NCBI GenBank assembly: GCA_964347285.1 | Contig: CAYFYE010000003.1 | Location: 3,518-67,517, forward strand | Length of the DNA: 64,000 nucleotides | Direction: 5' to 3' | Source: an uncultured Acidimicrobiia bacterium | GTDB lineage: Bacteria; Actinomycetota; Acidimicrobiia; Spongiisociales; JAOTWH01 | Part shown: positions 1-64,000 of the stretch, one piece after another | Position numbering within the stretch: the first letter of the stretch is position 1 | How the letters are laid out: each line of letters opens with the position of its first letter | Made by a program: the position numbers and the translations under genes | The notes under the pieces: generated by a model | What the model saw: only the letters and a program-made list of their open reading frames with translations | Told to the model about the DNA's origin: nothing | Database searches by the model: none

Positions 1-1
1 T

Positions 2-223
2 CCGGACACCGGATGGGAGAAGTACGCCGACGAATGGCAGGTCCGGGCCACCGACGGCACCGTCCTCGGCACCCGGACGCTTGCCCACCCCCACGTCGAC
101 GAGCAGCCCTTCACCCGATCCCTGGACGGAGTGGACATCCCCGAGGGCGTCGATCGGGTAATGATCGTGGCCCGTGACTCGGTGGAGGGGTATTGCGGCC
201 AGTCCTTCACCCTGGAGCTCTAG
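2..223 (+). CDS. C-terminal fragment of a hypothetical protein (the gene begins upstream of the window)
   Basis: An open frame runs from the window edge to TAG at 221-223 and translates as ...VMIVARDSVEGYCGQSFTLEL. No family was recognised. Confidence 0.35.
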   Translation, partial: PDTGWEKYADEWQVRATDGTVLGTRTLAHPHVDEQPFTRSLDGVDIPEGVDRVMIVARDSVEGYCGQSFTLEL

Positions 224-583
224 GTGCTCGCCGCGTTCATACTCTTCGGCTTCGGAGTCCTGGTGTACCGCACCGGCCAACAGGCCGGCGCCGGGACCCT
301 GCGGCGTGACTCCTGGTTCGCCTTTCGATCTGCCTGGGCCACGAAGAGCGACGAGGCGTGGGACCTGTCCCACCGGGTGGTTGCTCCGTACATGCGGGCG
401 GCCGGAACGATTGGAATCGTCGGGGGTATCGCCCTCGTTCCGTTCTCGCTCGGTGCGGTGGCCGAGTCCGACATCCCCACCGCCGTCATCTCGATCGTCG
501 CCGGCGGCTCACTGATCGGAGTCCTGGTGGTGGGGGCCTTCCGGGCCCGCCAGGCCGTCCAGAACCTTCCCGGAGACGACTAG
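224..583 (+). CDS. small polytopic membrane protein (SdpI/YhfL-like, hypothetical)
   Basis: GTG start immediately after the upstream stop. Hydrophobic helices (FILFGFGVLVY, IGIVGGIALVPF, ISIVAGGSLIGVLVVGAF). No similarity beyond topology. Confidence 0.45.
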   Translation: MLAAFILFGFGVLVYRTGQQAGAGTLRRDSWFAFRSAWATKSDEAWDLSHRVVAPYMRAAGTIGIVGGIALVPFSLGAVAESDIPTAVISIVAGGSLIGVLVVGAFRARQAVQNLPGDD

Positions 584-615
584 CAGCTGCGCCGCCGGAC
601 TCCGGCTCGGGCTTC

Positions 616-3138
616 TTACTCTTCGCGGGCGCGGAGGTAGGCGACGCCGAAGCCAGCGACTGCCACCACGGCCACCGCCGCCAGCGCCGCGATCACGATG
701 ACCGTCGTCGAGTCGCCGTCGTCGGAGGTCTCCGAAGGCGCGGTGGCCGCCTCCCGCAGCATCTCGTCCATGTGGTCGATGTGCTGGTCGTTGGCGAGGA
801 TTTCCCCGTATTTGGCGACGACGGTCTCGGTCCAGAACTCGGTGTCGGCCATGTTGCGATGGCACCCCATGCACACCCCGGTCCGCTCCATGCGTTCCCG
901 CTGGTCCTGGCTCAGCGGACCCGAGTCCGGCCAATGGGACCCGACGATCTGGAGCTGCTCCCCGTCCCGGGACACGATCTGGCTCCAGTCGATGTTCAGC
1001 TCGGGAATGGCGGGTATCTGTGGCTGGGTCTGCTCCGGCCAGACGCTGCCGTCCGGCAGCTCGAGGTCGACGAAGACGTCCTCGGGGTAGCGGCGCTGGT
1101 AGCGGCCGTCCTGAATCCCGTAGCCGAGCGCCTTGGGGTCGCTGTGACAGCTCTCACAGGTGCGGGCGATGCGGGTCGCCGAGTGGGGCTGCACCGGAGC
1201 CATGTCGATGGCGAGCTGTCCTCCCTCGGCGGTCTCACTACCCGGCGGCGTCGTGCCCACGGCGTTGTGGAGAAGGACCTCGCCGTCGGGCCCGATGACC
1301 GTCTTCACCACCTGGCAGCCCGGCATCAGGGGAGTGACCCGCCCCTCGCCGTTCAAGCCCAGGATCGGCTCCTCCCAGCGGAGGTAGGAGCGAGACTCGT
1401 TCACCTCGCCCGGTGACTCGCCGGGCGAGGTGCCCAGGATGACGCCCGGCGACGTAATCGCCTCATGGGCCTCTTCGGGGTGCTCGGCGATGGTGCGGCC
1501 ATCGGCGAAGCGGGTGTTGCCGATGGCCACCCAATCGGTGGCGGCAACACCTTCGCCGTAGTTTGCCTGGACATGGCACCCGTAGCATTGCGGCGCCCAA
1601 TCCGAGTGGCAGGCGTAGCACTCCAGCTCGTCGATGTGGGGAGCCACCGACGACATGGCGACCTCACTGGCCTCGCTCTTCCATTCGTCGGCGACCTTGA
1701 TGTTCTTCAGCACCGGGACCTCGTAGTCCCGTCCGGTGGCCGAGTGCACGATCACTGCGTTGCCGACCCGGACCACGTTGCCGAAAGGGTTGCCCCGGGC
1801 GGTCAGCAGATAGCCGTCCTCCGCGTCGTACACCGTGGCGTTGCCCTGGAAGGGAAGCAGCTCGTCGGTCACGCCGCGGGGCGTCTCCGGCAGCTCCCGG
1901 CCGAACTCCTCCTGGTAACCGATCGGCAGCTCCCAGGGGTACAGGTCGGGGGTGCCGTGACAGTCTGCGCACTCGATCTCCACCTGCGCCAGCGTGGTAC
2001 CGAAGATGTTGCCGTCGCCGTGCATGTCGGCGCTGGTGTGGCAGTCCTGGCACAGCATGCCCCCCTCGGGGTTGCCGGCACGGCTCTCCTGCTGGTGATG
2101 GAGGTCGTCCTTGATGAAGAGGTACTTCTTGGTGTGCAGGGGCGGCTGGGCCTCGCCGCTCTCGCTGAACGGCGACCCGTAAGGGAACTCCATCAGGCCC
2201 TGGTAGGTGACCCCGATGCGCTTGCCCCGGTTGTGGCACGAGACACAGGTCTCGGTGGGAATGCCGTTGTTGGCCTCCCGGGTGCCCTGGATGATGTGGG
2301 AGAGCATGTGCCCCGGCTCGTCCTTGGCAACGGTGGGATCGCCGCCCTCGTAGAAGCCCTCGTTGCTGTAGGGGATGTGGCAGGAGGAGCAGCCCATCCC
2401 CCGGTAGTCGCCCCGGGCCAGCCGTCCCTTGATGCCCACGTGGCAGCGCTGGCACTGCTGACGCTGGTAGGTGAATCCGGACAGGAACGGATCGTCCAGG
2501 ATCTCCTCGAGCGTGGGGTTGGGAAGCTGCTCGAGGGAGGAGGGGAACTGGTCGGGGAAGCGATCGATCAGGTCGGTCATGTAGGCCTTGTATCGATCCG
2601 TTCCGACCCGGGGCGTGGTCCCGTCCGGATCGTCGATGTCGTAGTTCCCCCACACCACCTTCTGGTCCTTCTGGACCGTCCAGGTGAACATGTTGCCCTG
2701 GATCTTGCCCGCCTCGCTCTGCATCAACGACCGATGGAGGTTGTAGGGGTGGTCGGGATGGCATTGCCCGCAGGTCTTGTCGGCGATCCAGAGGCTCCCG
2801 GGGTCGGGATAGAACTCCTCGGCGGCCAGGCCGGCCGGAGCCCCCTGGTGCGCTTCCTCGGCCGTGGCGGCCTGGGGGTCGCCGCCGTGACAGACCGTGC
2901 ACCCCGCCGGGTCGCCGGCCCCGGCTCCCAGGCCCTGGATTGCCGCCAGCATCCCCGAACCTTCTTCACGAATCGGTTCGATCCCGCCGTGGCACGCCAG
3001 ACACCCGTCGCCCGTGGCCTGATACAGGACGGCCGGGTGGCCCGAGGGCTCGGAGGCGGCCTGAGCCCCGGCCATGAGGAGGAGAGCGAGGAGGGCCGGT
3101 CCCACCAGCAGGCCCGCTGCCCGCAGCTCGAGCCGCAT
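616..3138 (-). CDS. multihaem (12x CxxCH) c-type cytochrome with Sec signal peptide and C-terminal transmembrane anchor
   Basis: Twelve CxxCH motifs (CLACH, CTVCH, CGQCH, CQRCH, CSSCH, CVSCH, CQDCH, CADCH, CYACH, CYGCH, CESCH, CMGCH). N-terminal MRLELRAAGLLVGPALLALLLMAGAQAA resembles a signal peptide. C-terminal VIVIAALAAVAVVAVAGFGVAYL is a TM helix followed by RAREE. Confidence 0.85.
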   Translation of the reverse strand: MRLELRAAGLLVGPALLALLLMAGAQAASEPSGHPAVLYQATGDGCLACHGGIEPIREEGSGMLAAIQGLGAGAGDPAGCTVCHGGDPQAATAEEAHQGAPAGLAAEEFYPDPGSLWIADKTCGQCHPDHPYNLHRSLMQSEAGKIQGNMFTWTVQKDQKVVWGNYDIDDPDGTTPRVGTDRYKAYMTDLIDRFPDQFPSSLEQLPNPTLEEILDDPFLSGFTYQRQQCQRCHVGIKGRLARGDYRGMGCSSCHIPYSNEGFYEGGDPTVAKDEPGHMLSHIIQGTREANNGIPTETCVSCHNRGKRIGVTYQGLMEFPYGSPFSESGEAQPPLHTKKYLFIKDDLHHQQESRAGNPEGGMLCQDCHTSADMHGDGNIFGTTLAQVEIECADCHGTPDLYPWELPIGYQEEFGRELPETPRGVTDELLPFQGNATVYDAEDGYLLTARGNPFGNVVRVGNAVIVHSATGRDYEVPVLKNIKVADEWKSEASEVAMSSVAPHIDELECYACHSDWAPQCYGCHVQANYGEGVAATDWVAIGNTRFADGRTIAEHPEEAHEAITSPGVILGTSPGESPGEVNESRSYLRWEEPILGLNGEGRVTPLMPGCQVVKTVIGPDGEVLLHNAVGTTPPGSETAEGGQLAIDMAPVQPHSATRIARTCESCHSDPKALGYGIQDGRYQRRYPEDVFVDLELPDGSVWPEQTQPQIPAIPELNIDWSQIVSRDGEQLQIVGSHWPDSGPLSQDQRERMERTGVCMGCHRNMADTEFWTETVVAKYGEILANDQHIDHMDEMLREAATAPSETSDDGDSTTVIVIAALAAVAVVAVAGFGVAYLRAREE

Positions 3139-3246
3139 CTCCCCCTCCCCTCTCGCCGCCGCCTACCGCGCGGCGTTGTGGCCTAGCGTCGCCAGGCGGA
3201 CCGGGCGTGGGTAGGGTCCAACGGCCCTTGTTCTGGAAAGTCGATC

Positions 3247-3277
3247 GGAGTGGGACTAGGGAGGCTCGTCCCACTCC
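3247..3277 (-). terminator. GC-rich hairpin (10-bp perfect stem GGAGTGGGAC / GTCCCACTCC, 11-nt loop) downstream of the glyoxalase gene and upstream of the cytochrome gene
   Basis: Perfect inverted repeat at 3247-3256 and 3268-3277. No clear U-tract, so it may be a terminator or a 5' leader structure. Confidence 0.35.
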
Positions 3278-3451
3278 CAGAGCGGACCCGGGCCAGTGCT
3301 CGATGGACCAGTCGATGCGAGACCCTTTTCATTCGGGTGAGAACCGTTGGGCCGCGGCTAGGACGGGCGCCGGCCGGGCACACCAAACGTGCTGCTGCAA
3401 CGACGCAGAGATGTTTCGGGGCCCCCTGCCCAGCGAAGACCGCGATAGCCC

Positions 3452-3895
3452 TTACAGGTCGAGCGGGCGGGGCGGCGTCAGCACCGCGGCCGGGTCGTCT
3501 CGCCAGGTCTCGGGCTGCACGTCGATGTACAGCTCGATTTCGTGCCCGTCCGGGTCGGTGATGTAGACGCTGTGGCTGACAACGTGGTCGCTTGAACCGT
3601 GGATGGTCACCCCGGCCTCACCGAGCTCCTTCACCGCCGCCCGGAGGTCGTCGTCGCTGTCGCCGATCTTCAGGCCGAAGTGGTACATGCCCACCCTCCG
3701 ACCAAGTGGGAGGGCCGAAGCATCGATGCCGACTTCGATCAACAGCAGCTCGTGGTGGGTGCGCGGCGTCGAGAAGGCGGCCAAGGGCCACTTGCTGGCG
3801 ATCTCCCGGAACCCGAGCACGTCGCGGTAGAAGCGGCGAGAGCGCTCGAGGTCTCGCACGTAGAGGACGACGTGGCCCAGTTCCTTGACCTGCAC
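3452..3895 (-). CDS. glyoxalase / bleomycin-resistance / VOC family protein
   Basis: Shows VOC hallmarks: VQVKELGHVVLYVRDLERSRRFYRDVLGF ... MYHFGLKIGD ... YITDPDGHEIELY. The GTG start at 3895 was chosen because the longer track ORF (to 4168) would run into the tmRNA gene. Confidence 0.65.
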   Translation of the reverse strand: MQVKELGHVVLYVRDLERSRRFYRDVLGFREIASKWPLAAFSTPRTHHELLLIEVGIDASALPLGRRVGMYHFGLKIGDSDDDLRAAVKELGEAGVTIHGSSDHVVSHSVYITDPDGHEIELYIDVQPETWRDDPAAVLTPPRPLDL

Positions 3896-3962
3896 GGGAT
3901 CAATAGTACGGAACCAGCACCGGCGCTGCCGGATACGGCACTCTGCCGCGACGGCAGGAATC

Positions 3963-4317
3963 GGTGGAGGTGCGGGGAGTCGAACCCCGGTCCTCTGAGG
4001 CTTCGGCGCCGGCATCTCCGAGCGCAGCCGACAGCGAGCCTTCGGGACAGTGGGACTCTGTCGGCTAGCTTCCCTCTGCCCTATCCCGAGTTGGGCTTGA
4101 CCCGCCGATCCGGGAGCCCCGGCGGGGGCATCCTGCTTTGCGACGCCCGATCCCGGCGAGGCAGGCACCCACCGAGGGGACGGGCTGCGTCAATTAGGCA
4201 GCCAGTGCGACGCTTTCGTCGGCACGTATTTGTTGTTCCGGTTGTTTCACGAGGACTCCGGAGACCTCGGCTCGCTTCCGACGCGTCGACCCTCAGAGTC
4301 GAAACCGCATCACCCCC
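3963..4317 (-). ncRNA. ssrA: tmRNA (ssrA, transfer-messenger RNA)
   Basis: 5' end is GGGGGUGAUGCGGUUUCGAC. 3' end is GGGGUUCGACUCCCCGCACCUCCACC, with a T-arm, an acceptor stem carrying the G3:U70 wobble, and CC encoded. The internal tag ORF GCC GAC GAA AGC GUC GCA CUG GCU GCC UAA gives the tag ADESVALAA. Located immediately downstream of smpB. Confidence 0.85.
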
Positions 4318-4396
4318 ATGGGGCTCTCTCACTATAGGAACAACATCGCCCGGGCCGGAGCGATTTCAGGGTCCGATGTCACGAGGCGTCTCCGAC

Positions 4397-4873
4397 TCAC
4401 CGCCGATAGCGGCGCGCCCTGTCCATCTCCCGCTCCTCCTCTTTCCTGCGCAGCTCGCGTCGCTTGTCGTAGGTCCGCTTGCCACGGGCCAGGCCCAGCT
4501 CGACCTTGGCTCTGCCCTCGCTGAAGTAGATCGCCAGCGGGATCAGGGTGAGGCCCTTTTCGGCGAGGGTGCCGGCCAGGCGATCGATCTGTCGGCGATG
4601 GAGGAGGAGTTTGCGCCGCCTCTCCGGTTCATGGCCGCCGTCGCGGGCAAAGGCGTATGGGGCGATGTGGAGGTTCTCCAGCCAGGCTTCCCCGCCGCGA
4701 ATGGTGGCATAGGCGTCCTTCAGATCGGCCTGTCCGGCCCGCAAGCTCTTCACCTCCGACCCCAGCAGCACCAGCCCCGCCTCGAAGGTGTCGAGGATCT
4801 CGAAGTTGCGGCGGGCCCGGCGGTTGCTGGCCACGACCGCGCGCCCCCTCTCCTCACGTGCCCGACGGCTCAC
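4397..4873 (-). CDS. smpB: SsrA-binding protein SmpB
   Basis: Conserved SmpB sequence: ...NRRARRNFEILDTFEAGLVLLGSEVKSLR ... LHIAPY ... GLTLIPLAIYF. Adjacent to the tmRNA gene. Confidence 0.9.
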   Translation of the reverse strand: MSRRAREERGRAVVASNRRARRNFEILDTFEAGLVLLGSEVKSLRAGQADLKDAYATIRGGEAWLENLHIAPYAFARDGGHEPERRRKLLLHRRQIDRLAGTLAEKGLTLIPLAIYFSEGRAKVELGLARGKRTYDKRRELRRKEEEREMDRARRYRR

Positions 4874-4888
4874 AGAGGCTCACAGATC

Positions 4889-6070
4889 TCACAGATAAGG
4901 CATCGGGTTCACCGGTCCGCCCTGCAGGCGCACCTCGAAGTGGAGGTGGGGGCCGGTGGACAGCCCGGTGCTGCCAACATATCCAACCGTCTGCCCGGCC
5001 GTGACCGTCTGCCCGTTCGACACGCCGATCTGACTCTGGTGGGCGTAGAGCGTGGACATGCCTCCTCCATGATCGATAACCACGGTGTTCCCGTATCCCC
5101 CGAACCAGCTGGCCAGGATCACGACGCCGTCGCCGGCGGCGGCAACGGCCTGCCCGTACCCGGCGGACAGGTCGATGCCGGTGTGGAGCCGGGTGATACC
5201 GAGGATGGGGTGGACCCTCGGACCGTAGAAGGAGGTGATCGACCCGGGGACCGGGCGGAGGAGAAGCCCCGGAGCATCGCCGCCCTGGCTCTGGGCCGCT
5301 CGGATCAGCGCTTTAATGCGCTCTTGCTCGACCTCCAGCCCGGCCAGCTCGGACTCGAAGTGCTCGATCTCTCGTTCGACCGTTGCGAGCAGAGTGCGCT
5401 GCAGACTCAGCTCGGCCTCGACCCGCTGCTTGCGCTCCGTCACCTGCTCGGCGAGTTCCTCGAGCCGTTCCCGCTGGACCCGCAGCCGGGCCACCTCCTC
5501 CTCGACCACGTCCTCCTGGTCGGCGACCGCCCCGGCCAGACGCTCCTGCTCCAGCTCGAGGGCATCGAGATCTTGAGCGATCTGTTCGGTGGCCTGGGCG
5601 GCCCGGGACGCATAGTCGAGGGAGAGGGTCAAGTGGATGACCTCGTCGAGCGCCAGCACCGCGGAGCCCAGATCTCGTCCCCCCGCCATGTAGAGGGCAA
5701 CCGCCTGATCGATGACGCGGCGTTTGGTGGCCTCCAGAGTGCGACGGGTGTCGTCGAGCGAGGCGTACCGCGCCTCGAGATCGCTGCGTATCCGTACCAG
5801 GTTGGCTTCCCGGTCGGCGATCTGATCCGCCACCGCCACCAGGTCGGCCTCGGCCTGCTCGAGGTCGGCGACCAGGCTCCGCATCCGGGCGTCGGTCTGG
5901 GTGATCTGGTTGCCGAGGTCGGTGCGGGTTGTCTGGGCGGCTTCGATGTGCACCCTGAGTCGGGAGATCTGGCCGCCGACTTCTTCTAGTTCCTCCTGGA
6001 GGTCGCCGGCAACCGGTGCGGCCGTCCCCAGCAGCATCAACAGGACGAGCAGGGCGGCTCGAAGCCGCAT
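4889..6070 (-). CDS. coiled-coil M23 (LytM-domain) metallopeptidase, EnvC-like, immediately downstream of ftsEX
   Basis: Signal peptide MRLRAALLVLLMLLGTAAPVAG, then a long heptad/coiled-coil region. C-terminal M23 domain has intact HxxxD (HTGIDL) and HxH (HLHFEV) motifs. The ATG at 6070 was chosen; the track ORF extends into ftsX. Confidence 0.8.
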   Translation of the reverse strand: MRLRAALLVLLMLLGTAAPVAGDLQEELEEVGGQISRLRVHIEAAQTTRTDLGNQITQTDARMRSLVADLEQAEADLVAVADQIADREANLVRIRSDLEARYASLDDTRRTLEATKRRVIDQAVALYMAGGRDLGSAVLALDEVIHLTLSLDYASRAAQATEQIAQDLDALELEQERLAGAVADQEDVVEEEVARLRVQRERLEELAEQVTERKQRVEAELSLQRTLLATVEREIEHFESELAGLEVEQERIKALIRAAQSQGGDAPGLLLRPVPGSITSFYGPRVHPILGITRLHTGIDLSAGYGQAVAAAGDGVVILASWFGGYGNTVVIDHGGGMSTLYAHQSQIGVSNGQTVTAGQTVGYVGSTGLSTGPHLHFEVRLQGGPVNPMPYL

Positions 6071-6074
6071 CGCC

Positions 6075-6962
6075 CTAGGCCTCTCGAAGGAAGCGGCGCA
6101 ACGCGATTCCGCTCCCCAGTACGCCGACGAGGATGCCAAACGCCAGCAGAATCGCGCCCCTCGAATAGATGAAATCGGTGGCGACCTCGAACCGGAACAA
6201 ATCGGGGAAGCGGTCCACCCCTTGTTCCAGCACCAACGCGTGGAGCCCGGCGACGAGCCCCACCGCCAGTAGGCCACCGATGAGCCCTTCGATCATCCCT
6301 TCCAGCAGGAAGGGGATCCGAACGAACCAGTTGCTCGCCCCGACGAGCTTCATGATCCCCACCTGGTCACGACGGGCGTAGATGGCCAGCCGGATCGTGT
6401 TGGCGATCAACACGACGGCCGAAACGGCCAACCCGATGACCACCACCAAGCTGAGTTGGGTCAAGAAGCTCCTGATCCCCAGCATCACGTCGAGAGCCGC
6501 CCCCGGCGAGGTGACGTCGATGATTCCGGGAGTGGCCGCCATGCGGTTCTCGAGTAGCTGATACTCCTCGCTATCGGCCGGCTTGATGCGGATCGACGCC
6601 GGCACGACGGTGGGATTCTCCTCGATCGTCCGTCGCACCAGCGAACCCTCCTCGAACATGCCCAGGGCCTCGTCGTAGGCCTCCGCCTTGCTCACGAACG
6701 TCACCTCGTCCACGCCGTCCCACCCCTCCACCTCCCGGATGAGAGCGTTGACGCCGCTCGGAGACAGTTCGTCATTTACGAAACCGATGAGGCGGACTCC
6801 GTCCTCCCAGCGCTGGGTATTGACCCGGACCAGCTCGGCAACCACCAGTGATCCGAAGGCCAAGACCAGCGTCACGAAGACGGCCAGCACCGCCCCCAAC
6901 ACCACCAGGGCATTGCGCCGGATGTTGACGAGGGCCTCTTTGATGAGGAAGAGGGCCCGCAT
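6075..6962 (-). CDS. ftsX: cell division permease FtsX
   Basis: Topology is an N-terminal TM, an extracellular loop, then three C-terminal TMs. Directly follows ftsE. Confidence 0.8.
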   Translation of the reverse strand: MRALFLIKEALVNIRRNALVVLGAVLAVFVTLVLAFGSLVVAELVRVNTQRWEDGVRLIGFVNDELSPSGVNALIREVEGWDGVDEVTFVSKAEAYDEALGMFEEGSLVRRTIEENPTVVPASIRIKPADSEEYQLLENRMAATPGIIDVTSPGAALDVMLGIRSFLTQLSLVVVIGLAVSAVVLIANTIRLAIYARRDQVGIMKLVGASNWFVRIPFLLEGMIEGLIGGLLAVGLVAGLHALVLEQGVDRFPDLFRFEVATDFIYSRGAILLAFGILVGVLGSGIALRRFLREA

Positions 6963-6964
6963 CG

Positions 6965-7681
6965 CTACGCCTCCGCGGCCGGCTGCGGTGCTACCGGCCG
7001 CCGGCTCTCGTAGACCCCCCGGCTCTGGTCGCGCACCACCCGGCCCCGCTCTAGCTCGACCACACGGCGGCGCATGGCGTCGACGATGGCGTGGTCGTGG
7101 GTGGCCATGACCACGGTGGTGCCGGTGCGGTTGATGCGATCGAGCAGCCGCATGATGCCCACCGATGTTCCCGGATCGAGGTTGCCGGTGGGCTCGTCGG
7201 CCAGAAGGATGAGCGGTCTGTTGACGAAGGCGCGTGCGATCGAGACCCGCTGCTGTTCACCGCCGGACAGCTGCTGCGGGAAGCGATCGGCCTTGGCCGC
7301 GAGGCCGACGAGCTTGAGCACCTGGGGTACTTGGGTCCGGATCACGTGGCGGGGGCGCCCGATCACTTCCAGGGCAAACGCCACGTTCTCGAAGACGGTC
7401 TTGGAGGGCAGGAGCTTGAAATCCTGGAATACGGTGCCGATAGAGCGACGAACATACGGGATCTTCCACGACGCCATGCCGGAGACGTGCTTACCGGCCA
7501 CCCAGATGTCGCCGGTGGTTGGGCGCTCCTCGCGCAGAATCAAGCGGATCATCGTCGACTTGCCGGAGCCCGATGGTCCCACCAGAAAGAGGAATTCCCC
7601 CTTCTGGACCTCCACACCGATGTCCTTCAGTGCGACGACACCGCCGTCGTAGACCTTTGAGACGTTTTGTAGACGAATCAT
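6965..7681 (-). CDS. ftsE: cell division ATP-binding protein FtsE
   Basis: Walker [13 protein letters not shown] signature LSGGEQQRV and Walker [14 protein letters not shown]-terminal [11 protein letters not shown] is typical of FtsE. Confidence 0.9.
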
Positions 7682-7824
7682 TCGCTCGTGGGCGCCCTCC
7701 GGGGCGCTGAGTGGCAGCTACGTTCTCGGCCCATACTCCGCCCGGGGCGTCCCAGAGAGGTTACCAAAGGTCGCGAATCCTCCCGTCTATTCGGGGTGAA
7801 CGGGTCCCCCGGACCGGAACCCCT

Positions 7825-8935
7825 CTAGCCCTGCTCGGCGCGTCGCCTCCTCCACTGCAGATACGCATCCACGAACTGCTCGAGATCGCCGTCGAGGACT
7901 CCTTGCACGTTGCCGACCTCGACCCCGGTGCGCAGGTCCTTGACCATCTGGTAAGGCTGCAACACGTAAGAGCGGAGCTGACGGCCCCAGGCGGCCTCCC
8001 CCTGATCGCCTCGAATCTCGTCGATTTCGGCCTGCTGCTCCTGGCGGGCCCGTTCGGCGAGTCGGGACGCCAGCAGCTCCATCGCCCGGGCCTTGTTCTG
8101 CATCTGGGAACGCTCCGCCTGACAGCTGACCACGATGCCGGACGGTTCGTGAGTTATCCGCACCGCCGAATCGGTGACGTTGACGTGCTGGCCCCCGGCG
8201 CCCTGGGACCGAAAGGTCTCGACGCGCAGATCGTCGGGATTGATCTCCACCTCGGCCACCTCGACCTCCGGAATGACGTCCACCGCGGCAAACGACGTGT
8301 GACGGCGAGAGGCGGCATCGAAGGGACTGATGCGCACCAGTCGGTGCACGCCGCGCTCCCCTTCCAGAATCCCGTAGGGGCGCTCACCCCGCACCGTGAG
8401 CGTGGCCGACTTGATGCCGGCCTCCTCGCCCGGCTGATACTCGTCGATCTCGACCTCGAATCCGGCCCGCTCCAGGAAACGGAGGTACATGCGCAGCATC
8501 ATCTCCGCCCAGTCCTGGGCATCCACCCCGCCCGCCCCGGCATGGAGGCTGAAGATCGCGGTACGGTCGTCGTACTCCCCCGAGAACAAACCCTCGCGCT
8601 CCAGCGTGTTGAGGAGTCCGTCGACCCGCTGCAGTTCGCTCAGAACATCTTCCCGGGCCGAGGCATCGTCCTCCTCCTCCGCCAAGGTGAGCAGCACGTC
8701 CGCATCCTGGATGGCCCGCTCCAACTCGCTCACGCGCTCGACGACCCCTTCCACGCGGGCCAGATCCCGGGTGACCCGGAGGGCCCGCTCCTGGTCCTCC
8801 CACAAATCGGGCGCAGCGGCCTCCTCCCTCAGCGCGGTGAGTCGAGCCTCCTTGCCGTCAACGTCAAAGGAACCTCCGGGCGTCATCGAGGCGCGAGCGA
8901 AGGTCCTTCAGCAGGGTTTGGGGATCGGTGGACAT
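7825..8935 (-). CDS. prfB: peptide chain release factor 2, with programmed +1 ribosomal frameshift
   Basis: Frame 0 is ATG TCC ACC ... CGG AGG TTC CTT TGA C (24 codons, then UGA). The +1 frame continues LDVDGKEARLT... through the GGQ motif (GGQHVNVTDSAVRITH). The CUU UGA C slippery/stop context with GGAGG 3 nt upstream matches the canonical RF2 autoregulatory frameshift site. Confidence 0.9.
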
Positions 8936-9716
8936 GGGCTTGGTGATGGTAGTGACGACAATGCCGATGAGCGGCGACGGGGACGTCGAAGTGGCCCTCA
9001 GTTGGTTCCCGTTGCCCGAGTCTTCGGCAGGGCCCGTCGGGATCGGGCATGCTTAGGGCTCTTTGCCCCAGGGACAGGGTCGCGCCGACGCCGCCCACCA
9101 CCACCACCATGGCCAGCCCGGTCAGCAGGGCGGGGATCGCACCGAGGCCTGTGATCGGCAACGATTCTCTCGTGAACGATTCGAAGGCCGGCCGCGGCTC
9201 CACCACCACGGTCAGGACAAGGTCGACGGTGGAACAGGCACCGAAGGGGTCGCAGGTCCGAATCGTGACTGGGAACACACCGCCGGCGGCCGGCGCTCCG
9301 CTCCACGTGCCGTCGGGATTGAGGGACAACCCGGGAGGCAGCACTCCGGCCACGACCGTCAGCACGTAGGCGTCCCCATCCGGCTCTCCGATCTGGAGTG
9401 GCGATGGGCTGTTCCCGTACACGAGCTGAATGCCGGCGACCCCCGCGGAGACGGGGGCGTCGTTCACGGGAGCCACGATCACCGTCACGGTGGCCTGGGA
9501 GCATCCGCCGGCACCATCGCACACCGTGTACGTGAACGTGTCGGTGCCGAAGAAGTCGGTCGCCGGCGAGTAGGTCAGTGTCCCGTCGGCGTTGACCATC
9601 ACGGTCCCGTGCCCGGGCTGGGTCGCCGCCGTCACCGTCAAACCATCGCCGTCGATGTCGGCGTCATTGGCCAAGGGCGCGAAGGTCACCATGGCGTCCT
9701 CGTCGACGGCTACCAA
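8883..9716 (-). CDS. Ig-like / cadherin-like repeat protein with C-terminal TM anchor, possibly N-terminally truncated or frameshifted
   Basis: Motifs LANDADIDGDGLTVTA, VNDAPV and GVLPPGLSLNPDGTWSG are typical of cadherin-like and putative Ig domains. TM helix IPALLTGLAMVVVVGGVGA. No signal peptide. The 3' end overlaps the prfB start by about 52 nt. Confidence 0.5.
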   Translation of the reverse strand: MVAVDEDAMVTFAPLANDADIDGDGLTVTAATQPGHGTVMVNADGTLTYSPATDFFGTDTFTYTVCDGAGGCSQATVTVIVAPVNDAPVSAGVAGIQLVYGNSPSPLQIGEPDGDAYVLTVVAGVLPPGLSLNPDGTWSGAPAAGGVFPVTIRTCDPFGACSTVDLVLTVVVEPRPAFESFTRESLPITGLGAIPALLTGLAMVVVVGGVGATLSLGQRALSMPDPDGPCRRLGQREPTEGHFDVPVAAHRHCRHYHHQAHVHRSPNPAEGPSLAPR

Positions 9717-9935
9717 ATCCCCTGCCTCCAGGCCAGATCGTCTCCACGCAGGTTGGTCGTGAGGATGAATTCGGACCAGAGCCGGTCGAGCGAACCCGCT
9801 TCCGTCTCTCCCAGCTTGGCCGCCGGAATACCCCAGCGCTTCTCCCAGGCCTCGAGGAACTGCGGGCCCAGGCGGTAGGTGCGGGCGAGCTCGCCGGGAG
9901 TCACTACCGAAGGGGAACAGAACTCCGACGGCGGG

Positions 9936-12563
<2,628 letters not shown>

Positions 12564-12608
12564 GACTGCCGGTCAGTGTAGAGAGGACCGACCCCATACT
12601 GATAGGGG

Positions 12609-14000
12609 TCAGAATCCGAGGCTCTGGCGCACGCTGGGCTTCTCGAGAAGGGTCGCCGGATCGATGCCGGCTCGCTCGGGGAGGAGCTGTTCCACCACGT
12701 CGCCGGGGCCGAACAGAACGGGTTGGGGATCGAGCATCAACTCCCCCTCGGCGGTCCGCACCAGCACTCCGGCCGGACGGCCCGGGTCGTGATCGATCAG
12801 GTGGGTCACCATCACGACGTCACCCGAGTCCAGCTGCAAGATCGAGCCGGCCGGATAGGCCCCCATCATGTGGATGAAGGCCCGGACGAAGTCGGGATCG
12901 TACGAGGAAGCGGCGCCGGTCAGCAGCACGTGCAGCGCCCGGTTGGGAGTCTCGGCCCGACGATAGGAACGCCGAGTCGTGATGGCATCGTATGTGTCGG
13001 CCACCGAGACCATGCGGCTGTAGAAGTGCAGACCTCCCCTGGAGGGCTGCCGGTGTCCGTTGCCGTCGTCGTGGGGATGGGTGTGAGGGTTGCCCACCTT
13101 GGGATAGCCGGTGCCGTCGAAACGAGCATGGTGCTCGAGCGCGATCACCGCCGCCACCTCTTGGCCGCGGCCCGATGCAGCCAGGATGGCTTCGGCGCCA
13201 CTCTGAGGATGAAGCTTGATCTCTTCCCACTGGGCCGCGTCGAGGCGGCCCGGGTGCTGCAGAATGCTCGCCGCCACGCCCACCTTGCCGATGTCGTGCA
13301 ACAGTGCCCCCATGCCCAGTGGGACCAGCCGCTCCTCATCGAGCCCGATCAAACGGCCCAACGCCAGGGCGTAGATCGAGGTGTTGACCGAGTGGTAGTA
13401 GGTGTACTCGTCGTGCCCCTTGACCGTGGCCAGGAGCAGCGACGCTCCCGGCTGGCTCATGGTCTGCTCTACGAGGTCGCGAACCGTGTTGGCCACCCCG
13501 CTCAACTCGAAATCCCCGTCGCCCTTCATGGCGAAGCCGATACCCCGAAGGAGATCGAGGGAGGCGGCGTAGGAGCTGCGGAGTGCCCCGATCTCCGAAT
13601 GCTCGAGGTCCGAACGCGAGAGCGGCCTCTCGTTGAGCCGTATCGAACCGGCCGCCGGCAGATCGTCGGAAAAGCCGGCGATGAACGAAGCCAGATCAGA
13701 GGCGTCGGCCGGCCGGACCAGGCTGATGAGGGTGATCGAGTCGATGCCCCGCTTCTGCAGGTCGCGCAGGATCCCGTTGAACTCGAGGGAGGCGTGGGCC
13801 AGCAACGACGGCCCGAGGTAGATGGCATCGTCCATGAGAGTCAGCACGCATTCGCCGCCCTCGGGCATGAGACCGTTGGCCGTATTGACAGCGGCGGCTA
13901 CACCCTCGCGTGCGAGCGGGTGGGTGTCCGGATAGAGGCCTTGCTGGCGCACCAGCCGTCGCAGCTGTCCGAGAAATTCACGTACGGCGCGCTCGTTCAT
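12609..14000 (-). CDS. HD-GYP domain phosphodiesterase (c-di-GMP) with an N-terminal domain of unknown function
   Basis: HD motif LLHDIGK and GYP motif HHARFDGTGYP are both intact. Overlaps the upstream HEAT gene by 4 nt. Confidence 0.8.
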   Translation of the reverse strand: MNERAVREFLGQLRRLVRQQGLYPDTHPLAREGVAAAVNTANGLMPEGGECVLTLMDDAIYLGPSLLAHASLEFNGILRDLQKRGIDSITLISLVRPADASDLASFIAGFSDDLPAAGSIRLNERPLSRSDLEHSEIGALRSSYAASLDLLRGIGFAMKGDGDFELSGVANTVRDLVEQTMSQPGASLLLATVKGHDEYTYYHSVNTSIYALALGRLIGLDEERLVPLGMGALLHDIGKVGVAASILQHPGRLDAAQWEEIKLHPQSGAEAILAASGRGQEVAAVIALEHHARFDGTGYPKVGNPHTHPHDDGNGHRQPSRGGLHFYSRMVSVADTYDAITTRRSYRRAETPNRALHVLLTGAASSYDPDFVRAFIHMMGAYPAGSILQLDSGDVVMVTHLIDHDPGRPAGVLVRTAEGELMLDPQPVLFGPGDVVEQLLPERAGIDPATLLEKPSVRQSLGF

Positions 14001-15961
14001 CCACCACCCCCGAGGGCCCTGCGGGCTGCATCGCGAATTGCTCGGGCCTGGCCGAAGATGGCGAGCCGACGCTCTGCGTACTCGCGCAGGGCATGCCGGG
14101 CCGGCTCGGTACCTCGCTCGCCGAGCACCTCGATGACGCGCAGCTTCAGCTGCAGACTGGCCTCGCCCCCGGCGAGCACCGTTGCCAGGTTGTCGTCCAC
14201 TTGGTGGGCCGCCGAGTTGACGAGCAGCGCCACCGCCGCCTGGCGAACCCGCTCATGGCGGTCGTCCAGTCCGGCAACGGCCGCTTCGATTCCCCGCTCG
14301 CTCGGCAGGGGCACCACCGATCGCAAGGCCTCGACGCGTACTCGGTGATCTTTGTGGGAAGCGGCCAGCACCTTCAGTCGGGCGGCCACGTCGCTGCGGC
14401 CGCTCCGACCCAGCACGGTGGCCAGGTTGCGAACCACGAACCACCGCTCGTCCTTCAGGTAGGGATAAACCGGAGTGGGATCGACTTGGGCGATCCCCGA
14501 CATCACGTCGATGAGCAAGCGGCGCCGGGCCGGTGTCTCCTCATCGGCCAGCAACTCGACCAGCTTGTCCAGCACAGTCGGGCCCCACGCCTCCAGGAGG
14601 GGAAGGCCCGAGCCCTCCCCCTGCTCGTCGAGCTGCATCACCAGCGCCTCGATCAGCTCGGGACTCGACATGGCGGCGAGAGCGTCGTCGACCTCATTCT
14701 GTTTGTCGGGTGGGTAGGTCGGTTCCTCGGTGACCGCCCGTAGCCATTCCTCGGCCCGCTCCAGGTCGCTCTCCCGAATGCTGCGAGACACCTTCCCCGT
14801 CCACACCCGAACCAACCGGCGAAAACGCACGTCTCGATCCTCGATGGCGAACAGGCGGCGGAGCACCTCGATTCCAATGTTGTCGTCCTCGGCCGGATCG
14901 GGAAATTCGAGGGTTAGATTCTCGAACGATTCAGCGGTCAACGACGGAGCGTCTTGCCCTCCGCCGAGCAACGCCCCGATCCGCCCGGCCACCGCCCGGC
15001 GGGCCTCTTGTACCTCCTCGGCCGACTGCAGCAGAGCCATCAGCTCTTCGGGGCGGCCCTCCTCGGTCGACACCCGGGCGTATTCGAGAAGACCGGCCCG
15101 AACCGGCTGCGGCAACGAGGTCGCCAGCCGAGCGAGGTCGTGTCCGGAGAACTGGTCCAGGAAGACCTGGTACGAAGGTTTGGACCGATGACCTACAAAC
15201 CGCTCCAGCAGCGGGACCTGGAACTCAGTGGGAAAGTAGAAATAGGCCTCGACGAAGGCGCGGACCACGTCCTCGCGGCCACCGTGGTCGCTCTCGCCGA
15301 CCAGGCCGTAGACCCGGTCGTATCGGTCGGCGAACACCTCGGTCAGCCGTTCGGAGCTGCCTTCGGCCTCGGCAATCAGCTCTGCGGCAAACGCTTCCGG
15401 ATCGGCGGCGTCCCGGAGCAGTTTGGCGACCTCGGTGTCGCGCGCCTCATTGGCGGCATCCTCCGACTCGACGAGCATCGAGCGTTGGACGACCTGAATG
15501 GCCTCGATGCCGGCGTTGAGGAGGGCGAAACGGACACCCCCGAGGGAACGGACTTCTTCGTCGTCGGTGTCCAGCACCTCGAACAGCCTCAGTAACTCGT
15601 CGTCGCGAGGCGGCGCGGCCAGCTGCAGAGCAGCGACCTCGTGCACAAACAGCCTCTTCACCAGGCGGGCCACCCCTTCCCTGGAACCCCTGACCTCTTC
15701 CTCGTCGGCTACGAAGGCACCGGTGCCGACTTCGGTGTAGAGGGGATACACGGCTTCGGTCTGCTTCAGTTCCTCCATGGCCCGTTCCCATGCCGGCTGG
15801 GCGGCCGGCTCGGGATAGAGCTGATACGTGCTCCAGGCCATGCCGAGAGCATCGACCAGCAGCGTGATCGCCTCTGGGGTGATCTCGCTCTCTCGAGCGC
15901 TCTCAGAAGCTCTCTCCTCGTGCTCATCGACCTGGGGCTCTGCATCCATGACAAGCCTCAA
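13997..15961 (-). CDS. HEAT/PBS-lyase-like repeat protein (hypothetical, 654 aa)
   Basis: C-terminal degenerate alpha-helical repeats (…DHRVRVEALRSV…, …DRHERVRQAAVALL…). No enzymatic motifs. Coupled by 4-nt overlaps to both neighbours. Confidence 0.5.
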   Translation of the reverse strand: MRLVMDAEPQVDEHEERASESARESEITPEAITLLVDALGMAWSTYQLYPEPAAQPAWERAMEELKQTEAVYPLYTEVGTGAFVADEEEVRGSREGVARLVKRLFVHEVAALQLAAPPRDDELLRLFEVLDTDDEEVRSLGGVRFALLNAGIEAIQVVQRSMLVESEDAANEARDTEVAKLLRDAADPEAFAAELIAEAEGSSERLTEVFADRYDRVYGLVGESDHGGREDVVRAFVEAYFYFPTEFQVPLLERFVGHRSKPSYQVFLDQFSGHDLARLATSLPQPVRAGLLEYARVSTEEGRPEELMALLQSAEEVQEARRAVAGRIGALLGGGQDAPSLTAESFENLTLEFPDPAEDDNIGIEVLRRLFAIEDRDVRFRRLVRVWTGKVSRSIRESDLERAEEWLRAVTEEPTYPPDKQNEVDDALAAMSSPELIEALVMQLDEQGEGSGLPLLEAWGPTVLDKLVELLADEETPARRRLLIDVMSGIAQVDPTPVYPYLKDERWFVVRNLATVLGRSGRSDVAARLKVLAASHKDHRVRVEALRSVVPLPSERGIEAAVAGLDDRHERVRQAAVALLVNSAAHQVDDNLATVLAGGEASLQLKLRVIEVLGERGTEPARHALREYAERRLAIFGQARAIRDAARRALGGGG

Positions 15962-16605
15962 AGGGAGATCAGGTTCTCTCGTACTGCGTAGAGGACCGCC
16001 TCGCTCCGGGAATGGAGACCCAGCTTGTCGAGGATGTTGCGCACGTGGTTCTTGACCGTGTTCTCAGAGATGTACAACAGCTCGCCGATCTCTTTGGACG
16101 TGTGACCCTGAGCCACCATCTCCAGCACCTCGATCTCTCGTCCGGTGAGCACCGGCTTGCGGGACGCGAACAGCTCTCGATGCCGCAGAAGCTGACGGGC
16201 GGCGTCGAAGAGCTTTCCGCACATCAACGGCGTCACCGCCGCTCCGCCTTCGGCTATGTCGCTGATGGCCTTGGCCAGCTCTTCGAAGGAGGCGTCTTTG
16301 TTCAGATAGCCGCGCGCCCCGGCCTTGATGCCCTCGAGCAGATCCTCCTCCGACTCGCTGGAAGTGAGTAGCACGACGTGCGTGTCGGGCGATACTGCGT
16401 AGAGCTTCTCCACAACCTCCAGACCGGAGAGGCCGGGCATGAGGATGTCCAGCACCACCACCTCAGGCTGGAGGTATTCGGCTTCGGCGACCGCTCCCTC
16501 GGCGTGCTCGGCCTGGCCCACAACGTGGAAGCCGGCCTCGTTCAGAGCCGCGGCCAACCCGGCCCGGAACAGGGCCACGTCATCGACGACCAGAACACTG
16601 GTCAT
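15958..16605 (-). CDS. NarL/FixJ (LuxR-type HTH) response regulator
   Basis: Receiver domain has DD, D (VLDILMPG), T and K. C-terminal GerE/LuxR HTH: TGREIEVLEMVAQGHTSKEIGELLYISENTVKNHVRNILDKLG. The ATG overlaps the hpf stop (ATGA). Confidence 0.9.
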   Translation of the reverse strand: MTSVLVVDDVALFRAGLAAALNEAGFHVVGQAEHAEGAVAEAEYLQPEVVVLDILMPGLSGLEVVEKLYAVSPDTHVVLLTSSESEEDLLEGIKAGARGYLNKDASFEELAKAISDIAEGGAAVTPLMCGKLFDAARQLLRHRELFASRKPVLTGREIEVLEMVAQGHTSKEIGELLYISENTVKNHVRNILDKLGLHSRSEAVLYAVRENLISL

Positions 16606-17171
16606 GTGGGCTCTATCAAACCCAATGACCCATCGCGACGCCGATACAGAACTCCGTAGCGCTCAGTCTCCCCGTTCAGGAAGAAGAAGAAACTGTGGCC
16701 GAGCAACTCCATCTGCAGAGCGGCCTCCTCAGGCATCATGGGTTTCATCGCGAACTGCTTCACGCGGACAATCCCCAATTCGTCCTCTACAGATGGATCT
16801 TCGGCCACCCCTGCGGAGGCATTGAGACGTTTGTGATCGTCGGTTCGGGTGCGCTGGATGAGGCGCTGTTTGAGCTGGCGCAGGCTTCGCTCGAACTTCT
16901 CCGAAGCCTGGTCGAGAGCGGTCCGCTCTTCATGCGCAGCGGCCTCGACGCGCACCAGCTGTCCGGCCACTCGTGTCGTGATCTCCACCCGGTAGCGAGC
17001 ATCGGCAATGCGCGGGTTTTGCTGCTCGATGAACTCGACGTCGACCGCCGAGTCGTCGCCAAAGATCCGACCGGCGTTTCCCAGCTTGCGCTCAGCGAGG
17101 GCCCGGAGATCCTCGCCGACCTGCATGCGCTTGCCGTGCACCCGTACGTCCACCGGTTGCTCCTTTCCCAC
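16602..17171 (-). CDS. hpf: ribosome hibernation promoting factor (long HPF, RaiA/YfiA family)
   Basis: Sigma-54-modulation-like N-terminal domain, plus a C-terminal dimerisation domain (VRVKQFAMKPMMPEEAALQMELLGHSFFFFLNGETERYGVLYRRRDGSLGLIEP). Confidence 0.85.
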   Translation of the reverse strand: MGKEQPVDVRVHGKRMQVGEDLRALAERKLGNAGRIFGDDSAVDVEFIEQQNPRIADARYRVEITTRVAGQLVRVEAAAHEERTALDQASEKFERSLRQLKQRLIQRTRTDDHKRLNASAGVAEDPSVEDELGIVRVKQFAMKPMMPEEAALQMELLGHSFFFFLNGETERYGVLYRRRDGSLGLIEPT

Positions 17172-17354
17172 GACGCGCTTCGCCCCCGAGTGAGGCGGAG
17201 AGGTTTGACGCGGGACCGAGCGGCGGGGCCGACCCGCCGTCTCGCGTCCCGAGTCTCGTGAAGCCAGACAATGGCCTGATTTGCACTATACGCCCCGAGC
17301 CGGGGTGGCATAGGGGGCAAAGGACCCTAGACGTGGATTCCCGCTCCCAGGGGG

Positions 17355-17948
17355 TCAGGGGGAAGCCGGCCGCGGGAACAAGGAACGGCCCGCCATCGTC
17401 GCCGTCACCGCCCCGATCGGCTCGCTCCCCAGGGCAAGATATGCCGCCGTGAGCGTGGCCCCGGTCGTGACCACGTCGTCCACCAGCACCACGCCGGCAG
17501 GGAGGGTTCGTCGCCGTCGGAAGGACGGAAGCGTACGGCGTCCCGTTCCGGCATGCCGGGGCCACCACAGCGGCCCCGACAGTGCCTCCAGCACCGGAAG
17601 GCCGCTCGAGGTGCCGAGCTCCCGCCCCAGCTCGAAGGCGGGATCCACTCCGTATCGCCAGCGCCGCAGGGCCGCCCTCGGCACCGGAACCAGGGCGCGG
17701 GTCCCGCCGGGCAACGCCTCCATCATGGCCCCGGCCAAGAGCCTCGTTGCCGCGCCGCTCCCCTCGTACTTGAGGCGGTGCACCAAGCGGCGGGCCGGGC
17801 CATCGTGCCGGAGGGGTGCCGCCACCATCAGGCCAGCGGGCAGCCGCCTCGTACCACCACCGGCCAACTGAAGGCGACACCGTGAACACAGCGGACTCGT
17901 CGGCCATGATCCGCAGGCGAGGCAGGCGGTCCGGTCTCCGAACCCCAT
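17355..17948 (-). CDS. comF: ComF family protein (phosphoribosyltransferase domain, ComFC-like)
   Basis: N-terminal Cys pairs CLACGS...CSRCR and the PRTase motif VVLVDDVVTTGATL. The internal ATG at 17948 was preferred over the track start at 18170. Confidence 0.7.
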   Translation of the reverse strand: MGFGDRTACLACGSWPTSPLCSRCRLQLAGGGTRRLPAGLMVAAPLRHDGPARRLVHRLKYEGSGAATRLLAGAMMEALPGGTRALVPVPRAALRRWRYGVDPAFELGRELGTSSGLPVLEALSGPLWWPRHAGTGRRTLPSFRRRRTLPAGVVLVDDVVTTGATLTAAYLALGSEPIGAVTATMAGRSLFPRPASP

Positions 17949-18000
17949 CGATCGAACGTAGTCGCCGACCGCGACACAACACGAGGCACCAGAGAACGGT

Positions 18001-19938
18001 TTGGAGGGACGATCCCCAACGCCGCTCGCCGGTCCGCTACCTTGCGTTGGCCAGGAGGCAGAACAAAGGAACACGTTGGGCCTCACGCAGCGGGGGAACA
18101 TCATTCGGGCGGTGCCGGTGGTGTGGCTGACATTGCTGACCGCCGCTTCCAGCAACGACGTGGGCACCACGACGGCGGCGGCATCCCTCCCGACCGCTGC
18201 GACCGCTCAGCCGGCGCCGCCGACCACCACGACCGCCGCAAACACGACGACCACCACCCTCCCTCCCACCCACCTGTACGGGGGCGAGGTGGTGATCGGT
18301 ACTACCGCCGAGCCGGCCACCCTGAACCCCTACCTGCCGGGAGGAGATGCACCGATCCTCGGCCGAATCGGCCGCGCCGTCTGGACCGGTGTCTACGACA
18401 TCGATCCTTCCACGCTCGAGCTCATCCCCGACGTCGTCACCGAGCTTCCCTCGGTGGCCAACGGGGGCATCACCGTGGACGAAGCGGGGATCGAAACCAT
18501 CCGCTACCAGATCCGCGACGAGGCGGTATGGGCGGACGGGGTGCCGATCTCGGGAGACGACTTCCTCTTCACCTACCAGACGATCATGGACCCGGGCCTG
18601 CCCATCGACAAGACGCTCTACGAGGACATCGTCCCCGAATCGGTGGTAGCGGGGCCCAAGACCTTCGAATACGCGCTGGCCCCTCCCTCGGTCGAGGCCG
18701 AGCTGCTGTTCGACACGATCCTGCCCAGACACGACGTCGAGGGATCCGATCTCCTCGGGGCCTGGAGCGACCGAATGTGGGTCTCCGGAGGTCCCTTCTC
18801 CTTCGCCGAGTGGAGGCCGGGTGAGTCGATCACGCTGGTGCGCAACGACAACTACTGGAAGGCCGACCCTGAGACGGGCCAACAGCTTCCCATCCTCGAG
18901 GAGGCGACCTTCCTCTTCTACCCCGATACCGAGGCAATGCTGGCCGCATTCGCCGATCGCTGGGTCGACATCATCCTTCCGCCGGCGGAGGTGGCGACGA
19001 TCCAGCAACTCCGAAGCCTCGAGGGGACCAGGGTCGACGTAGCGGGTGGGCCCGTCTGGGAACACCTCGCCTTCCAGTTTGGAGAGAACCGGCTCATCCG
19101 CAATCCCGGCTCCTACAACGAGTTCGTCGAGTACCGCAAGGCGATAGCCCACGCCATCGACCGTCAGAGAATCGTCGACGAGATGCTCGGGGGGCTGGTC
19201 GAGCCGCTCCAATCGTACGTGGATGTCTTCGGCCCGACCCTGTCGGGTCGGGCGTGGTCCCGGTACGACTACGACCCGGAGAAGGCCCGTGATTTCATCG
19301 AACAGTTGTGTGCCCGGGAGGACACCAACTGTGAGACCGACCCGCCGACGGCCGTCTTTACCACCGTTTCCGACGGAGATCGGGTGTCGCTGGCACAGCT
19401 CCTCGAGCCGATGTTGGCCGACGCCGGAATCGAGTTCGCGCCCGACCTCGAGGACGACGCCCTCTTCTTCGGCGAGACCTTCTTCTTCGGCACCTGGGAC
19501 ATGGCCGAGTGGGGCGTGCGGAGCAGGCCCGGCCTTCCCGGGCTGTCGGAGTTCCACGACTTCCTCGATCCCCGCGCCCCTCCGCCCGAGGGCAACAACT
19601 ACTACCGCTGGGGCACGCCCGAAGTGGTGGGGCAGGTCCCGCCGGAGCTCGACCAGGCTCGGTCGTCGGTGATCGATGAGGCCACCGAGCGGTTTGCCCG
19701 CTTGTGGGACCTGGCCCAGGCCGAGGTCGACCGGGACCGGCTGGTTCGGCTCATCGCCGAGATGGAGCAGATCCTCGCCGACAACGTCGTGATCATCCCG
19801 CTCTATCCCCGCCTCAACCCGGCGGCGGTGTGGGCCGACGAGATCGGCGGCTATCGCCACAGCCCCGTTCCGGGCGGTGACACCTGGAACATCGAGCAGT
19901 GGTTCCGGGTCGACCGGAACGGGGAAAGGGCCGGATAG
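18001..19938 (+). CDS. ABC transporter substrate-binding protein, family 5 (peptide/nickel type), orphan
   Basis: About 600-aa extracytoplasmic protein. Hydrophobic leader AVPVVWLTLLTAASS, then a Thr/Ala/Pro-rich linker, then an SBP_bac_5-like body. The true start may be an alternative codon near 18070. No permease or ATPase genes are adjacent. Confidence 0.6.
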   Translation: MEGRSPTPLAGPLPCVGQEAEQRNTLGLTQRGNIIRAVPVVWLTLLTAASSNDVGTTTAAASLPTAATAQPAPPTTTTAANTTTTTLPPTHLYGGEVVIGTTAEPATLNPYLPGGDAPILGRIGRAVWTGVYDIDPSTLELIPDVVTELPSVANGGITVDEAGIETIRYQIRDEAVWADGVPISGDDFLFTYQTIMDPGLPIDKTLYEDIVPESVVAGPKTFEYALAPPSVEAELLFDTILPRHDVEGSDLLGAWSDRMWVSGGPFSFAEWRPGESITLVRNDNYWKADPETGQQLPILEEATFLFYPDTEAMLAAFADRWVDIILPPAEVATIQQLRSLEGTRVDVAGGPVWEHLAFQFGENRLIRNPGSYNEFVEYRKAIAHAIDRQRIVDEMLGGLVEPLQSYVDVFGPTLSGRAWSRYDYDPEKARDFIEQLCAREDTNCETDPPTAVFTTVSDGDRVSLAQLLEPMLADAGIEFAPDLEDDALFFGETFFFGTWDMAEWGVRSRPGLPGLSEFHDFLDPRAPPPEGNNYYRWGTPEVVGQVPPELDQARSSVIDEATERFARLWDLAQAEVDRDRLVRLIAEMEQILADNVVIIPLYPRLNPAAVWADEIGGYRHSPVPGGDTWNIEQWFRVDRNGERAG

Positions 19939-20015
19939 CAATGCGTCCGGGCGCGTGGAGCCGATCGACCGCGGCAGGGCGGGGCGGTTTGGAGCCACCC
20001 TCCTAGAGTCACCTT

Positions 20016-21149
20016 ATGACCGACGCTGCGATCGACGCTCCCCGCTCCACTCTCCGGCGCGTGCTTCAGGGGGTGATCTCGGTGACGCTGGTCGTGCTGT
20101 TGTTCGCCTGGGCGCTGCCCCGCATGGCCGACTACGCGGCCATCTGGGGAGCCATACGATCGATGAGCCTCGTCGGCATCGTCGCCCTGGCCGGAGCGGC
20201 CTTCGCCAACCTCCTCACCTACTGGTGGGTGCAGGTGGTGGTGCTGCCGGGTCTCACCTACCCCAAAGCCGCCGTGGCCCACCAGGCTTCAACGGCGTTG
20301 GCCCACGCCGTTCCCGGCGGCGGTGCCATCGCCGTCGGCCTCACGTATGCCATGTACTCGTCGTGGGGATTCGGGCCGGCAGCCATCGCCCGCTCGGTTC
20401 TGGTGTCGGGCCTGTGGAACAACCTGGCCAAATTCGCCTTTCCGGTGGTAGCTCTGGCCCTGCTCGCCTTCGGCGGCGGGGCCTCGGCGGCGCTGGTGGC
20501 CACCGCCGCATTCGGGCTGGCTTTGCTGGTCGGGACGCTGGTGACGCTGGGCCTGGCGCTGCGCAGCGACCGACTGATCCGGGCGCTGGGCCGGGCGGCT
20601 GCGGCCGTCGCGTCGGCACCTCGCCGGCTCGTGGGCAGGCCCCCGGTGGGAGGCTGGGAGGAGGGGGCGAGCCGCTTCCGAACCGATGCGGCCGGCATGC
20701 TGCACAGCCGGTGGATCGAGATCACCGTCGCCACCGTGGCCAGCCAAACCGCCATCTTCTTGGTGCTGCTGGCGGCGCTGCGGGCACTGGACGTGACCGG
20801 GAGCGAGGTCGGGTGGGTCGAAGCGTTCGCGGCGTTCTCGTTCGTACGGCTCGCCTCGGCGCTGCCGCTCACGCCCGGCGGCCTCGGCATCGTGGAACTG
20901 GGTCTGCTGGCCGCCTTGACCTCGGGCCTTGCCGAAACTGCAGCAGCCCAGGTCGCCGCGGCGGTACTGGTGTTTCGCTTCGTGACGTACGTCCTGCCGG
21001 TGGCCACCGGAGCCGTGGCCTATCTGGCCTGGCGGCGGGTGCCCGGACTTCGACCACAGGGACTAGTCACTACGGAAACTACTAATCGTGCACTGACGAA
21101 CACGAAGAGTTACGATAGAGTGACCCCTCAGGGCAAACAGAGGGAGTAA
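20016..21149 (+). CDS. polytopic membrane protein of the lysylphosphatidylglycerol-synthase-TM / flippase-like family (UPF0104-like)
   Basis: Eight to nine TM helices. The conserved C-terminal segment LPLTPGGLGIVELGLLAAL is typical of this family. Confidence 0.5.
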   Translation: MTDAAIDAPRSTLRRVLQGVISVTLVVLLFAWALPRMADYAAIWGAIRSMSLVGIVALAGAAFANLLTYWWVQVVVLPGLTYPKAAVAHQASTALAHAVPGGGAIAVGLTYAMYSSWGFGPAAIARSVLVSGLWNNLAKFAFPVVALALLAFGGGASAALVATAAFGLALLVGTLVTLGLALRSDRLIRALGRAAAAVASAPRRLVGRPPVGGWEEGASRFRTDAAGMLHSRWIEITVATVASQTAIFLVLLAALRALDVTGSEVGWVEAFAAFSFVRLASALPLTPGGLGIVELGLLAALTSGLAETAAAQVAAAVLVFRFVTYVLPVATGAVAYLAWRRVPGLRPQGLVTTETTNRALTNTKSYDRVTPQGKQRE

Positions 21150-21153
21150 GGGC

Positions 21154-23001
21154 ATGGCCATCGATGTCACGGCGACTCGGGAACGGCAACGGCGCAGGCG
21201 TCTTCTTCGAATAGCCGTCTTCCTCGTCCCGCTGGCCGCCTGGCTGTGGTACCGGGCTCTCACCAACAACCCGGTCTCCCCCGGGCTGCCCGAGTTGCCA
21301 TCCGAGGCCTGGATCTGGCTGCCGGGCATCCTGATCGTCCTGCTGCTCGGCATCGTCCTGGTGGCTCCGATGCTGGGCAATGCCCGTTCCCCGCACACCA
21401 TCTTCCTGCCTGAGCAGATCGAGGTGACCTTCTCCGACGTCAAGGGGCTGGGACCGGTGGTCGCCGAGGTGCGCCACACCCTCGAGGTCTTCTTGAACCA
21501 CAAGCGCTTCCAGCGAGACATGGGCGGCACACCGCGTCGCGGGGTGCTCTTCGAAGGGCCGCCGGGCACCGGTAAGACCCATGTGGCCCGGGCCATGGCC
21601 AAGGAGGCGGGGGTGCCCTTCCTGTTCGTATCGGCGACCTCGTTCCAGAGCATGTGGTACGGCATGACGGCCCGCAAGATCCGCGGCTTCTTCCGGCACT
21701 TGCGCAAGGTGGCCCGTGCCGAGGGCGGGGCCATCGGGTTCATAGAGGAGTTTGATGCCATCGGAATGCGCCGGGGAGGCATTTCGACGGCCACCGCAAT
21801 GGCCACTGGGGTCCCGGGCGGCCTGGTGATATCGCCGGCCATCTCCGAGGGCGTCGGCGGCGTCGTCAACGAGCTCCTGGTGCAGATGCAGAGCTTCGAC
21901 GAAAGCCCTCTTCCGACCCGCTTCGCCAATTGGTGGAAGCGCCGGCTGAACCGGTACTTGCCGCCCGGCCGGCAGCTCAAGACCGCGGCACCGCCGTTCT
22001 CCAACATCCTCCTCATCGGTGCCACCAACCGGGCCGACTCCCTCGACCCGGCGCTGCTCCGGCCGGGCCGCTTCGACCGCATCCTCCACTTCGACGTCCC
22101 CGGGCGAAGCCAGCGGCGAGAGCTGGTGGACTACTTCTTGTCACGCAAGCGGCACGCTCCCGAGCTCGACAACGACGCCTCGCGCGACGAGCTGGCGGCG
22201 ATGACGATGGGCTACACCCCGGCCTCCTTGGAGCGCCTGTTCGACGAAGCCCTGCTGGTGGCCTTGCGCCAGGACCGCCAAGCGCTGACGATGGCCGACA
22301 TGCGCCGGGCCCGCATGGAAGTGGAGATCGGCCTGCCTCAGCCGGTGGACTACTCCCAACAGGAGCGGGAGACCATCGCCGTCCACGAGGCCGGCCACGC
22401 CGTGATGGCCTACCTGGTCGGCAAGGGGCGCAAGCTCGAGGTGCTCTCGATCATCAAGCGACGCGAAGCTCTCGGCTTGCTGGCCCACAGCGAAGAGGAA
22501 GAGCGCTTCACCCGCCGCCACGGCGAGATGCGGGCCCTCATCCAGATCGCCATGGGGGGAATGGTGGCCGAGGAGCTGTATTTCGCCGAGTCGGGAACCG
22601 GGCCGGCCGGCGATTTGGCCGCGGCGACCAACGTGGCGGTGGACATGGTCGGATCATTCGGGCTGGGCGGTTCGCTGATCAGCTACCAGGCGCTCGACTC
22701 GGGACTGGTCGGGGGCAACCTGGCTTCCAAGGTACTCAACGACCAAGAGGGCCGCCACCGGGTGGAGAAGATCCTCGAGGACAACAAGGCCGAGGCCCGC
22801 CGGGTGCTCTCCCGCCACCGCTACCTCGTGGAGGCGCTGCGGGATGCTCTGCTGGAACGGGAAGAGCTCGTGGACGATGAGATCCTCAAGGTGATCCGCA
22901 CCGCCGAGATGAAGGCGATCGCCGACGGCGATGTAACGGTCGACCTCCGCCGGGTTGATCCCGACCTCGTCGAAAGCCCGATCGAGCTGGTGGAGGAGTA
23001 G
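21154..23001 (+). CDS. FtsH-family AAA+ ATPase / M41 zinc metalloprotease paralog
   Basis: Two N-terminal TMs, Walker A GPPGTGKT, SRH region GATNRADSLDPALLRPGRFDR and zinc site HEAGHAV. Diverges from canonical FtsH in Walker B and inserts. Confidence 0.8.
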   Translation: MAIDVTATRERQRRRRLLRIAVFLVPLAAWLWYRALTNNPVSPGLPELPSEAWIWLPGILIVLLLGIVLVAPMLGNARSPHTIFLPEQIEVTFSDVKGLGPVVAEVRHTLEVFLNHKRFQRDMGGTPRRGVLFEGPPGTGKTHVARAMAKEAGVPFLFVSATSFQSMWYGMTARKIRGFFRHLRKVARAEGGAIGFIEEFDAIGMRRGGISTATAMATGVPGGLVISPAISEGVGGVVNELLVQMQSFDESPLPTRFANWWKRRLNRYLPPGRQLKTAAPPFSNILLIGATNRADSLDPALLRPGRFDRILHFDVPGRSQRRELVDYFLSRKRHAPELDNDASRDELAAMTMGYTPASLERLFDEALLVALRQDRQALTMADMRRARMEVEIGLPQPVDYSQQERETIAVHEAGHAVMAYLVGKGRKLEVLSIIKRREALGLLAHSEEEERFTRRHGEMRALIQIAMGGMVAEELYFAESGTGPAGDLAAATNVAVDMVGSFGLGGSLISYQALDSGLVGGNLASKVLNDQEGRHRVEKILEDNKAEARRVLSRHRYLVEALRDALLEREELVDDEILKVIRTAEMKAIADGDVTVDLRRVDPDLVESPIELVEE

Positions 23002-23026
23002 TCGGCCCCCACCCACGGCGGGCGGC

Positions 23027-24280
23027 TTACGTGCCCTGCTGCCAGCTGCTCAGGTAGCGGCGCTGCTCGTCGGTGAGTTCAGCCAGCTTCATTCCCATCG
23101 ACTCAAGCTTCAGGGCCGCCACCCGCTGATCGATCTCGTCGGGCAGTCGGTACACCTGGGCGTCGAGCTGCCCGGAGTTGTCGAGCACCCACCGGACCGC
23201 CATTGCTTGGTTGGCAAACGACATATCCATCACGTCGGCCGGGTGGCCCTCGGCGGCACTGAGGTTGACGAGTCTGCCCTCGGCGGCCAGCAGCAGGCGG
23301 CGCCCGTCGGCCAGCGTGTATTCGTCTAGGTGGTCGCGCAGGCGCCGGCGCTCGGAGGCCATCTTCCCGAGTGCCGGAACGTCGATCTCGACGTCGAAGT
23401 GGCCGGCGTTGGTCAGCAGCGCACCATCCTTCATCATCCCGAAGTGCTCCTCGGCGAGAACATGGATGTTGCCGGTGACGGTGATGAACACATCGCCCGC
23501 TGCGGCAGCCGCCATGTCGTCGAGGACCCGATGTCCGTCCATAGCAGCGCCGAGGGCCCGGATCGGGTCGACCTCGACCACCACCACGTTGGCCCCGAGG
23601 CCGGCCGCCCGGGCCGCCACCCCCCGGCCGCAGTCGCCGTAGCCGATCACCACCACGGTCTTGCCGGCAAACAGCAGGTTGGTGGTCCGCAGAATCCCGT
23701 CGAGTGCCGACTGCCCGGTGCCGTGCCGGTTGTCGAAGAGGTGTTTGGTGGCCGAGTCGTTGACCGCCACCACCGGAAACCGGAGCACGCCGTCGTCGGC
23801 CATAGCCCGGAGGCGGATGACCCCGGTGGTGGTCTCCTCGGTCGAGCCAACGACCTCCTGGGTGGCGCGTTCCTTGTGAAGGACCGTTACCAGGTCGGCG
23901 CCGTCGTCCATCGTGACCTCGGGCCCGAAGTCGAGCACGGAATGGATGTGGCGGTAGTACGTCTCAGAGTCCTCGCCGCGAACCGCGAACACCGGGATCC
24001 CTGCCGCCACCAGCGCCGCGGCCACGTCGTCCTGAGTGGACAGGGGGTTCGAGGCGCACAGCGCGACATTCGCCCCGGCGTCGCGCAGCGTCAACATGAG
24101 ATTGGCCGATTCGGAGGTCACGTGGAGACAGGCCCCGATCGTCCGGCCCTCGAGTGGCCGCTCTGCAACGGCACCGGCCCGGATCGATCCGAGTACCGGC
24201 ATCCGCCGGGCGGCCCACTCGATCCGGAGACTCCCCTCATCGGCCAGCGATGGATCCTTGATGTCGTAGTCCACGGTCAT
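23027..24280 (-). CDS. ahcY: adenosylhomocysteinase
   Basis: NAD-binding GYGDCGRG, plus conserved blocks HLFDNRHGTGQS and VNDSATK. The ATG at 24280 (MTVDYDIKDPSLA) was chosen; the track ORF is over-extended. Confidence 0.9.
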   Translation of the reverse strand: MTVDYDIKDPSLADEGSLRIEWAARRMPVLGSIRAGAVAERPLEGRTIGACLHVTSESANLMLTLRDAGANVALCASNPLSTQDDVAAALVAAGIPVFAVRGEDSETYYRHIHSVLDFGPEVTMDDGADLVTVLHKERATQEVVGSTEETTTGVIRLRAMADDGVLRFPVVAVNDSATKHLFDNRHGTGQSALDGILRTTNLLFAGKTVVVIGYGDCGRGVAARAAGLGANVVVVEVDPIRALGAAMDGHRVLDDMAAAAAGDVFITVTGNIHVLAEEHFGMMKDGALLTNAGHFDVEIDVPALGKMASERRRLRDHLDEYTLADGRRLLLAAEGRLVNLSAAEGHPADVMDMSFANQAMAVRWVLDNSGQLDAQVYRLPDEIDQRVAALKLESMGMKLAELTDEQRRYLSSWQQGT

Positions 24281-25251
24281 GCCTCCTGAAGTCGCAGCTT
24301 GAGTTCCTCGATGGTCGCCACCGGTACGGGATCGATCCCGGCCCGCTCGGCCAGGGTCAACGAGAGAGCGTCGCCCACCACGATCAGACTGAAGAGCCGG
24401 GCCAGGAGCCCGTTGCCGAAAGCACGGACTTCCCCGGCCACCGTGATCCGGGGGGCGATCAGCTCCCTGGTCAGCTCCATGCGCAGGCGGACCCGAGGAT
24501 GGTCGGCAGGGTCTCGCAACAGCACGACGGCGTAAGGCCGGACCTTCTCCCCCGACTGGCTCCAACCCATGATCTCGTTGTGATCGAGCTCGGGCAACTC
24601 CGACCAGAATGCCGGCCGTTTGGCGTTCTCGTTGATCTGGGTCTTCCAGCGCCTGGCTGCCACCGCCGACGGACCGCTGCCGCCGTAGATCACCGCTACC
24701 TTGCCGTCGAGTCGGTCGGCGATGGCCTCGGCTTGCTTCCAGGCCTCTCCGCCGGTGAGCAAGGACTCGACGACGGTGGCCGCCTCTTCCAGTTCCTCGA
24801 CCTGCGAGGGGATGAGGCCGGCGCCCTCGATGACCCGCAACGCTCCGCCCGCCAGGTAGCCGAGGGCGGCCCGAGGCTGGAGTCCTGCGGGGACGGCCAC
24901 ATGCGGCCAGCCATTGTCGGCGGCCAGGTCGACGAGACGGCCCCCCGACGCCACCACCGCGACGGTCAGCCCCCGAACCATGGCGGCCTCCACCGAGGAC
25001 AGCGTCTCTTCGGTGTTCCCCGAGTACGACACCGCCACTACGAGGCCGTCCTTGGCCCAGGGCGGCAGTCCGTAGCCGCGATGCACCGGAACCGGGTGGT
25101 GGACGGCGGTCAGCGAGGCGACGTCACAGGCCATCGCCGAGCCGCCCATCCCGGTGAGAAGAGCGGCCGGCGCCGACACAGAGGGCTGGGCTTGCCCGGC
25201 CGCCCAGCGCAGCTGGCCGGGCAAGCCCAGGATCTGATCCCTCATGGTCAT
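24277..25251 (-). CDS. SIS-domain bifunctional phosphoglucose/phosphomannose isomerase
   Basis: About 325 aa with two SIS-like halves, sitting between ahcY and manB as in mycobacterial manA-region synteny. Start taken at MTMRDQ. Confidence 0.6.
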   Translation of the reverse strand: MTMRDQILGLPGQLRWAAGQAQPSVSAPAALLTGMGGSAMACDVASLTAVHHPVPVHRGYGLPPWAKDGLVVAVSYSGNTEETLSSVEAAMVRGLTVAVVASGGRLVDLAADNGWPHVAVPAGLQPRAALGYLAGGALRVIEGAGLIPSQVEELEEAATVVESLLTGGEAWKQAEAIADRLDGKVAVIYGGSGPSAVAARRWKTQINENAKRPAFWSELPELDHNEIMGWSQSGEKVRPYAVVLLRDPADHPRVRLRMELTRELIAPRITVAGEVRAFGNGLLARLFSLIVVGDALSLTLAERAGIDPVPVATIEELKLRLQEA

Positions 25252-25428
25252 TCGGAGTCGGCCTCGATAGATCCCTCGTCGGGCAACATGACCGGCACTC
25301 CGTCCCGCACCGGATAGCGCCTCCCGCACTCGGAGCACACCAACTCATGGGGATCGAGGTGCTCGGTGACCTCCCCCCGGCACATCGGACATATCAGCAG
25401 CTCGAGCAGCTCGGGCGGCAGTCCGGTC
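25248..25428 (-). CDS. Trm112-like small zinc-finger protein (DUF343 family)
   Basis: LLELLICPMCRGEV...LVCSECGRRYPVRDGVPVML. GTG start overlaps the manB stop (GTGA) and its stop overlaps the isomerase ATG (ATGA). Confidence 0.6.
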
Positions 25429-26764
25429 ACGTTGCCCCCGCCAGTTGGGAGACCCGGGCCACGATGTCGTCGACCGTGGCCTGATCCTGGGCCTCGACGT
25501 TGAGTCTCAGCAGCGGCTCGGTGTTGGAGGGACGAAGGTTGAACCAACGGTCCGGCCACGACACCGTGACTCCGTCCATCCACTCCGCCTCGGCGTCGCC
25601 GAATGCTTCGGCCGCGTTCCTCATCACCGCCTGCTGATCGTCGACGGTCAGGTTCACCTCGCCCGACTGGACGTACGGCTCGTAGGCGCGGCGAAGCTCC
25701 GACAGAGGCTGCTCCGCCTCGGAGAGAACCCGAAGCAGGATCAGCATCGCCAAGATGCCCGAGTCGGCCCGGAAGTTGTCACGGAAGTAGTAGTGGCCGG
25801 AGTGCTCGCCGCCGAATACGGCACCGGTTTCGGCCATCACCTGTTTGATGAAGCTGTGACCCACCCGAGTGCGAACCGGGGTCCCGCCCAGGCGGACGAC
25901 GAGCTCGGGCACGGCCCGACTGGTGATGAGGTTGTGCACCACGGTGGCACCCGGCTCCCGCTCGAGGAACCACCCGGCCACGATGGCAGTGGTCGTGCTG
26001 CCCGACAGCGGCCGGCGCCGGTCGTCGACGAAGAACGCCCGGTCGGCGTCGCCGTCGAAAGCCACACCCAGATCGGCCCCGGTGGCCTCCATCCGATCGA
26101 TGAGATCGCGCAGGTTCTCGGGTTGGATGGGGTCGGCGGGGTGGTTGGGGAACGTCCCGTCGGGGTCGAGGTAAAGCCCATCGAGGTGCGGGGCGATCCG
26201 CTCGAAGATCTGCGGGACCACCATCCCGGCCATTCCGTTCCCGCCGTCGACGGCGACCCGGAGCGGGGCCAGCCCCTCGGGATGCACGATCCCGAGCATG
26301 TGGTCGATGTAGGCGGCCCGGAAGTCGTGCTCGCTGCGCTCGCCTCGTCGGTCGGCCGGCTCGAGGCCCGCCTCGGCAGCGATTCGGATCTCCTCCAGCC
26401 CGGTGTCGGCTCCCACCGGTCTGGCGCCGGAGAGACACAGTTTGATCCCGTTCCAGTCGGGCGGGTTGTGCGAGGCGGTGATCATGGCCCCCGGCATCTC
26501 CTCGGCGCCGGCCACGTAATAGACCATATCGGTCGTGATCTGGCCGATGTCCCAAACATCGATGCCGGCATCGCGAATCCCCTCGCCGAACGCGCCGGCG
26601 ATCTCCGGAGAGCTGAGCCGACAGTCGCGGCCCACGGCGATGCGCTCCGCACCTGAAAACCGGGCAAAGGCGTTGCCGATGCGCCGGGCCGCATCCGCGT
26701 CGAGGTCGTCCGGTGAACGACCGCGGATGTCGTAGGCCTTGAAGATCGGAGTCAGGTCGGCCAC
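25427..26764 (-). CDS. manB: phosphomannomutase/phosphoglucomutase
   Basis: Active-site TASHNPPDWNGIKL, with metal-binding and sugar-binding loops. 445 aa. Confidence 0.85.
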   Translation of the reverse strand: MADLTPIFKAYDIRGRSPDDLDADAARRIGNAFARFSGAERIAVGRDCRLSSPEIAGAFGEGIRDAGIDVWDIGQITTDMVYYVAGAEEMPGAMITASHNPPDWNGIKLCLSGARPVGADTGLEEIRIAAEAGLEPADRRGERSEHDFRAAYIDHMLGIVHPEGLAPLRVAVDGGNGMAGMVVPQIFERIAPHLDGLYLDPDGTFPNHPADPIQPENLRDLIDRMEATGADLGVAFDGDADRAFFVDDRRRPLSGSTTTAIVAGWFLEREPGATVVHNLITSRAVPELVVRLGGTPVRTRVGHSFIKQVMAETGAVFGGEHSGHYYFRDNFRADSGILAMLILLRVLSEAEQPLSELRRAYEPYVQSGEVNLTVDDQQAVMRNAAEAFGDAEAEWMDGVTVSWPDRWFNLRPSNTEPLLRLNVEAQDQATVDDIVARVSQLAGAT

Positions 26765-26843
26765 GGGGCCTCCCTCGCGCTGGGATCAGTGATTCTATGG
26801 CAAGGAGGCAGGTGCCATCGAGGCCAACCTAGACTCGCCGGCA

Positions 26844-27581
26844 ATGGCTCGCTCCCCGGAGCCGCCCCGCATCTCGGTGGTGATACCCATCCACAACGAG
26901 GCGGCCTTTCTCCTCGATGCCCTCGAGCGCCTCTTCGTCGAGTTGGAGGAGGTGGCCGCCGACGTAGACGTGTGCTTGGCGGAGAACGGTTCCACCGACG
27001 GCACCCCGGCCGTGGCCGCCGCGCTGGCCGACCGGCGCAGCGACGTGTCGTGGCTGCACCTCGATCTGGCCGACTACGGAGCCGCCATGCGGGCCGGCTT
27101 CATGGCCGCCCGGGGTGACTGGATCGTCAATTTCGACATCGACTACTTCTCCGGCGAGTTTCTCGAGGCCGTGCTCGCCTCTCCGGCCGACGTCGTCCTC
27201 GCCTCGAAGCGGGCCCCGAGCGCCACCGACCTTCGCTCGCCGGTGAGGCGCCTGGCCACCCGGGTGTTCAACCTGCTTCTCAGGATCATCTTCCGATCCC
27301 GGGTGAGCGACACCCATGGCATGAAAGGAGTGCGGCGGGAGGTGGTCGCCGTCATCGGTCCCCGGGTCCGTTCGACCAAGGACCTCTTCGATACCGAGCT
27401 GGTCATTCGGGCCGAGCGGGCCGGGTACCGGATCGCCGAGGTCCCGGCCCGGGTGGTCGAGCAACGGCAAGCCAAGTCGCGTCTCGTGTCCCGGGTGCCC
27501 CGCACGCTGGCCGGGTTGTTGCGATTGCGCTGGTGGCTGTGGCGTGAGGAGAAACGCCCCCCGGCGGAGGAAACCAGCTAG
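26844..27581 (+). CDS. GT2 family glycosyltransferase (polyprenyl-phosphate sugar synthase-like)
   Basis: N-terminal ISVVIPIHNEAAF, DxD-like region, 245 aa. Resembles Ppm1/DPM1-type enzymes. Confidence 0.7.
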   Translation: MARSPEPPRISVVIPIHNEAAFLLDALERLFVELEEVAADVDVCLAENGSTDGTPAVAAALADRRSDVSWLHLDLADYGAAMRAGFMAARGDWIVNFDIDYFSGEFLEAVLASPADVVLASKRAPSATDLRSPVRRLATRVFNLLLRIIFRSRVSDTHGMKGVRREVVAVIGPRVRSTKDLFDTELVIRAERAGYRIAEVPARVVEQRQAKSRLVSRVPRTLAGLLRLRWWLWREEKRPPAEETS

Positions 27582-29869
27582 GCGGCGAAGCGGCCCGGTC
27601 GCCGGAAACGCCGGTACAGCACCGGGTAGATGACCAGTAGCGCGATGCCCACACCGGTGAGGGCCATCCCCAGTATCTCGTCCCAGGTCCGCTCAAATAC
27701 GATCTCGACCTCCTCCTCGGTAGGGATCACCACCATCAACGAAGGGGCCGCCCGGTACGGGCCCTCGGCGCCGCGGGCCGTCCAATTGGGAAAGTGGGAC
27801 ACCTTGACGAGGTGGGGCACGCCCACCGCGGTTGTGCGGAACGTGATCCGGGATTCCTCCATCACGACGTCGCTCACGGTCCCCGCCGCTGCGATGGGGC
27901 GTCCCAGTCCGACGAGTGAGGCTTCGGCATTGGCGGTGCGGGGCCAGTCGTCGGGCCCGTCGGCCACCAACCAGTGGTCGAGCTCGTCCACCCGCTCGTA
28001 CCACGCCAGGGAGGCCCGGTAGAAGTCGGAGCCCTCGTACACGGCGGGCACGGTGGTAGCCACCTCGACGAGCGAGCTCTCCGGCAGCTCGAACACCGTC
28101 CACGGCTGGGATTCGGCCACGACCGGCAGTCCTCGGTCGACTGCTTCGGCGCGGGCCTCCTCGGTGAAGCTGATGTAGTAGCGAATGTTGTAGACCGGAA
28201 GGTGCTTGAGGGCCCGGTCGAAGTCGAGGTTGTGGTACCTGGCCGGCTCGATCGCGTCCGAGCCCACCGGGTTGGACGGTGCCTGCGACACCTCGGCGGC
28301 ATTGAGGAAGTGGAAAGGTGTCGTGATCGACGACTCGAAATACAGCCCCTCCATCGAGGCGTGGGTTCCCTCGGTCCAATAGGGAAAGAGCATCAGCGAC
28401 ATCGGGGTGCCGTAGCGGCCCATGTCCTTGTTGGCTTCCCAGAGAATGCGGCCCTCGGGCAGGTCGTCGACCGTCTCCATCAGTGCCTTGTATTCAAGCC
28501 AGGGTTCCTTGCCCTCGTACCCGGTGTAGTTCCACCGCACCCATCCGACTATCTCGGCGATACCCAGCAGTCCAGCGGCCAGGAAGAAGAAGGAGGTCAG
28601 TCCGACACCGGCGGCCAGAATCGCCTGGCGGCCGGACAGTCGTCGCAGCCAGGCGAGGACGACCACCCCCACTGCGGCGGCGATGAACAGGTAGGCGCCG
28701 GCCCACGGCGTGGACAGGTGGTCGTCCCGTACCAGCAGCACCGCCACGACCGCGTGCAGGCCCATCCAGGCGGCGCCCACCACGGTCAGGTAAACCCGGC
28801 CGGAGCGGCGAGCCAGAGTACTCACTGCCAGGCCGACGGCCACTCCGGCAAAGAGGTACATCGTGTAGTACCAGAAGGGCAGCAATCGGGCGTTGTAGAG
28901 CTTGGTGACGCCCAGGACCGGCAGCAACAGGTAGCCGGCCACCGGCAGGATGGCCAACCAGGTGGCCGCCACCACGTCCCGACCCCGCCACCATGACCAG
29001 CCCAGGCCGCCGAGACCGAGGACCACAATGGGGAGGAACTCACCCGGGAAGATCTTGTCGAAGCCCTTGACCGGGCTCCATCCCATGTCCGTCGTGAACG
29101 AGAATATCCGAGTCATCAGAGGCGCCGCCCAAAACCCGGCGATGGCAAACCCGAGCAGCCACGAACCGATCACTGTGGCCGGGCCCCGCCTCCTCAGTAG
29201 AAGGGGCAGCGAGACGATCACCACGACGAGGGCCACGATGATGTGGGAAAGGGCGGTGAGCGCCAGGAGCAGCCCGGCGAGCGGAGAGAAACCCCGACCG
29301 GCCCGAGTCTCCTTTATCACCTTCCCCAGGTACAGCATCCCCAGTGCAAAGGCCCACGAGAAAGTGAACTCACCGGCCATCGTCGCCTTCACGTTGGCGC
29401 CGAAAATGTTGTGGCTCTCCATGAACACATAGGTGCCGCCGGCCACTCCGGCCACGGTGGCCACCGCCCGGGTGAAGCCCATCGATCGGGCCAGGTAGTA
29501 GGAGGCAAGCGGCAGGGTGACGATGCCCGCCGAAGCCACCAGTTTGAAGGCCACCCCGTAAGGAAGCACGAAGTCCAGCAGCACGATGGTCAGGATGGGG
29601 AGCGGGAAGTAGAAATAGAGGGCCGGGAATCCGGCATACCAGTCGTTACTCCAGCCGAGCACTCTCCCCTGAGGCAGCAGGGTGTCTCGAACGAATGCCG
29701 GCAGGAAGACGTGCGCCCCCATATCGCCACCGGTAGGAGTGTTGGCGGCCAACATGAGGTCGGGCCGCATCACGATGAACAGCGCGACCACCGCCGTACC
29801 GACGGTCACGACCGCCACCGCTTTCGACGGAGATGGGGACCGCCGGAGCGCGGCGAACGACGCGGCCAT
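27578..29869 (-). CDS. large polytopic membrane protein with C-terminal extracytoplasmic domain (putative GT-C-type glycosyltransferase)
   Basis: 763 aa. About 13 N-terminal TM helices, then a roughly 330-aa soluble domain. It is convergent with the GT2 gene and the two share a palindromic CTAG double stop. The family assignment is inferred from architecture only. Confidence 0.45.
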   Translation of the reverse strand: MAASFAALRRSPSPSKAVAVVTVGTAVVALFIVMRPDLMLAANTPTGGDMGAHVFLPAFVRDTLLPQGRVLGWSNDWYAGFPALYFYFPLPILTIVLLDFVLPYGVAFKLVASAGIVTLPLASYYLARSMGFTRAVATVAGVAGGTYVFMESHNIFGANVKATMAGEFTFSWAFALGMLYLGKVIKETRAGRGFSPLAGLLLALTALSHIIVALVVVIVSLPLLLRRRGPATVIGSWLLGFAIAGFWAAPLMTRIFSFTTDMGWSPVKGFDKIFPGEFLPIVVLGLGGLGWSWWRGRDVVAATWLAILPVAGYLLLPVLGVTKLYNARLLPFWYYTMYLFAGVAVGLAVSTLARRSGRVYLTVVGAAWMGLHAVVAVLLVRDDHLSTPWAGAYLFIAAAVGVVVLAWLRRLSGRQAILAAGVGLTSFFFLAAGLLGIAEIVGWVRWNYTGYEGKEPWLEYKALMETVDDLPEGRILWEANKDMGRYGTPMSLMLFPYWTEGTHASMEGLYFESSITTPFHFLNAAEVSQAPSNPVGSDAIEPARYHNLDFDRALKHLPVYNIRYYISFTEEARAEAVDRGLPVVAESQPWTVFELPESSLVEVATTVPAVYEGSDFYRASLAWYERVDELDHWLVADGPDDWPRTANAEASLVGLGRPIAAAGTVSDVVMEESRITFRTTAVGVPHLVKVSHFPNWTARGAEGPYRAAPSLMVVIPTEEEVEIVFERTWDEILGMALTGVGIALLVIYPVLYRRFRRPGRFAA

Positions 29870-29905
29870 GGCAGGGGAGGGTAGCGGTGGAGGCCGGCTA
29901 GCTTA

Positions 29906-30127
29906 TCAACGCTTGCCTTTGCGGGCCAGCTTGAGGACCTGCTCGATGGCGAGCTCCTTCCCGCCCTGGTCCCACCAGCGGTTCTCGCAGTTGTCGCACG
30001 AGTTGAACAGCACCGCCGCGCCGTCGGGCAAGGCGAGCTCTATCTGAATCGTGTCGGTGGCCCCGCACTCGGAGCAGGTCGTCGGTGACGTGGGGGGGGA
30101 ATTCTTGCGTCCCATGCGGCGACTCAA
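29906..30127 (-). CDS. small zinc-ribbon protein (DUF3039-like)
   Basis: CSECG...CDNCENRWW: four Cys in ribbon spacing, 73 aa. Confidence 0.5.
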   Translation of the reverse strand: MSRRMGRKNSPPTSPTTCSECGATDTIQIELALPDGAAVLFNSCDNCENRWWDQGGKELAIEQVLKLARKGKR

Positions 30128-30447
30128 TATAACAACTCTTCGTGGTTAGTCACGCGCTTTATGTGCATGGCAGCTCCTGGATCGATATCCTTGAGTCGGC
30201 CCAGGTACCGGGACCGCCGCCGGCCGTCCTCTCTCCAGTAGGCGTACCAATAGGGGCCGTGGGGGCAGCGACTGCAGTTGGGCTTGCCGCAACGCACCAT
30301 TTGGCTGCGAAGACCGAAGTGGGGCACCGAGTCCTCGAAGCCGGCCTGCTCCAGTCGGGCCCGGGCCAGGATGACCAGCCGCCGCAATTCGTGTTCATCC
30401 ATTTCCTTGACGGCATCGATGACGCTCCGGTCCATGGCCATGGGCAT
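30124..30447 (-). CDS. hypothetical Cys/His-motif protein (CGKPNCSRCPHGPYWYAYWRE)
   Basis: 107-aa ORF coupled by a 4-nt overlap to the downstream zinc-ribbon gene. Coding-like codon bias. Confidence 0.45.
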   Translation of the reverse strand: MPMAMDRSVIDAVKEMDEHELRRLVILARARLEQAGFEDSVPHFGLRSQMVRCGKPNCSRCPHGPYWYAYWREDGRRRSRYLGRLKDIDPGAAMHIKRVTNHEELLY

Positions 30448-30454
30448 CCGCGCC

Positions 30455-30670
30455 TCAGGCCACCTCGAGCGACACTATCACCCCGCCGGCCGCCGAGCGC
30501 CGGTCGGCCAGCGACCAACCGACCGGAGGACTGAACCGGCCGGCATGCGTTGCGCAAAGGGGGAGACCGCCAGCGGGTGGGTCGACGAGGTCGTCGAGCC
30601 ACACTCGCCCCTCGCCGTAGTCGTAGGTGAGCGTCGCTTCGGCGGCCTCGTTGCACTTCGTGCATCGCAT
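30455..30670 (-). CDS. DUF3499-like small actinobacterial protein
   Basis: MRCTKCNEAAEATLTYDY... resembles the conserved N-terminus of DUF3499 proteins. Internal ATG chosen. Confidence 0.5.
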   Translation of the reverse strand: MRCTKCNEAAEATLTYDYGEGRVWLDDLVDPPAGGLPLCATHAGRFSPPVGWSLADRRSAAGGVIVSLEVA

Positions 30671-30783
30671 CGTCGCCAACCTAGAAAGGGTGAACGGCGG
30701 CGCCAAGGATTTCGGACGATCTGATGGCATTTCGCGGTCTTACGCGCCAAAAGGCGCGTAAGACGGTTTTGTCATTCGGCCAC

Positions 30784-32103
30784 TCACCGCTCCAGAGGGG
30801 TACCCACCGAGAAGGCGGCCCCCTCCGAGCGTTGGATGCTCCACGCCGCTGTGAATGGCTCCAATGAGTCGGCCCGTAGCCCGACGACCTCGTCGCCTTC
30901 GACGATGAACTGGCGTACCGTGCCCGCCGGCAGCGCCACCTTGTCGGTTCGGGCCGGCCCGCTTCCCAGCGACTGCAGAGTGACGGTGGCGTCCACGGCA
31001 CCGGTGTTGAGGAGCCAAACGGCCCGCACTCCCTCACGGCCGGTTCCCGCACCCGGGAGAAGCCAACCCCGGGACGGCTTCGACAGCCCCGGTGTGGCCG
31101 CCAGCGCTCCCCCGCCCCGACTCACCGCTGCGGCCGCTATCGGTGACCCGGCTCGCAACCGGAGACCCAGTGCCCCGTCGGCGAGGTCCCCCACCGGAAT
31201 CCTGGCCGGCTCGTTCGGAGCCAGAGTCACCACCCGGGCGGCCGGTACCGCTCCATCGGGGGTGTGAACATCGATCTCCACGTCGACGGTGTCCTTGCCC
31301 GGGTTGACGACCGCCACCGCCGGCTCCATTGTCCCGGTGCGCATCACCGGAAACTCCCACACTGTGCTCAGGCCGGTGCCCGGCCAAAAGGCCTGGTCGT
31401 TGCCGTCGTCGAGGGCGAACACCGGAAGGACGATTCCCTCCTCGGTCGTGATGCTGACGGCTATCGCCTCCCGCAAGCGAAGCTCGTTCTCCAGGGCCAG
31501 ATCGACCCAATTGCGAGAAGGCACCGAGATCCCGGTCAGGCTGGGCAGGGGCTCCGGCCCGAACTCGCTGACCGCCGTGACCGTCGCCTTGGCCAACTCG
31601 GGAAATGGGTTGAAGAGCCGCAGTGTGAGCGACTCGCCCTGGCGCGTGGAACCGCCCGGCACGTGCCACACCCTGGGACCGGAGGCCACACACAGGTCGC
31701 CGGACACTTCCCCGTCCGATTCGACGAGGACCCCGGCGGCTGAGGGCGTCTCGGCGAATTCGACAAACCCGGGCACGCTGCCCCGCAGAGCCACGTCCGA
31801 AACGAGCAGGGCACTCGCTCCCGGTCCGGCGACGTCGAGGGTGAACTGGTCAGGCTCGGCACCCGGCTCGGGATTGGGGAACGTGAACCGGGCTGGGGTG
31901 GACTCGAGGGCCATCGTTGCGAAGGAGGTCTCGAACTCGAAGCTGGCCTCGACCCAGGAGCAATACCAAACACCGGCGGCGGCCGAGACTGCCGAGCTCT
32001 CGACGGGACGCACCGGAGCGGCAGCCGGGGCCGGAGGCTCTTGCATCAAGAAAGCTGCGGTGGCGAGGCCTCCGGCAACCAGCAACCAGCCCACTCGCTT
32101 CAC
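30784..32103 (-). CDS. hypothetical secreted/membrane-anchored protein (DUF5719-like), translationally coupled to upstream GT2-membrane fusion
   Basis: GTG start (VKRVGWLLVAGGLATAAFL, signal/anchor) overlaps the upstream stop (GTGA). About 440 aa. No catalytic motifs. Confidence 0.5.
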   Translation of the reverse strand: MKRVGWLLVAGGLATAAFLMQEPPAPAAAPVRPVESSAVSAAAGVWYCSWVEASFEFETSFATMALESTPARFTFPNPEPGAEPDQFTLDVAGPGASALLVSDVALRGSVPGFVEFAETPSAAGVLVESDGEVSGDLCVASGPRVWHVPGGSTRQGESLTLRLFNPFPELAKATVTAVSEFGPEPLPSLTGISVPSRNWVDLALENELRLREAIAVSITTEEGIVLPVFALDDGNDQAFWPGTGLSTVWEFPVMRTGTMEPAVAVVNPGKDTVDVEIDVHTPDGAVPAARVVTLAPNEPARIPVGDLADGALGLRLRAGSPIAAAAVSRGGGALAATPGLSKPSRGWLLPGAGTGREGVRAVWLLNTGAVDATVTLQSLGSGPARTDKVALPAGTVRQFIVEGDEVVGLRADSLEPFTAAWSIQRSEGAAFSVGTPLER

Positions 32104-34910
32104 CGCGCCCTCCTCCCCGTCCCGGCCGTCGCAATCGCCACCAGGACCACGAAGAGGAGAGCGGCGGTGATGGCCTCCCGACGCATTCCCGGCCGGGGCT
32201 CGAAGCGCACCTCCCCCTCGGTCGCCGCCAGCTCGTTGGCCCATCCCGACTGGCTCCAGGGGTGCGGGGCCCAGCGCTGGTCACCGTTCTCCGCCACGTA
32301 CACCGTGGCGACCGGATCGGCCGGACCGCGGTAGTGCGGCGCATCCCACGTCCATTCCGACCCATCGCTGGCGACGGCCCGCCGAGCGCTGGCCTCGTTG
32401 AAGAACACGGTCCCCTCGAGGCCGGGAAGAGGCACGAGGTCGAGCTGACCGGCCAGGGCGCTATCGAAAGCAGTCTCTCCGGTGAGGACGACCCATTGGA
32501 TGCCGAAGGGGGCCAGGGCCTCTCCGGCTCGGGCCACCTCTCCGGCGGCCATCGATCTCAGCACTCCCTTGAGTTCCTGGTCCCCGAGGCGGGGCTCGTC
32601 GAGCCGGGCCTCCCACAGACGGGGCACCGGTGGCGCCACCACGCGATACGGGGTGGCGTCCAGCAAACGGGACTCGCCGGGCAGCGTGTCCTGGGGGCCC
32701 ATCATCAGCACCCGAACCGACTCCGCCTGCTCGCCCTGAACTGCTGTGAACTCGAGCAGGCCGCGCAGCTCATCTCCGGGAAGGCCGGCCCGCCCGGGAG
32801 CGATGGCCGGGACCGACCAGGCCAGCAATACCAGCGCCGCGGCCACACCGGTAACGGCCAGGGCGCGCCGCCAGAGGCGGGTGAACTCCAGCCTTCCCCA
32901 GATCTCCACTGCAGCGCCGGCCACGGCCGCGGCGCCCAGCGCAGCCAGGATCATCCCGGTGTTGGCAGCCGCCGTCCCAAAATCGAGGTTTCCGGTGCGG
33001 GCGATCAGCAGACCGCCGGCTGCCAGCGCCGTCCCCCAGCCGGCCACTGCAGCCAGGACGCGATCACCGGCCACCACGATGGAGACACCGGCGGTCAGCA
33101 CCACGATCGCAATCGGCCATCCCGGCCGCCAGAAGGCGGGTTCTCCTTGCTGCAGGTAAACGGTGAGTCCGATGATCCCGAACCATGGAAACAGGAGAGG
33201 GATCGCCACCAGGGCCCCGGCCGCGGCTCGCACCACCGCCCACCAGCGGGCTCCCACCGCCAGCAATGCCCACAGAGCCAGCACCGCGGTGGGGACGACG
33301 AGCAAGGATGGTTGGGCGGCGGCGGCCAGACCGGTCGTCCATCCGACGGCGGCAATGCGCCCCGCCCGACCCAGCCAACTCCTGGGCCAGGGGCGCAGCG
33401 CAATGCGGATTGCCCACGGCAGAGCTCCCAGGGCCAGCAACGCCGTCCACTGGGTGGCGTCGCCGAGGGCTTGGGCGGCCGGGCCGACGACCAACACCAC
33501 GCCGCCCACATAGGCGGCCGGCGGGCGAATGCCCCAGCCCCGCAGCAGCCGGGCCATGCCCACCACTCCGGCCCAGAGGGCGCCTATCGTGACGATGGTG
33601 GCGGTGAGCTCGGCACGATCCAAGAGGAGCCCCTGGAGTCCGGCGATGAACCCCACCGAGGGCTCGAGAGGGTACGGGCTACCGAGGCCGGCCGGATTCC
33701 ATCCACCGGCGTACGCGTCGAGTGTGTTGAGCGCCGACGGCGAAGGCGGCAGGGAATATCCCACCGCGGGAAGTCGACCGGTCCAGATCGTCCGGGTAGC
33801 CAGTACCACCACTCCCAGGCCCACGGCCCCGGCGATGAAGCCGGGGCTGCGCAAGGTGTCCTGGGTCGCCTCCCAGGCCCCGGCCAACCCTTTGACGCGG
33901 GTCTGCGGCTGCCGCTCCTGGATCCGGTCTCCCACCTCGGCAACGAGAGAACGCAACCGGGCCGACCCCCGCAGCTGATAGCGAAACAGTTCTTCGTCTC
34001 CGTACACCCGCTTGCGGCGGGTCGCAAATCGGGCCCGGATCGTCGATGGCAGCTTGAAGAAGTTCCACACCCAGGCCCGTATGAAGCCGAACAAGGTCCA
34101 GCGGCCCAGCAACGGCGCCACGACCGCCTCAACGAGGCCGATGAGGAAGGCGAAAGGAAGGGTCCACAGCAGGGTGATCAGGCTGTAGCTCTTGAGCATG
34201 GCCCGGATCCGGCCGGCCTCCTCGAGCCACGGGGTGGTCCGGGGCCGCTCGGACAGAGGAACGAGGACCTCTGAAGAGGGAATCACCACCACCCGGGCCC
34301 CGCGCAGCCGAGCCCGGTGACAGAAGTCGATGCCGGCCGACTCGGGGGCCAGCTCTGGGTCGGGACCCTGCAACCCCCGCAGCAGATCCCGTCTCACCAG
34401 AAGGGACAGTGCCGAGATGGCCGCGACGTTGCGGATGACGTCGTACTGGGCCTGATCTCGCTCGCTGGACTCGAGGCCCAAGTAGGGGACGGCAAAGACG
34501 TCGGTGGCCAGGCCGACGGAAACGAGCACGTCGGGCTCCTCGAGGCGAAGCACCTTGGAACCGGCCACCGATGCCTGAACCCGCTCGCTCTCCAGGACCA
34601 GGGCCTTGAGAGCGTCGGGGCGGGGACGGACCTCCTCGTTGGTGAACCACAGATAGGTGACGTCGTCGGGTACTCGCTCGATCACCTCGGTCATGCTCTT
34701 GGCCCATTGCACGCCGTGGGTCTTCGCCAGCGTCTCGGACTCCTCGCCACCCCCTACGACGAAGCGGGCCGCCGTTTCGTACACTTGCCCGTCCAACGCG
34801 TGGAGCCCCTCTTCGAGTTTGGAGGGGTCTCTCACTAGGACGACCGCCACGACCTTGGCAGCAGCGGTGTCCCCCGAAGAAGGGGGGACGGAAGACATTC
34901 GAGGAGTCAT
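32100..34910 (-). CDS. GT2 glycosyltransferase domain fused to a large polytopic membrane domain
   Basis: N-terminal GT2 fold (VVAVVLVRDPSKL..., DxD-like) followed by about 20 predicted TM helices. The start is uncertain: 34937, 34910 or 34898, because cofD starts at 34951 on the other strand. Confidence 0.6.
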   Translation of the reverse strand: MTPRMSSVPPSSGDTAAAKVVAVVLVRDPSKLEEGLHALDGQVYETAARFVVGGGEESETLAKTHGVQWAKSMTEVIERVPDDVTYLWFTNEEVRPRPDALKALVLESERVQASVAGSKVLRLEEPDVLVSVGLATDVFAVPYLGLESSERDQAQYDVIRNVAAISALSLLVRRDLLRGLQGPDPELAPESAGIDFCHRARLRGARVVVIPSSEVLVPLSERPRTTPWLEEAGRIRAMLKSYSLITLLWTLPFAFLIGLVEAVVAPLLGRWTLFGFIRAWVWNFFKLPSTIRARFATRRKRVYGDEELFRYQLRGSARLRSLVAEVGDRIQERQPQTRVKGLAGAWEATQDTLRSPGFIAGAVGLGVVVLATRTIWTGRLPAVGYSLPPSPSALNTLDAYAGGWNPAGLGSPYPLEPSVGFIAGLQGLLLDRAELTATIVTIGALWAGVVGMARLLRGWGIRPPAAYVGGVVLVVGPAAQALGDATQWTALLALGALPWAIRIALRPWPRSWLGRAGRIAAVGWTTGLAAAAQPSLLVVPTAVLALWALLAVGARWWAVVRAAAGALVAIPLLFPWFGIIGLTVYLQQGEPAFWRPGWPIAIVVLTAGVSIVVAGDRVLAAVAGWGTALAAGGLLIARTGNLDFGTAAANTGMILAALGAAAVAGAAVEIWGRLEFTRLWRRALAVTGVAAALVLLAWSVPAIAPGRAGLPGDELRGLLEFTAVQGEQAESVRVLMMGPQDTLPGESRLLDATPYRVVAPPVPRLWEARLDEPRLGDQELKGVLRSMAAGEVARAGEALAPFGIQWVVLTGETAFDSALAGQLDLVPLPGLEGTVFFNEASARRAVASDGSEWTWDAPHYRGPADPVATVYVAENGDQRWAPHPWSQSGWANELAATEGEVRFEPRPGMRREAITAALLFVVLVAIATAGTGRRAR

Positions 34911-34950
34911 TTTGGGGCGCCGAACAGCGCATGGCAAAGGAGAACCGGCG

Positions 34951-35859
34951 GTGACCCTCCTGTCCGGGGGCGTCGGGGGAGCTCGTTTGGCTCGGGGCTT
35001 GGCGGCGGCGCTCCCCGAACGCCGGCTGTCGATCGTCGTGAATGTGGGCGACGACGACGAGATCTATGGCGTGCACGTGTCCGCCGACCTCGACACTGTG
35101 CTGTACACGCTGGCCGGCCTCGAAGGGCCCCAGGGCTGGGGCCGGGCCGGAGACACGTTCAACGTGATGGCTGCACTCGAAGACCTCGGGGTGGATGCCC
35201 GCTTTCGTATCGGCGACCGCGACCTGGCCACCAACCTGGCCCGTACCGCGGCTCTGCGTCGCGGCGACTCGCTCACCGACGTGACCGGCCGGCTTGCCGA
35301 TGCCTTCGGGCTGACGGCCCGCCTCCTGCCGGCCAGCAACGACAAGCTGCGTACCACGGTCCGGACCGCCGCGGGGGATTGGCTGAGCTTCCAGGAGTAC
35401 TTCGTCATGCGCGGCCACGCAGACGAGGTGGTCGAGGTCCGCTTCGAGGGTGCCGAGGCGGCCCGCCCCGCCCCGGGGGTCATCGAAGCGTTGGCCGGGG
35501 CGGATCTGGTCGTGGTCGCCCCTTCCAACCCTCCACTTTCGATCTGGCCGATTCTGGCCGTGCCGGGAATTCGAGAGGCGGTCGCCGCTGCCGCTCGGGT
35601 CGTGGCCGTTTCGCCGCTGTTCGGCGGAAAGCCCCTCAAAGGTCCGGCCGACCGGGTGATGGCCTCCCTCCGACTCCCGGAAGGCAACTCCGGCGTGGCG
35701 GCGGCCTACGAAGGGCTCCTCGACGTCTTGGTGGTCGACCTCGGCGACGCGATGGACGCCGACCTGCCGGGCGACGTCGAGGTGATAGCCGCCGACACCC
35801 GTATCGCCGACCCGGACGCGGCCCGACGCTTCGCCGCTTGGTTGCTGGAGGCGGCATGA
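34951..35859 (+). CDS. cofD: 2-phospho-L-lactate transferase (F420 biosynthesis, CofD/FbiA)
   Basis: GTG start with AAGGAG 7 nt upstream. Conserved LSGGVGGARL and CofD family blocks. Confidence 0.8.
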   Translation: MTLLSGGVGGARLARGLAAALPERRLSIVVNVGDDDEIYGVHVSADLDTVLYTLAGLEGPQGWGRAGDTFNVMAALEDLGVDARFRIGDRDLATNLARTAALRRGDSLTDVTGRLADAFGLTARLLPASNDKLRTTVRTAAGDWLSFQEYFVMRGHADEVVEVRFEGAEAARPAPGVIEALAGADLVVVAPSNPPLSIWPILAVPGIREAVAAAARVVAVSPLFGGKPLKGPADRVMASLRLPEGNSGVAAAYEGLLDVLVVDLGDAMDADLPGDVEVIAADTRIADPDAARRFAAWLLEAA

Positions 35860-36554
35860 GGATCGAGATCATCCCGGTCGAGGGCCTCGGCGAGGTGCAG
35901 GCCGGAGACGACCTGGCGGCCGACCTACTGGCGGCCGTGGGGAAGTCGGGCGAACGGTTGGCGGACGGCGACGTCGTGGTGATCACACACAAGATCATCT
36001 CCAAGCAGCAGGGGGCGGTGGCCCCCGCAGTCGACGATGCCGCCTATCGGGCCCTGGTAGAGAGGGAGGCGGCGGCGGTCCTGCGCCGGAGAGGGACTCT
36101 CGTCATCACCGAGACCCGCCACGGCTTCGTGTGCGCCAACGCCGGCGTCGACCGCTCCAACATGCCTCCGGGAAAGGCGGCGCTGCTGCCTCCCGATCCC
36201 GATGGCTCGGCACACGCCATCCGGACGCGTCTGGAGCGGGACACCGGCCGGCGGCTGGCGGTGGTCATCACCGACACCTTCGGGCGGGCCTGGCGGCGCG
36301 GCCAAACCGACGTGGCCCTCGGGGTCTCGGGCATCCCGGCTTTGCTGGATCTGCGGGGCACCCTCGATGCGCTCGGCCGTGAGCTCACCGCCACCGAGAC
36401 CGCCTTCGCCGACGAAGTGGCCGCCGGCGCCGACCTGGTGATGGGCAAAGACCGCAACATCCCGGCCTGCATCGTTCGGGGGCTGGAGTATCCCCCGCAA
36501 CAGGGAAAGGGTGCGGATTTGGTGAGAGACCCGAGCGAAGATCTGTTCCGGTAG
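35856..36554 (+). CDS. cofE: F420-0:gamma-glutamyl ligase (CofE); stand-alone, with no nitroreductase-like C-terminal domain
   Basis: MRIEIIPVEGLGEVQAGDDLA... matches the CofE N-terminus. 232 aa. ATGA overlap with cofD. Confidence 0.75.
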   Translation: MRIEIIPVEGLGEVQAGDDLAADLLAAVGKSGERLADGDVVVITHKIISKQQGAVAPAVDDAAYRALVEREAAAVLRRRGTLVITETRHGFVCANAGVDRSNMPPGKAALLPPDPDGSAHAIRTRLERDTGRRLAVVITDTFGRAWRRGQTDVALGVSGIPALLDLRGTLDALGRELTATETAFADEVAAGADLVMGKDRNIPACIVRGLEYPPQQGKGADLVRDPSEDLFR

Positions 36555-36565
36555 GCCGGCCCGTC

Positions 36566-37447
36566 ATGCCCGAGCTCCCCGATATCGAGGCGTATTTGGC
36601 GGCGCTGCGGCCCCGCGTCGTGGGCGAAGTGCTGGAGCGGGTCCGGGTGCAATCGATCTCGCTGCTCAAGAGCTACGACCCGCCCCTGGAGACGGTCCAC
36701 GGCCGCGAGGTCATCGGCCTGCGCCGCCTCGGCAAGCGAATCGTCTTCTGCTTCGACGACGAGCTGTTCCTGGGCCTTCACCTCATGGTGGCCGGTCGGC
36801 TGCACTGGAAGCCGCCCGGGGCCAAGATCCCCGGCAGGGTGGGCCACGCCGCCTTCGACTTCTCCACCGGGACGCTCACCCTGACCGAAGCGGGCACCAA
36901 GAAGAGGGCCGCCCTCCACCTGTTGCAAGGAGAGGAGTCCCTTGCCGCTCTGGACCGGGGCGGAGTCGAGGTGTTCGACGTCGATGAGGCCGGCTTCACC
37001 GAAACGCTGCGCCGGGAGCGGCATACCCTCAAGCGGACCCTGACCGACCCCCGCATCTTCAGCGGAATCGGAGGCGCCTACGCCGACGAGATCATGCACC
37101 GGGCCAAGCTGTCCCCGCTGGCCCGGTCGGATCGTCTCGGTGCAGACGAGGGGGCCCGGCTGCTGGCGGCGGCCCGGGAGGTCCTCACCGAGTGGGCCGA
37201 GCGCCTGGTGGCCGAGGCGGAGGAGGAGTTCCCGGAGAACGTCACCGCGTTCCGCGACGAGATGGCGGTGCACGGAAAGTTCGGCGCCGAGTGCCCGACC
37301 TGTGGGGCCACCGTTCAGCGCATCGTCTACGCCTCGAACGAGACCAACTACTGCCCGGGCTGCCAAACCGACGGCAAGATCCTCGCCGATCGCGCTCTGT
37401 CCCGCCTCCTCAAGGACGATTGGCCGCGTGACCTCGACGAGCTCTAG
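36566..37447 (+). CDS. Fpg/Nei family DNA glycosylase
   Basis: N-terminal MPELPDIE (catalytic P2/E3) and C-terminal zinc finger CPTCG...CPGCQ. Confidence 0.85.
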   Translation: MPELPDIEAYLAALRPRVVGEVLERVRVQSISLLKSYDPPLETVHGREVIGLRRLGKRIVFCFDDELFLGLHLMVAGRLHWKPPGAKIPGRVGHAAFDFSTGTLTLTEAGTKKRAALHLLQGEESLAALDRGGVEVFDVDEAGFTETLRRERHTLKRTLTDPRIFSGIGGAYADEIMHRAKLSPLARSDRLGADEGARLLAAAREVLTEWAERLVAEAEEEFPENVTAFRDEMAVHGKFGAECPTCGATVQRIVYASNETNYCPGCQTDGKILADRALSRLLKDDWPRDLDEL

Positions 37448-38382
37448 TGAAATCGGAACCAGTCGACGGTGAGGCGGATTCCGGTCGGCAGCGGGGTGAA
37501 CGGCGACCACCCCAGATGGCGACCCGCCGCGGCGGCGTCGAGCGCCGAACGGCGTAGGTCCCCGGGACGGGCCGCCATCATGGCGGGCCCGCCCCGGTAG
37601 CGGGTGGCCTCGGCCACCAGCCGGTACACGTCGAGGATCGAGGTCTCGACCCCCGTCCCGATGTTGAGCAGCCGCCCCCCGCCCCGTTCCGCGCCGCGCA
37701 TGAGAGCGTCGACGGCGTCTTCGACGTAGACGAAGTCGCGAGTCTGCTTCCCGTCCCCAAAGATCACCGGCTGGTGCCGCTCGAGCATCGTGCGGGCGAA
37801 GATGGCCACGACTCCTCCCTCCCCGGATGAGTCCTGGCGCGGCCCGTACAGGTTGGCGAAGGCCAGACTGATGTAATCGAGGCCGTAGCTCGCCCGGAAG
37901 AAACGGAAGTACTCGTCGACGACCTTCTTGGCGATGCCGTATGGGGATTCGGGATGCTTGGCGGCCCGCTCCCCGGTGGGGACCTTGACCTTGTCCCCGT
38001 ACAGGGCACCACCCGTCGAGGAGAAGACCACTCGCTCGGCGCCCGCCTCGACGGCCGCCGCCAACACGTTCACCGTGCCCACGACATTCACCGAAGCATC
38101 GAACGCGGGGGCATCCATCGAACGGGCCACGCTGGCCTGGGCCGCCAGGTGGAACACCACCTCCGGTCCGAAACGAGTCACAGCCTCGGGTAGCTCGTCG
38201 GCCCGGATGTCGAGTTGATGAAAATGCAGGTTGCCGGTGCTCCGGGCCTGCGCCAGGTTCTCCAGACGTCCCGAGGACAGGTCGTCGATGGCGAGCACCT
38301 CGGCGCCCTCATCCACCAGCCGGTCGGCGAGATGGGAGCCCAGGAACCCGGCCCCTCCGGTGACCACGGCCCTCCCGATCAT
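37444..38382 (-). CDS. NAD-dependent epimerase/dehydratase (UDP-glucose 4-epimerase-like)
   Basis: Rossmann motif VTGGAGFLGSHL and catalytic YxxxK (SPYGIAKK). Confidence 0.8.
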   Translation of the reverse strand: MIGRAVVTGGAGFLGSHLADRLVDEGAEVLAIDDLSSGRLENLAQARSTGNLHFHQLDIRADELPEAVTRFGPEVVFHLAAQASVARSMDAPAFDASVNVVGTVNVLAAAVEAGAERVVFSSTGGALYGDKVKVPTGERAAKHPESPYGIAKKVVDEYFRFFRASYGLDYISLAFANLYGPRQDSSGEGGVVAIFARTMLERHQPVIFGDGKQTRDFVYVEDAVDALMRGAERGGGRLLNIGTGVETSILDVYRLVAEATRYRGGPAMMAARPGDLRRSALDAAAAGRHLGWSPFTPLPTGIRLTVDWFRFH

Positions 38383-39431
38383 TGCGGCGGCGAGAAGCTG
38401 ATCGCCCTCCGCTCCAGTTCGGTCCCGGCCGCCACCCGCATGCCGGCCCCCAGCTCGCACTCGGGTCCGATGCGGCACCCCGCCCCGATCACGGTCTCCC
38501 CCCGCACCGTGGTCCCCGCACCCAGCTCGGAGTCCCAGCCGACCACGGCGCGTTCCACCTCCGCCCCGGGCCCGATGCGGGCGCCACCCAGCACGACCGA
38601 TTCCTTGATGACCGCGCCCGCCGAGATCGTGGCTCCTTCATCGACCCACGACCAGGAGCCGCGGCGCTCCCCATCATCGATCACACCGGGTCCCGACCCG
38701 TGCGGATCCCTGCCTGCCCGCAGACCGGTACGGCCGGTCAGCACGCTCTCGTGGGTGTCGAGATACAGCTCCGGGGTCCCGATGTCGATCCAGCCACCGC
38801 CGATCACCACCGCCGCCAGCTCCTTTTCGGCGGCCAGGTCGGGAAACACCCGGCGCTCGAAAGAGAGTGGGCCGGGCTCGAACCGCTCCAGCACCCTCCG
38901 CTCGACGAGGTACATGCCGGCGTTGACGTTGTGGGAAGGGGCCGTGCCGGGGGCCGGCTTTTCGACAAAGCGGGTCACGGTGCCGTCGGAATCGGTGACC
39001 ACCACGCCGTACTTGGACGGGTCGGCCACCGGCACCAGGGTAAGCACGATGCCTGCTGCGGGCGCCGCCGCCATGAAATCGCCGATGGGGGCGTCGATCA
39101 CCACGTCGCCGTTGAGCACGAGGAAGCGATCGTCCAGACGGCCCCCGAGGAGTGTCACCGGGCCGGCGGTGTCCAACGGCTCTTCCTCGGCCGACAGGCG
39201 GACATCGATCGGTCCTCTCCGCCCGGCGAGGTACTCCTCCCAGGCGGCCGCTTGGCCGCTCCCGACCGCCAGCCAAGCTTCTTCGATCCCGGCGGCAGCG
39301 AGCCGACGGAACTGGTACTCGACGAACGGTATGCCGGCGACGGGGACGAGCGCCTTGGGCTGCGTGTCGGTGAGCGGCCAGAGCCGGGTGCCTCGCCCGC
39401 CGACGAGAAGCACGGCCTGCCTCACACTCAT
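38379..39431 (-). CDS. sugar-1-phosphate nucleotidyltransferase with C-terminal left-handed beta-helix (mannose-1-phosphate guanylyltransferase-like)
   Basis: LLVGGRGTRLWPLT signature and hexapeptide repeats at the C-terminus. Matches the position of the mycobacterial manB/rmlA-like gene. Confidence 0.75.
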   Translation of the reverse strand: MSVRQAVLLVGGRGTRLWPLTDTQPKALVPVAGIPFVEYQFRRLAAAGIEEAWLAVGSGQAAAWEEYLAGRRGPIDVRLSAEEEPLDTAGPVTLLGGRLDDRFLVLNGDVVIDAPIGDFMAAAPAAGIVLTLVPVADPSKYGVVVTDSDGTVTRFVEKPAPGTAPSHNVNAGMYLVERRVLERFEPGPLSFERRVFPDLAAEKELAAVVIGGGWIDIGTPELYLDTHESVLTGRTGLRAGRDPHGSGPGVIDDGERRGSWSWVDEGATISAGAVIKESVVLGGARIGPGAEVERAVVGWDSELGAGTTVRGETVIGAGCRIGPECELGAGMRVAAGTELERRAISFSPPQ

Positions 39432-39492
39432 GACGATCCTTCATTGCGCATGGCCGGCGAGGCTACCAGGGGGCCTCGAAGCCTCCGCCCGG

Positions 39493-40257
39493 TCACGCTT
39501 CCGCCGCCGCTTCCTCCGTCGCCTGAAGCCGATCACTGAAGAACCGGATCAGCCGTCCCACGGCGTCCTCGGCAACGCCCTCATCGAACCCGGCGGAAGC
39601 CGAGTCCAGGAAGTCGTGGCCGGCGTCCTGGTAGATCACCCACTCGGCAGCCGGCTGGAGCCGACGGGCCGCTGAGGTTTCGGTGACATCGACCAGCTCA
39701 TCAGCCTTCCCATACAGGCCGAGGAGTGGGGCTTCAAGTTCAGCGACAACGTCGGTGGCTTGGACGTCCCGCCCTTCGTCGGAGGAGAGTGGAGCATGAG
39801 CCACGGCGACCGCCCGAAGAAAAGGATTGGCAGCTGCGCTCAAGACCGCCAGGCGGCCACCGATCCCCAACCCGAAGACCCCCAAACGATCCGGGTCGGC
39901 CCACTCGGTTCCCGGGGCCCGGAGAAAGCGATAAGCGTCGCCCAGGTCGGCAAGGGCCCGGGCATCGCTCAGCGCCGAATAGGCGGCCCGAGCGTCGTCC
40001 GCCGTGGCCCGCCGGGCCGGCCCTTTGCCCCGGTAGAGATCGACGGCCAGAGCCGCCAAGCCGTGCCGGGCCAAGCGCCGACACACGTCCTTGAGTCCGG
40101 AAGTGATACCCAACCACGAGGGAGCCACGACCACCGCAGCGTACGATCCGGCCAGATCGGGCCGGGCCAGATAGCCGGTGCCAATTTGTGTTCCGGCGGG
40201 ATAGGAAACCTGGCCGTACAGAATGACGTGGGTCCCCTCGCCGGGCAACACGCTCAC
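39493..40257 (-). CDS. dienelactone hydrolase family alpha/beta hydrolase
   Basis: DLH-like fold with nucleophile elbow GLGIGG and a C-terminal HD pair. GTG start overlaps the birA stop (GTGA). Confidence 0.55.
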   Translation of the reverse strand: MSVLPGEGTHVILYGQVSYPAGTQIGTGYLARPDLAGSYAAVVVAPSWLGITSGLKDVCRRLARHGLAALAVDLYRGKGPARRATADDARAAYSALSDARALADLGDAYRFLRAPGTEWADPDRLGVFGLGIGGRLAVLSAAANPFLRAVAVAHAPLSSDEGRDVQATDVVAELEAPLLGLYGKADELVDVTETSAARRLQPAAEWVIYQDAGHDFLDSASAGFDEGVAEDAVGRLIRFFSDRLQATEEAAAEA

Positions 40258-40961
40258 TCGGAGACCTCCTCGAAACCATCGGGGAGCGTAGTCGAGCGGA
40301 CCCCCTCGACCTCCCCGCTCCTCAGCCGCTCGGGGCCCTGTGCGGTTTCCACGACCAGGGCACCGTCCTCGCCCACGTCGACCACCCGGCCCCGTCCCTC
40401 GGGAGACCAGCTGACCACGGCACCGATCGTGAGGCAAACCCGGCGGTATTCGGCCCGGCCCCAGTCCGAGGGCTCGGCGGCCGACCGCACCAGCACTCCA
40501 TCGGCCCAGGCGGCCGCGATCTCGGCGGCCGCCCTGGGGCCCGGATCGGCCTCGAACAGGGCCCCCATTCCGGGCGGCGGGTCGGGCCACCACAGGTTGA
40601 CGCCCAGTCCGGTGACCACGGCCTCGTCGTCGGCTTCGCTCAGCACGCCTCCCACTTTCAGATCGCCCACCACGATGTCGTTGGGCCACTCGAGGCCGAC
40701 CTCCTTGGGGAGCGACTCGACCGCGGCCAGCCCGGCCACCAGAGTGAGCCGGGGCCAAGCCGCAACCGGCCAGGGGGGACGGAAGGCCAGCGAGGCGGCC
40801 AGCGCCCGGGGAGCGCTGATCCAGGGCCGACCCGAGCGTCCCCGACCGGCCGTCTGGCGATCGGCCGTCACCAGCACCGGATCGCCATCGAAGCGAGCGC
40901 GCGCCTCGTCTTGCGTGGAAGCGATAGTGCGAAAGTGAGCGGTCGCGTAAGGTGTAGCCAT
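40254..40961 (-). CDS. birA: biotin--[acetyl-CoA-carboxylase] ligase (group I, no HTH domain)
   Basis: RQTAGRGRSGRPW biotin-binding loop and TQDEAR. 235 aa. Confidence 0.8.
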   Translation of the reverse strand: MATPYATAHFRTIASTQDEARARFDGDPVLVTADRQTAGRGRSGRPWISAPRALAASLAFRPPWPVAAWPRLTLVAGLAAVESLPKEVGLEWPNDIVVGDLKVGGVLSEADDEAVVTGLGVNLWWPDPPPGMGALFEADPGPRAAAEIAAAWADGVLVRSAAEPSDWGRAEYRRVCLTIGAVVSWSPEGRGRVVDVGEDGALVVETAQGPERLRSGEVEGVRSTTLPDGFEEVSE

Positions 40962-41017
40962 CGGCGGGGAGCGGGAGTCAAAACAACAGGCGCGACGAGC
41001 ATACCGGGAGCCGGCTG

Positions 41018-42568
41018 GTGAGCACCGAGGAGCGTATCGAGCAGCTGCGCAAGATGCGCGAGGAGGCGGAACACGCCGGAAGTCAGCGCGCCGTCGACCG
41101 CCAGCACGAGCAAGGAAAGCTCACCGCCCGGGAGCGGATCGCGCTACTTCTCGACAAGGGCACCTTCCAGGAGATCGACATGTTCGTGCGCCACCGGGCC
41201 AGCGCCTTCGGCAGCGAGAACAACCGCCCCGCCGGCGACGCCGTGGTCACCGGTTGGGGGACCGTCGACGGGCGCTCCGTGTTCGTCTTCGCCGAGGATT
41301 TCACGGTGTTCGGAGGCAGCCTCGGTGAGGTGGTGGCCGAGAAGATCACCAAGGTGATGGACCTGGCCATAGAGGGAGGCGCCCCGCTCGTTGCGCTCAA
41401 GGACTCGGGCGGGGCTCGAATTCAGGAGGGGGTGGTCTCCCTCGACGGCTACGGACAGATTTTCTTGCGGAACGTCAAGGCATCCGGGGTCATCCCCCAG
41501 ATCTCGGTGATCATGGGCCCGTGTGCCGGAGGGGCGGTGTACTCGCCGGCCATCACCGATTTCGTGTATCAGGTCGACGAGACCAGCCACCTCTTCATCA
41601 CCGGTCCGGACGTGATCAAGGCGGTCACCGGGGAGGAGGTCACCTTCGAAGAGCTTGGCGGTGCCCGGAGCCACGGATCGCTGTCGGGGGTCACCCATTT
41701 CATCGGGGCCGACGAGCGCTCCGCCCTCGAAGAGGTCCGCTATCTCCTCTCGTTCCTCCCCCAGAACAATCGGGAATTGCCCCCGTACTTCACCCCGGGT
41801 GATCGAGTCGACCGGATGGACGAGGAGCTGACCACCGTCATTCCGGACTCCACCAACCAGCCATACGACATGGTCGATGTGATCGAGGCCGTGGTCGACG
41901 ACGGCGATTTCTATCAGGTCCACGAGCACTACGCAGAGAACATCGTGGTCGGGCTGGCTCGCCTGGACGGCTACTCGGTGGGGGTCGTGGGCAACCAACC
42001 GGCGGTGCTGGCCGGGACCCTCGATATCGACGCCTCGGTGAAGGCGGCTCGTTTCGTGCGCTTCTGTGATGCTTTCAACATCCCGCTGGTGAGTTTCGTG
42101 GACGTCCCCGGATTCCTTCCCGGAGTCGACCAAGAGCACAGCGGAATCATCCGCCACGGCGCCAAGCTCATGTACGCCTACTGTGAAGCCACCGTTCCCA
42201 AGGTCACGGTGATCACTCGTAAGGCCTACGGAGGGGCCTACGTCGTCATGAACTCGCGCAGCGTGGGCGCCGACATCGTGTATGCCTGGCCTTCCGCCGA
42301 GATCGCCGTGATGGGGGCCAGCGGAGCGGTGAACATCATCCACCGCCGGGAACTCGCCGAAGCCGAAGACCCCGATGCCCGGCGGACCGAGCTCATCGCC
42401 GAGTACGAGGAGCGCTTCAACAACCCCTACATTGCAGCCGAGCGGGGCCTGGTCGACGAGGTCATCGAGCCCCGCGAGACCCGGCCTCGCCTGATACGGG
42501 CCCTGGAGATGCTTCGCCACAAGCGAACGACGCTGCCGCCCCGCAAGCACGGCAACATCCCGCTGTGA
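41018..42568 (+). CDS. acyl-CoA carboxylase carboxyltransferase beta subunit (propionyl-CoA carboxylase, AccD5-like)
   Basis: 516 aa, carboxyltransferase N and C halves. GTG start with GGGAG upstream. Confidence 0.85.
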   Translation: MSTEERIEQLRKMREEAEHAGSQRAVDRQHEQGKLTARERIALLLDKGTFQEIDMFVRHRASAFGSENNRPAGDAVVTGWGTVDGRSVFVFAEDFTVFGGSLGEVVAEKITKVMDLAIEGGAPLVALKDSGGARIQEGVVSLDGYGQIFLRNVKASGVIPQISVIMGPCAGGAVYSPAITDFVYQVDETSHLFITGPDVIKAVTGEEVTFEELGGARSHGSLSGVTHFIGADERSALEEVRYLLSFLPQNNRELPPYFTPGDRVDRMDEELTTVIPDSTNQPYDMVDVIEAVVDDGDFYQVHEHYAENIVVGLARLDGYSVGVVGNQPAVLAGTLDIDASVKAARFVRFCDAFNIPLVSFVDVPGFLPGVDQEHSGIIRHGAKLMYAYCEATVPKVTVITRKAYGGAYVVMNSRSVGADIVYAWPSAEIAVMGASGAVNIIHRRELAEAEDPDARRTELIAEYEERFNNPYIAAERGLVDEVIEPRETRPRLIRALEMLRHKRTTLPPRKHGNIPL

Positions 42569-44319
42569 GGGAGATCGACTCCGTCCTCATCGCCAACCGG
42601 GGCGAGATCGCGCTCCGGGTCATTCGCGGGGCTCGCGAGCTGGGGATGCGCACCATTGCCGTCTACTCGGAAATCGACCGTGAGTCGCTGCACGTCGAGC
42701 TGGCCGACGAGGCGTGGAACGTCGGGCCGGCGCCGGCGGCTGAGTCCTACCTCAACATCGATCGCTTGCTGGAAGTGGCTCGGGAGGCCGGCGCCTCCGC
42801 CATCCATCCCGGCTACGGCTTCCTCGCCGAGAACGCCGACTTCGCCCAGCGGGTCGTCGATGAGGGACTCGTGTGGGTGGGCCCGCCCCCGCACGCGATT
42901 TCCGTCATGGGAGACAAGATCAGTTCGCGACGGGCCGCTGAAGAGGCCGGTGTGGCCGGGGTGCCCGGAACCCTCGAGCCGCTCCAGTCCGAGAGCGAGG
43001 CCCGCCGCCTGGCCGACGAATACGGCTACCCGGTGGCCATCAAGGCGGCCCACGGTGGCGGAGGACGGGGGCTCAAGGTGGCCTGGGAACCGGGCGACCT
43101 CGACGCTGCCTATGAGTCGGCTCAACGCGAGGCCGACGCCTACTTCAGGTCCCCCGAGGTCTACGTCGAGAAATACCTGGACCGCGCCCGCCACATCGAA
43201 GCGCAGGTCCTCTTCGACACGCACGGCAAGGGTGTCTTCCTGGGCGAACGCGACTGCTCTGTTCAGCGCCGCCACCAGAAGCTCATCGAGGAGTCGCCCT
43301 CCGGTGTCTTCTCGCGCAGGCAGCGCAAGGCGTTCGGCGAGGCCGCGGTCGCCGTGGCCAAAGCCGCCGACTACGAAGGGGCCGGCACGGTCGAGTTCCT
43401 GGTCGATCCCAAGGGCCACTTCTACTTCCTCGAGATGAACACCAGGCTGCAGGTCGAGCACCCGGTCACCGAAATGGTGACGGGAATCGACCTGGTGCAT
43501 GAGCAGTTTCGGGTCGCCGCCGGCGAGCCGCTGGCCATCGAGGAAACTCCCCGGCCCCACGGCCACGCCATCGAGTTTCGCATCAACGCCGAGGATCCCG
43601 CCGCGGGATTCCTGCCCAGTCCCGGTCGGATCGCCGAGTATCGGCCTCCGGGCGGCTTTGGGGTGCGGGTGGACGACTGGATCAGGCCCGGTACCTCGAT
43701 CAGCCAGTACTACGACAACCTGCTGGGCAAGCTCATCGTGTGGGGCCGCGACCGGGAGGCTGCCATCCGGCGGGGACGAAGGGCACTCAGCGAGTACGTG
43801 ATCACCGGGGTGGCTACCACCATCCCGGCCCATCTGCGCATCCTCGACCATCCCGGCTTTGCAGAGGGGCGCCATCACACTCGGTTCGTGGAGGAGGAAC
43901 TCGACTTCTCCAACGTGGCCCACCCCGCGCCACCCGCCCTACCCGAGGACGAAGAGCTCACCGAGCGCAAGCTGACCGTCGAGATCGGGGGGCGCCACTA
44001 CGGGGTCCGCGTCTGGACTCCAGACATGACGGCCCGGGCCGAGGGAAGGCCCACCCCGCGGCGCCGCCCTCCCCGGCTCGAGAGACGCTCTCTCGCCGGC
44101 GACGACGCCGGAGTGGTGACCGCACCGATGCAGGGAACGATCGTCAAGGTGCATCGCAAAGCCGGTGACCGGGTGGACAGCGACGAGCCGCTGTGCGTGC
44201 TCGAAGCGATGAAAATGGAGAACGAGCTCAAAGCGCCGGTAGCCGGAGAGATCGTGGACCTGCGCATGAGGCCCGGCGATGCCGTATCCACCGGCCAGGT
44301 CCTGGCAGTGATCAGGTAG
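42565..44319 (+). CDS. acyl-CoA carboxylase alpha subunit (biotin carboxylase + BCCP, AccA3-like)
   Basis: ATP-grasp biotin carboxylase, and a C-terminal biotinyl domain with the EAMKM motif (LEAMKMENELKAP). GTGA overlap with the beta subunit. Confidence 0.85.
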   Translation: MREIDSVLIANRGEIALRVIRGARELGMRTIAVYSEIDRESLHVELADEAWNVGPAPAAESYLNIDRLLEVAREAGASAIHPGYGFLAENADFAQRVVDEGLVWVGPPPHAISVMGDKISSRRAAEEAGVAGVPGTLEPLQSESEARRLADEYGYPVAIKAAHGGGGRGLKVAWEPGDLDAAYESAQREADAYFRSPEVYVEKYLDRARHIEAQVLFDTHGKGVFLGERDCSVQRRHQKLIEESPSGVFSRRQRKAFGEAAVAVAKAADYEGAGTVEFLVDPKGHFYFLEMNTRLQVEHPVTEMVTGIDLVHEQFRVAAGEPLAIEETPRPHGHAIEFRINAEDPAAGFLPSPGRIAEYRPPGGFGVRVDDWIRPGTSISQYYDNLLGKLIVWGRDREAAIRRGRRALSEYVITGVATTIPAHLRILDHPGFAEGRHHTRFVEEELDFSNVAHPAPPALPEDEELTERKLTVEIGGRHYGVRVWTPDMTARAEGRPTPRRRPPRLERRSLAGDDAGVVTAPMQGTIVKVHRKAGDRVDSDEPLCVLEAMKMENELKAPVAGEIVDLRMRPGDAVSTGQVLAVIR

Positions 44320-44376
44320 CCGGCCGGAGCACCGGGATCGAGCCGCACCGGCTTGTGCCCCTCGGCCCCCTGTGGA

Positions 44377-45990
44377 TCAGTACTGCGGCGCGAAGGTACC
44401 GAACACCTTCTCCAGCGCCGCCGACACCTCGCCGACCGTAGCTCCGGCGGCCAGGGCCTCCTTCATGACCGGCAGCAGGTTCTCGTTCCCGGCGGCGGCT
44501 GCGGCGACTGCCTCGAGAGCCCCGCTGGCGGCCTTGCCGTTGCGTAGGGATCGCCACCGGCCCAGCCGCTCTACCTGACCGGCCTCGAGTTCCGGAGGCA
44601 CGGCGGTGATCTCGGCCCGGGGAGTCTCTCCTCCGGCGAACCGGTTGACACCGACCACCACCGACTCGCCATCCTCGATGCGCCGGGCCTCGTCGTAGGC
44701 GGCGTCGGCGATCTGGCGCTGGACGAAGCCGCTCTCGATTGCGGACACCGCTCCTCCCAGCGACTCCACCTTTTCCAGCAGAGCGGTGGCTTCCTCTTCG
44801 AGCCGGTCGGTGAGCGACTCGATGAAATAGGAGCCGGCCAAGGGATCGACGGTATCGGTCACCCCGGACTCGTAGGCGATGACTTGCTGGGTCCGCAGGG
44901 CCAGGCGGGCCGACTCCTCGGTCGGCAACCCGAGCGCCTCGTCGAAGGCATTGGTGTGTAGCGACTGGGTCCCCCCCAGCACGGCCGCCAGCGCCTGCAG
45001 GGTGGTGCGGACGATGTTGTTGTGGGGCTGGAGGGCGGTGAGGGTGCTTCCGGCGGTCTGGGCGTGAAAACGCATCCGCATGGACTCGGGCCTCTTTGCC
45101 CCGGCCCGCTCCTTCATTATCCGGGCCCACATCCGCCGGGCGGCCCGGAACTTGGCGGCCTCCTCGAAGAAGTGATTGTGCACGTTCCAAAAGAACGAGA
45201 GCCGGGGAGCGAAGTCATCGACCGCCAGCCCGGCCTCCCGGGCGGCGCGGACGTAGGCCAGCCCGTTGGCCAACGTGAACGCCACTTCCTGGACCGCCGT
45301 GGCCCCCGCCTCACGGATGTGATACCCGCTGATGGAGATCGTGTTCCAGGCGGGTAGCTCGCGGCGGCAATACGAAAAGAGATCCGTCACCAGTCGCATC
45401 GATGGCTGGGGCGGGTAGATGTAGGTCCCGCGGGCCGCATACTCCTTGAGGATGTCGTTTTGGACCGTTCCCCGGATCCGCTCGGGTGGTACCCCCTGTT
45501 CTTCGGCGACCAGCCGGTAGAGAAGCAGCAGGATCGCGGCCGTGGCGTTGATCGTCATCGATGTGGACACCTCGAGGAGGGGGATGCCGTCGAAAAGCCG
45601 TCGCATGTCGTCGAGCGAATCGATGGCCACCCCCACCTTGCCCACCTCGCCGGCGGCACGCCGATCATCGGAGTCCAAGCCCATCTGAGTGGGGAGGTCG
45701 AAGGCCACCGACAGCCCGGTCTGGCCGGCCTCGAGCAGGGCCCGGAAGCGGGCGTTGGTCTCCTCGGCGGTGCCGTAGCCGGCGTACTGCCGCATCGTCC
45801 ACAGTCGGCCCCGGTACATGGTCTCGTAAGGGCCCCGGGTGAAAGGGAAACGCCCGGCCACGCTCAGGCTGGTCTCGGCCTCCCAGCCCTCCAGGTCGGA
45901 TGCGTCGTACGAGGGCTCGATCTCGATTCCGCTGCTCGTGCGCCGCTGGCCTGGTTGTTCCATGGATCGAGGTAAGCTCGGGTTGAGCAT
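44377..45990 (-). CDS. methylmalonyl-CoA mutase family catalytic (TIM-barrel) subunit without a B12-binding domain
   Basis: 537 aa. Conserved MCM substrate-binding blocks ([27 protein letters not shown]). Ends before the cobalamin-binding module. Confidence 0.8.
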
Positions 45991-46035
45991 GGTACCGGGA
46001 ACCTCTTCCCGGCCTCAGACGTCATTCTCGACGGC

Positions 46036-48525
46036 ATGGAGTTCCACAAGGCTGAACGCCGAGATCGCCGTGGGCGGCGCTTGCTGGCCGTCACCGTACT
46101 GGGTGTTGCCACTGTGCTCGCGTCGGCCTGGGTGGGACTGTTCCTGTTCCTCAGCAGCAATGCTGCAGTGGGAACCCTCGAAGACCTGAGCGACCGCTAC
46201 CTCCCCGACGTCGACGAACTGGCCCTGGACCTGCCCCGGGTGTCCCAGCTTTCAGAGGTCTTCACCGCCGACGGCGTCCGCCTCGGCTTCCTGACCGAGC
46301 GCAACAGCCGGCCGGTGCCGCTCGATGAGATCCCCGACACAGTGCTGTCCGCCGTACTCGCCGCCGAGGACGCCGGCTACTTCGAGCACGAGGGCCTCGA
46401 CTTCCGGGCCATCGTGCGGGCCGGGATCGAGCAGGTTCGGGGCGGAGCCCGTCAGGGAGCCTCGACCATCACCCAGCAGGTCGTACGCCAGAACTTCGGC
46501 ACCAGCGAGATCACCATCGAGCGCAAGCTGCGGGAGGCGGTGGTAGCAGCCGAGCTGGAACGCCGCTACACCAAGGAAGAGATCGTCGAGTTCTACATGA
46601 ACTCCGCCTACTTCGGCTCCAATGCCTACGGGGTCAAAGCGGCTGCCCAGGAGTACTTCGGAAAGGAGCTCTCCGAGCTGACGGTGGCCGAGGCGGCGGC
46701 GATGGTGACCGCGATTCGTAACCCGAGCCGCTACGACCCGCGCAACAATCGCGAGGACGTGCTCCGGGCCCGAAACGCCGTCATCGACAACATGGCCGAA
46801 GAGGGGTTCATCACGCCCCAGCAAGCCGAAGCGGCCAAACGGGAACCGCTCGTTCCCAAACCCCATGAGGTGTTCACCGAGCTGGCCCCCGAGGTGATGA
46901 TCGCCACCCGCGATCGCCTCCTCAACGATCCCAAGTACGGGCTCGGGGAAACCTTCCGGGAGCGCAAGACGGCCGTGTTCGGCTGTCCGGCTCAGGACAT
47001 CGAGTGCGAGTTGGGCGGAGGAGCCAAGGGCGGCCTCACGGTGTTCGTCACCGTCGACTACGGCCTCCAAGAAGAAGCCAACCGAGTCTTGCGCGAGTGG
47101 TTCCCGGCCGCCACCGAGACAGCCGCTCCCACCGGAGCAATCGCCATGGTCGACAACCGGACCGGCGCAGTGCAGGTGATGGCCTCCGGCCTGGAGTTCG
47201 GCGAGGACATCGAGGCGGGTGAGCGTCCCTACGACATCGCCGGAAAGGGGCGGCGCAACCCCGGATCTAGTTTCAAGCCGATCGGCCTCGTTGCCGCCCT
47301 CGAATCGGGGAGGCGCTTCGATGCCCCGATAACCCTGGGCACCTACTGGGACTCGTCCAGCCCCCAACTCCTCACCTATCCGGGAGCGCCCAAGCCGTGG
47401 GAGTGCCGAAATGCCGGAGGGGGCGGCGGTGGCCTACGCAGCCTGGAGGATGCCACCGTGTTCTCCACCAACGCCGTCTACTGCCAGGTTGCCCTGGCCA
47501 CCGGGGCCGACAACATCGTCGAGATGGCCCACCGCCTCGGCATCGAGTCCCCGATCGAGGAGGTCCCCTCCGTGATCATCGGCTCCCAGGCGGTGACCCC
47601 GCTCGAAATGGCTCAGGCCTTCTCGACGCTGGCCAATTACGGCGAGAAGGTAGAGCCCTACCTCATCGAGCGGATCGAGGATGCCGACGGCAACGTCATC
47701 TACCAGCACGAGATCGAGAAGGAGCAGGTGATCGACCGGGCGCTGGCCGCGTCGGTGGTGCGCACCCTGGAACAGGCGGTGAGCCGGGGCACCGGCCGGG
47801 CCGCCACCATCGGCCGTCCCCAGGCTGGAAAGACCGGCACCCACCAGAACTTCACCGACGCCTGGTTCATGGGTTTCATTCCCCAGTACACGACCGCCGT
47901 GTGGGTGGGGTTTCCCGATGCCCAAGTCCCGATGCGCGACATCACGATCAACGGGCAGTTCTACGCCCGGGTATACGGCGGGACCATCGCCGCTCCGGTG
48001 TGGCAGGACTTCATGACGATCGTCACCGAGAACCTCCCCGTCGAAGACTTCCCCGAAGACCCCGAGGGGATGGCGCCGTACTACACGACACCGTCGACCA
48101 CGGTGCCTGCCATCCCCGCAGGCGCCTCGCCGGAAGGTGCGGCCAAGCTGATTCGCCAGGCCGGCCTGGGCGCCAGTATCGTCGAAGTCCCCTCCGACCT
48201 GCCCCAAGGCGTCATCGTCTCGATCTCCCCCGGACCCGGGGCCCGGGTGCGACAGGGTTCCACCGTCACCATCCAGGTTTCGAGCGGTGTGCCCCCGGTG
48301 GTTCCGTTTGCGTCCCTCATCGGGCTCACCCTCGACCAGGCCCAGGCGGTGATCGACGCTTTCCAGGCCGACACCGGCCTGGCGATTTCGTGGGTGGCGG
48401 TTGAGCAGCCCGATGCCAACCCGGTCAACCACGGCCGGATCGTGGCAACCGCCCCCGGACCGGGAGCTCCCGTGGCCGATGGTGCCACCGTCACGGTGTT
48501 CATCGGCGTCCCGCCCAGCGCCTGA
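46036..48525 (+). CDS. class A penicillin-binding protein (transglycosylase + transpeptidase) with two C-terminal PASTA domains
   Basis: N-terminal TM, GT51 motifs (EDAGYFEHEGLDFRAIVRAG), transpeptidase SxxK/SxN/KTG (KTGT), and two PASTA-like repeats at the C-terminus. Confidence 0.85.
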   Translation: MEFHKAERRDRRGRRLLAVTVLGVATVLASAWVGLFLFLSSNAAVGTLEDLSDRYLPDVDELALDLPRVSQLSEVFTADGVRLGFLTERNSRPVPLDEIPDTVLSAVLAAEDAGYFEHEGLDFRAIVRAGIEQVRGGARQGASTITQQVVRQNFGTSEITIERKLREAVVAAELERRYTKEEIVEFYMNSAYFGSNAYGVKAAAQEYFGKELSELTVAEAAAMVTAIRNPSRYDPRNNREDVLRARNAVIDNMAEEGFITPQQAEAAKREPLVPKPHEVFTELAPEVMIATRDRLLNDPKYGLGETFRERKTAVFGCPAQDIECELGGGAKGGLTVFVTVDYGLQEEANRVLREWFPAATETAAPTGAIAMVDNRTGAVQVMASGLEFGEDIEAGERPYDIAGKGRRNPGSSFKPIGLVAALESGRRFDAPITLGTYWDSSSPQLLTYPGAPKPWECRNAGGGGGGLRSLEDATVFSTNAVYCQVALATGADNIVEMAHRLGIESPIEEVPSVIIGSQAVTPLEMAQAFSTLANYGEKVEPYLIERIEDADGNVIYQHEIEKEQVIDRALAASVVRTLEQAVSRGTGRAATIGRPQAGKTGTHQNFTDAWFMGFIPQYTTAVWVGFPDAQVPMRDITINGQFYARVYGGTIAAPVWQDFMTIVTENLPVEDFPEDPEGMAPYYTTPSTTVPAIPAGASPEGAAKLIRQAGLGASIVEVPSDLPQGVIVSISPGPGARVRQGSTVTIQVSSGVPPVVPFASLIGLTLDQAQAVIDAFQADTGLAISWVAVEQPDANPVNHGRIVATAPGPGAPVADGATVTVFIGVPPSA

Positions 48526-48607
48526 GCCTGGGGCCGGGAGGGCCCGTTGTCAGGCCTGGGCCGCCACGGGCAGACCGCGCTTTTCACGGAGGAGGCTTTG
48601 GTGTGCG

Positions 48608-48790
48608 CTACCCGCTGCTCGCCTCGTCGTCGACGGCGATGTTCTCCCACTTGCGCAGCCACGCCCTGGCCCCACTGGGCTCGTAGCCGGTGCGGTGCAC
48701 GATCTCGCGCAGCTTCTCGGCCCGCTTCTCCCGCCGGTGGGTGCGCCTTTGGTCGAGGGCCGTCGAGGAGGGCTTGTCCGGCCGGTTCAT
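48608..48790 (-). CDS. small basic hypothetical protein (60 aa)
   Basis: MNRPDKPSSTALDQRRTHRREKRAEKLREIVHRTGYEPSGARAWLRKWENIAVDDEASSG. Strong GC3 coding bias. No family recognised. Confidence 0.4.
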   Translation of the reverse strand: MNRPDKPSSTALDQRRTHRREKRAEKLREIVHRTGYEPSGARAWLRKWENIAVDDEASSG

Positions 48791-49049
48791 GATCGCGTCA
48801 CTTCCTCGGGACGGCACCGAACGGGGCAAATGTGCACCCCAAAGCCTGGTCCCGAATGCGTCCCTCGTTCGATGACCCCAGGGTTAGCGGGTGACGCAGA
48901 GCACCGGTAGAGGATTTGGGCTCAAGAAATCATTGGCAGGACCGGGCGCCCCGTTTTGGGCGAGCTGAGGGTGAGTTGCGCTGTTGCCAGCTCGGGAAAG
49001 GACCTTGTGCTCGGTGTGGCCCGTTCGAGGAAAATGATGATGCCGGCAG

Positions 49050-49586
49050 ATGCGTCCCGGAGCATTTCTCTGCGGTCCGCTGGCCATGGTGCTGTATTCC
49101 TGTGCCGGCGAGGCGGCCACTACCAGCAGTACGTCTGCGGTGGCAAAGCCGACCGTTGCGCCCTTTACCTCCGCACCGGTGTCGACGCCTGCAATCGACT
49201 CGACAACAACGACATCCATCCAACCCATTTCGACCACAGAGGCGCCCACCACCACAAATTCACCATCTCTGGAGGTGACGTATCCGGAGGCTGGTCAGCA
49301 TTTCGCCGAACGAGCGGTCCGCTTCGAGGGCACCACCCTTCGCTGTCAACCGGCCGGCGCAGCGGTGGACGGCACAGGCATCGTGGGCGCGGTCGAACCG
49401 GCGACGCATCCACTGGAACCACAACTGGCGTGGGTTGCCGATGGGGCGACCATGACCATCGAGGAAGTTCCAACGTCGGGTGTGGCCAGTCGAGTCGGTC
49501 GGGAACCTGAACGATCGGCGACGCCCGCTCTAGGCGAGGTGCATTTCTTTTCGCGCTCTTGTTCTGACCCTATTGCATTCAATTGA
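49050..49586 (+). CDS. Thr/Ser-rich secreted protein, possible lipoprotein
   Basis: Leader ...LAMVLYSCAGEAA (lipobox-like L-Y-S-C), then a low-complexity T/S/P/A-rich region and a small globular C-terminal part. Confidence 0.45.
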   Translation: MRPGAFLCGPLAMVLYSCAGEAATTSSTSAVAKPTVAPFTSAPVSTPAIDSTTTTSIQPISTTEAPTTTNSPSLEVTYPEAGQHFAERAVRFEGTTLRCQPAGAAVDGTGIVGAVEPATHPLEPQLAWVADGATMTIEEVPTSGVASRVGREPERSATPALGEVHFFSRSCSDPIAFN

Positions 49587-50082
49587 TACTATTTGCTATC
49601 AACTGGCTGTGAAGAGCTCCCGGCCCCAGTCCGAGACCACCCGTCGTGATGCTCGTCCTCCCGTCACCTCGGGATCCGCGCCACCCTCGGGCGGGGCGGG
49701 GGCTCTCCGCCGTACCGTTTGGCGGCGGCCGGCCGTGAGCCCGCGACCGTGGAACGACGCACTCGCTTCCCTCGGCTATCCCCTCCACCATCCTTACGTA
49801 CGACGGTTCTGGACGGCGGTGCTGGGCCCAGGCGCAGTCGCCGACCTCATGCGCCTGGTCGCTGCGGCCCGCCGCGACCAGGTGCTGCCCCGCCCGGTCC
49901 ACCTGTCCTCGTTGGTCCGAGAGGGGCTGGTGCGGATCGAGGCCGGTCGCCTTTGGGTGCGGCCCACCGTGCCCCCGCTCTCGGCCGCCCAGGTGCGTCG
50001 CCTTTCCCCGGCTCTGCGGGTCGAGCACCACCGGTTGCGGTGGGCCCACAGCACCGGGTCCGACTCCGGTCAGGAGCATTGA
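49573..50082 (+). CDS. hypothetical Arg-rich protein (start uncertain; may begin around 49735 or 49848)
   Basis: Only the 3' two thirds show GC3 coding bias. No motif recognised. The antisense frames look non-coding. Confidence 0.25.
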   Translation: MHSIDTICYQLAVKSSRPQSETTRRDARPPVTSGSAPPSGGAGALRRTVWRRPAVSPRPWNDALASLGYPLHHPYVRRFWTAVLGPGAVADLMRLVAAARRDQVLPRPVHLSSLVREGLVRIEAGRLWVRPTVPPLSAAQVRRLSPALRVEHHRLRWAHSTGSDSGQEH

Positions 50083-50116
50083 GGGACCCGTGGCGGGGCA
50101 CCACTAAGTTGGCCCC

Positions 50117-50881
50117 ATGGATACCGCCCTGGCCGATTCGATAGCGCTGTTGGCGCCTGCTCGCCGCATATTGGCGTTCACCGGAGCCGGCATCTCCACC
50201 GAATCGGGCATTCCCGACTTCCGGGGACCGCACGGTGTTTGGACGAGAATCGACCCAAGCGAGTTCACGTTCGACAAGTATGTGAGCGACGCATCGACGC
50301 GGCGCCGATCCTGGCAGATGCGTTCCGAGTCGGGCATTCTCGATGCCGGGCCCAACGCCGGCCATCGAGCATTGGTGGGCCTGTGGAAGGCCGGGCTCCT
50401 GGCCGGCTGCGTCACCCAGAACATCGACGGCCTGCACCAGGCGGCCGGGCTGCCCGACGAGGCCGTGGTCGAGCTGCACGGCAACGCTCACACCTCCGCC
50501 TGCCTCGATTGCGGCGCCGACTGGCCGACCACCGAAATCCTGGCTCGAGTGGAGTCCGGAGAGGACGATCCCCACTGCCCGCACTGCGGGGGAATAGTCA
50601 AGGTGACGGTGATCTCCTTTGGCCAGATGATGCCCGGCGAGGCCATGGAGCGCGCCTACACCTTGGCCGCCACCTGCGATGCGGTCCTGGCCATCGGGTC
50701 CACCCTCTCCGTGTACCCGGCTGCGTACATTCCTCTCGAGGCCGCCCACCGCGGCGTGCCCTACGTCATCGTGAACCAGGGCGCTACCGACCACGACGTC
50801 GTTGCCGACGCTTGCGTGGAAGGCCCGGCCGGACCGATCCTCACCACACTGGTCGAGGCATTGACCGCCGGGAAAAAGTGA
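50117..50881 (+). CDS. cobB: NAD-dependent protein deacylase (Sir2 family)
   Basis: GAGISTESGIPDFRG, QNIDGLH and zinc ribbon CxxC...CPHCGG. Confidence 0.9.
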   Translation: MDTALADSIALLAPARRILAFTGAGISTESGIPDFRGPHGVWTRIDPSEFTFDKYVSDASTRRRSWQMRSESGILDAGPNAGHRALVGLWKAGLLAGCVTQNIDGLHQAAGLPDEAVVELHGNAHTSACLDCGADWPTTEILARVESGEDDPHCPHCGGIVKVTVISFGQMMPGEAMERAYTLAATCDAVLAIGSTLSVYPAAYIPLEAAHRGVPYVIVNQGATDHDVVADACVEGPAGPILTTLVEALTAGKK

Positions 50882-50882
50882 G

Positions 50883-50913
50883 GGACGACCCCTCGACGAG
50901 CGAGGGGTCGTCC
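50883..50913. terminator. bidirectional GC-rich hairpin between the convergent Sir2 and CAP-domain genes
   Basis: 13-bp perfect stem GGACGACCCCTCG / CGAGGGGTCGTCC with a 5-nt loop, but no U-tract. Confidence 0.5.
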
Positions 50914-50938
50914 TGCGGGCCCTGCTGCCCGAATTCGT

Positions 50939-52096
50939 CTAACCCAGCCGGGCGTCTCCCGCAATGGGGCGCCAACCCGGGTTGCCGAAGAAGAAGGTGT
51001 GGGTCGTTGTGCCGGCCCCGTCTGTCAGCACGAACTCCCCGGCGGCGGGGTTGAACCGCCCCAGCGTGTGAGCACCGTCGCCGTCCCAGTCGCCGGCGAA
51101 GCAGTCGCCGTCGGGAGCTACCGCCACCGTGTCGACCCCGTCGCCGTCGAAGTCTCCGGCGACGAGAGCGGTGCCGGCGCCTCCCAGCGCAAAGGAGAAG
51201 TCGGCTGCCCCTAGGCCCCGATCGCCAAAACCGAGCCGGTTGATGATGAAGACCCTCGACTGGCTGGGCCGGTAGAGCGACACGGTGTCGCAGCCGTTGC
51301 CGTTGAAGTCGCCGGCCAGCGGCACGTCGCCGGGGTTGCCGAAGTAGAAGCGGACATCGGCGACACCCTGCGTGTTGGAGTTGCGCAGGTAGACGTACCC
51401 GTCCGATTGGCGGTACAGACCCGGCGTGTCCACCCCATCACAATCCCAGTCGCCGAGCATGGGGTAATCGCCCGGATCCCCGTAGTAGAAGCTGTGGGCA
51501 TTGCCGGAGGTGCTGCGCAGGTACCACATACCGGCCGCGGTGTCGACCAGACCCACGTTGCTGGCCCCGGCCGGCAGGGTAGCCGGAGCAGGGGCCGGGG
51601 CAGGGGCCGGAGTCGGCGCCTGTTCCTTCGGGGTGGGGGCGTCGCCGAGGCCGGCCGGTCCCCTCATGAACACCACCGTCACCCACATCCGAGTGGGGCT
51701 CTCCCGCTCGACCCCGATGCCGATGTAGTTGTAGTCGCCCCTCACGTTGGCGGCATGGCCCGCAGAGGCCATGAACGCGGCATGGAGGCTGGCCACGGTG
51801 GGACCGACGCCGACGTTCTCGCCCAGGGCGTACCAACCGGTGGTCACATCGGCCAGGTTGGGATTGTGATGGAGGTAGTCGGCGTCCATCATCACTCGAG
51901 AGTGGGCCCGGGCGTCGTCTTTCAGGTCCCAGTAGCCCTGGAGCGCGTCGAGGCCCGAAGCAGCCCGCTCGGCGTTGATCAGCGAGAAGAACTGGTCTTC
52001 GAGATCGGGCTCGGCGGGAGCGGCCGGAGCCGCGGCCAGCATCGTCGCCAGCAAGAGTGTGGTGAGGATCGTGGAGGCTCTTTGCAGCAGGGTCAT
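50939..52096 (-). CDS. secreted CAP (SCP/PR-1-like) domain protein with C-terminal FG-GAP/VCBS-like repeats
   Basis: Signal peptide MTLLQRASTILTTLLLATMLAAAPAAPA. CAP-like core (GHAANVRGDYNYIGIGV...MWVTVVF). A PAPAPAPAP linker, then four or more repeats of the form GD(W/F)(D/N)G(D/N)G.DT...YR. Confidence 0.5.
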   Translation of the reverse strand: MTLLQRASTILTTLLLATMLAAAPAAPAEPDLEDQFFSLINAERAASGLDALQGYWDLKDDARAHSRVMMDADYLHHNPNLADVTTGWYALGENVGVGPTVASLHAAFMASAGHAANVRGDYNYIGIGVERESPTRMWVTVVFMRGPAGLGDAPTPKEQAPTPAPAPAPAPATLPAGASNVGLVDTAAGMWYLRSTSGNAHSFYYGDPGDYPMLGDWDCDGVDTPGLYRQSDGYVYLRNSNTQGVADVRFYFGNPGDVPLAGDFNGNGCDTVSLYRPSQSRVFIINRLGFGDRGLGAADFSFALGGAGTALVAGDFDGDGVDTVAVAPDGDCFAGDWDGDGAHTLGRFNPAAGEFVLTDGAGTTTHTFFFGNPGWRPIAGDARLG

Positions 52097-52272
52097 GTCG
52101 GTGTGTCCTACTCTTCGCATTCTTGCTAAACACTTTCTGTATCGACACACAGCGCGCGCAACTTGACCACGAATCGCGCGATTAAGGCCCGAACGGGCTA
52201 GCCCCTTCAGGAATCGTGCCGGATGGGTCCGGGGTCGGGGCGACGCCGCAGGCCGCCCCGAGCCGGTGCCCG

Positions 52273-53718
52273 CTAGGCGCTCATCTCTTCGGCGAGCGCC
52301 ACCAGGAGTCGGACACCGAAGCCGGTGCCTCCTTTGAGGAGATAGCCCTCATCGCCGTCGGCCCGGGCCGGGCCGGCAATGTCGAGGTGCACCCAGGGAC
52401 GGTCGTCGACGAACTCCTGAAGCAGGAGCGCTGCGTTGATCGCACCTCCCCATCGAGGCCCGGTGTTCTTCATGTCGGCGACGTCTGAATCGATCTTCGA
52501 GCGATAATCCTTGGGGAGCGGCATGGGCCACACCCGTTCGCCTGAGCGGGCCGCCGCGGCCTGGACCCGATCGCTGCTTGCCTCGTCGTTGCCGAACAGC
52601 CCGGCGAACCCTTCGCCGAGGGCGACCTTGCAGGCCCCGGTGAGCGTGGCCAGGTCGACGATGAGGTCGGGCCCGGCCTCAGCGGCCAGGGCCAGGGCAT
52701 CGGCGAGCACGAGCCGACCCTCGGCATCGGTGTCGAGCACCTCGATGGTCTTCCCGTTGCGAGCGGTGAGCACGTCTCCGGGCCGCTGGGCTCCTCCCCC
52801 AGGCATGTTCTCGGTGAAGGGCACCACCGCCAAGACCTTGACCGGCAGGTCCAGCTCGGCGATCGCCTGCATGGCCCCCAGCACGGCCGCCCCGCCCGCC
52901 ATGTCGGTCTTCATCTCCTCCATCGCCTTGGCCGGCTTGATCGAGAGCCCCCCGGAGTCGAACACCACCCCTTTGCCCACCAGGGCCAGAAAGGCTCGGG
53001 CCTCCTGCGGTTCGTGCCACATTTCGACGACGCGGGCCGGATTGTGGCTTCCGGCAGCCACCGCGGCCACGCCGCCGAAGCCCTCCGCGGCGATCTGGGC
53101 CTCGTCGTAGACCTTGACTCGCATCCCGTGGTCCCGGCCGATCTGGAGAGCCCGATCGGCGAGCATCGCCGGCGTCTTGGTGACCGGAGGCTCGTTGGTG
53201 AGATCACGAGCCAGCGTCGCTGCGGAGGCGACGATGGCTCCCCGGCGGGCCGCCTCCAGTGCCCGCTCGTTGGCATCGACGAGCAGGAGCCGATCGGTTT
53301 TGGCCGGTTTGGGCTCGCTGCGGTACTTGTCGAAGCGGTACTGGCCGAGGATGAATCCTTCGGCCGAGGGACCGGCCCCGGCCCCCTCGCCGACCTGGTG
53401 AAGCGTGGTAGCCAGCGATTCGAGGTGGGCGGCCCGCCGGCCCAGCGTGCCGGCCGCCTTGCGCAGCTCTTCGGCGTCGAAGCCCTCGCCGAGGCCGACG
53501 AAGAACACGGTGGACCAGGGGGCGCCGCCTCCTGCGGCTACGTCGGCGATCTCCCCCGCCTTGCCCGAGAAGTCCTCGGCATCGAGGAACTGGATCACCC
53601 ACTCGCCGAGCCGGTCCAGCACCGAATCGGCTCCCGGACCCCATTCCCGGTCGGCGAAGACGGGGACCGCCATCGCCGCCGCTTCCTCGGGCGCTCCGGT
53701 GGCTTCGATGGCAATCAC
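52273..53718 (-). CDS. pepA: leucyl aminopeptidase (M17)
   Basis: NTGPRWGGAINAALLLQ and VVFDSGGLSIKP...DMAGGAA M17 signatures. Confidence 0.85.
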   Translation of the reverse strand: MIAIEATGAPEEAAAMAVPVFADREWGPGADSVLDRLGEWVIQFLDAEDFSGKAGEIADVAAGGGAPWSTVFFVGLGEGFDAEELRKAAGTLGRRAAHLESLATTLHQVGEGAGAGPSAEGFILGQYRFDKYRSEPKPAKTDRLLLVDANERALEAARRGAIVASAATLARDLTNEPPVTKTPAMLADRALQIGRDHGMRVKVYDEAQIAAEGFGGVAAVAAGSHNPARVVEMWHEPQEARAFLALVGKGVVFDSGGLSIKPAKAMEEMKTDMAGGAAVLGAMQAIAELDLPVKVLAVVPFTENMPGGGAQRPGDVLTARNGKTIEVLDTDAEGRLVLADALALAAEAGPDLIVDLATLTGACKVALGEGFAGLFGNDEASSDRVQAAAARSGERVWPMPLPKDYRSKIDSDVADMKNTGPRWGGAINAALLLQEFVDDRPWVHLDIAGPARADGDEGYLLKGGTGFGVRLLVALAEEMSA

Positions 53719-54263
53719 CGGCTCTCCTTCCTGCTCGGCTCCCAGGACTCTTCGGCGGCCCGGGCCATCACGAACAGCAAGTCGGCCAGCCGGTTGAGGT
53801 AGGGCACCACCTGGCTGTCGACCAACCCGCCGGTACGGGCATAGGCGACCGATCGTCGCTCGGCCCGGCGCACGATCGTCCGGGCCACATCGAGGTGGGC
53901 TGCCTCCGCCGATCCGCCGGGAACGACGAAGCCGTCGGGTAGCCCGGCCCTTTCACTGAGCTCGTCGATCCGAGCTTCGAGAGCGCCGACCATGGCGGAA
54001 GTGACCCGGCTCACCCCTCCCTCGAGCTTGGCGCGGTGCTCGGGAGCGGTAGCCAGCTCGGCCGCCACCACGAAGAGCTCCCGCTGGATCTCGAGGATCC
54101 GCTCGGCGGCTTCGGGCCCGGCCGCCGCCCGGGCGGCTCCCAGAGCGGCAACCGCCTCGTCCACGGCACCGTAGGCCTCCGGTCCCGGATCGTCCTTGGA
54201 CACCCGCCCCCCGCGGAACAGGCCGGTCGTGCCGTCGTCGCCGCGCCGGGTGTAGATCTTCAC
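53715..54263 (-). CDS. ATP:cob(I)alamin adenosyltransferase, PduO type
   Basis: VKIYTRRGDDGTTG N-terminal signature. 182 aa from the GTG start. ATGA overlap with pepA. Confidence 0.85.
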   Translation of the reverse strand: MKIYTRRGDDGTTGLFRGGRVSKDDPGPEAYGAVDEAVAALGAARAAAGPEAAERILEIQRELFVVAAELATAPEHRAKLEGGVSRVTSAMVGALEARIDELSERAGLPDGFVVPGGSAEAAHLDVARTIVRRAERRSVAYARTGGLVDSQVVPYLNRLADLLFVMARAAEESWEPSRKESR

Positions 54264-54298
54264 GGCGGCGCAGTCTAGAGAGCGGCCCGGACGAGCCC

Positions 54299-55018
54299 TC
54301 AGGCGCTCTCTTCGATGATGGTTCTGCCCAACAGCGACATTCCGGTGGCGGTGACGATGGCCAGGTAGGAAAGGCCGGTAGCGGCCATCACCCCGCTGTA
54401 GCGGGGCTCCTTCAGGGCGAACCAGACGCCGGTCAGGAGCACGAAAGTCATCAGCGTCAGCGCCACAAAGGCCCAGCCGAGCACGGTGTCGGACGCCTGC
54501 CACGACAGTGCCCCCCGGCCCACGAGCTGCCCCGCTTCGAGAACGGCCCCGGCCAGGGCGGCGGCGTCCAGTCGATGCAGAGCCCAGCGGGGCAGACGGG
54601 GGTCGACCAGATACCAGTGACCCAGCAGCATCTCCCCGGACACGCCCCCCAACAGCAATCCTCCGGTCAGTGCGGCGATGGCACCGCCCGGGAAGCCGGC
54701 CACGAGGTAGGCCACCGAAGATCCGGCCAACAAGAGCACGGTCGGCTCCTGGCGGCGGGCGGCCACCAACCCCAGCGCGGCCAGAGAGGCCCCGGCGATG
54801 GAGGCCGGACTCGGATCGATCAGGGTGGCCGGTATCCCCACCAGCAGGACCACGACCGCGATCAGGCGGTTGAAGCCGGATCCGACGATGCGCCAGAAGG
54901 CCACCGCCGCCCCGGCGGCGGCCAGACCGCTCGCCCAGGCGGCCAGGACGAGTCCCGGGATCGAATCGATGGCGAAGGCCTCCTTGAGCGGCGGGGCATT
55001 GTAAGGAGCCGTTCCGAC
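54299..55018 (-). CDS. hypothetical polytopic membrane protein
   Basis: Six to seven hydrophobic helices. The start was constrained by the tkt stop at 55074, and GTG at 55018 was chosen. Confidence 0.4.
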   Translation of the reverse strand, partial: VGTAPYNAPPLKEAFAIDSIPGLVLAAWASGLAAAGAAVAFWRIVGSGFNRLIAVVVLLVGIPATLIDPSPASIAGASLAALGLVAARRQEPTVLLLAGSSVAYLVAGFPGGAIAALTGGLLLGGVSGEMLLGHWYLVDPRLPRWALHRLDAAALAGAVLEAGQLVGRGALSWQASDTVLGWAFVALTLMTFVLLTGVWFALKEPRYSGVMAATGLSYLAIVTATGMSLLGRTIIEESA

Positions 55019-55073
55019 GCGGCCGTCCGGCGCGGCGTCGTCATGGCCGAGGAGTCGGGGCGGTCCCCGAGCC

Positions 55074-57035
55074 TCAGTTCGAAGGCATCCAACCCTCGAT
55101 GCGGGCGGCCACGGCCTCGGGGGTGAACCCCCAGTGCTCGGCGATGACCTTCCATGGAGCCGACACCCCGAAACGATCGATGCCGATGTTGAGCCCACCT
55201 CGACCGGTGATGCGCTCCCACCCCATCGTCACGCCGGCTTCGAGCGAGACCAGCGGCAGGCCCTCGCCCAGCACCTCGGTGCGGTACTCGGCGTCCTGGT
55301 CGAAGAAGGCTTCCCAGCACGGGAGACTCACCACCCGGGCCGAGCGCCCTCTCTGGGCCAAGAGCTCGGCGGCCTCCAGCGCCACCCATACCTCCGAGCC
55401 GGTGGCGACGATGACGAGGTCGTCACCGGGACGAAGCACGTAGCCGCCCCGGCGCAGCCGGCCCTCGACACCCGTCCGGTCCAGCACCGGCAGTCCCTGC
55501 CGGGTCAGCACGAGCGCAGTGGGCCCGTCGGTTCTGTTCATGGCGAGATCCCAGGCCTCGGCCGTCTCGCCGGCATCGGCCGGTCTGACCACCCACAGGC
55601 CGGGCATCGACCGCAGCGACATGACGTGCTCCACCGGTTGGTGGGTAGGACCGTCTTCGCCGAGGAACACCGAATCGTGGGTCCAGACCCATATGCTCGG
55701 TATGCCCATCAGCGCCGACAGCCTCACCGACGGTCGCATGTAGTCGCTGAACACCAAGAAAGTGGCTCCGTACGGGCGCACCCCTCCGTGGAGGGCCAGA
55801 CCGTTGACCATCGCTCCCATGCCGTGCTCGCGCACCCCGAAGTGGAAGTTGCGTCCCCGGTAGCTGGTCGCCCCGAAATCCGGCGAGTCGTCGATGAGCG
55901 TGTTGGTCGAAGGGGCCAGGTCGGCCGATCCGCCCACCAGGCCGGGGTTGGCTGCGGCCAGCTGATTGATCACCACTCCCGATGCCTTGCGGGTGGCGAT
56001 CGACTCACCGATCTCGAACCCCGGGTCTTCGACCTTCACCGGGGCCGGCTGCCAGTAGGCCAGCCAGCAGGCCTCGAGGTCCGGGTCGCCGTCGAACCGT
56101 TCGGCCCGGTGCTCCTCCCAGGCGATGCGGGCCCGACGGCCCCGCTCGGCGGCCTCGGCGAACAGGTCGAAGACCTCGTCGGGCACGTGGAACGGCGGAT
56201 GCGTCCAGCCCATGGCCCGCTTGGTGGCTTCCACCTCTTCGGCGCCGAGCGGCGCCCCGTGGGCGGAGGCACTGTCCTGCTTGTTGGGAGCGCCGTGGGC
56301 AATATGGGTGCGACAGAGGATCAGGGAAGGCCGGTCCCCTGTGGCCCGGGCCTCAGCAATGGCCTCCTCGACGGCGGCCCGGTCGTGGCCGTCGATCTGG
56401 AGCGTGTGCCAGCCGTATGCGTCGAAGCGCCCGGCGACGTCCTCGGTGAAGGCGAGGTCGGTGGAGCCTTCTATGGAGATCCGGTTGTCGTCGTACAAGT
56501 AGACGATCTTGCCGAGTTCGAGGTGGCCGGCCAGCGAAGCGGCCTCCGACGCCACCCCCTCCATCAGGTCACCGTCGGAAACCAATGCGTAGGTGTGGTG
56601 GTCGATGAGCTCTGGCCCGAAGACGGCGCGGAGGTGAGCCTCGGCGGCGGCCATCCCCACACCGGTACCGAAGCCCTGGCCGAGGGGCCCGGTGGTGGTT
56701 TCGATGCCCCGCCCCGGCTCGTACTCCGGATGGCCGGCCGTCGGGTACCCCCACTGCCTGAAGTTCTTCAAGTCCTCGAGCGACAGGTCGTAGCCGGCGA
56801 GGTGAAGCAGTGAGTAGAGGAGCATCGAGCCGTGGCCGTTCGAGACGACGAAGCGATCCCTGTTGAGCCAGGCCGGATCGGCCGGGTCGGCCACCAGGAA
56901 CTTGGTCCACAGGACGACCGCGATGTCGGCCATTCCCATCGGCATGCCGGGATGACCCGACTGGGCGGCCTCGACTGCATCCATGGCCAGCGCCTTGATC
57001 GTGTCGACGGCGAGCTGTTGGCGGTCTCGGCTCAT
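55074..57035 (-). CDS. tkt: transketolase
   Basis: 653 aa. TPP-binding motif GDGDLMEG and transketolase N/pyr/C domains. Confidence 0.95.
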
Positions 57036-57041
57036 GACGGC

Positions 57042-58130
57042 TCACTCTACGACGGCGATGTCACGGTCCGACCGGTTGAGCCGATCGAGGCCGTCTCGGC
57101 CCACAACAACGATGTCCTCGATGCGCATTCCCCACTTGCCGGGGAGGTAGATGCCGGGCTCGATCGAAAACGCCATACCCGGAGTGAGGGGCAGATCGTT
57201 CCCCTCGACCAGGTAGGGGTTCTCGTGGACCTCGAGCCCTATGCCGTGGCCGGTGCGGTGAACGAAGTAGTCGCCCAGGCCGGCCCCGGCGATCACCGTG
57301 CGAGCAGCCCGGTCCACCTCCTCGGCGGGCGTGCCCGGTGCAACGGCGTCCACCGCCGCCGCCTGGGCCCTTCTCAGGACTTGGTAGGCGTCGGCGAAGT
57401 CGGGGGGCGGCTCCCCCACGTGGAAGGTACGCGTGGTGTCGGAGTGGTAGCCACCCAGCCGGCCACCGAAGTCGATCACGATGCCGTCGCCGGGGCCGAT
57501 GACGCGATCGGCCGGCTCGTGATGGGGCGAAGCAGCGTTGGGCCCGGAAGCCACGATGCTGAAACCGGCGGAGTCGTGGCCTTCGGCAACGGTCAGTGCG
57601 CCGATTTCGGTGGCGAGGTCGCGTTCCGACCGGCCCGAAAGTCGCATGGCGGAGAGGCGGGCGACCACCCGGTCCGCAGCCTCCCCGGCCCGGCGCAGGA
57701 GCTCGACCTCATCGGAATCCTTGAGCAGACGGAGCGACCCCGTCACCGGGGCCGCCGGTACGAATTGAGCGGCGGGAAGGCGCTCCTGGAGGCCGAGGAG
57801 AGAGGCCGCCCAGGTCTGATCGCTGACGGCCAGCCGGGCCCGGCTCCCCACCAGTCCGGCGACCAGATCGAGCGGATTGTCGGTCTCCTCCCAGGCCTCG
57901 ATCGAGAATTCAGGACGCCCCACCACCCGAGGCGCCTCGAGGCGGGGCACCACCAGGACCGGATCTCCATCGACCGGAATCACGCCCATCGTCAGCCGCT
58001 CCAGAGGCATTGCCTCGTACCCGGTGAAGTACAGAAGGTCGGCGCCGGCCGACAGCAACAGCACCTCGATGCTCCGATCGAGCATCGAGGCCCGGACCCG
58101 ATCGAGTCGCCCCGGGTAGTCGAAGCTCAT
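57042..58130 (-). CDS. M24 family metallopeptidase (Xaa-Pro aminopeptidase-like)
   Basis: Pita-bread fold metal ligands (D...D...HGIGLEVHE...E...E). ATG at 58130 chosen. Confidence 0.75.
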   Translation of the reverse strand: MSFDYPGRLDRVRASMLDRSIEVLLLSAGADLLYFTGYEAMPLERLTMGVIPVDGDPVLVVPRLEAPRVVGRPEFSIEAWEETDNPLDLVAGLVGSRARLAVSDQTWAASLLGLQERLPAAQFVPAAPVTGSLRLLKDSDEVELLRRAGEAADRVVARLSAMRLSGRSERDLATEIGALTVAEGHDSAGFSIVASGPNAASPHHEPADRVIGPGDGIVIDFGGRLGGYHSDTTRTFHVGEPPPDFADAYQVLRRAQAAAVDAVAPGTPAEEVDRAARTVIAGAGLGDYFVHRTGHGIGLEVHENPYLVEGNDLPLTPGMAFSIEPGIYLPGKWGMRIEDIVVVGRDGLDRLNRSDRDIAVVE

Positions 58131-59752
58131 CCCGAGACGGCGACCGCTTTGGCCTCCCGGGCGTGATACGAGGAACGGACCAGAGGACCCGCCTCCACGT
58201 GGGCCAAGCCGAGCCGATCCCCTTCGGCCCGGTATCGGGCGAACTCGTCGGGGTGCACGAATCGGTGCACGGGTCGGTGGCCGGCGGTCGGCCGCAGGTA
58301 CTGCCCGATCGTGACCACGTCCACCCCCACGGCCCGCAGGTCGGCCAGTGCTCCCAGCACCTCCTCTTCGGTCTCTCCCATTCCCACGATGAGGCCGGAC
58401 TTGACGATGCCGGTCGGGTTGTGCCACTTGGCACGGGCCAGCAAGGCCAACGAGCGTCCGTAGTTGGCGGCGGTACGAACATCCCGCTGCAGACGCAGCA
58501 CCGTCTCGGTGTTGTGGTTGAGTACGTCAGGCTTCTCGACCATCACCGTCTCCAATGCCGCCCAATCGCCCTTGAAGTCGGGAATCAACACCTCGACGTC
58601 GCAGTCGGAGACCCGTTCCCGGACCCGACGAATGGTTTCGGCGAAGATTGCGGCCCCTCCGTCGTCGAGGTCGTCGCGGTTCACCGAGGTGAGCACGGTG
58701 TGGCGCAAACCCATTTGGGCTACCGCCTCGGCCGCCCGCCGCGGTTCATCGGCATCCACGTCCCCGGGCCGCCCGGTGGTCACGTCGCAGAAGCCGCACG
58801 CCCGGGTGCAGACGTCGCCGAGGAGCATCAGCGTGGCGGTGCCCGCCCCCCAACATTCGAAGATGTTGGGACAACCGGCTTCTTCACACACCGTGTTGAG
58901 CCCCTGCGACTTCATCAGTGATTTCAGGTTGCGGTATCCCTCTCCCATCCGCGCCTTCACCCTCATCCATTCCGGGCGCTCCGGCTCCCCGGGGAGCCGG
59001 CCGTCGATCAGCACCGGGACCGTCTTGCGTCGCTCGGGCGAGAACGTCCCGCAGGCCAACAGCTCGTCGACTTCGAACGGCCGTCCGGTCCCGCGAGCGA
59101 AGGCGGCCATCTGGGTCTCCGTGTCGAGGTAGCCGAACACCTGGGGGAAGCGGGCCACCACCGCCTCGACCGCCTCCTCGAGGCTGACCCTTCGCCCCAG
59201 GAGCTCGCCCACCGAGGTGACCGGACGATTGGTGATACCGCACGGATTGATGTGGCTGAAGTAGGCGAGGTCGGGGGCGACGTTCAGGGCAAAACCGTGC
59301 ATCGTGACCCGGCGGGACACCCGTACCCCGATGGCGGCCACCTTGCCCCGTTCGGTCCACACCCCGGTGAGCCCGGGCTCGACCCACGCCTCGACCCCGA
59401 GGTCGGCCAGGGAGACGATCAACGCTTCTTCGAGACGGCGCACGTAGCCGACCATGTCCGGCTGGTCGCCGAGGTGCACGATCGGATATCCGACCAGCTG
59501 GCCGGGCCCGTGATAGGTGATGTCCCCGCCCCGGTCCACGTGGTGCAGCTCGGCTCCCACCCGGTCCAGTGCTTCCTGGTCGATCAGCAGGTTCGACCCG
59601 TCGCCGTTGCGACCCACGGTGTAGGTGTGGGGGTGTTCGAGGAGGAGCAGGTAGTCGTCGCCGCGGTCCAGGATCCGGCTTTCATGGATCGCCCTCTGCA
59701 GGTCCCACGCCTCCCCGTACGGGAGCCGGCCCAGCCAGCGGGCACGCAGCAT
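58127..59752 (-). CDS. lipB-lipA: in-frame fusion of octanoyltransferase LipB (N-terminal) and lipoyl synthase LipA (C-terminal)
   Basis: LipB domain (…NPCGI… up to about residue 220) continues without a stop into LipA (RKTVPVL…PEWMRVKA…CEEAGCPNIFEC…CTRACGFC, radical-SAM and auxiliary cluster cysteines). Continuity was verified directly on the DNA at 59040-59200. Confidence 0.8.
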   Translation of the reverse strand: MLRARWLGRLPYGEAWDLQRAIHESRILDRGDDYLLLLEHPHTYTVGRNGDGSNLLIDQEALDRVGAELHHVDRGGDITYHGPGQLVGYPIVHLGDQPDMVGYVRRLEEALIVSLADLGVEAWVEPGLTGVWTERGKVAAIGVRVSRRVTMHGFALNVAPDLAYFSHINPCGITNRPVTSVGELLGRRVSLEEAVEAVVARFPQVFGYLDTETQMAAFARGTGRPFEVDELLACGTFSPERRKTVPVLIDGRLPGEPERPEWMRVKARMGEGYRNLKSLMKSQGLNTVCEEAGCPNIFECWGAGTATLMLLGDVCTRACGFCDVTTGRPGDVDADEPRRAAEAVAQMGLRHTVLTSVNRDDLDDGGAAIFAETIRRVRERVSDCDVEVLIPDFKGDWAALETVMVEKPDVLNHNTETVLRLQRDVRTAANYGRSLALLARAKWHNPTGIVKSGLIVGMGETEEEVLGALADLRAVGVDVVTIGQYLRPTAGHRPVHRFVHPDEFARYRAEGDRLGLAHVEAGPLVRSSYHAREAKAVAVSG

Positions 59753-61242
59753 CACTGCAGCTCCGATTCCCAGTCCCAGGTTTCCAGGTTCTCCTTGATG
59801 CGGCGCAGGAAGAGAACGGCCGTCGATCCGTCGAAGGCCCGGTGGTCCCACGTCAACCCCAGGTAGCCGATGTGGTGTATGGCGATAGCGTCCGATCCAT
59901 CCCCGTCGGTCACCACGGTGGGTCGCTTGACGACCGTGTCGGTGGACAGGATGGCCACCTCGGGCACGTTGATGATCGGTGCCGACATGAAGGAGCCGAA
60001 CGGGCCCGGGTTGGTGACCGTGAACGTGGAGCCGCTGATGTCGTCGGGCTCGAGATTGCCGCTCCGGGCCTTCTCGGCCAGCCGGCGGATCTCACGGGCC
60101 AGGCCGACCAGTCGCAAGCCGTCCGCCCCCTTGATGGGCGTGACGATCAGCCCCTCCTGGTCGAGGTCAACGGCGATGCCCAGGTTGACCTGCCTGTGGA
60201 GAACTCGCTTGCCCTGCTCGACGTAGAAGGAGCTGTTGACCCTGGGAAAAGCGGCCAGGGCGTCGATGGTGGCCCGGGCGATGAACGGCAGGTAGGTGAG
60301 CGAGAACCCCTCTTGCTCCTTGAACGCCTCCTTGTGGGCCCGGCGCACCCGCTCCACCGCCTCGTAGTCCACTTCCACCGCGGTCCATACGTGGGCCGCA
60401 GTCTGCTTGGCCTTGATCATGTTCTCGGCAATGCGCATGCGAAGGCGGTCGATCTCGACCACCTCGTCTCCGGGCAGCTTCGGCACGATCGCCTCGGCCG
60501 CCTCGGCAGCCGCCGGGGTCGGCGCCACCGCCGGGGCGGGGGCGGGGGCCGCCGGCGCGACAAACTCCTCGGCGGGGGCCGGAGCCTCCTCGATCGCGGG
60601 AGCCATCGGCGCCGCGACCTCCGCAGCCGGGGCCTCCACCGAAGGGGGCGGGGCCTCGACCGCCGCAGCTGCACCGCCGGCGGCGATAAAGGCCATCACG
60701 TCCTTGCGGGTGATACGGCCTCCCCGTCCTGTGCCGGTGACCTGGGTGAGGTCGAGGTCGTGCTCGGCGGCCAGTTTGCGGACCACCGGGGACAGGACCC
60801 CCACCGAAGCCGGGGTCGGCTCGGTCACCGGTCCAGGCGGCGGTTCCGGCGTGACTTCCGCTGCCCCCGGCGCCGGGCCCGGCTCGGCGATGGCGGCCGC
60901 AGGGGCCGGCGCGGCAACGGGCTCGGCGGGGACCGGCTCCTCTGCCACCGGCTCGGCCGGAACAGGCTCTGCTGCGGCCGGCTCGACGGCAACGGGCTCT
61001 TCGCCTGCGGCACCGATGGTGGCCAGCGCCGTCCCCACCTCCACGGTCTCTCCTTCGGGAACGAGTATCTCCAGCACCGTTCCCGAAGCCGGAGAAGGGA
61101 TCTCCGTGTCGACCTTGTCGGTGGAGATCTCGAGGAGGATCTCGTCTTCGGCAACCTCGTCGCCGGGCTGCTTGGCCCACCGCAGAATGGTCCCCTCGAT
61201 GACCGTCTCTCCCAGCTGGGGCATCGTGACCGTTACCGCCAT
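59752..61242 (-). CDS. dihydrolipoamide acyltransferase E2 (single lipoyl domain, long Ala/Pro linkers)
   Basis: Lipoyl domain with ...EISTDKVDTEIPSPASG. Peripheral subunit-binding domain. C-terminal catalytic domain with DHRAFDG. Confidence 0.85.
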   Translation of the reverse strand: MAVTVTMPQLGETVIEGTILRWAKQPGDEVAEDEILLEISTDKVDTEIPSPASGTVLEILVPEGETVEVGTALATIGAAGEEPVAVEPAAAEPVPAEPVAEEPVPAEPVAAPAPAAAIAEPGPAPGAAEVTPEPPPGPVTEPTPASVGVLSPVVRKLAAEHDLDLTQVTGTGRGGRITRKDVMAFIAAGGAAAAVEAPPPSVEAPAAEVAAPMAPAIEEAPAPAEEFVAPAAPAPAPAVAPTPAAAEAAEAIVPKLPGDEVVEIDRLRMRIAENMIKAKQTAAHVWTAVEVDYEAVERVRRAHKEAFKEQEGFSLTYLPFIARATIDALAAFPRVNSSFYVEQGKRVLHRQVNLGIAVDLDQEGLIVTPIKGADGLRLVGLAREIRRLAEKARSGNLEPDDISGSTFTVTNPGPFGSFMSAPIINVPEVAILSTDTVVKRPTVVTDGDGSDAIAIHHIGYLGLTWDHRAFDGSTAVLFLRRIKENLETWDWESELQ

Positions 61243-61255
61243 GTCGTGCTCCTCC

Positions 61256-62629
61256 TCAATGCAGGCTCCGCCCGCTGGCAGCCAAGAGCGTCTCGCCCAC
61301 CGCCTCGGCCACCGTTGGGTGGGCGTGGATGAAAGCGGCCGCCTCGGCCGGCAGCGCTTCCCAAGCCACTGCGTACATCAGCTCGTGGATCATCTCGCCG
61401 GCCAGAGGGCCGGCGATCGTCGCACCCAGGATCGGCCCGTCCTTCTGGGCCACCACCTTGACCGTCCCCTGCGCCTCTCCCTGGATGATGGCACGGCCCA
61501 CCCCACCAAAGCCATGGGAGGTCTCCTCCACCTCATAGCCCTCCGCGGTGGCCTGGGCGGCGGAGAGCCCCACAGAAGCCACCTCGGGACGGGAGTAAAC
61601 CACCAGCGGGATGGCCCGGTAGTCCACCGGGGCCGGTGAGCCGGTAGCGATGTGGGTGATGGCGGCGATCCCTTCGGCAAACCCGGCGTGGGCCAGTTGG
61701 GGCGTGCCGGCGACGACGTCTCCGACCGCATACAGGTTTGGCTCGGCGGTCATCATCGTGGCCGGGTCCACTCCGAGGTAGCCGCGCTCGACGACGGCCC
61801 TCGTGGTCTCCAGGCCTATCCCTTCGGTGAGTGGGGCCCGTCCCACCGCCACCAACACTACGTCGGTCTTGACGGTCGTCTCGCCGGCCGAGATCTCGAC
61901 CGACTTCTTCCCGATCCGGGGCGGGGCAACCTCGACGCCGGTCGCCACCTGCACCCCCCGCCTCCGCAGGGCACGGTCGAGCACTTTGGCGGCCTCGGGC
62001 TCCATCCCGGGCAAGACCTGGGGAAGGAGCTCGAACAGGTACACCTCGCTGCCCAAATCGGACAGCAGCGAGGCGAACTCGCAACCGATGGCGCCGGCGC
62101 CGATGATGGCCGCCCGCTCCGGACGCCGCGGCCAATCCAGGGCCTCGTCGGAGGATACGATGCGGTCCCCGTCGAAGTCGTATCCGGAAATGGTGGCCGG
62201 CCTCGACCCGGTGGCGACGATGACGTTGCGCCCTTCGACGACTCGACTGGACCCGTCGGCCGCGGTTACCTCCACCCGACCCGGGCCGGCGAGGCGGCCG
62301 GTGCCTTCTATCACGTCGACGTGGCGTGCCCCGAGCAGCCCGGAGAGGCCTTTGTGAAGCTGGCCGACCACCTTGTTCTTGCGGGCCAAGCCCGCCTCCC
62401 AGTCGAAGGTCGGCTCGGAGGCGATGACCCCGAAGTCGGCGGCGTGCTTCACCTCATCGAAGACCTCGGCCGAATGGAGCCAGCTCTTGGCCGGGATGCA
62501 GCCACGGTGTAGGCAGGTCCCCCCCACCAGATCCTTCTCGATCAGGGCCACCGACAGATCGAAGTTGTGGGCATAGAGGGCGGCGGCGTAACCGCCGGGA
62601 CCGCCTCCGACGATCACTGCGTCGTACAA
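61256..62629 (-). CDS. lpdA: dihydrolipoyl dehydrogenase (E3)
   Basis: FAD motif GGGPGGY, redox disulfide GTCLHRGCIPAK, and C-terminal HAHPT. Confidence 0.9.
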   Translation of the reverse strand: MYDAVIVGGGPGGYAAALYAHNFDLSVALIEKDLVGGTCLHRGCIPAKSWLHSAEVFDEVKHAADFGVIASEPTFDWEAGLARKNKVVGQLHKGLSGLLGARHVDVIEGTGRLAGPGRVEVTAADGSSRVVEGRNVIVATGSRPATISGYDFDGDRIVSSDEALDWPRRPERAAIIGAGAIGCEFASLLSDLGSEVYLFELLPQVLPGMEPEAAKVLDRALRRRGVQVATGVEVAPPRIGKKSVEISAGETTVKTDVVLVAVGRAPLTEGIGLETTRAVVERGYLGVDPATMMTAEPNLYAVGDVVAGTPQLAHAGFAEGIAAITHIATGSPAPVDYRAIPLVVYSRPEVASVGLSAAQATAEGYEVEETSHGFGGVGRAIIQGEAQGTVKVVAQKDGPILGATIAGPLAGEMIHELMYAVAWEALPAEAAAFIHAHPTVAEAVGETLLAASGRSLH

Positions 62630-62705
62630 GAAGCCTCCAGATCCCGATCGAGCCTAGCGCGCCCCCGATCCTGCCCACGATGGCGTCCGGCTACGCTGCG
62701 GCCCC

Positions 62706-62792
62706 GTGCAGACCCGCTACCTGATCCTCGCCTCGGCGCTGGCCGCCCTCGCCATCCTCGCCGCGGCCGCTTGGTATTTCGCCACCCTCTAG
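62706..62792 (+). CDS. candidate 28-aa hydrophobic micro-protein
   Basis: GTG...TAG: VQTRYLILASALAALAILAAAAWYFATL, a single TM helix. No homology claimed. Confidence 0.2.
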   Translation: MQTRYLILASALAALAILAAAAWYFATL

Positions 62793-62831
62793 CGGCCTCC
62801 GAACTCGACCATCCCGCTACGCTCGCCGCCC

Positions 62832-63464
62832 ATGTCGCCCGCCTCCCGGACCGCGGTGACGATCTCGTCGCCCGGCGCCGAACTCGAAGCCCGCTGGGAT
62901 GAACCTCCCCGGGCCCAAGGGGCAGTGGTGTTGTGCCACCCCCATCCCCGCCACGGCGGGACCATGACCGCCCCGCTCATCCATCGGGTGGCCAAACAGC
63001 TCGTCGGCGACGGGCTGGCCGTGCTGCGGTTCAACTTCCGAGGCGTGGGCAACTCGACCGGCCAATGGGGGGGCGGCGACGGTGAGATCGAAGACATCGC
63101 TGCTGCGGTGGCTCACGTCTCGGGTCGCCTCGAGCCGGTTTCCGTCGCCGGCTGGTCGTTCGGAGCGGCGGCCGCCCTGCATTGGCAGGCCCGCAGTAGA
63201 AGCACGATCGCCTACGTCGGTATCGCACCGCCGGTGAACACTGTTCTCGCTCCGGACCTCCCCGATCCGCCGGAACTGGCCGATGCCCGTCGGCTCTTCA
63301 TTCTCGGCGACCGCGATCAATTCACTTCCGAGTCAGAGCTGCGCGACTACGCCGGAACGATTGGGGCACGAGTCGAAATGATCCAAGGGAGTGATCACTT
63401 CTTCCATTTCCGGGAGGAGCGGGTCGGTGCCCTGATGTCCGCCTTCTTCTCCGTGCCTGCCTAG
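62832..63464 (+). CDS. alpha/beta hydrolase fold protein
   Basis: 210 aa. Nucleophile elbow GWSFGA, a C-terminal H, and the typical HPHPRHGG oxyanion region. Confidence 0.55.
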   Translation: MSPASRTAVTISSPGAELEARWDEPPRAQGAVVLCHPHPRHGGTMTAPLIHRVAKQLVGDGLAVLRFNFRGVGNSTGQWGGGDGEIEDIAAAVAHVSGRLEPVSVAGWSFGAAAALHWQARSRSTIAYVGIAPPVNTVLAPDLPDPPELADARRLFILGDRDQFTSESELRDYAGTIGARVEMIQGSDHFFHFREERVGALMSAFFSVPA

Positions 63465-63478
63465 TCCGGTTCGATCTC

Positions 63479-63685
63479 TCAGCCCGGCGGCCGAAAACCC
63501 CGGTTGCGGGCCTCGGCGAGCGTGTCGGGAGCGAAGCTCGACAGCAGGTTGGCCCCGAGGAGATCGAGCTCTTCGCCCCGCTCCTCGAGGGCTTCGAACT
63601 GCTCTTCGTCATCGCAGTCGTAGACCACCATGTCATCACGGGTACCCACGAAGCGGTGCTCCTCGAAGCGGCGCAGGCGGCCCAT
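63479..63685 (-). CDS. small acidic hypothetical protein (68 aa)
   Basis: MGRLRRFEEHRFVGTRDDMVVYDCDDEEQFEALEERGEELDLLG... The ATG overlaps the upstream stop (TGATG). Confidence 0.35.
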   Translation of the reverse strand: MGRLRRFEEHRFVGTRDDMVVYDCDDEEQFEALEERGEELDLLGANLLSSFAPDTLAEARNRGFRPPG

Positions 63686-64000
63686 CAGGTGTCGTTGACC
63701 TCCACAACCGCCTCCGAGACTCCCGCCTCGACCGCCTGCATATCGATCGAGCCCTCCAGGAGGCCCCGGCGAAATTCGATACGCCACTGCTCGTCGTCGC
63801 CGCTCGAGGCGTCGATCACGTAGCCGAGGTTGACCAGCTCGATGCCGTAAAACCGGGCCAGGCCGGCCGGCTCCATCGGAGCCTGCACGGTCATCTCGGT
63901 CCGACCCCGATCGCGGTCGACGACGGTGGCACCGATGACGGCACCCTCGGGAAGGGGGAAGTCGTCGGGGATGGCCGCCGGTATCTCCCCTTCCCCGAGC
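63685..64000 (-). CDS. 3' part of a hypothetical gene that continues beyond the window end
   Basis: Open frame from the window edge to TGA at 63685-63687, translating ...MEPAGLARFYGIELVNLGYVIDASSGDDEQWRIEFRRGL... Coupled to the 68-aa gene downstream. Confidence 0.35.
   Translation of the reverse strand, partial: LGEGEIPAAIPDDFPLPEGAVIGATVVDRDRGRTEMTVQAPMEPAGLARFYGIELVNLGYVIDASSGDDEQWRIEFRRGLLEGSIDMQAVEAGVSEAVVEVNDT

Follow-up and report, generated by a model that had tools for sequence, protein, structure and literature searches.

The window, a stretch of 64 kb analysed here as a whole, encodes an ordinary member of a widespread and tightly conserved family of c-type cytochromes, which is uncharacterised and carries twelve haems. 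The window cytochrome is the monoderm (Acidimicrobiia) version of this family, adapted to the single-membrane cell by a C-terminal anchor. As to function, we favour a multihaem oxidoreductase outside the cytoplasm whose substrate is soluble and periplasm-accessible and whose reactive site is haem 10, and we put the probability of this reading at about 45%.

The gene, its product and its surroundings

The cytochrome gene and its parts are located as follows.

616..3138, minus strand: coding sequence of the twelve-haem c-type cytochrome precursor (840 aa, 12 CxxCH, GC3 0.90; stop codon 616-618)
619-633, minus strand: predicted cytoplasmic tail RAREE, directly after the TM anchor
634..705, minus strand: predicted C-terminal TM anchor, aa ~812-835 (hydropathy 2.77), the sole hydrophobic segment besides that of the signal peptide
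859..873, minus strand: haem motif 12 (C756MGCH); His786 is lost along with it in distant relatives
1144..1158, minus strand: haem motif 11 (C661ESCH), from motif position
1315..1317, minus strand: codon of the lone Cys608 (PLMPGCQVV), putative axial ligand of haem 10 from covariation with haem motif 10
1573..1620, minus strand: haem motifs 9 and 10 (C507YACH, six residues, C518YGCH); haem 10 is coupled to Cys608
1957..2454, minus strand: haem motifs 4-8 (aa 229, 250, 298, 363, 390), N-terminal part of the ExtM-matching aa 217-542
2758..3003, minus strand: haem motifs 1-3 (aa 46, 80, 123), N-terminal c7/c3-like trihaem module, from Pfam matches
3058..3138, minus strand: predicted Sec-type signal peptide, aa 1-27, with cleavage between AQA and AS (sequence rules; hydrophobic segment aa 3-29)
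3141..3150, minus strand: Shine-Dalgarno region GGGGAGGGGG, GGAGG 5 nt upstream of the ATG at 3138

Exactly twelve CxxCH motifs are present, at aa 46, 80, 123, 229, 250, 298, 363, 390, 507, 518, 661 and 756. All other six-frame translations of the window contain four. This corresponds to ~3e-5 motifs per codon outside the cytochrome ORF, so that ~0.03 would be expected by chance in 840 codons. GC content by codon position is 0.68 / 0.47 / 0.90, the last value lying inside the range of other window ORFs (0.74-0.90), and no frameshift was found in 616..3138. Together with the Shine-Dalgarno site, these data bear out the 840-aa reading frame with twelve motifs described in the initial annotation and mark it as a real gene, not a pseudogene. 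The protein contains 25 cysteines in total, the extra one being Cys608. Its sequence is identical to database protein P0271, and a sister contig (L001; DNA 99.4-99.6% identical) carries the same gene with only two amino acid changes. The actinobacterial host named earlier is likewise confirmed: the best named relatives of the window SecA all belong to Acidimicrobiia/Actinomycetota (70-77% identity).

The N-terminus, MRLELRAAGLLVGPALLALLLMAGAQA followed by AS, comprises a basic n-region, a hydrophobic core and an AXA site; inspection of the N-terminal sequence revealed neither a lipobox cysteine nor a twin-arginine motif. All homologues have a comparable hydrophobic N-terminus. At the other end, an acidic Ser/Thr/Asp linker precedes the TM anchor. 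Neither an LPXTG-like motif nor, at E up to 1, any NCBIfam sorting-domain model (LPXTG, PEP-CTERM, GlyGly-CTERM, others) was detected as a C-terminal sorting signal. Judging by hydropathy and sequence rules, the protein is thus probably exported and membrane-tethered by a single C-terminal TM helix, as the initial annotation had it.

Neighbours of the cytochrome gene are those for SecA, PrfB, FtsEX, an M23 peptidase, SmpB, tmRNA, a VOC protein and SdpI. The nearest of them and the leader hairpin are located as follows.

224-583, plus strand: SdpI, flanks the cytochrome gene
3247..3277, minus strand: leader hairpin GGAGTGGGAC...GTCCCACTCC, 10 bp paired perfectly, 13 bp at 92% when extended
3452-3895, upstream of the leader: glyoxalase/VOC protein, true gene extent, flanks the cytochrome gene
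3962-4317, minus strand: tmRNA gene, overlaps the 5' part of the long VOC-region ORF

The SdpI-like protein and the VOC enzyme had been correctly recognised as flanks. The VOC gene is, however, shorter than its ORF: the tmRNA gene fills the 5' part of the longer frame, which is probably the one initially considered, and the VOC gene therefore really spans 3452-3895.

Genes of the ccs, ccm and res types are absent from the window and from a further 10 kb in the sister contig, and no quinol dehydrogenase or second multihaem ORF occurs within the window. The family's typical partners (a TPR protein, a 200-aa protein and a Rap1a-like protein) have no real matches in the window or the sister contig. 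The gene thus does stand alone, without maturation or quinol-oxidising partners in 64 kb, but this is no peculiarity, since a solitary setting is the norm in the family.

The leader of the cytochrome gene is intergenic and 313 nt long (3139-3451). Its length and the perfect 10-bp hairpin were reported rightly, but the hairpin carries no detectable significance: the whole leader folds no better than shuffled sequences (z = -0.33), an Rfam scan of the leader returned no match, and neither a sigma-70-like promoter nor a canonical terminator is present in it. A regulatory RNA was rejected on these grounds, and the long leader is unremarkable. The hairpin may act as terminator for the VOC gene that lies upstream; in the sister contig this stretch is a run of N.

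A widespread and tightly conserved family

Homologues of the window protein form more than 2394 clusters at 90% identity (57-76% identical to it). They occur in at least 589 GTDB species genomes (52-72% identical) of eight or more phyla. Carriers in GTDB include Acidimicrobiia, Chloroflexota, Gemmatimonadota, Planctomycetota, Alpha-, Gamma- and Deltaproteobacteria, Campylobacterota, Bacteroidota and Deinococcota. By these numbers the window protein is no sporadic oddity of one actinobacterium. Database records name the family members "cytochrome C", "cytochrome c3 family protein" or "hypothetical protein"; there is no dedicated Pfam or NCBIfam model for them, and our literature search found no paper describing the family. 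Judged by record titles, many carriers come from permeable sands or sediments with fluctuating redox conditions, and many are sulfur oxidisers or sulfate reducers.

The family is remarkably uniform. Its members belong to the same length class as the window protein, align with it collinearly over their full length (53-76% identity) and share its 12 motifs and the lone cysteine in PGCQ. Even across phyla, identity to the window protein is 53-62% over ~790 aa, and clustering at 50% reduces the family to a handful of representatives. An alignment of 47 family members contains ~220 invariant columns, including all 25 cysteines and the 12 haem motifs. In some homologues motif 3 is CX4CH, giving 11 CxxCH and one CX4CH.

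Members from Acidimicrobiia and Chloroflexota constitute an anchored subgroup. The C-terminal anchor was found in 11 of 12 loci of the Acidimicrobiia/Chloroflexota type versus 1 of 74 loci of diderm phyla, so its presence tracks envelope type. Diderm members lack the anchor and are predicted to be soluble periplasmic proteins.

Among loci of relatives with enough flanking sequence, 40 of 79 have a gene for a TPR protein downstream; the window locus, unlike about half of family loci, has no adjoining TPR partner gene. Only generic TPR models matched this partner among the profile models, so that an NrfG-type haem-lyase role for it is conceivable. In ~15-18 alphaproteobacterial loci, genes of the CcmF/NrfE family, CcmH and CcmI and a Crp/Fnr regulator adjoin. 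Such pairings are known for multihaem enzymes, for example NrfA with NrfEFG. Regulators local to family loci are Crp/Fnr, Rrf2 and two-component systems. Two gammaproteobacterial loci of sulfur oxidisers consist of a small cassette amid housekeeping genes.

Haem 10 and possible functions

Cys608 is invariant in all 47 aligned family members. In a broader set of 191 sequences, Cys608 and haem motif 10 are either both present or both absent in 183 (counts 165 / 18 / 5 / 3). No other His, Met, Cys, Lys or Tyr position correlates with haem 10 as strongly as Cys608 does (phi 0.75; the next one reaches 0.54). Gly607 and Arg583 also co-vary with haem 10, and five relatives keep haem 10 with glycine at position 608. 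The Fisher p of 5e-18 overstates the evidence, since a quick NJ tree with parsimony resolves the co-loss into only about two independent events. The loss of Cys608 along with haem motif 10 in distant relatives suggests that haem 10 is probably His/Cys-ligated, the Cys608 thiolate being the distal ligand. The same co-loss logic pairs His786 with haem 12, and His/Met swaps are seen at positions 139 and 373. Conserved histidines and methionines are enough for twelve six-coordinate haems; there is therefore no obviously open catalytic site. The AlphaFold model of the cytochrome is of moderate quality (pLDDT 63, pTM 0.66).

For the favoured oxidoreductase we envisage the following mechanism. The cytochrome would be exported by Sec and fixed by its C-terminal helix to the outside of the cytoplasmic membrane, and haem attachment would fall to the host's general system for cytochrome c maturation. 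Actinobacteria mature the dihaem QcrC of the bc complex, so such a system is expected here. Electrons would hop along closely packed six-coordinate haems, mostly His/His and some presumably His/Met. This chain would link generic respiratory carriers (at the level of cytochrome c or the bc complex) to haem 10, which with its Cys608 thiolate may form the reactive site. Haem ligation, electron-flow direction and substrate are all inferred. The leading guess for the substrate is a sulfur compound, e.g. thiosulfate or polysulfide, as His/Cys ligation of haem is typical for sulfur enzymes. An identity of 53-62% between phyla resembles that of an enzyme more than that of a wire. Weighing against the favoured reading are the lack of an obviously open catalytic site, the moderate AlphaFold model, the small number of co-loss events, the five relatives with glycine at position 608, the relatives in a CODH/ACS operon described below and the electron-transfer role ascribed to ExtM. 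A bolder version can be put forward only tentatively: the family might represent a new class of multihaem enzymes, in which a His/Cys haem 10 centre is fed by an eleven-haem wire and carries out a multi-electron conversion of dissolved sulfur or nitrogen species.

We consider it unlikely that the protein is a conduit for extracellular electron transfer, the view towards which the initial annotation leaned. Such a conduit would pass respiratory electrons to humics, partner cells or insoluble Fe(III)/Mn(IV), or take them up from there. A single-membrane cell that exposes twelve haems on its outer face would suit this role, the N-terminal module resembles c7/c3 and MtrC domain II/IV, and ExtM, the only named relative, comes from a Geobacter cluster linked to acceptors that are extracellular or insoluble. 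A CODH/ACS operon encodes two close relatives (72-75% identity), as if they served as electron outlet, but this setting is as compatible with an enzyme as with an electron outlet. A Porin_5 gene adjoins in 12 loci. These are, however, the only ones among 86 with a porin near, and most diderm homologues appear to be soluble in the periplasm and have no outer-membrane conduit in their vicinity, which argues against a dedicated mineral-reducing conduit. Moreover, it is not obvious how one anchored protein could span the cell wall, and no companion cytochromes exist in the 64 kb. Whole-family models for outer-membrane conduit systems score ~15 bits against cutoffs near 200 (OmcA/MtrC family TIGR03507: 15 bits, E 0.006, cutoff 209; DmsE/MtrA periplasmic decahaem family TIGR03508: 14.6 bits, cutoff 192). 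A fold search for the MtrC, OcwA and OmcS structures, with a query model of only pLDDT 63, likewise gave no match. Identity of 53-62% across phyla would also be unusual for surface conduits, given the divergence of MtrC and OmcA. The link to extracellular electron transfer is thus weak.

The protein might instead only relay or store electrons, as a "capacitor" that lacks its own substrate and buffers between respiratory complexes under fluctuating oxygen, with Cys608 in a structural or potential-tuning role; this seems to us rather improbable as well. It would agree with conserved His, Met and Cys sufficing for twelve six-coordinate haems, with the finding of no catalytic partner genes and with the redox-fluctuating habitats of many carriers; ExtM-type proteins are also regarded as electron carriers (PMC5877670). 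On the other hand, generic electron storage hardly accounts for the very high conservation of numerous loop residues that are not ligands, nor for dedicated TPR/Ccm partners and local Crp/Fnr, Rrf2 and two-component regulators.

That the gene is non-functional in its host, a decaying or horizontally acquired remnant without maturation system or partners, is very improbable: it does lack the TPR partner of about half of other loci and sits amid housekeeping genes, but its 840-aa frame is intact with all 25 Cys and 12 His kept, its GC3 and Shine-Dalgarno site are those of a normal gene of the window, and the sister contig preserves it almost unchanged.

Multihaem cytochromes are behind much of sediment redox chemistry, yet most of their families are known only from Geobacter and Shewanella. 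The present family stands out by its occurrence in at least 589 species and eight or more phyla at 53-62% identity between phyla, with no curated model or structure; a cysteine-ligated haem probably also sets it apart. Should the new-enzyme reading be true, it would reveal an unrecognised step in sediment element cycling, present in hundreds of marine-sediment bacteria of many phyla and membrane-tethered in single-membrane bacteria such as the Acidimicrobiia of the window. The message of the window itself is modest, an ordinary family member with a C-terminal anchor. As cultured carriers exist (Tropicimonas isoalkanivorans, Aliiruegeria lutimaris, Aliiroseovarius subalbicans), the function of the family is experimentally reachable.

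Comparison with known cytochromes

The only curated model strongly matched by the window cytochrome is NF040943 ExtM (E 2e-65, aa 217-542), with 221 bits against a cutoff of 800. ExtM (GSU2935, from extHIJKLMNOPQS of Geobacter sulfurreducens) is a 12-haem periplasmic cytochrome thought to be an electron-transfer subunit or carrier (PMC5877670). Its profile spans ~600 residues, compared to 840 aa of the window protein, and the genes that accompany it in the ext cluster (those for porin ExtI, rhodanese ExtH, selenoprotein ExtKL and Rieske/cytochrome b ExtOP) are all missing from the window.

With the outer-surface decahaem lipoproteins MtrC, OmcA and MtrF the window cytochrome shares the general character of a large multihaem protein outside the energy-conserving membrane, a short PF22113 domain match (38.5 bits, aa 38-97) and, in the predicted model, apparent beta-rich stretches between haem modules. 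Unlike them, it has 12 haems, is not a lipoprotein and lacks MtrAB-type partners. Pfam similarity to multihaem families is confined to the trihaem module at aa 38-131 (Cytochrome_C7 42 bits, Cytochrom_c3_2 39.5, MtrC/MtrF II-IV domain 38.5). A search of the PDB with phmmer and with the family profile yielded nothing below E 0.1, OcwA, OmcS/E/Z, NrfA, HAO, OTR and MccA included.

OcwA of Thermincola and OmhA of Carboxydothermus are similar in being multihaem cytochromes of single-membrane bacteria that are exposed outside the membrane. Both work alongside several companion cytochromes, whereas none is encoded in the window, and the window protein has no sequence match to any PDB chain.

A possible relative, likened by description only, is UetJ of "Ca. 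Tenderia electrophaga", a large cytochrome that has 11 CxxCH but lacks further domains and whose gene adjoins cytochrome maturation genes and a TPR/NrfG-like gene (bioRxiv 10.1101/2022.05.06.490989). The family members with a CX4CH likewise count 11 CxxCH. The uet cluster further encodes NHL-repeat proteins, trihaem c7 proteins and a 28-strand porin (bioRxiv 10.1101/2022.05.06.490989); no such genes are found among the family neighbours examined.

TsdA, SoxA and DsrJ carry 1-3 haems and have no detectable sequence similarity to the window cytochrome. What they would have in common with it is only the putative cysteine-thiolate distal ligand on one haem, and we take this apparent likeness to His/Cys sulfur haem enzymes as a lead, not as membership.

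The cytochrome gene and its surroundings

The initial annotation had proposed an 840-residue ORF with twelve CxxCH motifs, and this was borne out. The protein contains exactly 12 such motifs (residues 46, 80, 123, 229, 250, 298, 363, 390, 507, 518, 661 and 756) and one cysteine outside them, Cys608. All other frames of the 64 kb window contain four CxxCH in total, which corresponds to about 0.03 expected per 840 codons. GC content by codon position is 0.68, 0.47 and 0.90, the last value falling among those of other ORFs in the window, and a Shine-Dalgarno sequence (GGAGG) is placed 5 nt 5' of the ATG. The gene is thus real and intact.

Features at the cytochrome locus
616..3138, minus strand: twelve-haem cytochrome CDS, 840 aa
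3452-3895, minus strand: glyoxalase/VOC gene, upstream of the cytochrome gene on the same strand
3962-4317, minus strand: tmRNA gene flanked by smpB and VOC (Rfam score 142 bits; tag peptide ADESVALAA according to ARAGORN)

Since the mechanical ORF 3452..4168 extends into the tmRNA gene, the real VOC gene comprises 3452-3895 only. Same-strand genes upstream are VOC, tmRNA, smpB, M23 peptidase, ftsX, ftsE, prfB and secA. A convergent SdpI-family gene lies downstream, and both previously named flanks, SdpI-like and VOC, are therefore present. The remaining window genes are of housekeeping type (carboxylases, methylmalonyl-CoA mutase, class A PBP, transketolase, 2-oxoacid dehydrogenase E2/E3). 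As claimed, maturation (ccs/ccm/res) and quinol dehydrogenase genes are absent from the 64 kb, as is a second multihaem ORF; sister contig L001 (99.4-99.6% DNA identity) runs on for another 10 kb without any relevant addition. The actinobacterial host assignment is correct: the best named relatives of the window's SecA are all from Acidimicrobiia/Actinomycetota (70-77% identity). No close sequenced relative of the host lineage was found in the collections searched.

The leader of the cytochrome gene is 313 nt long and does contain the reported hairpin (3247-3277). Special significance is not indicated, as the predicted fold of the leader is no more stable than that of shuffles (z = -0.33) and Rfam gives no match. 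The leader is considered unremarkable; its hairpin may terminate the VOC gene. The sole close relative, L001, is uninformative on its conservation because a run of N (L001 9185-9222, equal to window 3242-3324) covers the region.

Several other features were observed. Beside secA, three consecutive genes (12609-16662, minus strand) encode an HD-domain protein, a ~690-aa HEAT-repeat protein and a LuxR-type response regulator, which may form a signalling module. Adjoining the 2-oxoacid dehydrogenase E2/E3 genes, one stop-free frame (58127-60091, minus strand) contains LplA-B_cat (aa 125-315) and radical-SAM (aa 424-583) domains and may represent a LipB-LipA fusion. Two ORFs with good coding bias (27578-29902, minus strand, 774 aa; 32100-35063, minus strand, 987 aa) match nothing in Pfam at E up to 1e-5. 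On L001, outside the window on its position-1 side, a protein of 640 aa (12670-14592) has an N-terminal Rieske-type [2Fe-2S] motif (CPH...CPWH), seemingly fused to the body of a thiamine-diphosphate enzyme (GDGGF motif); its gene is in apparent operon with small lipoprotein and SdpI genes. A type II NADH dehydrogenase gene is located ~4.7 kb from the cytochrome gene on L001.

Predicted export and anchoring

The N-terminus reads as a Sec-type signal (MRLELR, hydrophobic core, AQA|AS) with neither lipobox nor twin-arginine motif. The only other hydrophobic stretch (aa ~812-835) is preceded by an acidic Ser/Thr/Asp linker and followed by RAREE; no C-terminal sorting-signal model of NCBIfam matched. 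The prediction is thus that most of the protein lies outside the membrane with its C-terminus as tether, in agreement with the outer-face topology proposed initially.

A C-terminal hydrophobic helix occurs in 11 of 12 Acidimicrobiia/Chloroflexota-type loci, whereas diderm phyla have one in only 1 of 74 loci. Since the anchor tracks envelope type, one catalytic body would be soluble and periplasmic in bacteria with two membranes and tethered in those with a single membrane, the simplest explanation of the anchor. The only diderm-labelled homologue with such a tail (…GGCAVTGGLAAATLALSGLFVVAARRREDEEE), P0045 from a MAG labelled 'uncultured Enterobacterales' (contig L015), differs in look from Acidimicrobiia/Chloroflexota anchors; a sorting signal is conceivable for its tail, as is mis-binning of the MAG.

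A conserved family and its haem 10

Multihaem cytochromes had been considered sporadic in actinobacteria. The protein itself is no isolated case: more than 2394 clusters (90% identity) match the window protein, the best 120 of them all full-length with 57-76% identity, and at least 589 species encode a member (one genome per GTDB species). Carriers include Acidimicrobiia, Chloroflexota, Gemmatimonadota, Planctomycetota and many Alpha-, Gamma- and Deltaproteobacteria, with at least one record each from Halarcobacter, a Lewinellaceae, Oceanithermus and Dadabacteria. Many are sulfur oxidisers (Ca. Thiosymbion, Sedimenticola, Beggiatoa-like, Chromatiaceae, Halothiobacillaceae) or sulfate reducers. 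Clustering at 50% leaves few representatives of the core family, and ~1300 more distant relatives lie at 31-47% identity. An alignment of 47 sequences displays ~220 invariant columns, including all 25 cysteines and 12 motif histidines; motif 3 is CX4CH in some family members. Strong purifying selection acts on the twelve-haem protein, whose distribution is cross-phylum.

The Pfam multihaem comparison proposed initially returned generic c7/c3/MtrC-domain matches (aa 38-131), and no curated family fits. The sole strong NCBIfam match, Geobacter ExtM (NF040943), reaches 221 bits where the cutoff is 800, and the protein also falls outside the OmcA/MtrC and DmsE models. The suggested comparison with solved cytochromes yielded no relative in PDB by sequence, family profile or fold, the last with a moderate AlphaFold model (pLDDT 63). 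No paper describing the family was found. Judged by sequence, the protein is a further member of an uncharacterised, unnamed family and a distant relative of ExtM.

Every core-family sequence of that alignment has Cys608 (PLMPGCQVV). Distant relatives that lack haem motif 10 (C518YGCH replaced by YYGYK, HYGTH, EYGKH and so on) also lack Cys608. Among 191 sequences spanning both sites, 165 have both, 18 neither, five the motif only and three the cysteine only; a quick NJ/parsimony analysis suggests only ~2 independent co-losses, and in five relatives haem 10 persists although residue 608 is Gly. Of all His/Met/Cys/Lys/Tyr positions, none correlates with haem 10 as well as Cys608 (phi 0.75 versus 0.54 for the next); Gly607 and Arg583 co-vary likewise. 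From this co-presence, co-loss and top correlation we infer that Cys608 probably provides the distal ligand to haem 10 or, failing that, forms part of the haem pocket. By the same co-loss reasoning His786 belongs to haem 12, and ligand-like His/Met swaps occur at positions 139 and 373.

Partners and possible function

Where the flanking DNA was long enough (79 loci), the cytochrome gene is followed in 40 by a secreted TPR protein (~260-300 aa), its gene often overlapping; a secreted 200-aa protein without known domain is often next. About 15-18 alphaproteobacterial loci have a divergent upstream Crp/Fnr regulator with CcmF/NrfE-family lyase, CcmH and CcmI, and a small Rap1a-like periplasmic protein downstream. 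At Rhodobacteraceae loci L057 (1127-5657), L075 (2600-5392) and L045 (1043-5253) the lyase, CcmH and CcmI genes adjoin divergently, the regulator lying between them and the cytochrome gene. Two-component systems occur at ~16 loci and an Rrf2 regulator at one (two near-identical contigs). Two gammaproteobacterial sulfur-oxidiser loci examined have the three-gene cassette amid housekeeping genes. None of these partners is present at the window gene. The gene had been noted to sit alone; sitting alone, with neither a dedicated quinol oxidase nor a porin, is thus a family property, Porin_5 genes being close by at just 12 loci.

The protein is predicted to be exported and membrane-tethered, with twelve covalent haem sites. 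An enzyme-like role is favoured, at a probability of roughly 0.45: a chain of presumably six-coordinate haems would link the general carriers of respiration to a haem with His/Cys ligation, which would react with a soluble substrate. This is because diderm versions are periplasmic and porin-less, conservation is far above our expectation for surface conduits, the dedicated partners of TPR/Ccm type and the redox regulators at the loci recall the multihaem-enzyme setting of NrfA with NrfEFG, and His/Cys haems are characteristic of the sulfur-converting cytochromes TsdA, SoxA and DsrJ. Ligand type and the many sulfur-cycling carriers lead to the guess that the substrate may be a sulfur compound.

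On these grounds the enzyme-like role is preferred over the link to extracellular electron transfer drawn initially, and a mineral conduit for electrons is rather unlikely. An electron outlet would suit the ExtM kinship and the setting of two close relatives (72-75% identity), an unusual site for an exported cytochrome.

Homologues between cooS (Prismane/CODH) and acsB of a CODH/ACS (Wood-Ljungdahl) operon
L004 8001-10577: P0004
L089 7001-9442: P0010

L004 and L089 are independent metagenome contigs, and P0004 has a C-terminal anchor. A pure electron relay or store is just as improbable as the conduit.

A family with a probable cysteine-ligated haem deserves experimental attention, which is feasible since cultured Rhodobacteraceae carry it (Aliiruegeria lutimaris DSM 25294, Tropicimonas isoalkanivorans DSM 19548, Aliiroseovarius subalbicans). 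The window protein works in the manner of other periplasmic or extracytoplasmic multihaem cytochromes.

Follow-up and report, generated by a model that had tools for sequence, protein, structure and literature searches.

A HEAT-repeat/HD-GYP protein pair chained to hpf and an OrrA-like response regulator in uncultured Acidimicrobiia

In the 64,000-nucleotide stretch of DNA from an uncultured Acidimicrobiia bacterium analysed here (the window), hpf, the gene for a ribosome hibernation promoting factor, is followed by genes for a response regulator, a HEAT-repeat protein and an HD-GYP protein (Table 1). With about even confidence it is proposed that these genes form one translationally coupled operon composed of two older units, in which a heteromeric or HEAT-regulated c-di-GMP phosphodiesterase would be co-expressed with hpf and an OrrA-like response regulator. 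The first unit would be hpf with the orphan NarL-type response regulator, an adjacency also found in Streptomyces, the second a HEAT/HD-GYP cassette which may have been inserted between the response regulator and secA in one Acidimicrobiia lineage.

Gene content, junctions and conservation of the locus

The four chained minus-strand ORFs lie where the initial annotation had placed them, with secA 45 nt downstream, and Pfam and NCBIfam domain calls bear out the gene identities assigned there. The product of hpf combines Ribosomal_S30AE (5.9e-13) and Ribosom_S30AE_C (3.4e-23), which makes it a long-form factor, and scores above the NCBIfam yfiA/HPF cut-off; its true start is probably the GTG at 17153 rather than position 17171, with AAGGAG located 6 nt upstream of the GTG. 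The response regulator (Response_reg, 2.2e-25; GerE, 1.5e-21) is the best conserved of the four proteins, with identities of 69-82% across the homologues listed or aligned. Its phospho-acceptor pocket is complete as had been described, D8, D9, D53 and K103 being invariant in 21 orthologues (mean column identity 82%) and T81 being found both in the window protein and in the consensus of the alignment.

The hpf stop and the response regulator start have an ATGA in common, as do the HEAT stop and the HD-GYP start, both read directly from the sequence. The third overlap of the chain originally described, a common TTGA between response regulator and HEAT gene, exists only with the TTG start of the latter. 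The database copy of the HEAT protein (P0001, 650 aa) begins at ATG 15949, 8 nt past the response regulator stop and preceded by a GAGG Shine-Dalgarno-like sequence, so that, depending on the HEAT start codon, the two genes overlap by 4 nt or are 8 nt apart. A consensus scan of positions 9500-18500 detected neither a sigma-70 promoter nor a terminator with more than five stem pairs. Among the approximately 40 window ORFs scanned, a histidine kinase was not found, in agreement with the initial annotation, nor was a GGDEF domain or diguanylate cyclase. The surrounding block consists of vertically inherited housekeeping genes, namely sahH, comF, hpf, secA, prfB, ftsEX, smpB and tmRNA.

Table 1. 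Features of the secA-comF region, in positions of the window
Feature	Position	Strand	Evidence
hpf, long-form ribosome hibernation promoting factor	16602..17171	-	Pfam, NCBIfam
Orphan NarL/FixJ-type response regulator (REC and GerE HTH)	15958..16605	-	Pfam
HEAT-repeat partner protein, 654 aa (TTG) or 650 aa (ATG 15949)	13997..15961	-	HEAT_2, AlphaFold2, Foldseek
HEAT protein, N-terminal shared domain, aa ~26-165, motif LYPEPAAQP	15467..15886	-	hhalign
HD-GYP protein, 463 aa	12609..14000	-	Pfam, profile against PDB, Foldseek
HD-GYP protein, N-terminal shared domain, aa 1-136, motif LYPDTHP	13593..14000	-	Profile search, hhalign
HD-GYP catalytic core, aa ~195-380	12861..13418	-	Invariant motifs
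secA, downstream neighbour of HD-GYP after 45-nt spacer	9936..12563	-	NCBIfam SecA equivalog, 1208 bits
comF-like phosphoribosyltransferase, upstream neighbour of hpf	17355..18170	-	Weak NCBIfam comF match
comF-hpf intergenic region, candidate operon promoter only	17172..17354	-	TATAGT -10-like hexamer near 17290

The linkage recurs in relatives. In a locus search seeded on the HEAT protein, which could not find hpf-response regulator-secA loci devoid of the pair, the complete order hpf-response regulator-HEAT-HD-GYP-secA was present in 43 loci, with 4-5 further loci interrupted by contig ends. The arrangement does not reflect chance: order and overlaps are found again in about 47 genomes at species level, all of them uncultured and, with few exceptions, labelled Acidimicrobiia. 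On a 3.69-Mb contig, an independent gene call reproduced both the gene order and the Pfam domains. By a junction analysis which took the start codon closest to the upstream stop and is biased towards small gaps, hpf and response regulator share 4 nt at almost every orthologous locus, response regulator and HEAT gene are spaced by -4, -1 or +2 nt, and a 4-nt overlap joins HEAT and HD-GYP in the majority of loci, those with the pair alone included. The HD-GYP/secA spacer is variable (mostly ~30-170 nt), and comF lies upstream of hpf at varying distance in all complete loci.

The hpf neighbourhood and the HEAT/HD-GYP pair

The three genes between hpf and secA had initially been regarded as a lineage-specific insertion by comparison with mycobacteria, where hpf immediately precedes secA1. 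In Streptomyces coelicolor, the orphan NarL-type response regulator OrrA (SCO3008) is the neighbour of HPF (SCO3009), in a conserved actinobacterial block which in Streptomyces contains mtrAB-lpqB (PMC9739842; PMC7157823; bioRxiv 10.64898/2026.01.30.702861). A response regulator right after hpf is thus not peculiar to the Acidimicrobiia lineage, only HEAT and HD-GYP fit an Acidimicrobiia-specific insertion, and the mycobacterial arrangement more likely represents a loss. The likeness to OrrA is one of family and position, equally without an adjacent kinase; OrrA has wblA and a DUF5999 gene as targets and OhkA as kinase. Unlike OrrA, the Acidimicrobiia regulator is translationally coupled to hpf as well as to the HEAT gene. 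An unlinked kinase would be expected to phosphorylate it.

HEAT and HD-GYP constitute a self-contained two-gene module. The HD-GYP gene directly follows a HEAT-like gene in 74 of 79 related loci, and 21-22 loci hold the pair without hpf, response regulator or secA, one of them (L041) between nuo and cbb3 oxidase genes. One and the same MAG can possess a pair-only and a linked copy (L022 with L001, L048 with L063), and the labels of further loci with adjacent pairs include Coriobacteriia, Nitriliruptorales, Proteobacteria, delta-proteobacterium and Methylomirabilota, among others; in the loci examined outside Acidimicrobiia, the pair never stands beside hpf. HEAT and HD-GYP alone behave as an insertion: away from hpf, the pair turns up at other sites of the same genomes as well as in other phyla. 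Four HEAT-type relatives (from Desulfarculaceae, Nitrospirota and one unclassified bacterium) do not have an adjacent HD-GYP gene. In a neighbour-joining tree of the HD-GYP proteins, pair-only copies fall into separate clades, one nested inside the hpf-linked group, a pattern which fits duplication of the pair as one unit. The initial annotation had named no comparable module, and none was found described in Pfam, NCBIfam, PADLOC, PDB or the literature searched.

Both proteins of the pair carry a homologous N-terminal alpha/beta domain of ~125 aa with a "YPxxHP" motif, aligned by hhalign with 98.1% probability (E 6.7e-14) and, with the motif trimmed, still with 97% (E 8e-11), compared to E ~0.15 for reversed and shuffled controls. 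The predicted order of secondary structure elements is identical in the two models, and searches of the domain against Pfam and PDB sequences gave no match. This homology, detected by profile comparison, is new here and had been overlooked in the initial annotation; the domain was previously unnamed. A profile search retrieved 3645 cluster representatives with the domain always N-terminal and with lengths concentrated around HD-GYP-type and HEAT-type sizes; nine of ten hits picked for odd length are HD_5 or HEAT_2 proteins, and the hits checked show only the HD-GYP and the HEAT architecture. The shared domain would hence seem to mark HEAT and HD-GYP as a dedicated pair, whose members may assemble via this domain or be jointly controlled by it. 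The exact motif is kept by distant HEAT partners; Acidimicrobiia HEAT proteins possess Gln in place of the conserved His.

The HD-GYP protein and its non-catalytic partner

The HD-GYP protein consists of the N-terminal domain, a helical linker, the catalytic domain (Pfam HD_5/HD, aa 199-340) and a C-terminal beta domain. Its model (pLDDT 83, pTM 0.81) has PmGH of Persephonella marina (4MCW) as best Foldseek match, and a profile against the PDB ranks the same protein top (1e-37), followed by the cGAMP-specific V-cGAP3 of V. cholerae (4.4e-33), so that the closest relatives by structure and by sequence are active HD-GYP phosphodiesterases. The catalytic motifs are intact as initially reported: across 34 orthologues there is no variation at H203, H235-D236, H264, H290-H291, D335 and G298-Y299-P300. 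With PmGH and the class II HD-GYP c-di-GMP phosphodiesterases, the protein shares the HD, HH and GYP motifs, all binuclear metal ligands and RxY[K/R], fitted by RSYR with invariant R344 and R347; c-di-GMP would probably be hydrolysed at the binuclear metal site. Differences concern the position of PmGH E185 (third metal), where Y199 aligns and Tyr is invariant, and the KPG motif, of which PG is retained and Lys gives way to other residues, to His in the window protein. PmGH also has an N-terminal alpha/beta regulatory domain before the catalytic domain, to which, as to any Pfam family, the N-terminal domain of the window protein shows no sequence similarity; the earlier notion of a region devoid of recognisable signature is therefore upheld in the Pfam search, with the unassigned stretch being ~195 aa instead of 230 aa. 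In contrast to PmGH, the subfamily has a dedicated HEAT-repeat partner gene and the extra C-terminal beta domain.

For the HEAT protein, HEAT_2 is the only Pfam match, slightly below the cut-off (26.9 versus 27.7 bits) in the window protein and above it in homologues. The AlphaFold2 model (pLDDT 83) comprises the alpha/beta domain followed by an all-helical solenoid, with best Foldseek PDB matches to a PP2A holoenzyme entry (8uwb), alphaRep and importin, in line with the non-enzymatic role first assigned. The likeness of the C-terminal ~475 aa to the alpha-solenoid of the PP2A A-subunit and alphaRep is at the level of the fold, with 13-25% identity in the listed alignments, and, unlike those scaffolds, the bacterial protein bears an additional N-terminal alpha/beta domain, of which its enzyme partner carries a homologue. 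A scaffold holding a metallo-hydrolase is a useful analogy for a putative complex in which the solenoid would act as non-catalytic regulatory or targeting subunit. RpfG-type REC-HD-GYP regulators likewise join phosphorelay input and HD-GYP output, but here REC belongs to a DNA-binding protein of its own, and the N-terminal domain of HD-GYP is a different one; the likeness is one of domain content, and the response regulator need not control the phosphodiesterase.

Alternative readings and biological meaning

The cassette may, as a rather doubtful alternative, be autonomous, functionally unrelated to hpf and the response regulator, hitch-hiking in a permissive and well-expressed housekeeping locus and kept by inheritance, with overlaps reflecting genome compaction only. 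The pair-only loci, including those in MAGs with a linked copy, are consistent with this, as are its separation from hpf outside Acidimicrobiia and the vertically inherited surroundings; as many genomes harbour the pair without hpf or response regulator, the link to hibernation may be incidental. Against it, order and overlaps of 4 nt or 1 nt persist across the ~47 species despite HEAT identity to the window protein of only ~32-46%, whereas under neutral hitch-hiking a loss of coupling or genes would be expected in some lineages; a locus with hpf and response regulator followed by secA without the pair was not seen, in a search unable to find such loci.

That both proteins use the shared domain to sense the same small ligand or metal instead of pairing through it, responding in parallel without forming a complex and with a separate output for the HEAT protein, is considered improbable. 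YPxxHP with its near-invariant His lies in a loop and could bind ligand or metal, sensors are common among the N-terminal domains of HD-GYP proteins (bioRxiv 10.1101/2021.11.05.467447), and the Foldseek alignment to PmGH, classed as GAF-HD-GYP in that census, spans the whole model including the N-terminal region. A general sensor, however, would be expected also on GGDEF proteins and kinases, and the sampled profile hits are HD-GYP and HEAT proteins only; moreover, the two genes are nearly always adjacent and overlapping, and the Acidimicrobiia HEAT copy does not have the His. Very unlikely is another nucleotide signal as substrate (3'3'-cGAMP, pGpG or another cyclic oligonucleotide), which would imply a different signalling circuit. 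The second rank of V-cGAP3, the replaced KPG lysine and the invariant Tyr could be read in its favour, as variation at guanine-contact residues can shift HD-GYP specificity; but sequence and fold alike match the c-di-GMP enzyme PmGH best, the RSYR motif, RxY[K/R] contacting Gua1, is intact, and KPG contacts use main-chain atoms (bioRxiv 10.1101/2021.11.05.467447). Neither a cGAS/DncV-like gene nor a PADLOC defence-system match was seen in the window.

If the shared domain binds a ligand, its HEAT and HD-GYP copies need not act alike. With the coupled operon as the preferred reading, a connection of c-di-GMP hydrolysis, transcription and ribosome hibernation is plausible on the basis of the conserved translational coupling: because one mRNA would carry four cistrons with overlapping or abutting stop and start codons, conditions which induce hpf, such as starvation and stationary phase, would also raise the response regulator and lower c-di-GMP.

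Gene order and conservation of the hpf operon

The initial annotation had described four genes chained in the order hpf, response regulator (RR), HEAT-repeat gene and HD-GYP gene with secA following, and this is borne out, as coordinates, domains and junctions match (Table). The ribosome hibernation factor gene hpf is of the long form, with PF02482, PF16321 and TIGR00741 all exceeding their cut-offs, and probably starts at the GTG at 17153, which is preceded by AAGGAG. Direct reading of the sequence identifies an ATGA common to both genes at the hpf/RR and again at the HEAT/HD-GYP junction, while the RR/HEAT junction is either a TTGA overlap or, if the ATG of a 650-aa database copy of the HEAT protein (P0001) is the start, an 8-nt gap after GAGG. 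Between HD-GYP and secA lie 45 nt in which a consensus scan detected no terminator-like site; the promoter/terminator consensus scan of the locus yielded nothing useful, and for 12400-18200 a search of Rfam retrieved no RNA element, riboswitches included, even at E <= 1. Neither a histidine kinase nor a GGDEF domain was seen among the scanned ORFs of the window.

Table. Features of the window, with positions and strands
Feature	Position	Strand	Remarks
840-aa protein	616-3138	-	weak cytochrome c7, c3 and MtrC/MtrF-like matches near the N-terminus
tmRNA gene and adjoining smpB	3962-4317 and 4397-4873	-	tmRNA: Rfam RF00023, 142 bits
prfB	7825-8886
secA	9936-12563	-	full equivalog (Pfam/NCBIfam)
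HD-GYP protein, 463 aa	12609-14000	-	HD_5/HD at aa 199-340
His-rich loop of the HD-GYP protein	13026-13100	-	aa 301-325
HEAT protein, 654 aa	13997-15961	-	sole Pfam/NCBIfam match HEAT_2, sub-threshold
RR, NarL type	15958-16605	-	REC and GerE
hpf, long form	16602-17171	-	S30AE and C-terminal dimerisation domain
comF-like gene	17355-18170	-	upstream of hpf
Region where Streptomyces has mtrAB-lpqB	18001-23001	+	genes for SBP_bac_5 solute-binding protein, LPG_synthase_TM protein and FtsH-like AAA+/M41 protease
763-aa ORF	27578-29869	-	coding-like GC3, no Pfam match at E <= 1e-4
945-aa ORF	32100-34937	-	coding-like GC3, no Pfam match at E <= 1e-4
574-aa ORF	58127-59851	-	LplA-B_cat lipoyl ligase/transferase domain and radical-SAM lipoyl synthase domain

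The operon is surrounded by a housekeeping block, with sahH, PMM, an FtsH-like gene and comF on the hpf side and prfB, ftsE, an M23 peptidase gene, smpB and tmRNA beyond secA, the latter genes constituting a translation and quality-control neighbourhood. Elsewhere in the window, the 840-aa protein may be a multihaem cytochrome, and the 574-aa ORF looks like a LipB/LipA-type fusion.

Database relatives of the HEAT protein are few (26 by word search); exact-sequence look-up returned no record for the HEAT protein of the window and a 2.5-kb contig only for the HD-GYP protein. A pattern scan with one genome per species provided 79 loci, nearly all labelled as Acidimicrobiia metagenome-assembled genomes (MAGs), in which gene order was determined by tblastn with six window proteins. 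The complete hpf-RR-HEAT-HD-GYP-secA order is present in 43 loci, with 4-5 further loci cut by contig ends, and genes called independently on a contig of 3.69 Mb (ENA ERZ25071379 contig_2) have identical order and identical Pfam domains. With the start codon chosen as the one closest to the upstream stop, a 4-nt overlap joins hpf to RR in nearly all loci and HEAT to HD-GYP in most, the distance from RR to the HEAT ATG is -4, -1 or +2 nt, and the HD-GYP/secA spacer varies, mostly between ~30 and 170 nt. Because the junction geometry is conserved and the secA spacer variable, hpf, RR, HEAT and HD-GYP form a translationally coupled unit with secA apart. Among the four operon proteins, the RR is the most conserved.

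The response regulator beside hpf

The RR matches both PF00072 and PF00196, as is characteristic of the NarL/FixJ type, and its D8, D9, D53 and K103 are invariant, with T81 in the window protein and the consensus. Its position next to hpf with no linked kinase resembles that of OrrA in Streptomyces, an orphan NarL-type RR (SCO3008; PMC9739842; bioRxiv 10.64898/2026.01.30.702861) adjacent to HPF (SCO3009; PMC7157823). The kinase of OrrA, OhkA, is unlinked. On the other hand, OrrA lies in the mtrAB-lpqB region (PMC7157823; PMC9739842), which was seen neither in the window nor in L081, the locus of a related genome. A database search with the RR retrieved only Acidimicrobiia-type orthologues among the best 120 matches, and the OrrA peptides deducible from primers, 'MADSF...' and '...REKILEIR' only, are too short for comparison. 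The RR may thus be termed OrrA-like by family type and position only.

Mycobacterium, which possesses mtrAB-lpqB as well, has hpf (Rv3241c) directly before secA1 (Rv3240c). As an RR next to hpf is common to Streptomyces and this lineage, the mycobacterial hpf-secA1 arrangement is probably a reduced state, with loss being the more likely event. The initial annotation had interpreted the three middle genes as a lineage-specific insertion into the mycobacterial order and as a module co-expressed with ribosome hibernation; this interpretation finds partial support overall, with the evolutionary picture corrected by the presence of an RR next to hpf in Streptomyces.

The HEAT/HD-GYP pair and its shared N-terminal domain

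A HEAT-like gene followed by an HD-GYP homologue on the same strand occurs in 74 of the 79 loci, and in 21-22 loci the pair stands without RR, hpf or secA. Such solo pairs are also found as second copies in MAGs that hold a linked copy (locus L022 with L001, and L048 with L063), and one of them (L041) is flanked by nuo genes on one side and by threonine aldolase and cbb3 oxidase genes on the other. Distant adjacent pairs are encoded in loci labelled Nitriliruptorales, Coriobacteriia, 'Ca. Geohabitans', Proteobacteria, delta-proteobacterium, Rokuibacteriota and Methylomirabilota. In a neighbour-joining tree of the HD-GYP proteins, most solo copies form a clade beside the hpf-linked group and one solo clade is nested inside it, the latter as would be expected from duplication of the pair as a unit.

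Variants of the pair have also been encountered. Two loci, L060 (1626-4586) of an Actinomycetota MAG and L063 (655-3640) of a probably mis-binned MAG bearing the label Kiloniellaceae, have between RR and HD-GYP a far shorter gene (~1.1-1.2 kb), whose similarity to the HEAT protein is confined to the C-terminal part of the latter; the respective HD-GYP proteins form a separate branch. Exceptions to the pairing are the HEAT-type relatives in L069, L070, L071 and L073, from Desulfarculaceae, Nitrospirota and an unclassified bacterium, with no HD-GYP neighbour in the flanking sequence retrieved; those of the first three loci keep a YxxxHP motif. An apparent HEAT-HD-GYP fusion in L077 was rejected, as the frame stays open over a long stretch of GC-rich DNA while the locus contains two separate adjacent genes.

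The AlphaFold2 model of the HEAT protein (pLDDT 83) consists of an alpha/beta N-terminal domain (aa 29-160) and, at high confidence, an all-helical solenoid (aa 176-650). Its best Foldseek matches in the PDB are PP2A holoenzyme entry 8uwb, alphaRep and importins, with E down to 1e-5. By its modelled tandem helical-hairpin repeats the protein is a HEAT/ARM alpha-solenoid, and HEAT_2 exceeds its cut-off in relatives. In the HD-GYP protein, also modelled at pLDDT 83, a helical linker connects an alpha/beta N-terminal domain (aa 1-125) to the HD-GYP domain, and a small beta domain follows at the C-terminus.

The two N-terminal domains display an identical order of secondary-structure elements. BLASTP of one window protein against the other shows no similarity, and full-length profile comparison, at 38% probability, is suggestive only, but domain-level hhalign of 44 HEAT-type against 57 HD-GYP-type N-termini, distant pairs included, gives a probability of 98.1% (E 6.7e-14, 123 columns). 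The value remains at 97% (E 8e-11) with the anchoring motif cut off, whereas reversed and column-shuffled controls reach E ~0.15; the homology becomes clear only at the domain level and with distant pairs taken in. The motif reads LYPxGHP in the HD-GYP copies, YPxxHP in distant HEAT partners, as in the HD-GYP copies, and LYPDPxxQP in the Acidimicrobiia HEAT copies.

No Pfam or PDB sequence match was obtained for the domain. Of 1.84 billion cluster representatives, its profile recovers 3645 at E <= 1e-3, always with an N-terminal match and in proteins that fall mainly into two size groups, around 440-480 aa and around 620-735 aa; nine of ten matches of unusual length are HD_5 or HEAT_2 proteins and one has no Pfam match. 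Members are all metagenomic, with generic names only, where the source was checked. This is a new domain family worth curating.

Predicted activity and possible function of the pair

The best structural match of the HD-GYP model is PmGH, the HD-GYP phosphodiesterase of Persephonella marina (4MCW). The ligands of the binuclear metal site, HD motif included (H...HD...H...HH...D), are H203, H235-D236, H264, H290-H291 and D335. They line up with the PmGH ligands and do not vary among 34 orthologues, and the GYP motif D295-G296-x-G298-Y299-P300 is likewise invariant. With respect to the substrate-contact motifs (bioRxiv 10.1101/2021.11.05.467447), RSYR (aa 344-347) fits the guanine-contacting RxY[K/R], with R344 and R347 invariant, and of KPG the PG is kept and the Lys replaced, by His in the window protein. 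On these sequence features, activity on c-di-GMP is likely. A Glu at the position of PmGH E185 holds a third metal in a trinuclear subclass able to hydrolyse pGpG, and its lack goes with binuclear enzymes stopping at pGpG in an HD-GYP census (bioRxiv 10.1101/2021.11.05.467447). Here the position is taken by an invariant Tyr199, with Glu198 beside it, and the presence of Tyr instead of Glu suggests that the protein belongs to the binuclear subclass.

The protein fits neither of two known HD-GYP families. The N-terminal DUF3391 (PF11871) of the Bd1817 family (DUF3391-HD-GYP) has no match, even at E <= 1, in the N-terminal parts of the window protein and of relatives, and in contrast to the RpfG family, in which REC is fused to HD-GYP, Pfam finds no REC in the HD-GYP protein and the REC domain belongs to another protein, the 215-aa RR. 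Just after GYP comes a loop that is rich in His and modelled at low confidence (GNPHTHPHDDGNGH...); it is confined to the nearest relatives, is missing from most orthologues and could be an extra metal-binding loop.

In the best-supported reading, the HD-GYP protein acts as a c-di-GMP phosphodiesterase, with the HEAT protein as dedicated non-catalytic partner. The shared N-terminal domain would join or co-regulate the two proteins, translational coupling would supply them in fixed proportion and, with the cassette in an hpf-RR operon, inducing hibernation would at the same time bring more RR and less c-di-GMP. A more far-reaching proposal, possible if rather doubtful, is that both are subunits of an undescribed, widespread heteromeric c-di-GMP phosphodiesterase whose family would have a new N-terminal pairing domain as its hallmark (YPxxHP, ~3600 clusters at 50% identity), wired in one Acidimicrobiia lineage into an hpf-OrrA-like operon in which one promoter would set second-messenger clearance and ribosome hibernation. 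If true, c-di-GMP signalling would be tied directly, at the genetic level, to ribosome dormancy, a link not reported so far.

There are three rivals to the best-supported reading. HEAT/HD-GYP might be an autonomous cassette hitch-hiking in the hpf locus, and the shared domain might be a sensor domain that acts without complex formation. The HD-GYP protein might also act on another nucleotide substrate instead, for example with cGAMP-type specificity, in favour of which V-cGAP3 is its second-best PDB match. A defence system was considered and rejected, as PADLOC has no match for HD-GYP and hpf and generic matches for the HEAT protein (a repeat match only, E 3e-4) and the RR (HTH matches only).

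Literature searches found neither a described HD-GYP/HEAT pair nor a link between HD-GYP and hpf or between a hibernation factor and c-di-GMP. What is new is an HD-GYP subfamily with an obligate HEAT partner and a new shared domain, newly linked to hpf; all members of the family stem from uncultured organisms. Of the c-di-GMP phosphodiesterases, the HD-GYP class is the less understood one, its N-terminal regions being mostly undefined, and a HEAT partner with the same N-terminal domain offers a concrete, testable model for HD-GYP regulation or localisation. That the pair shares its operon with hpf and the OrrA-like RR suggests a connection between second-messenger turnover and dormancy entry in an abundant but uncultured group of Actinomycetota.
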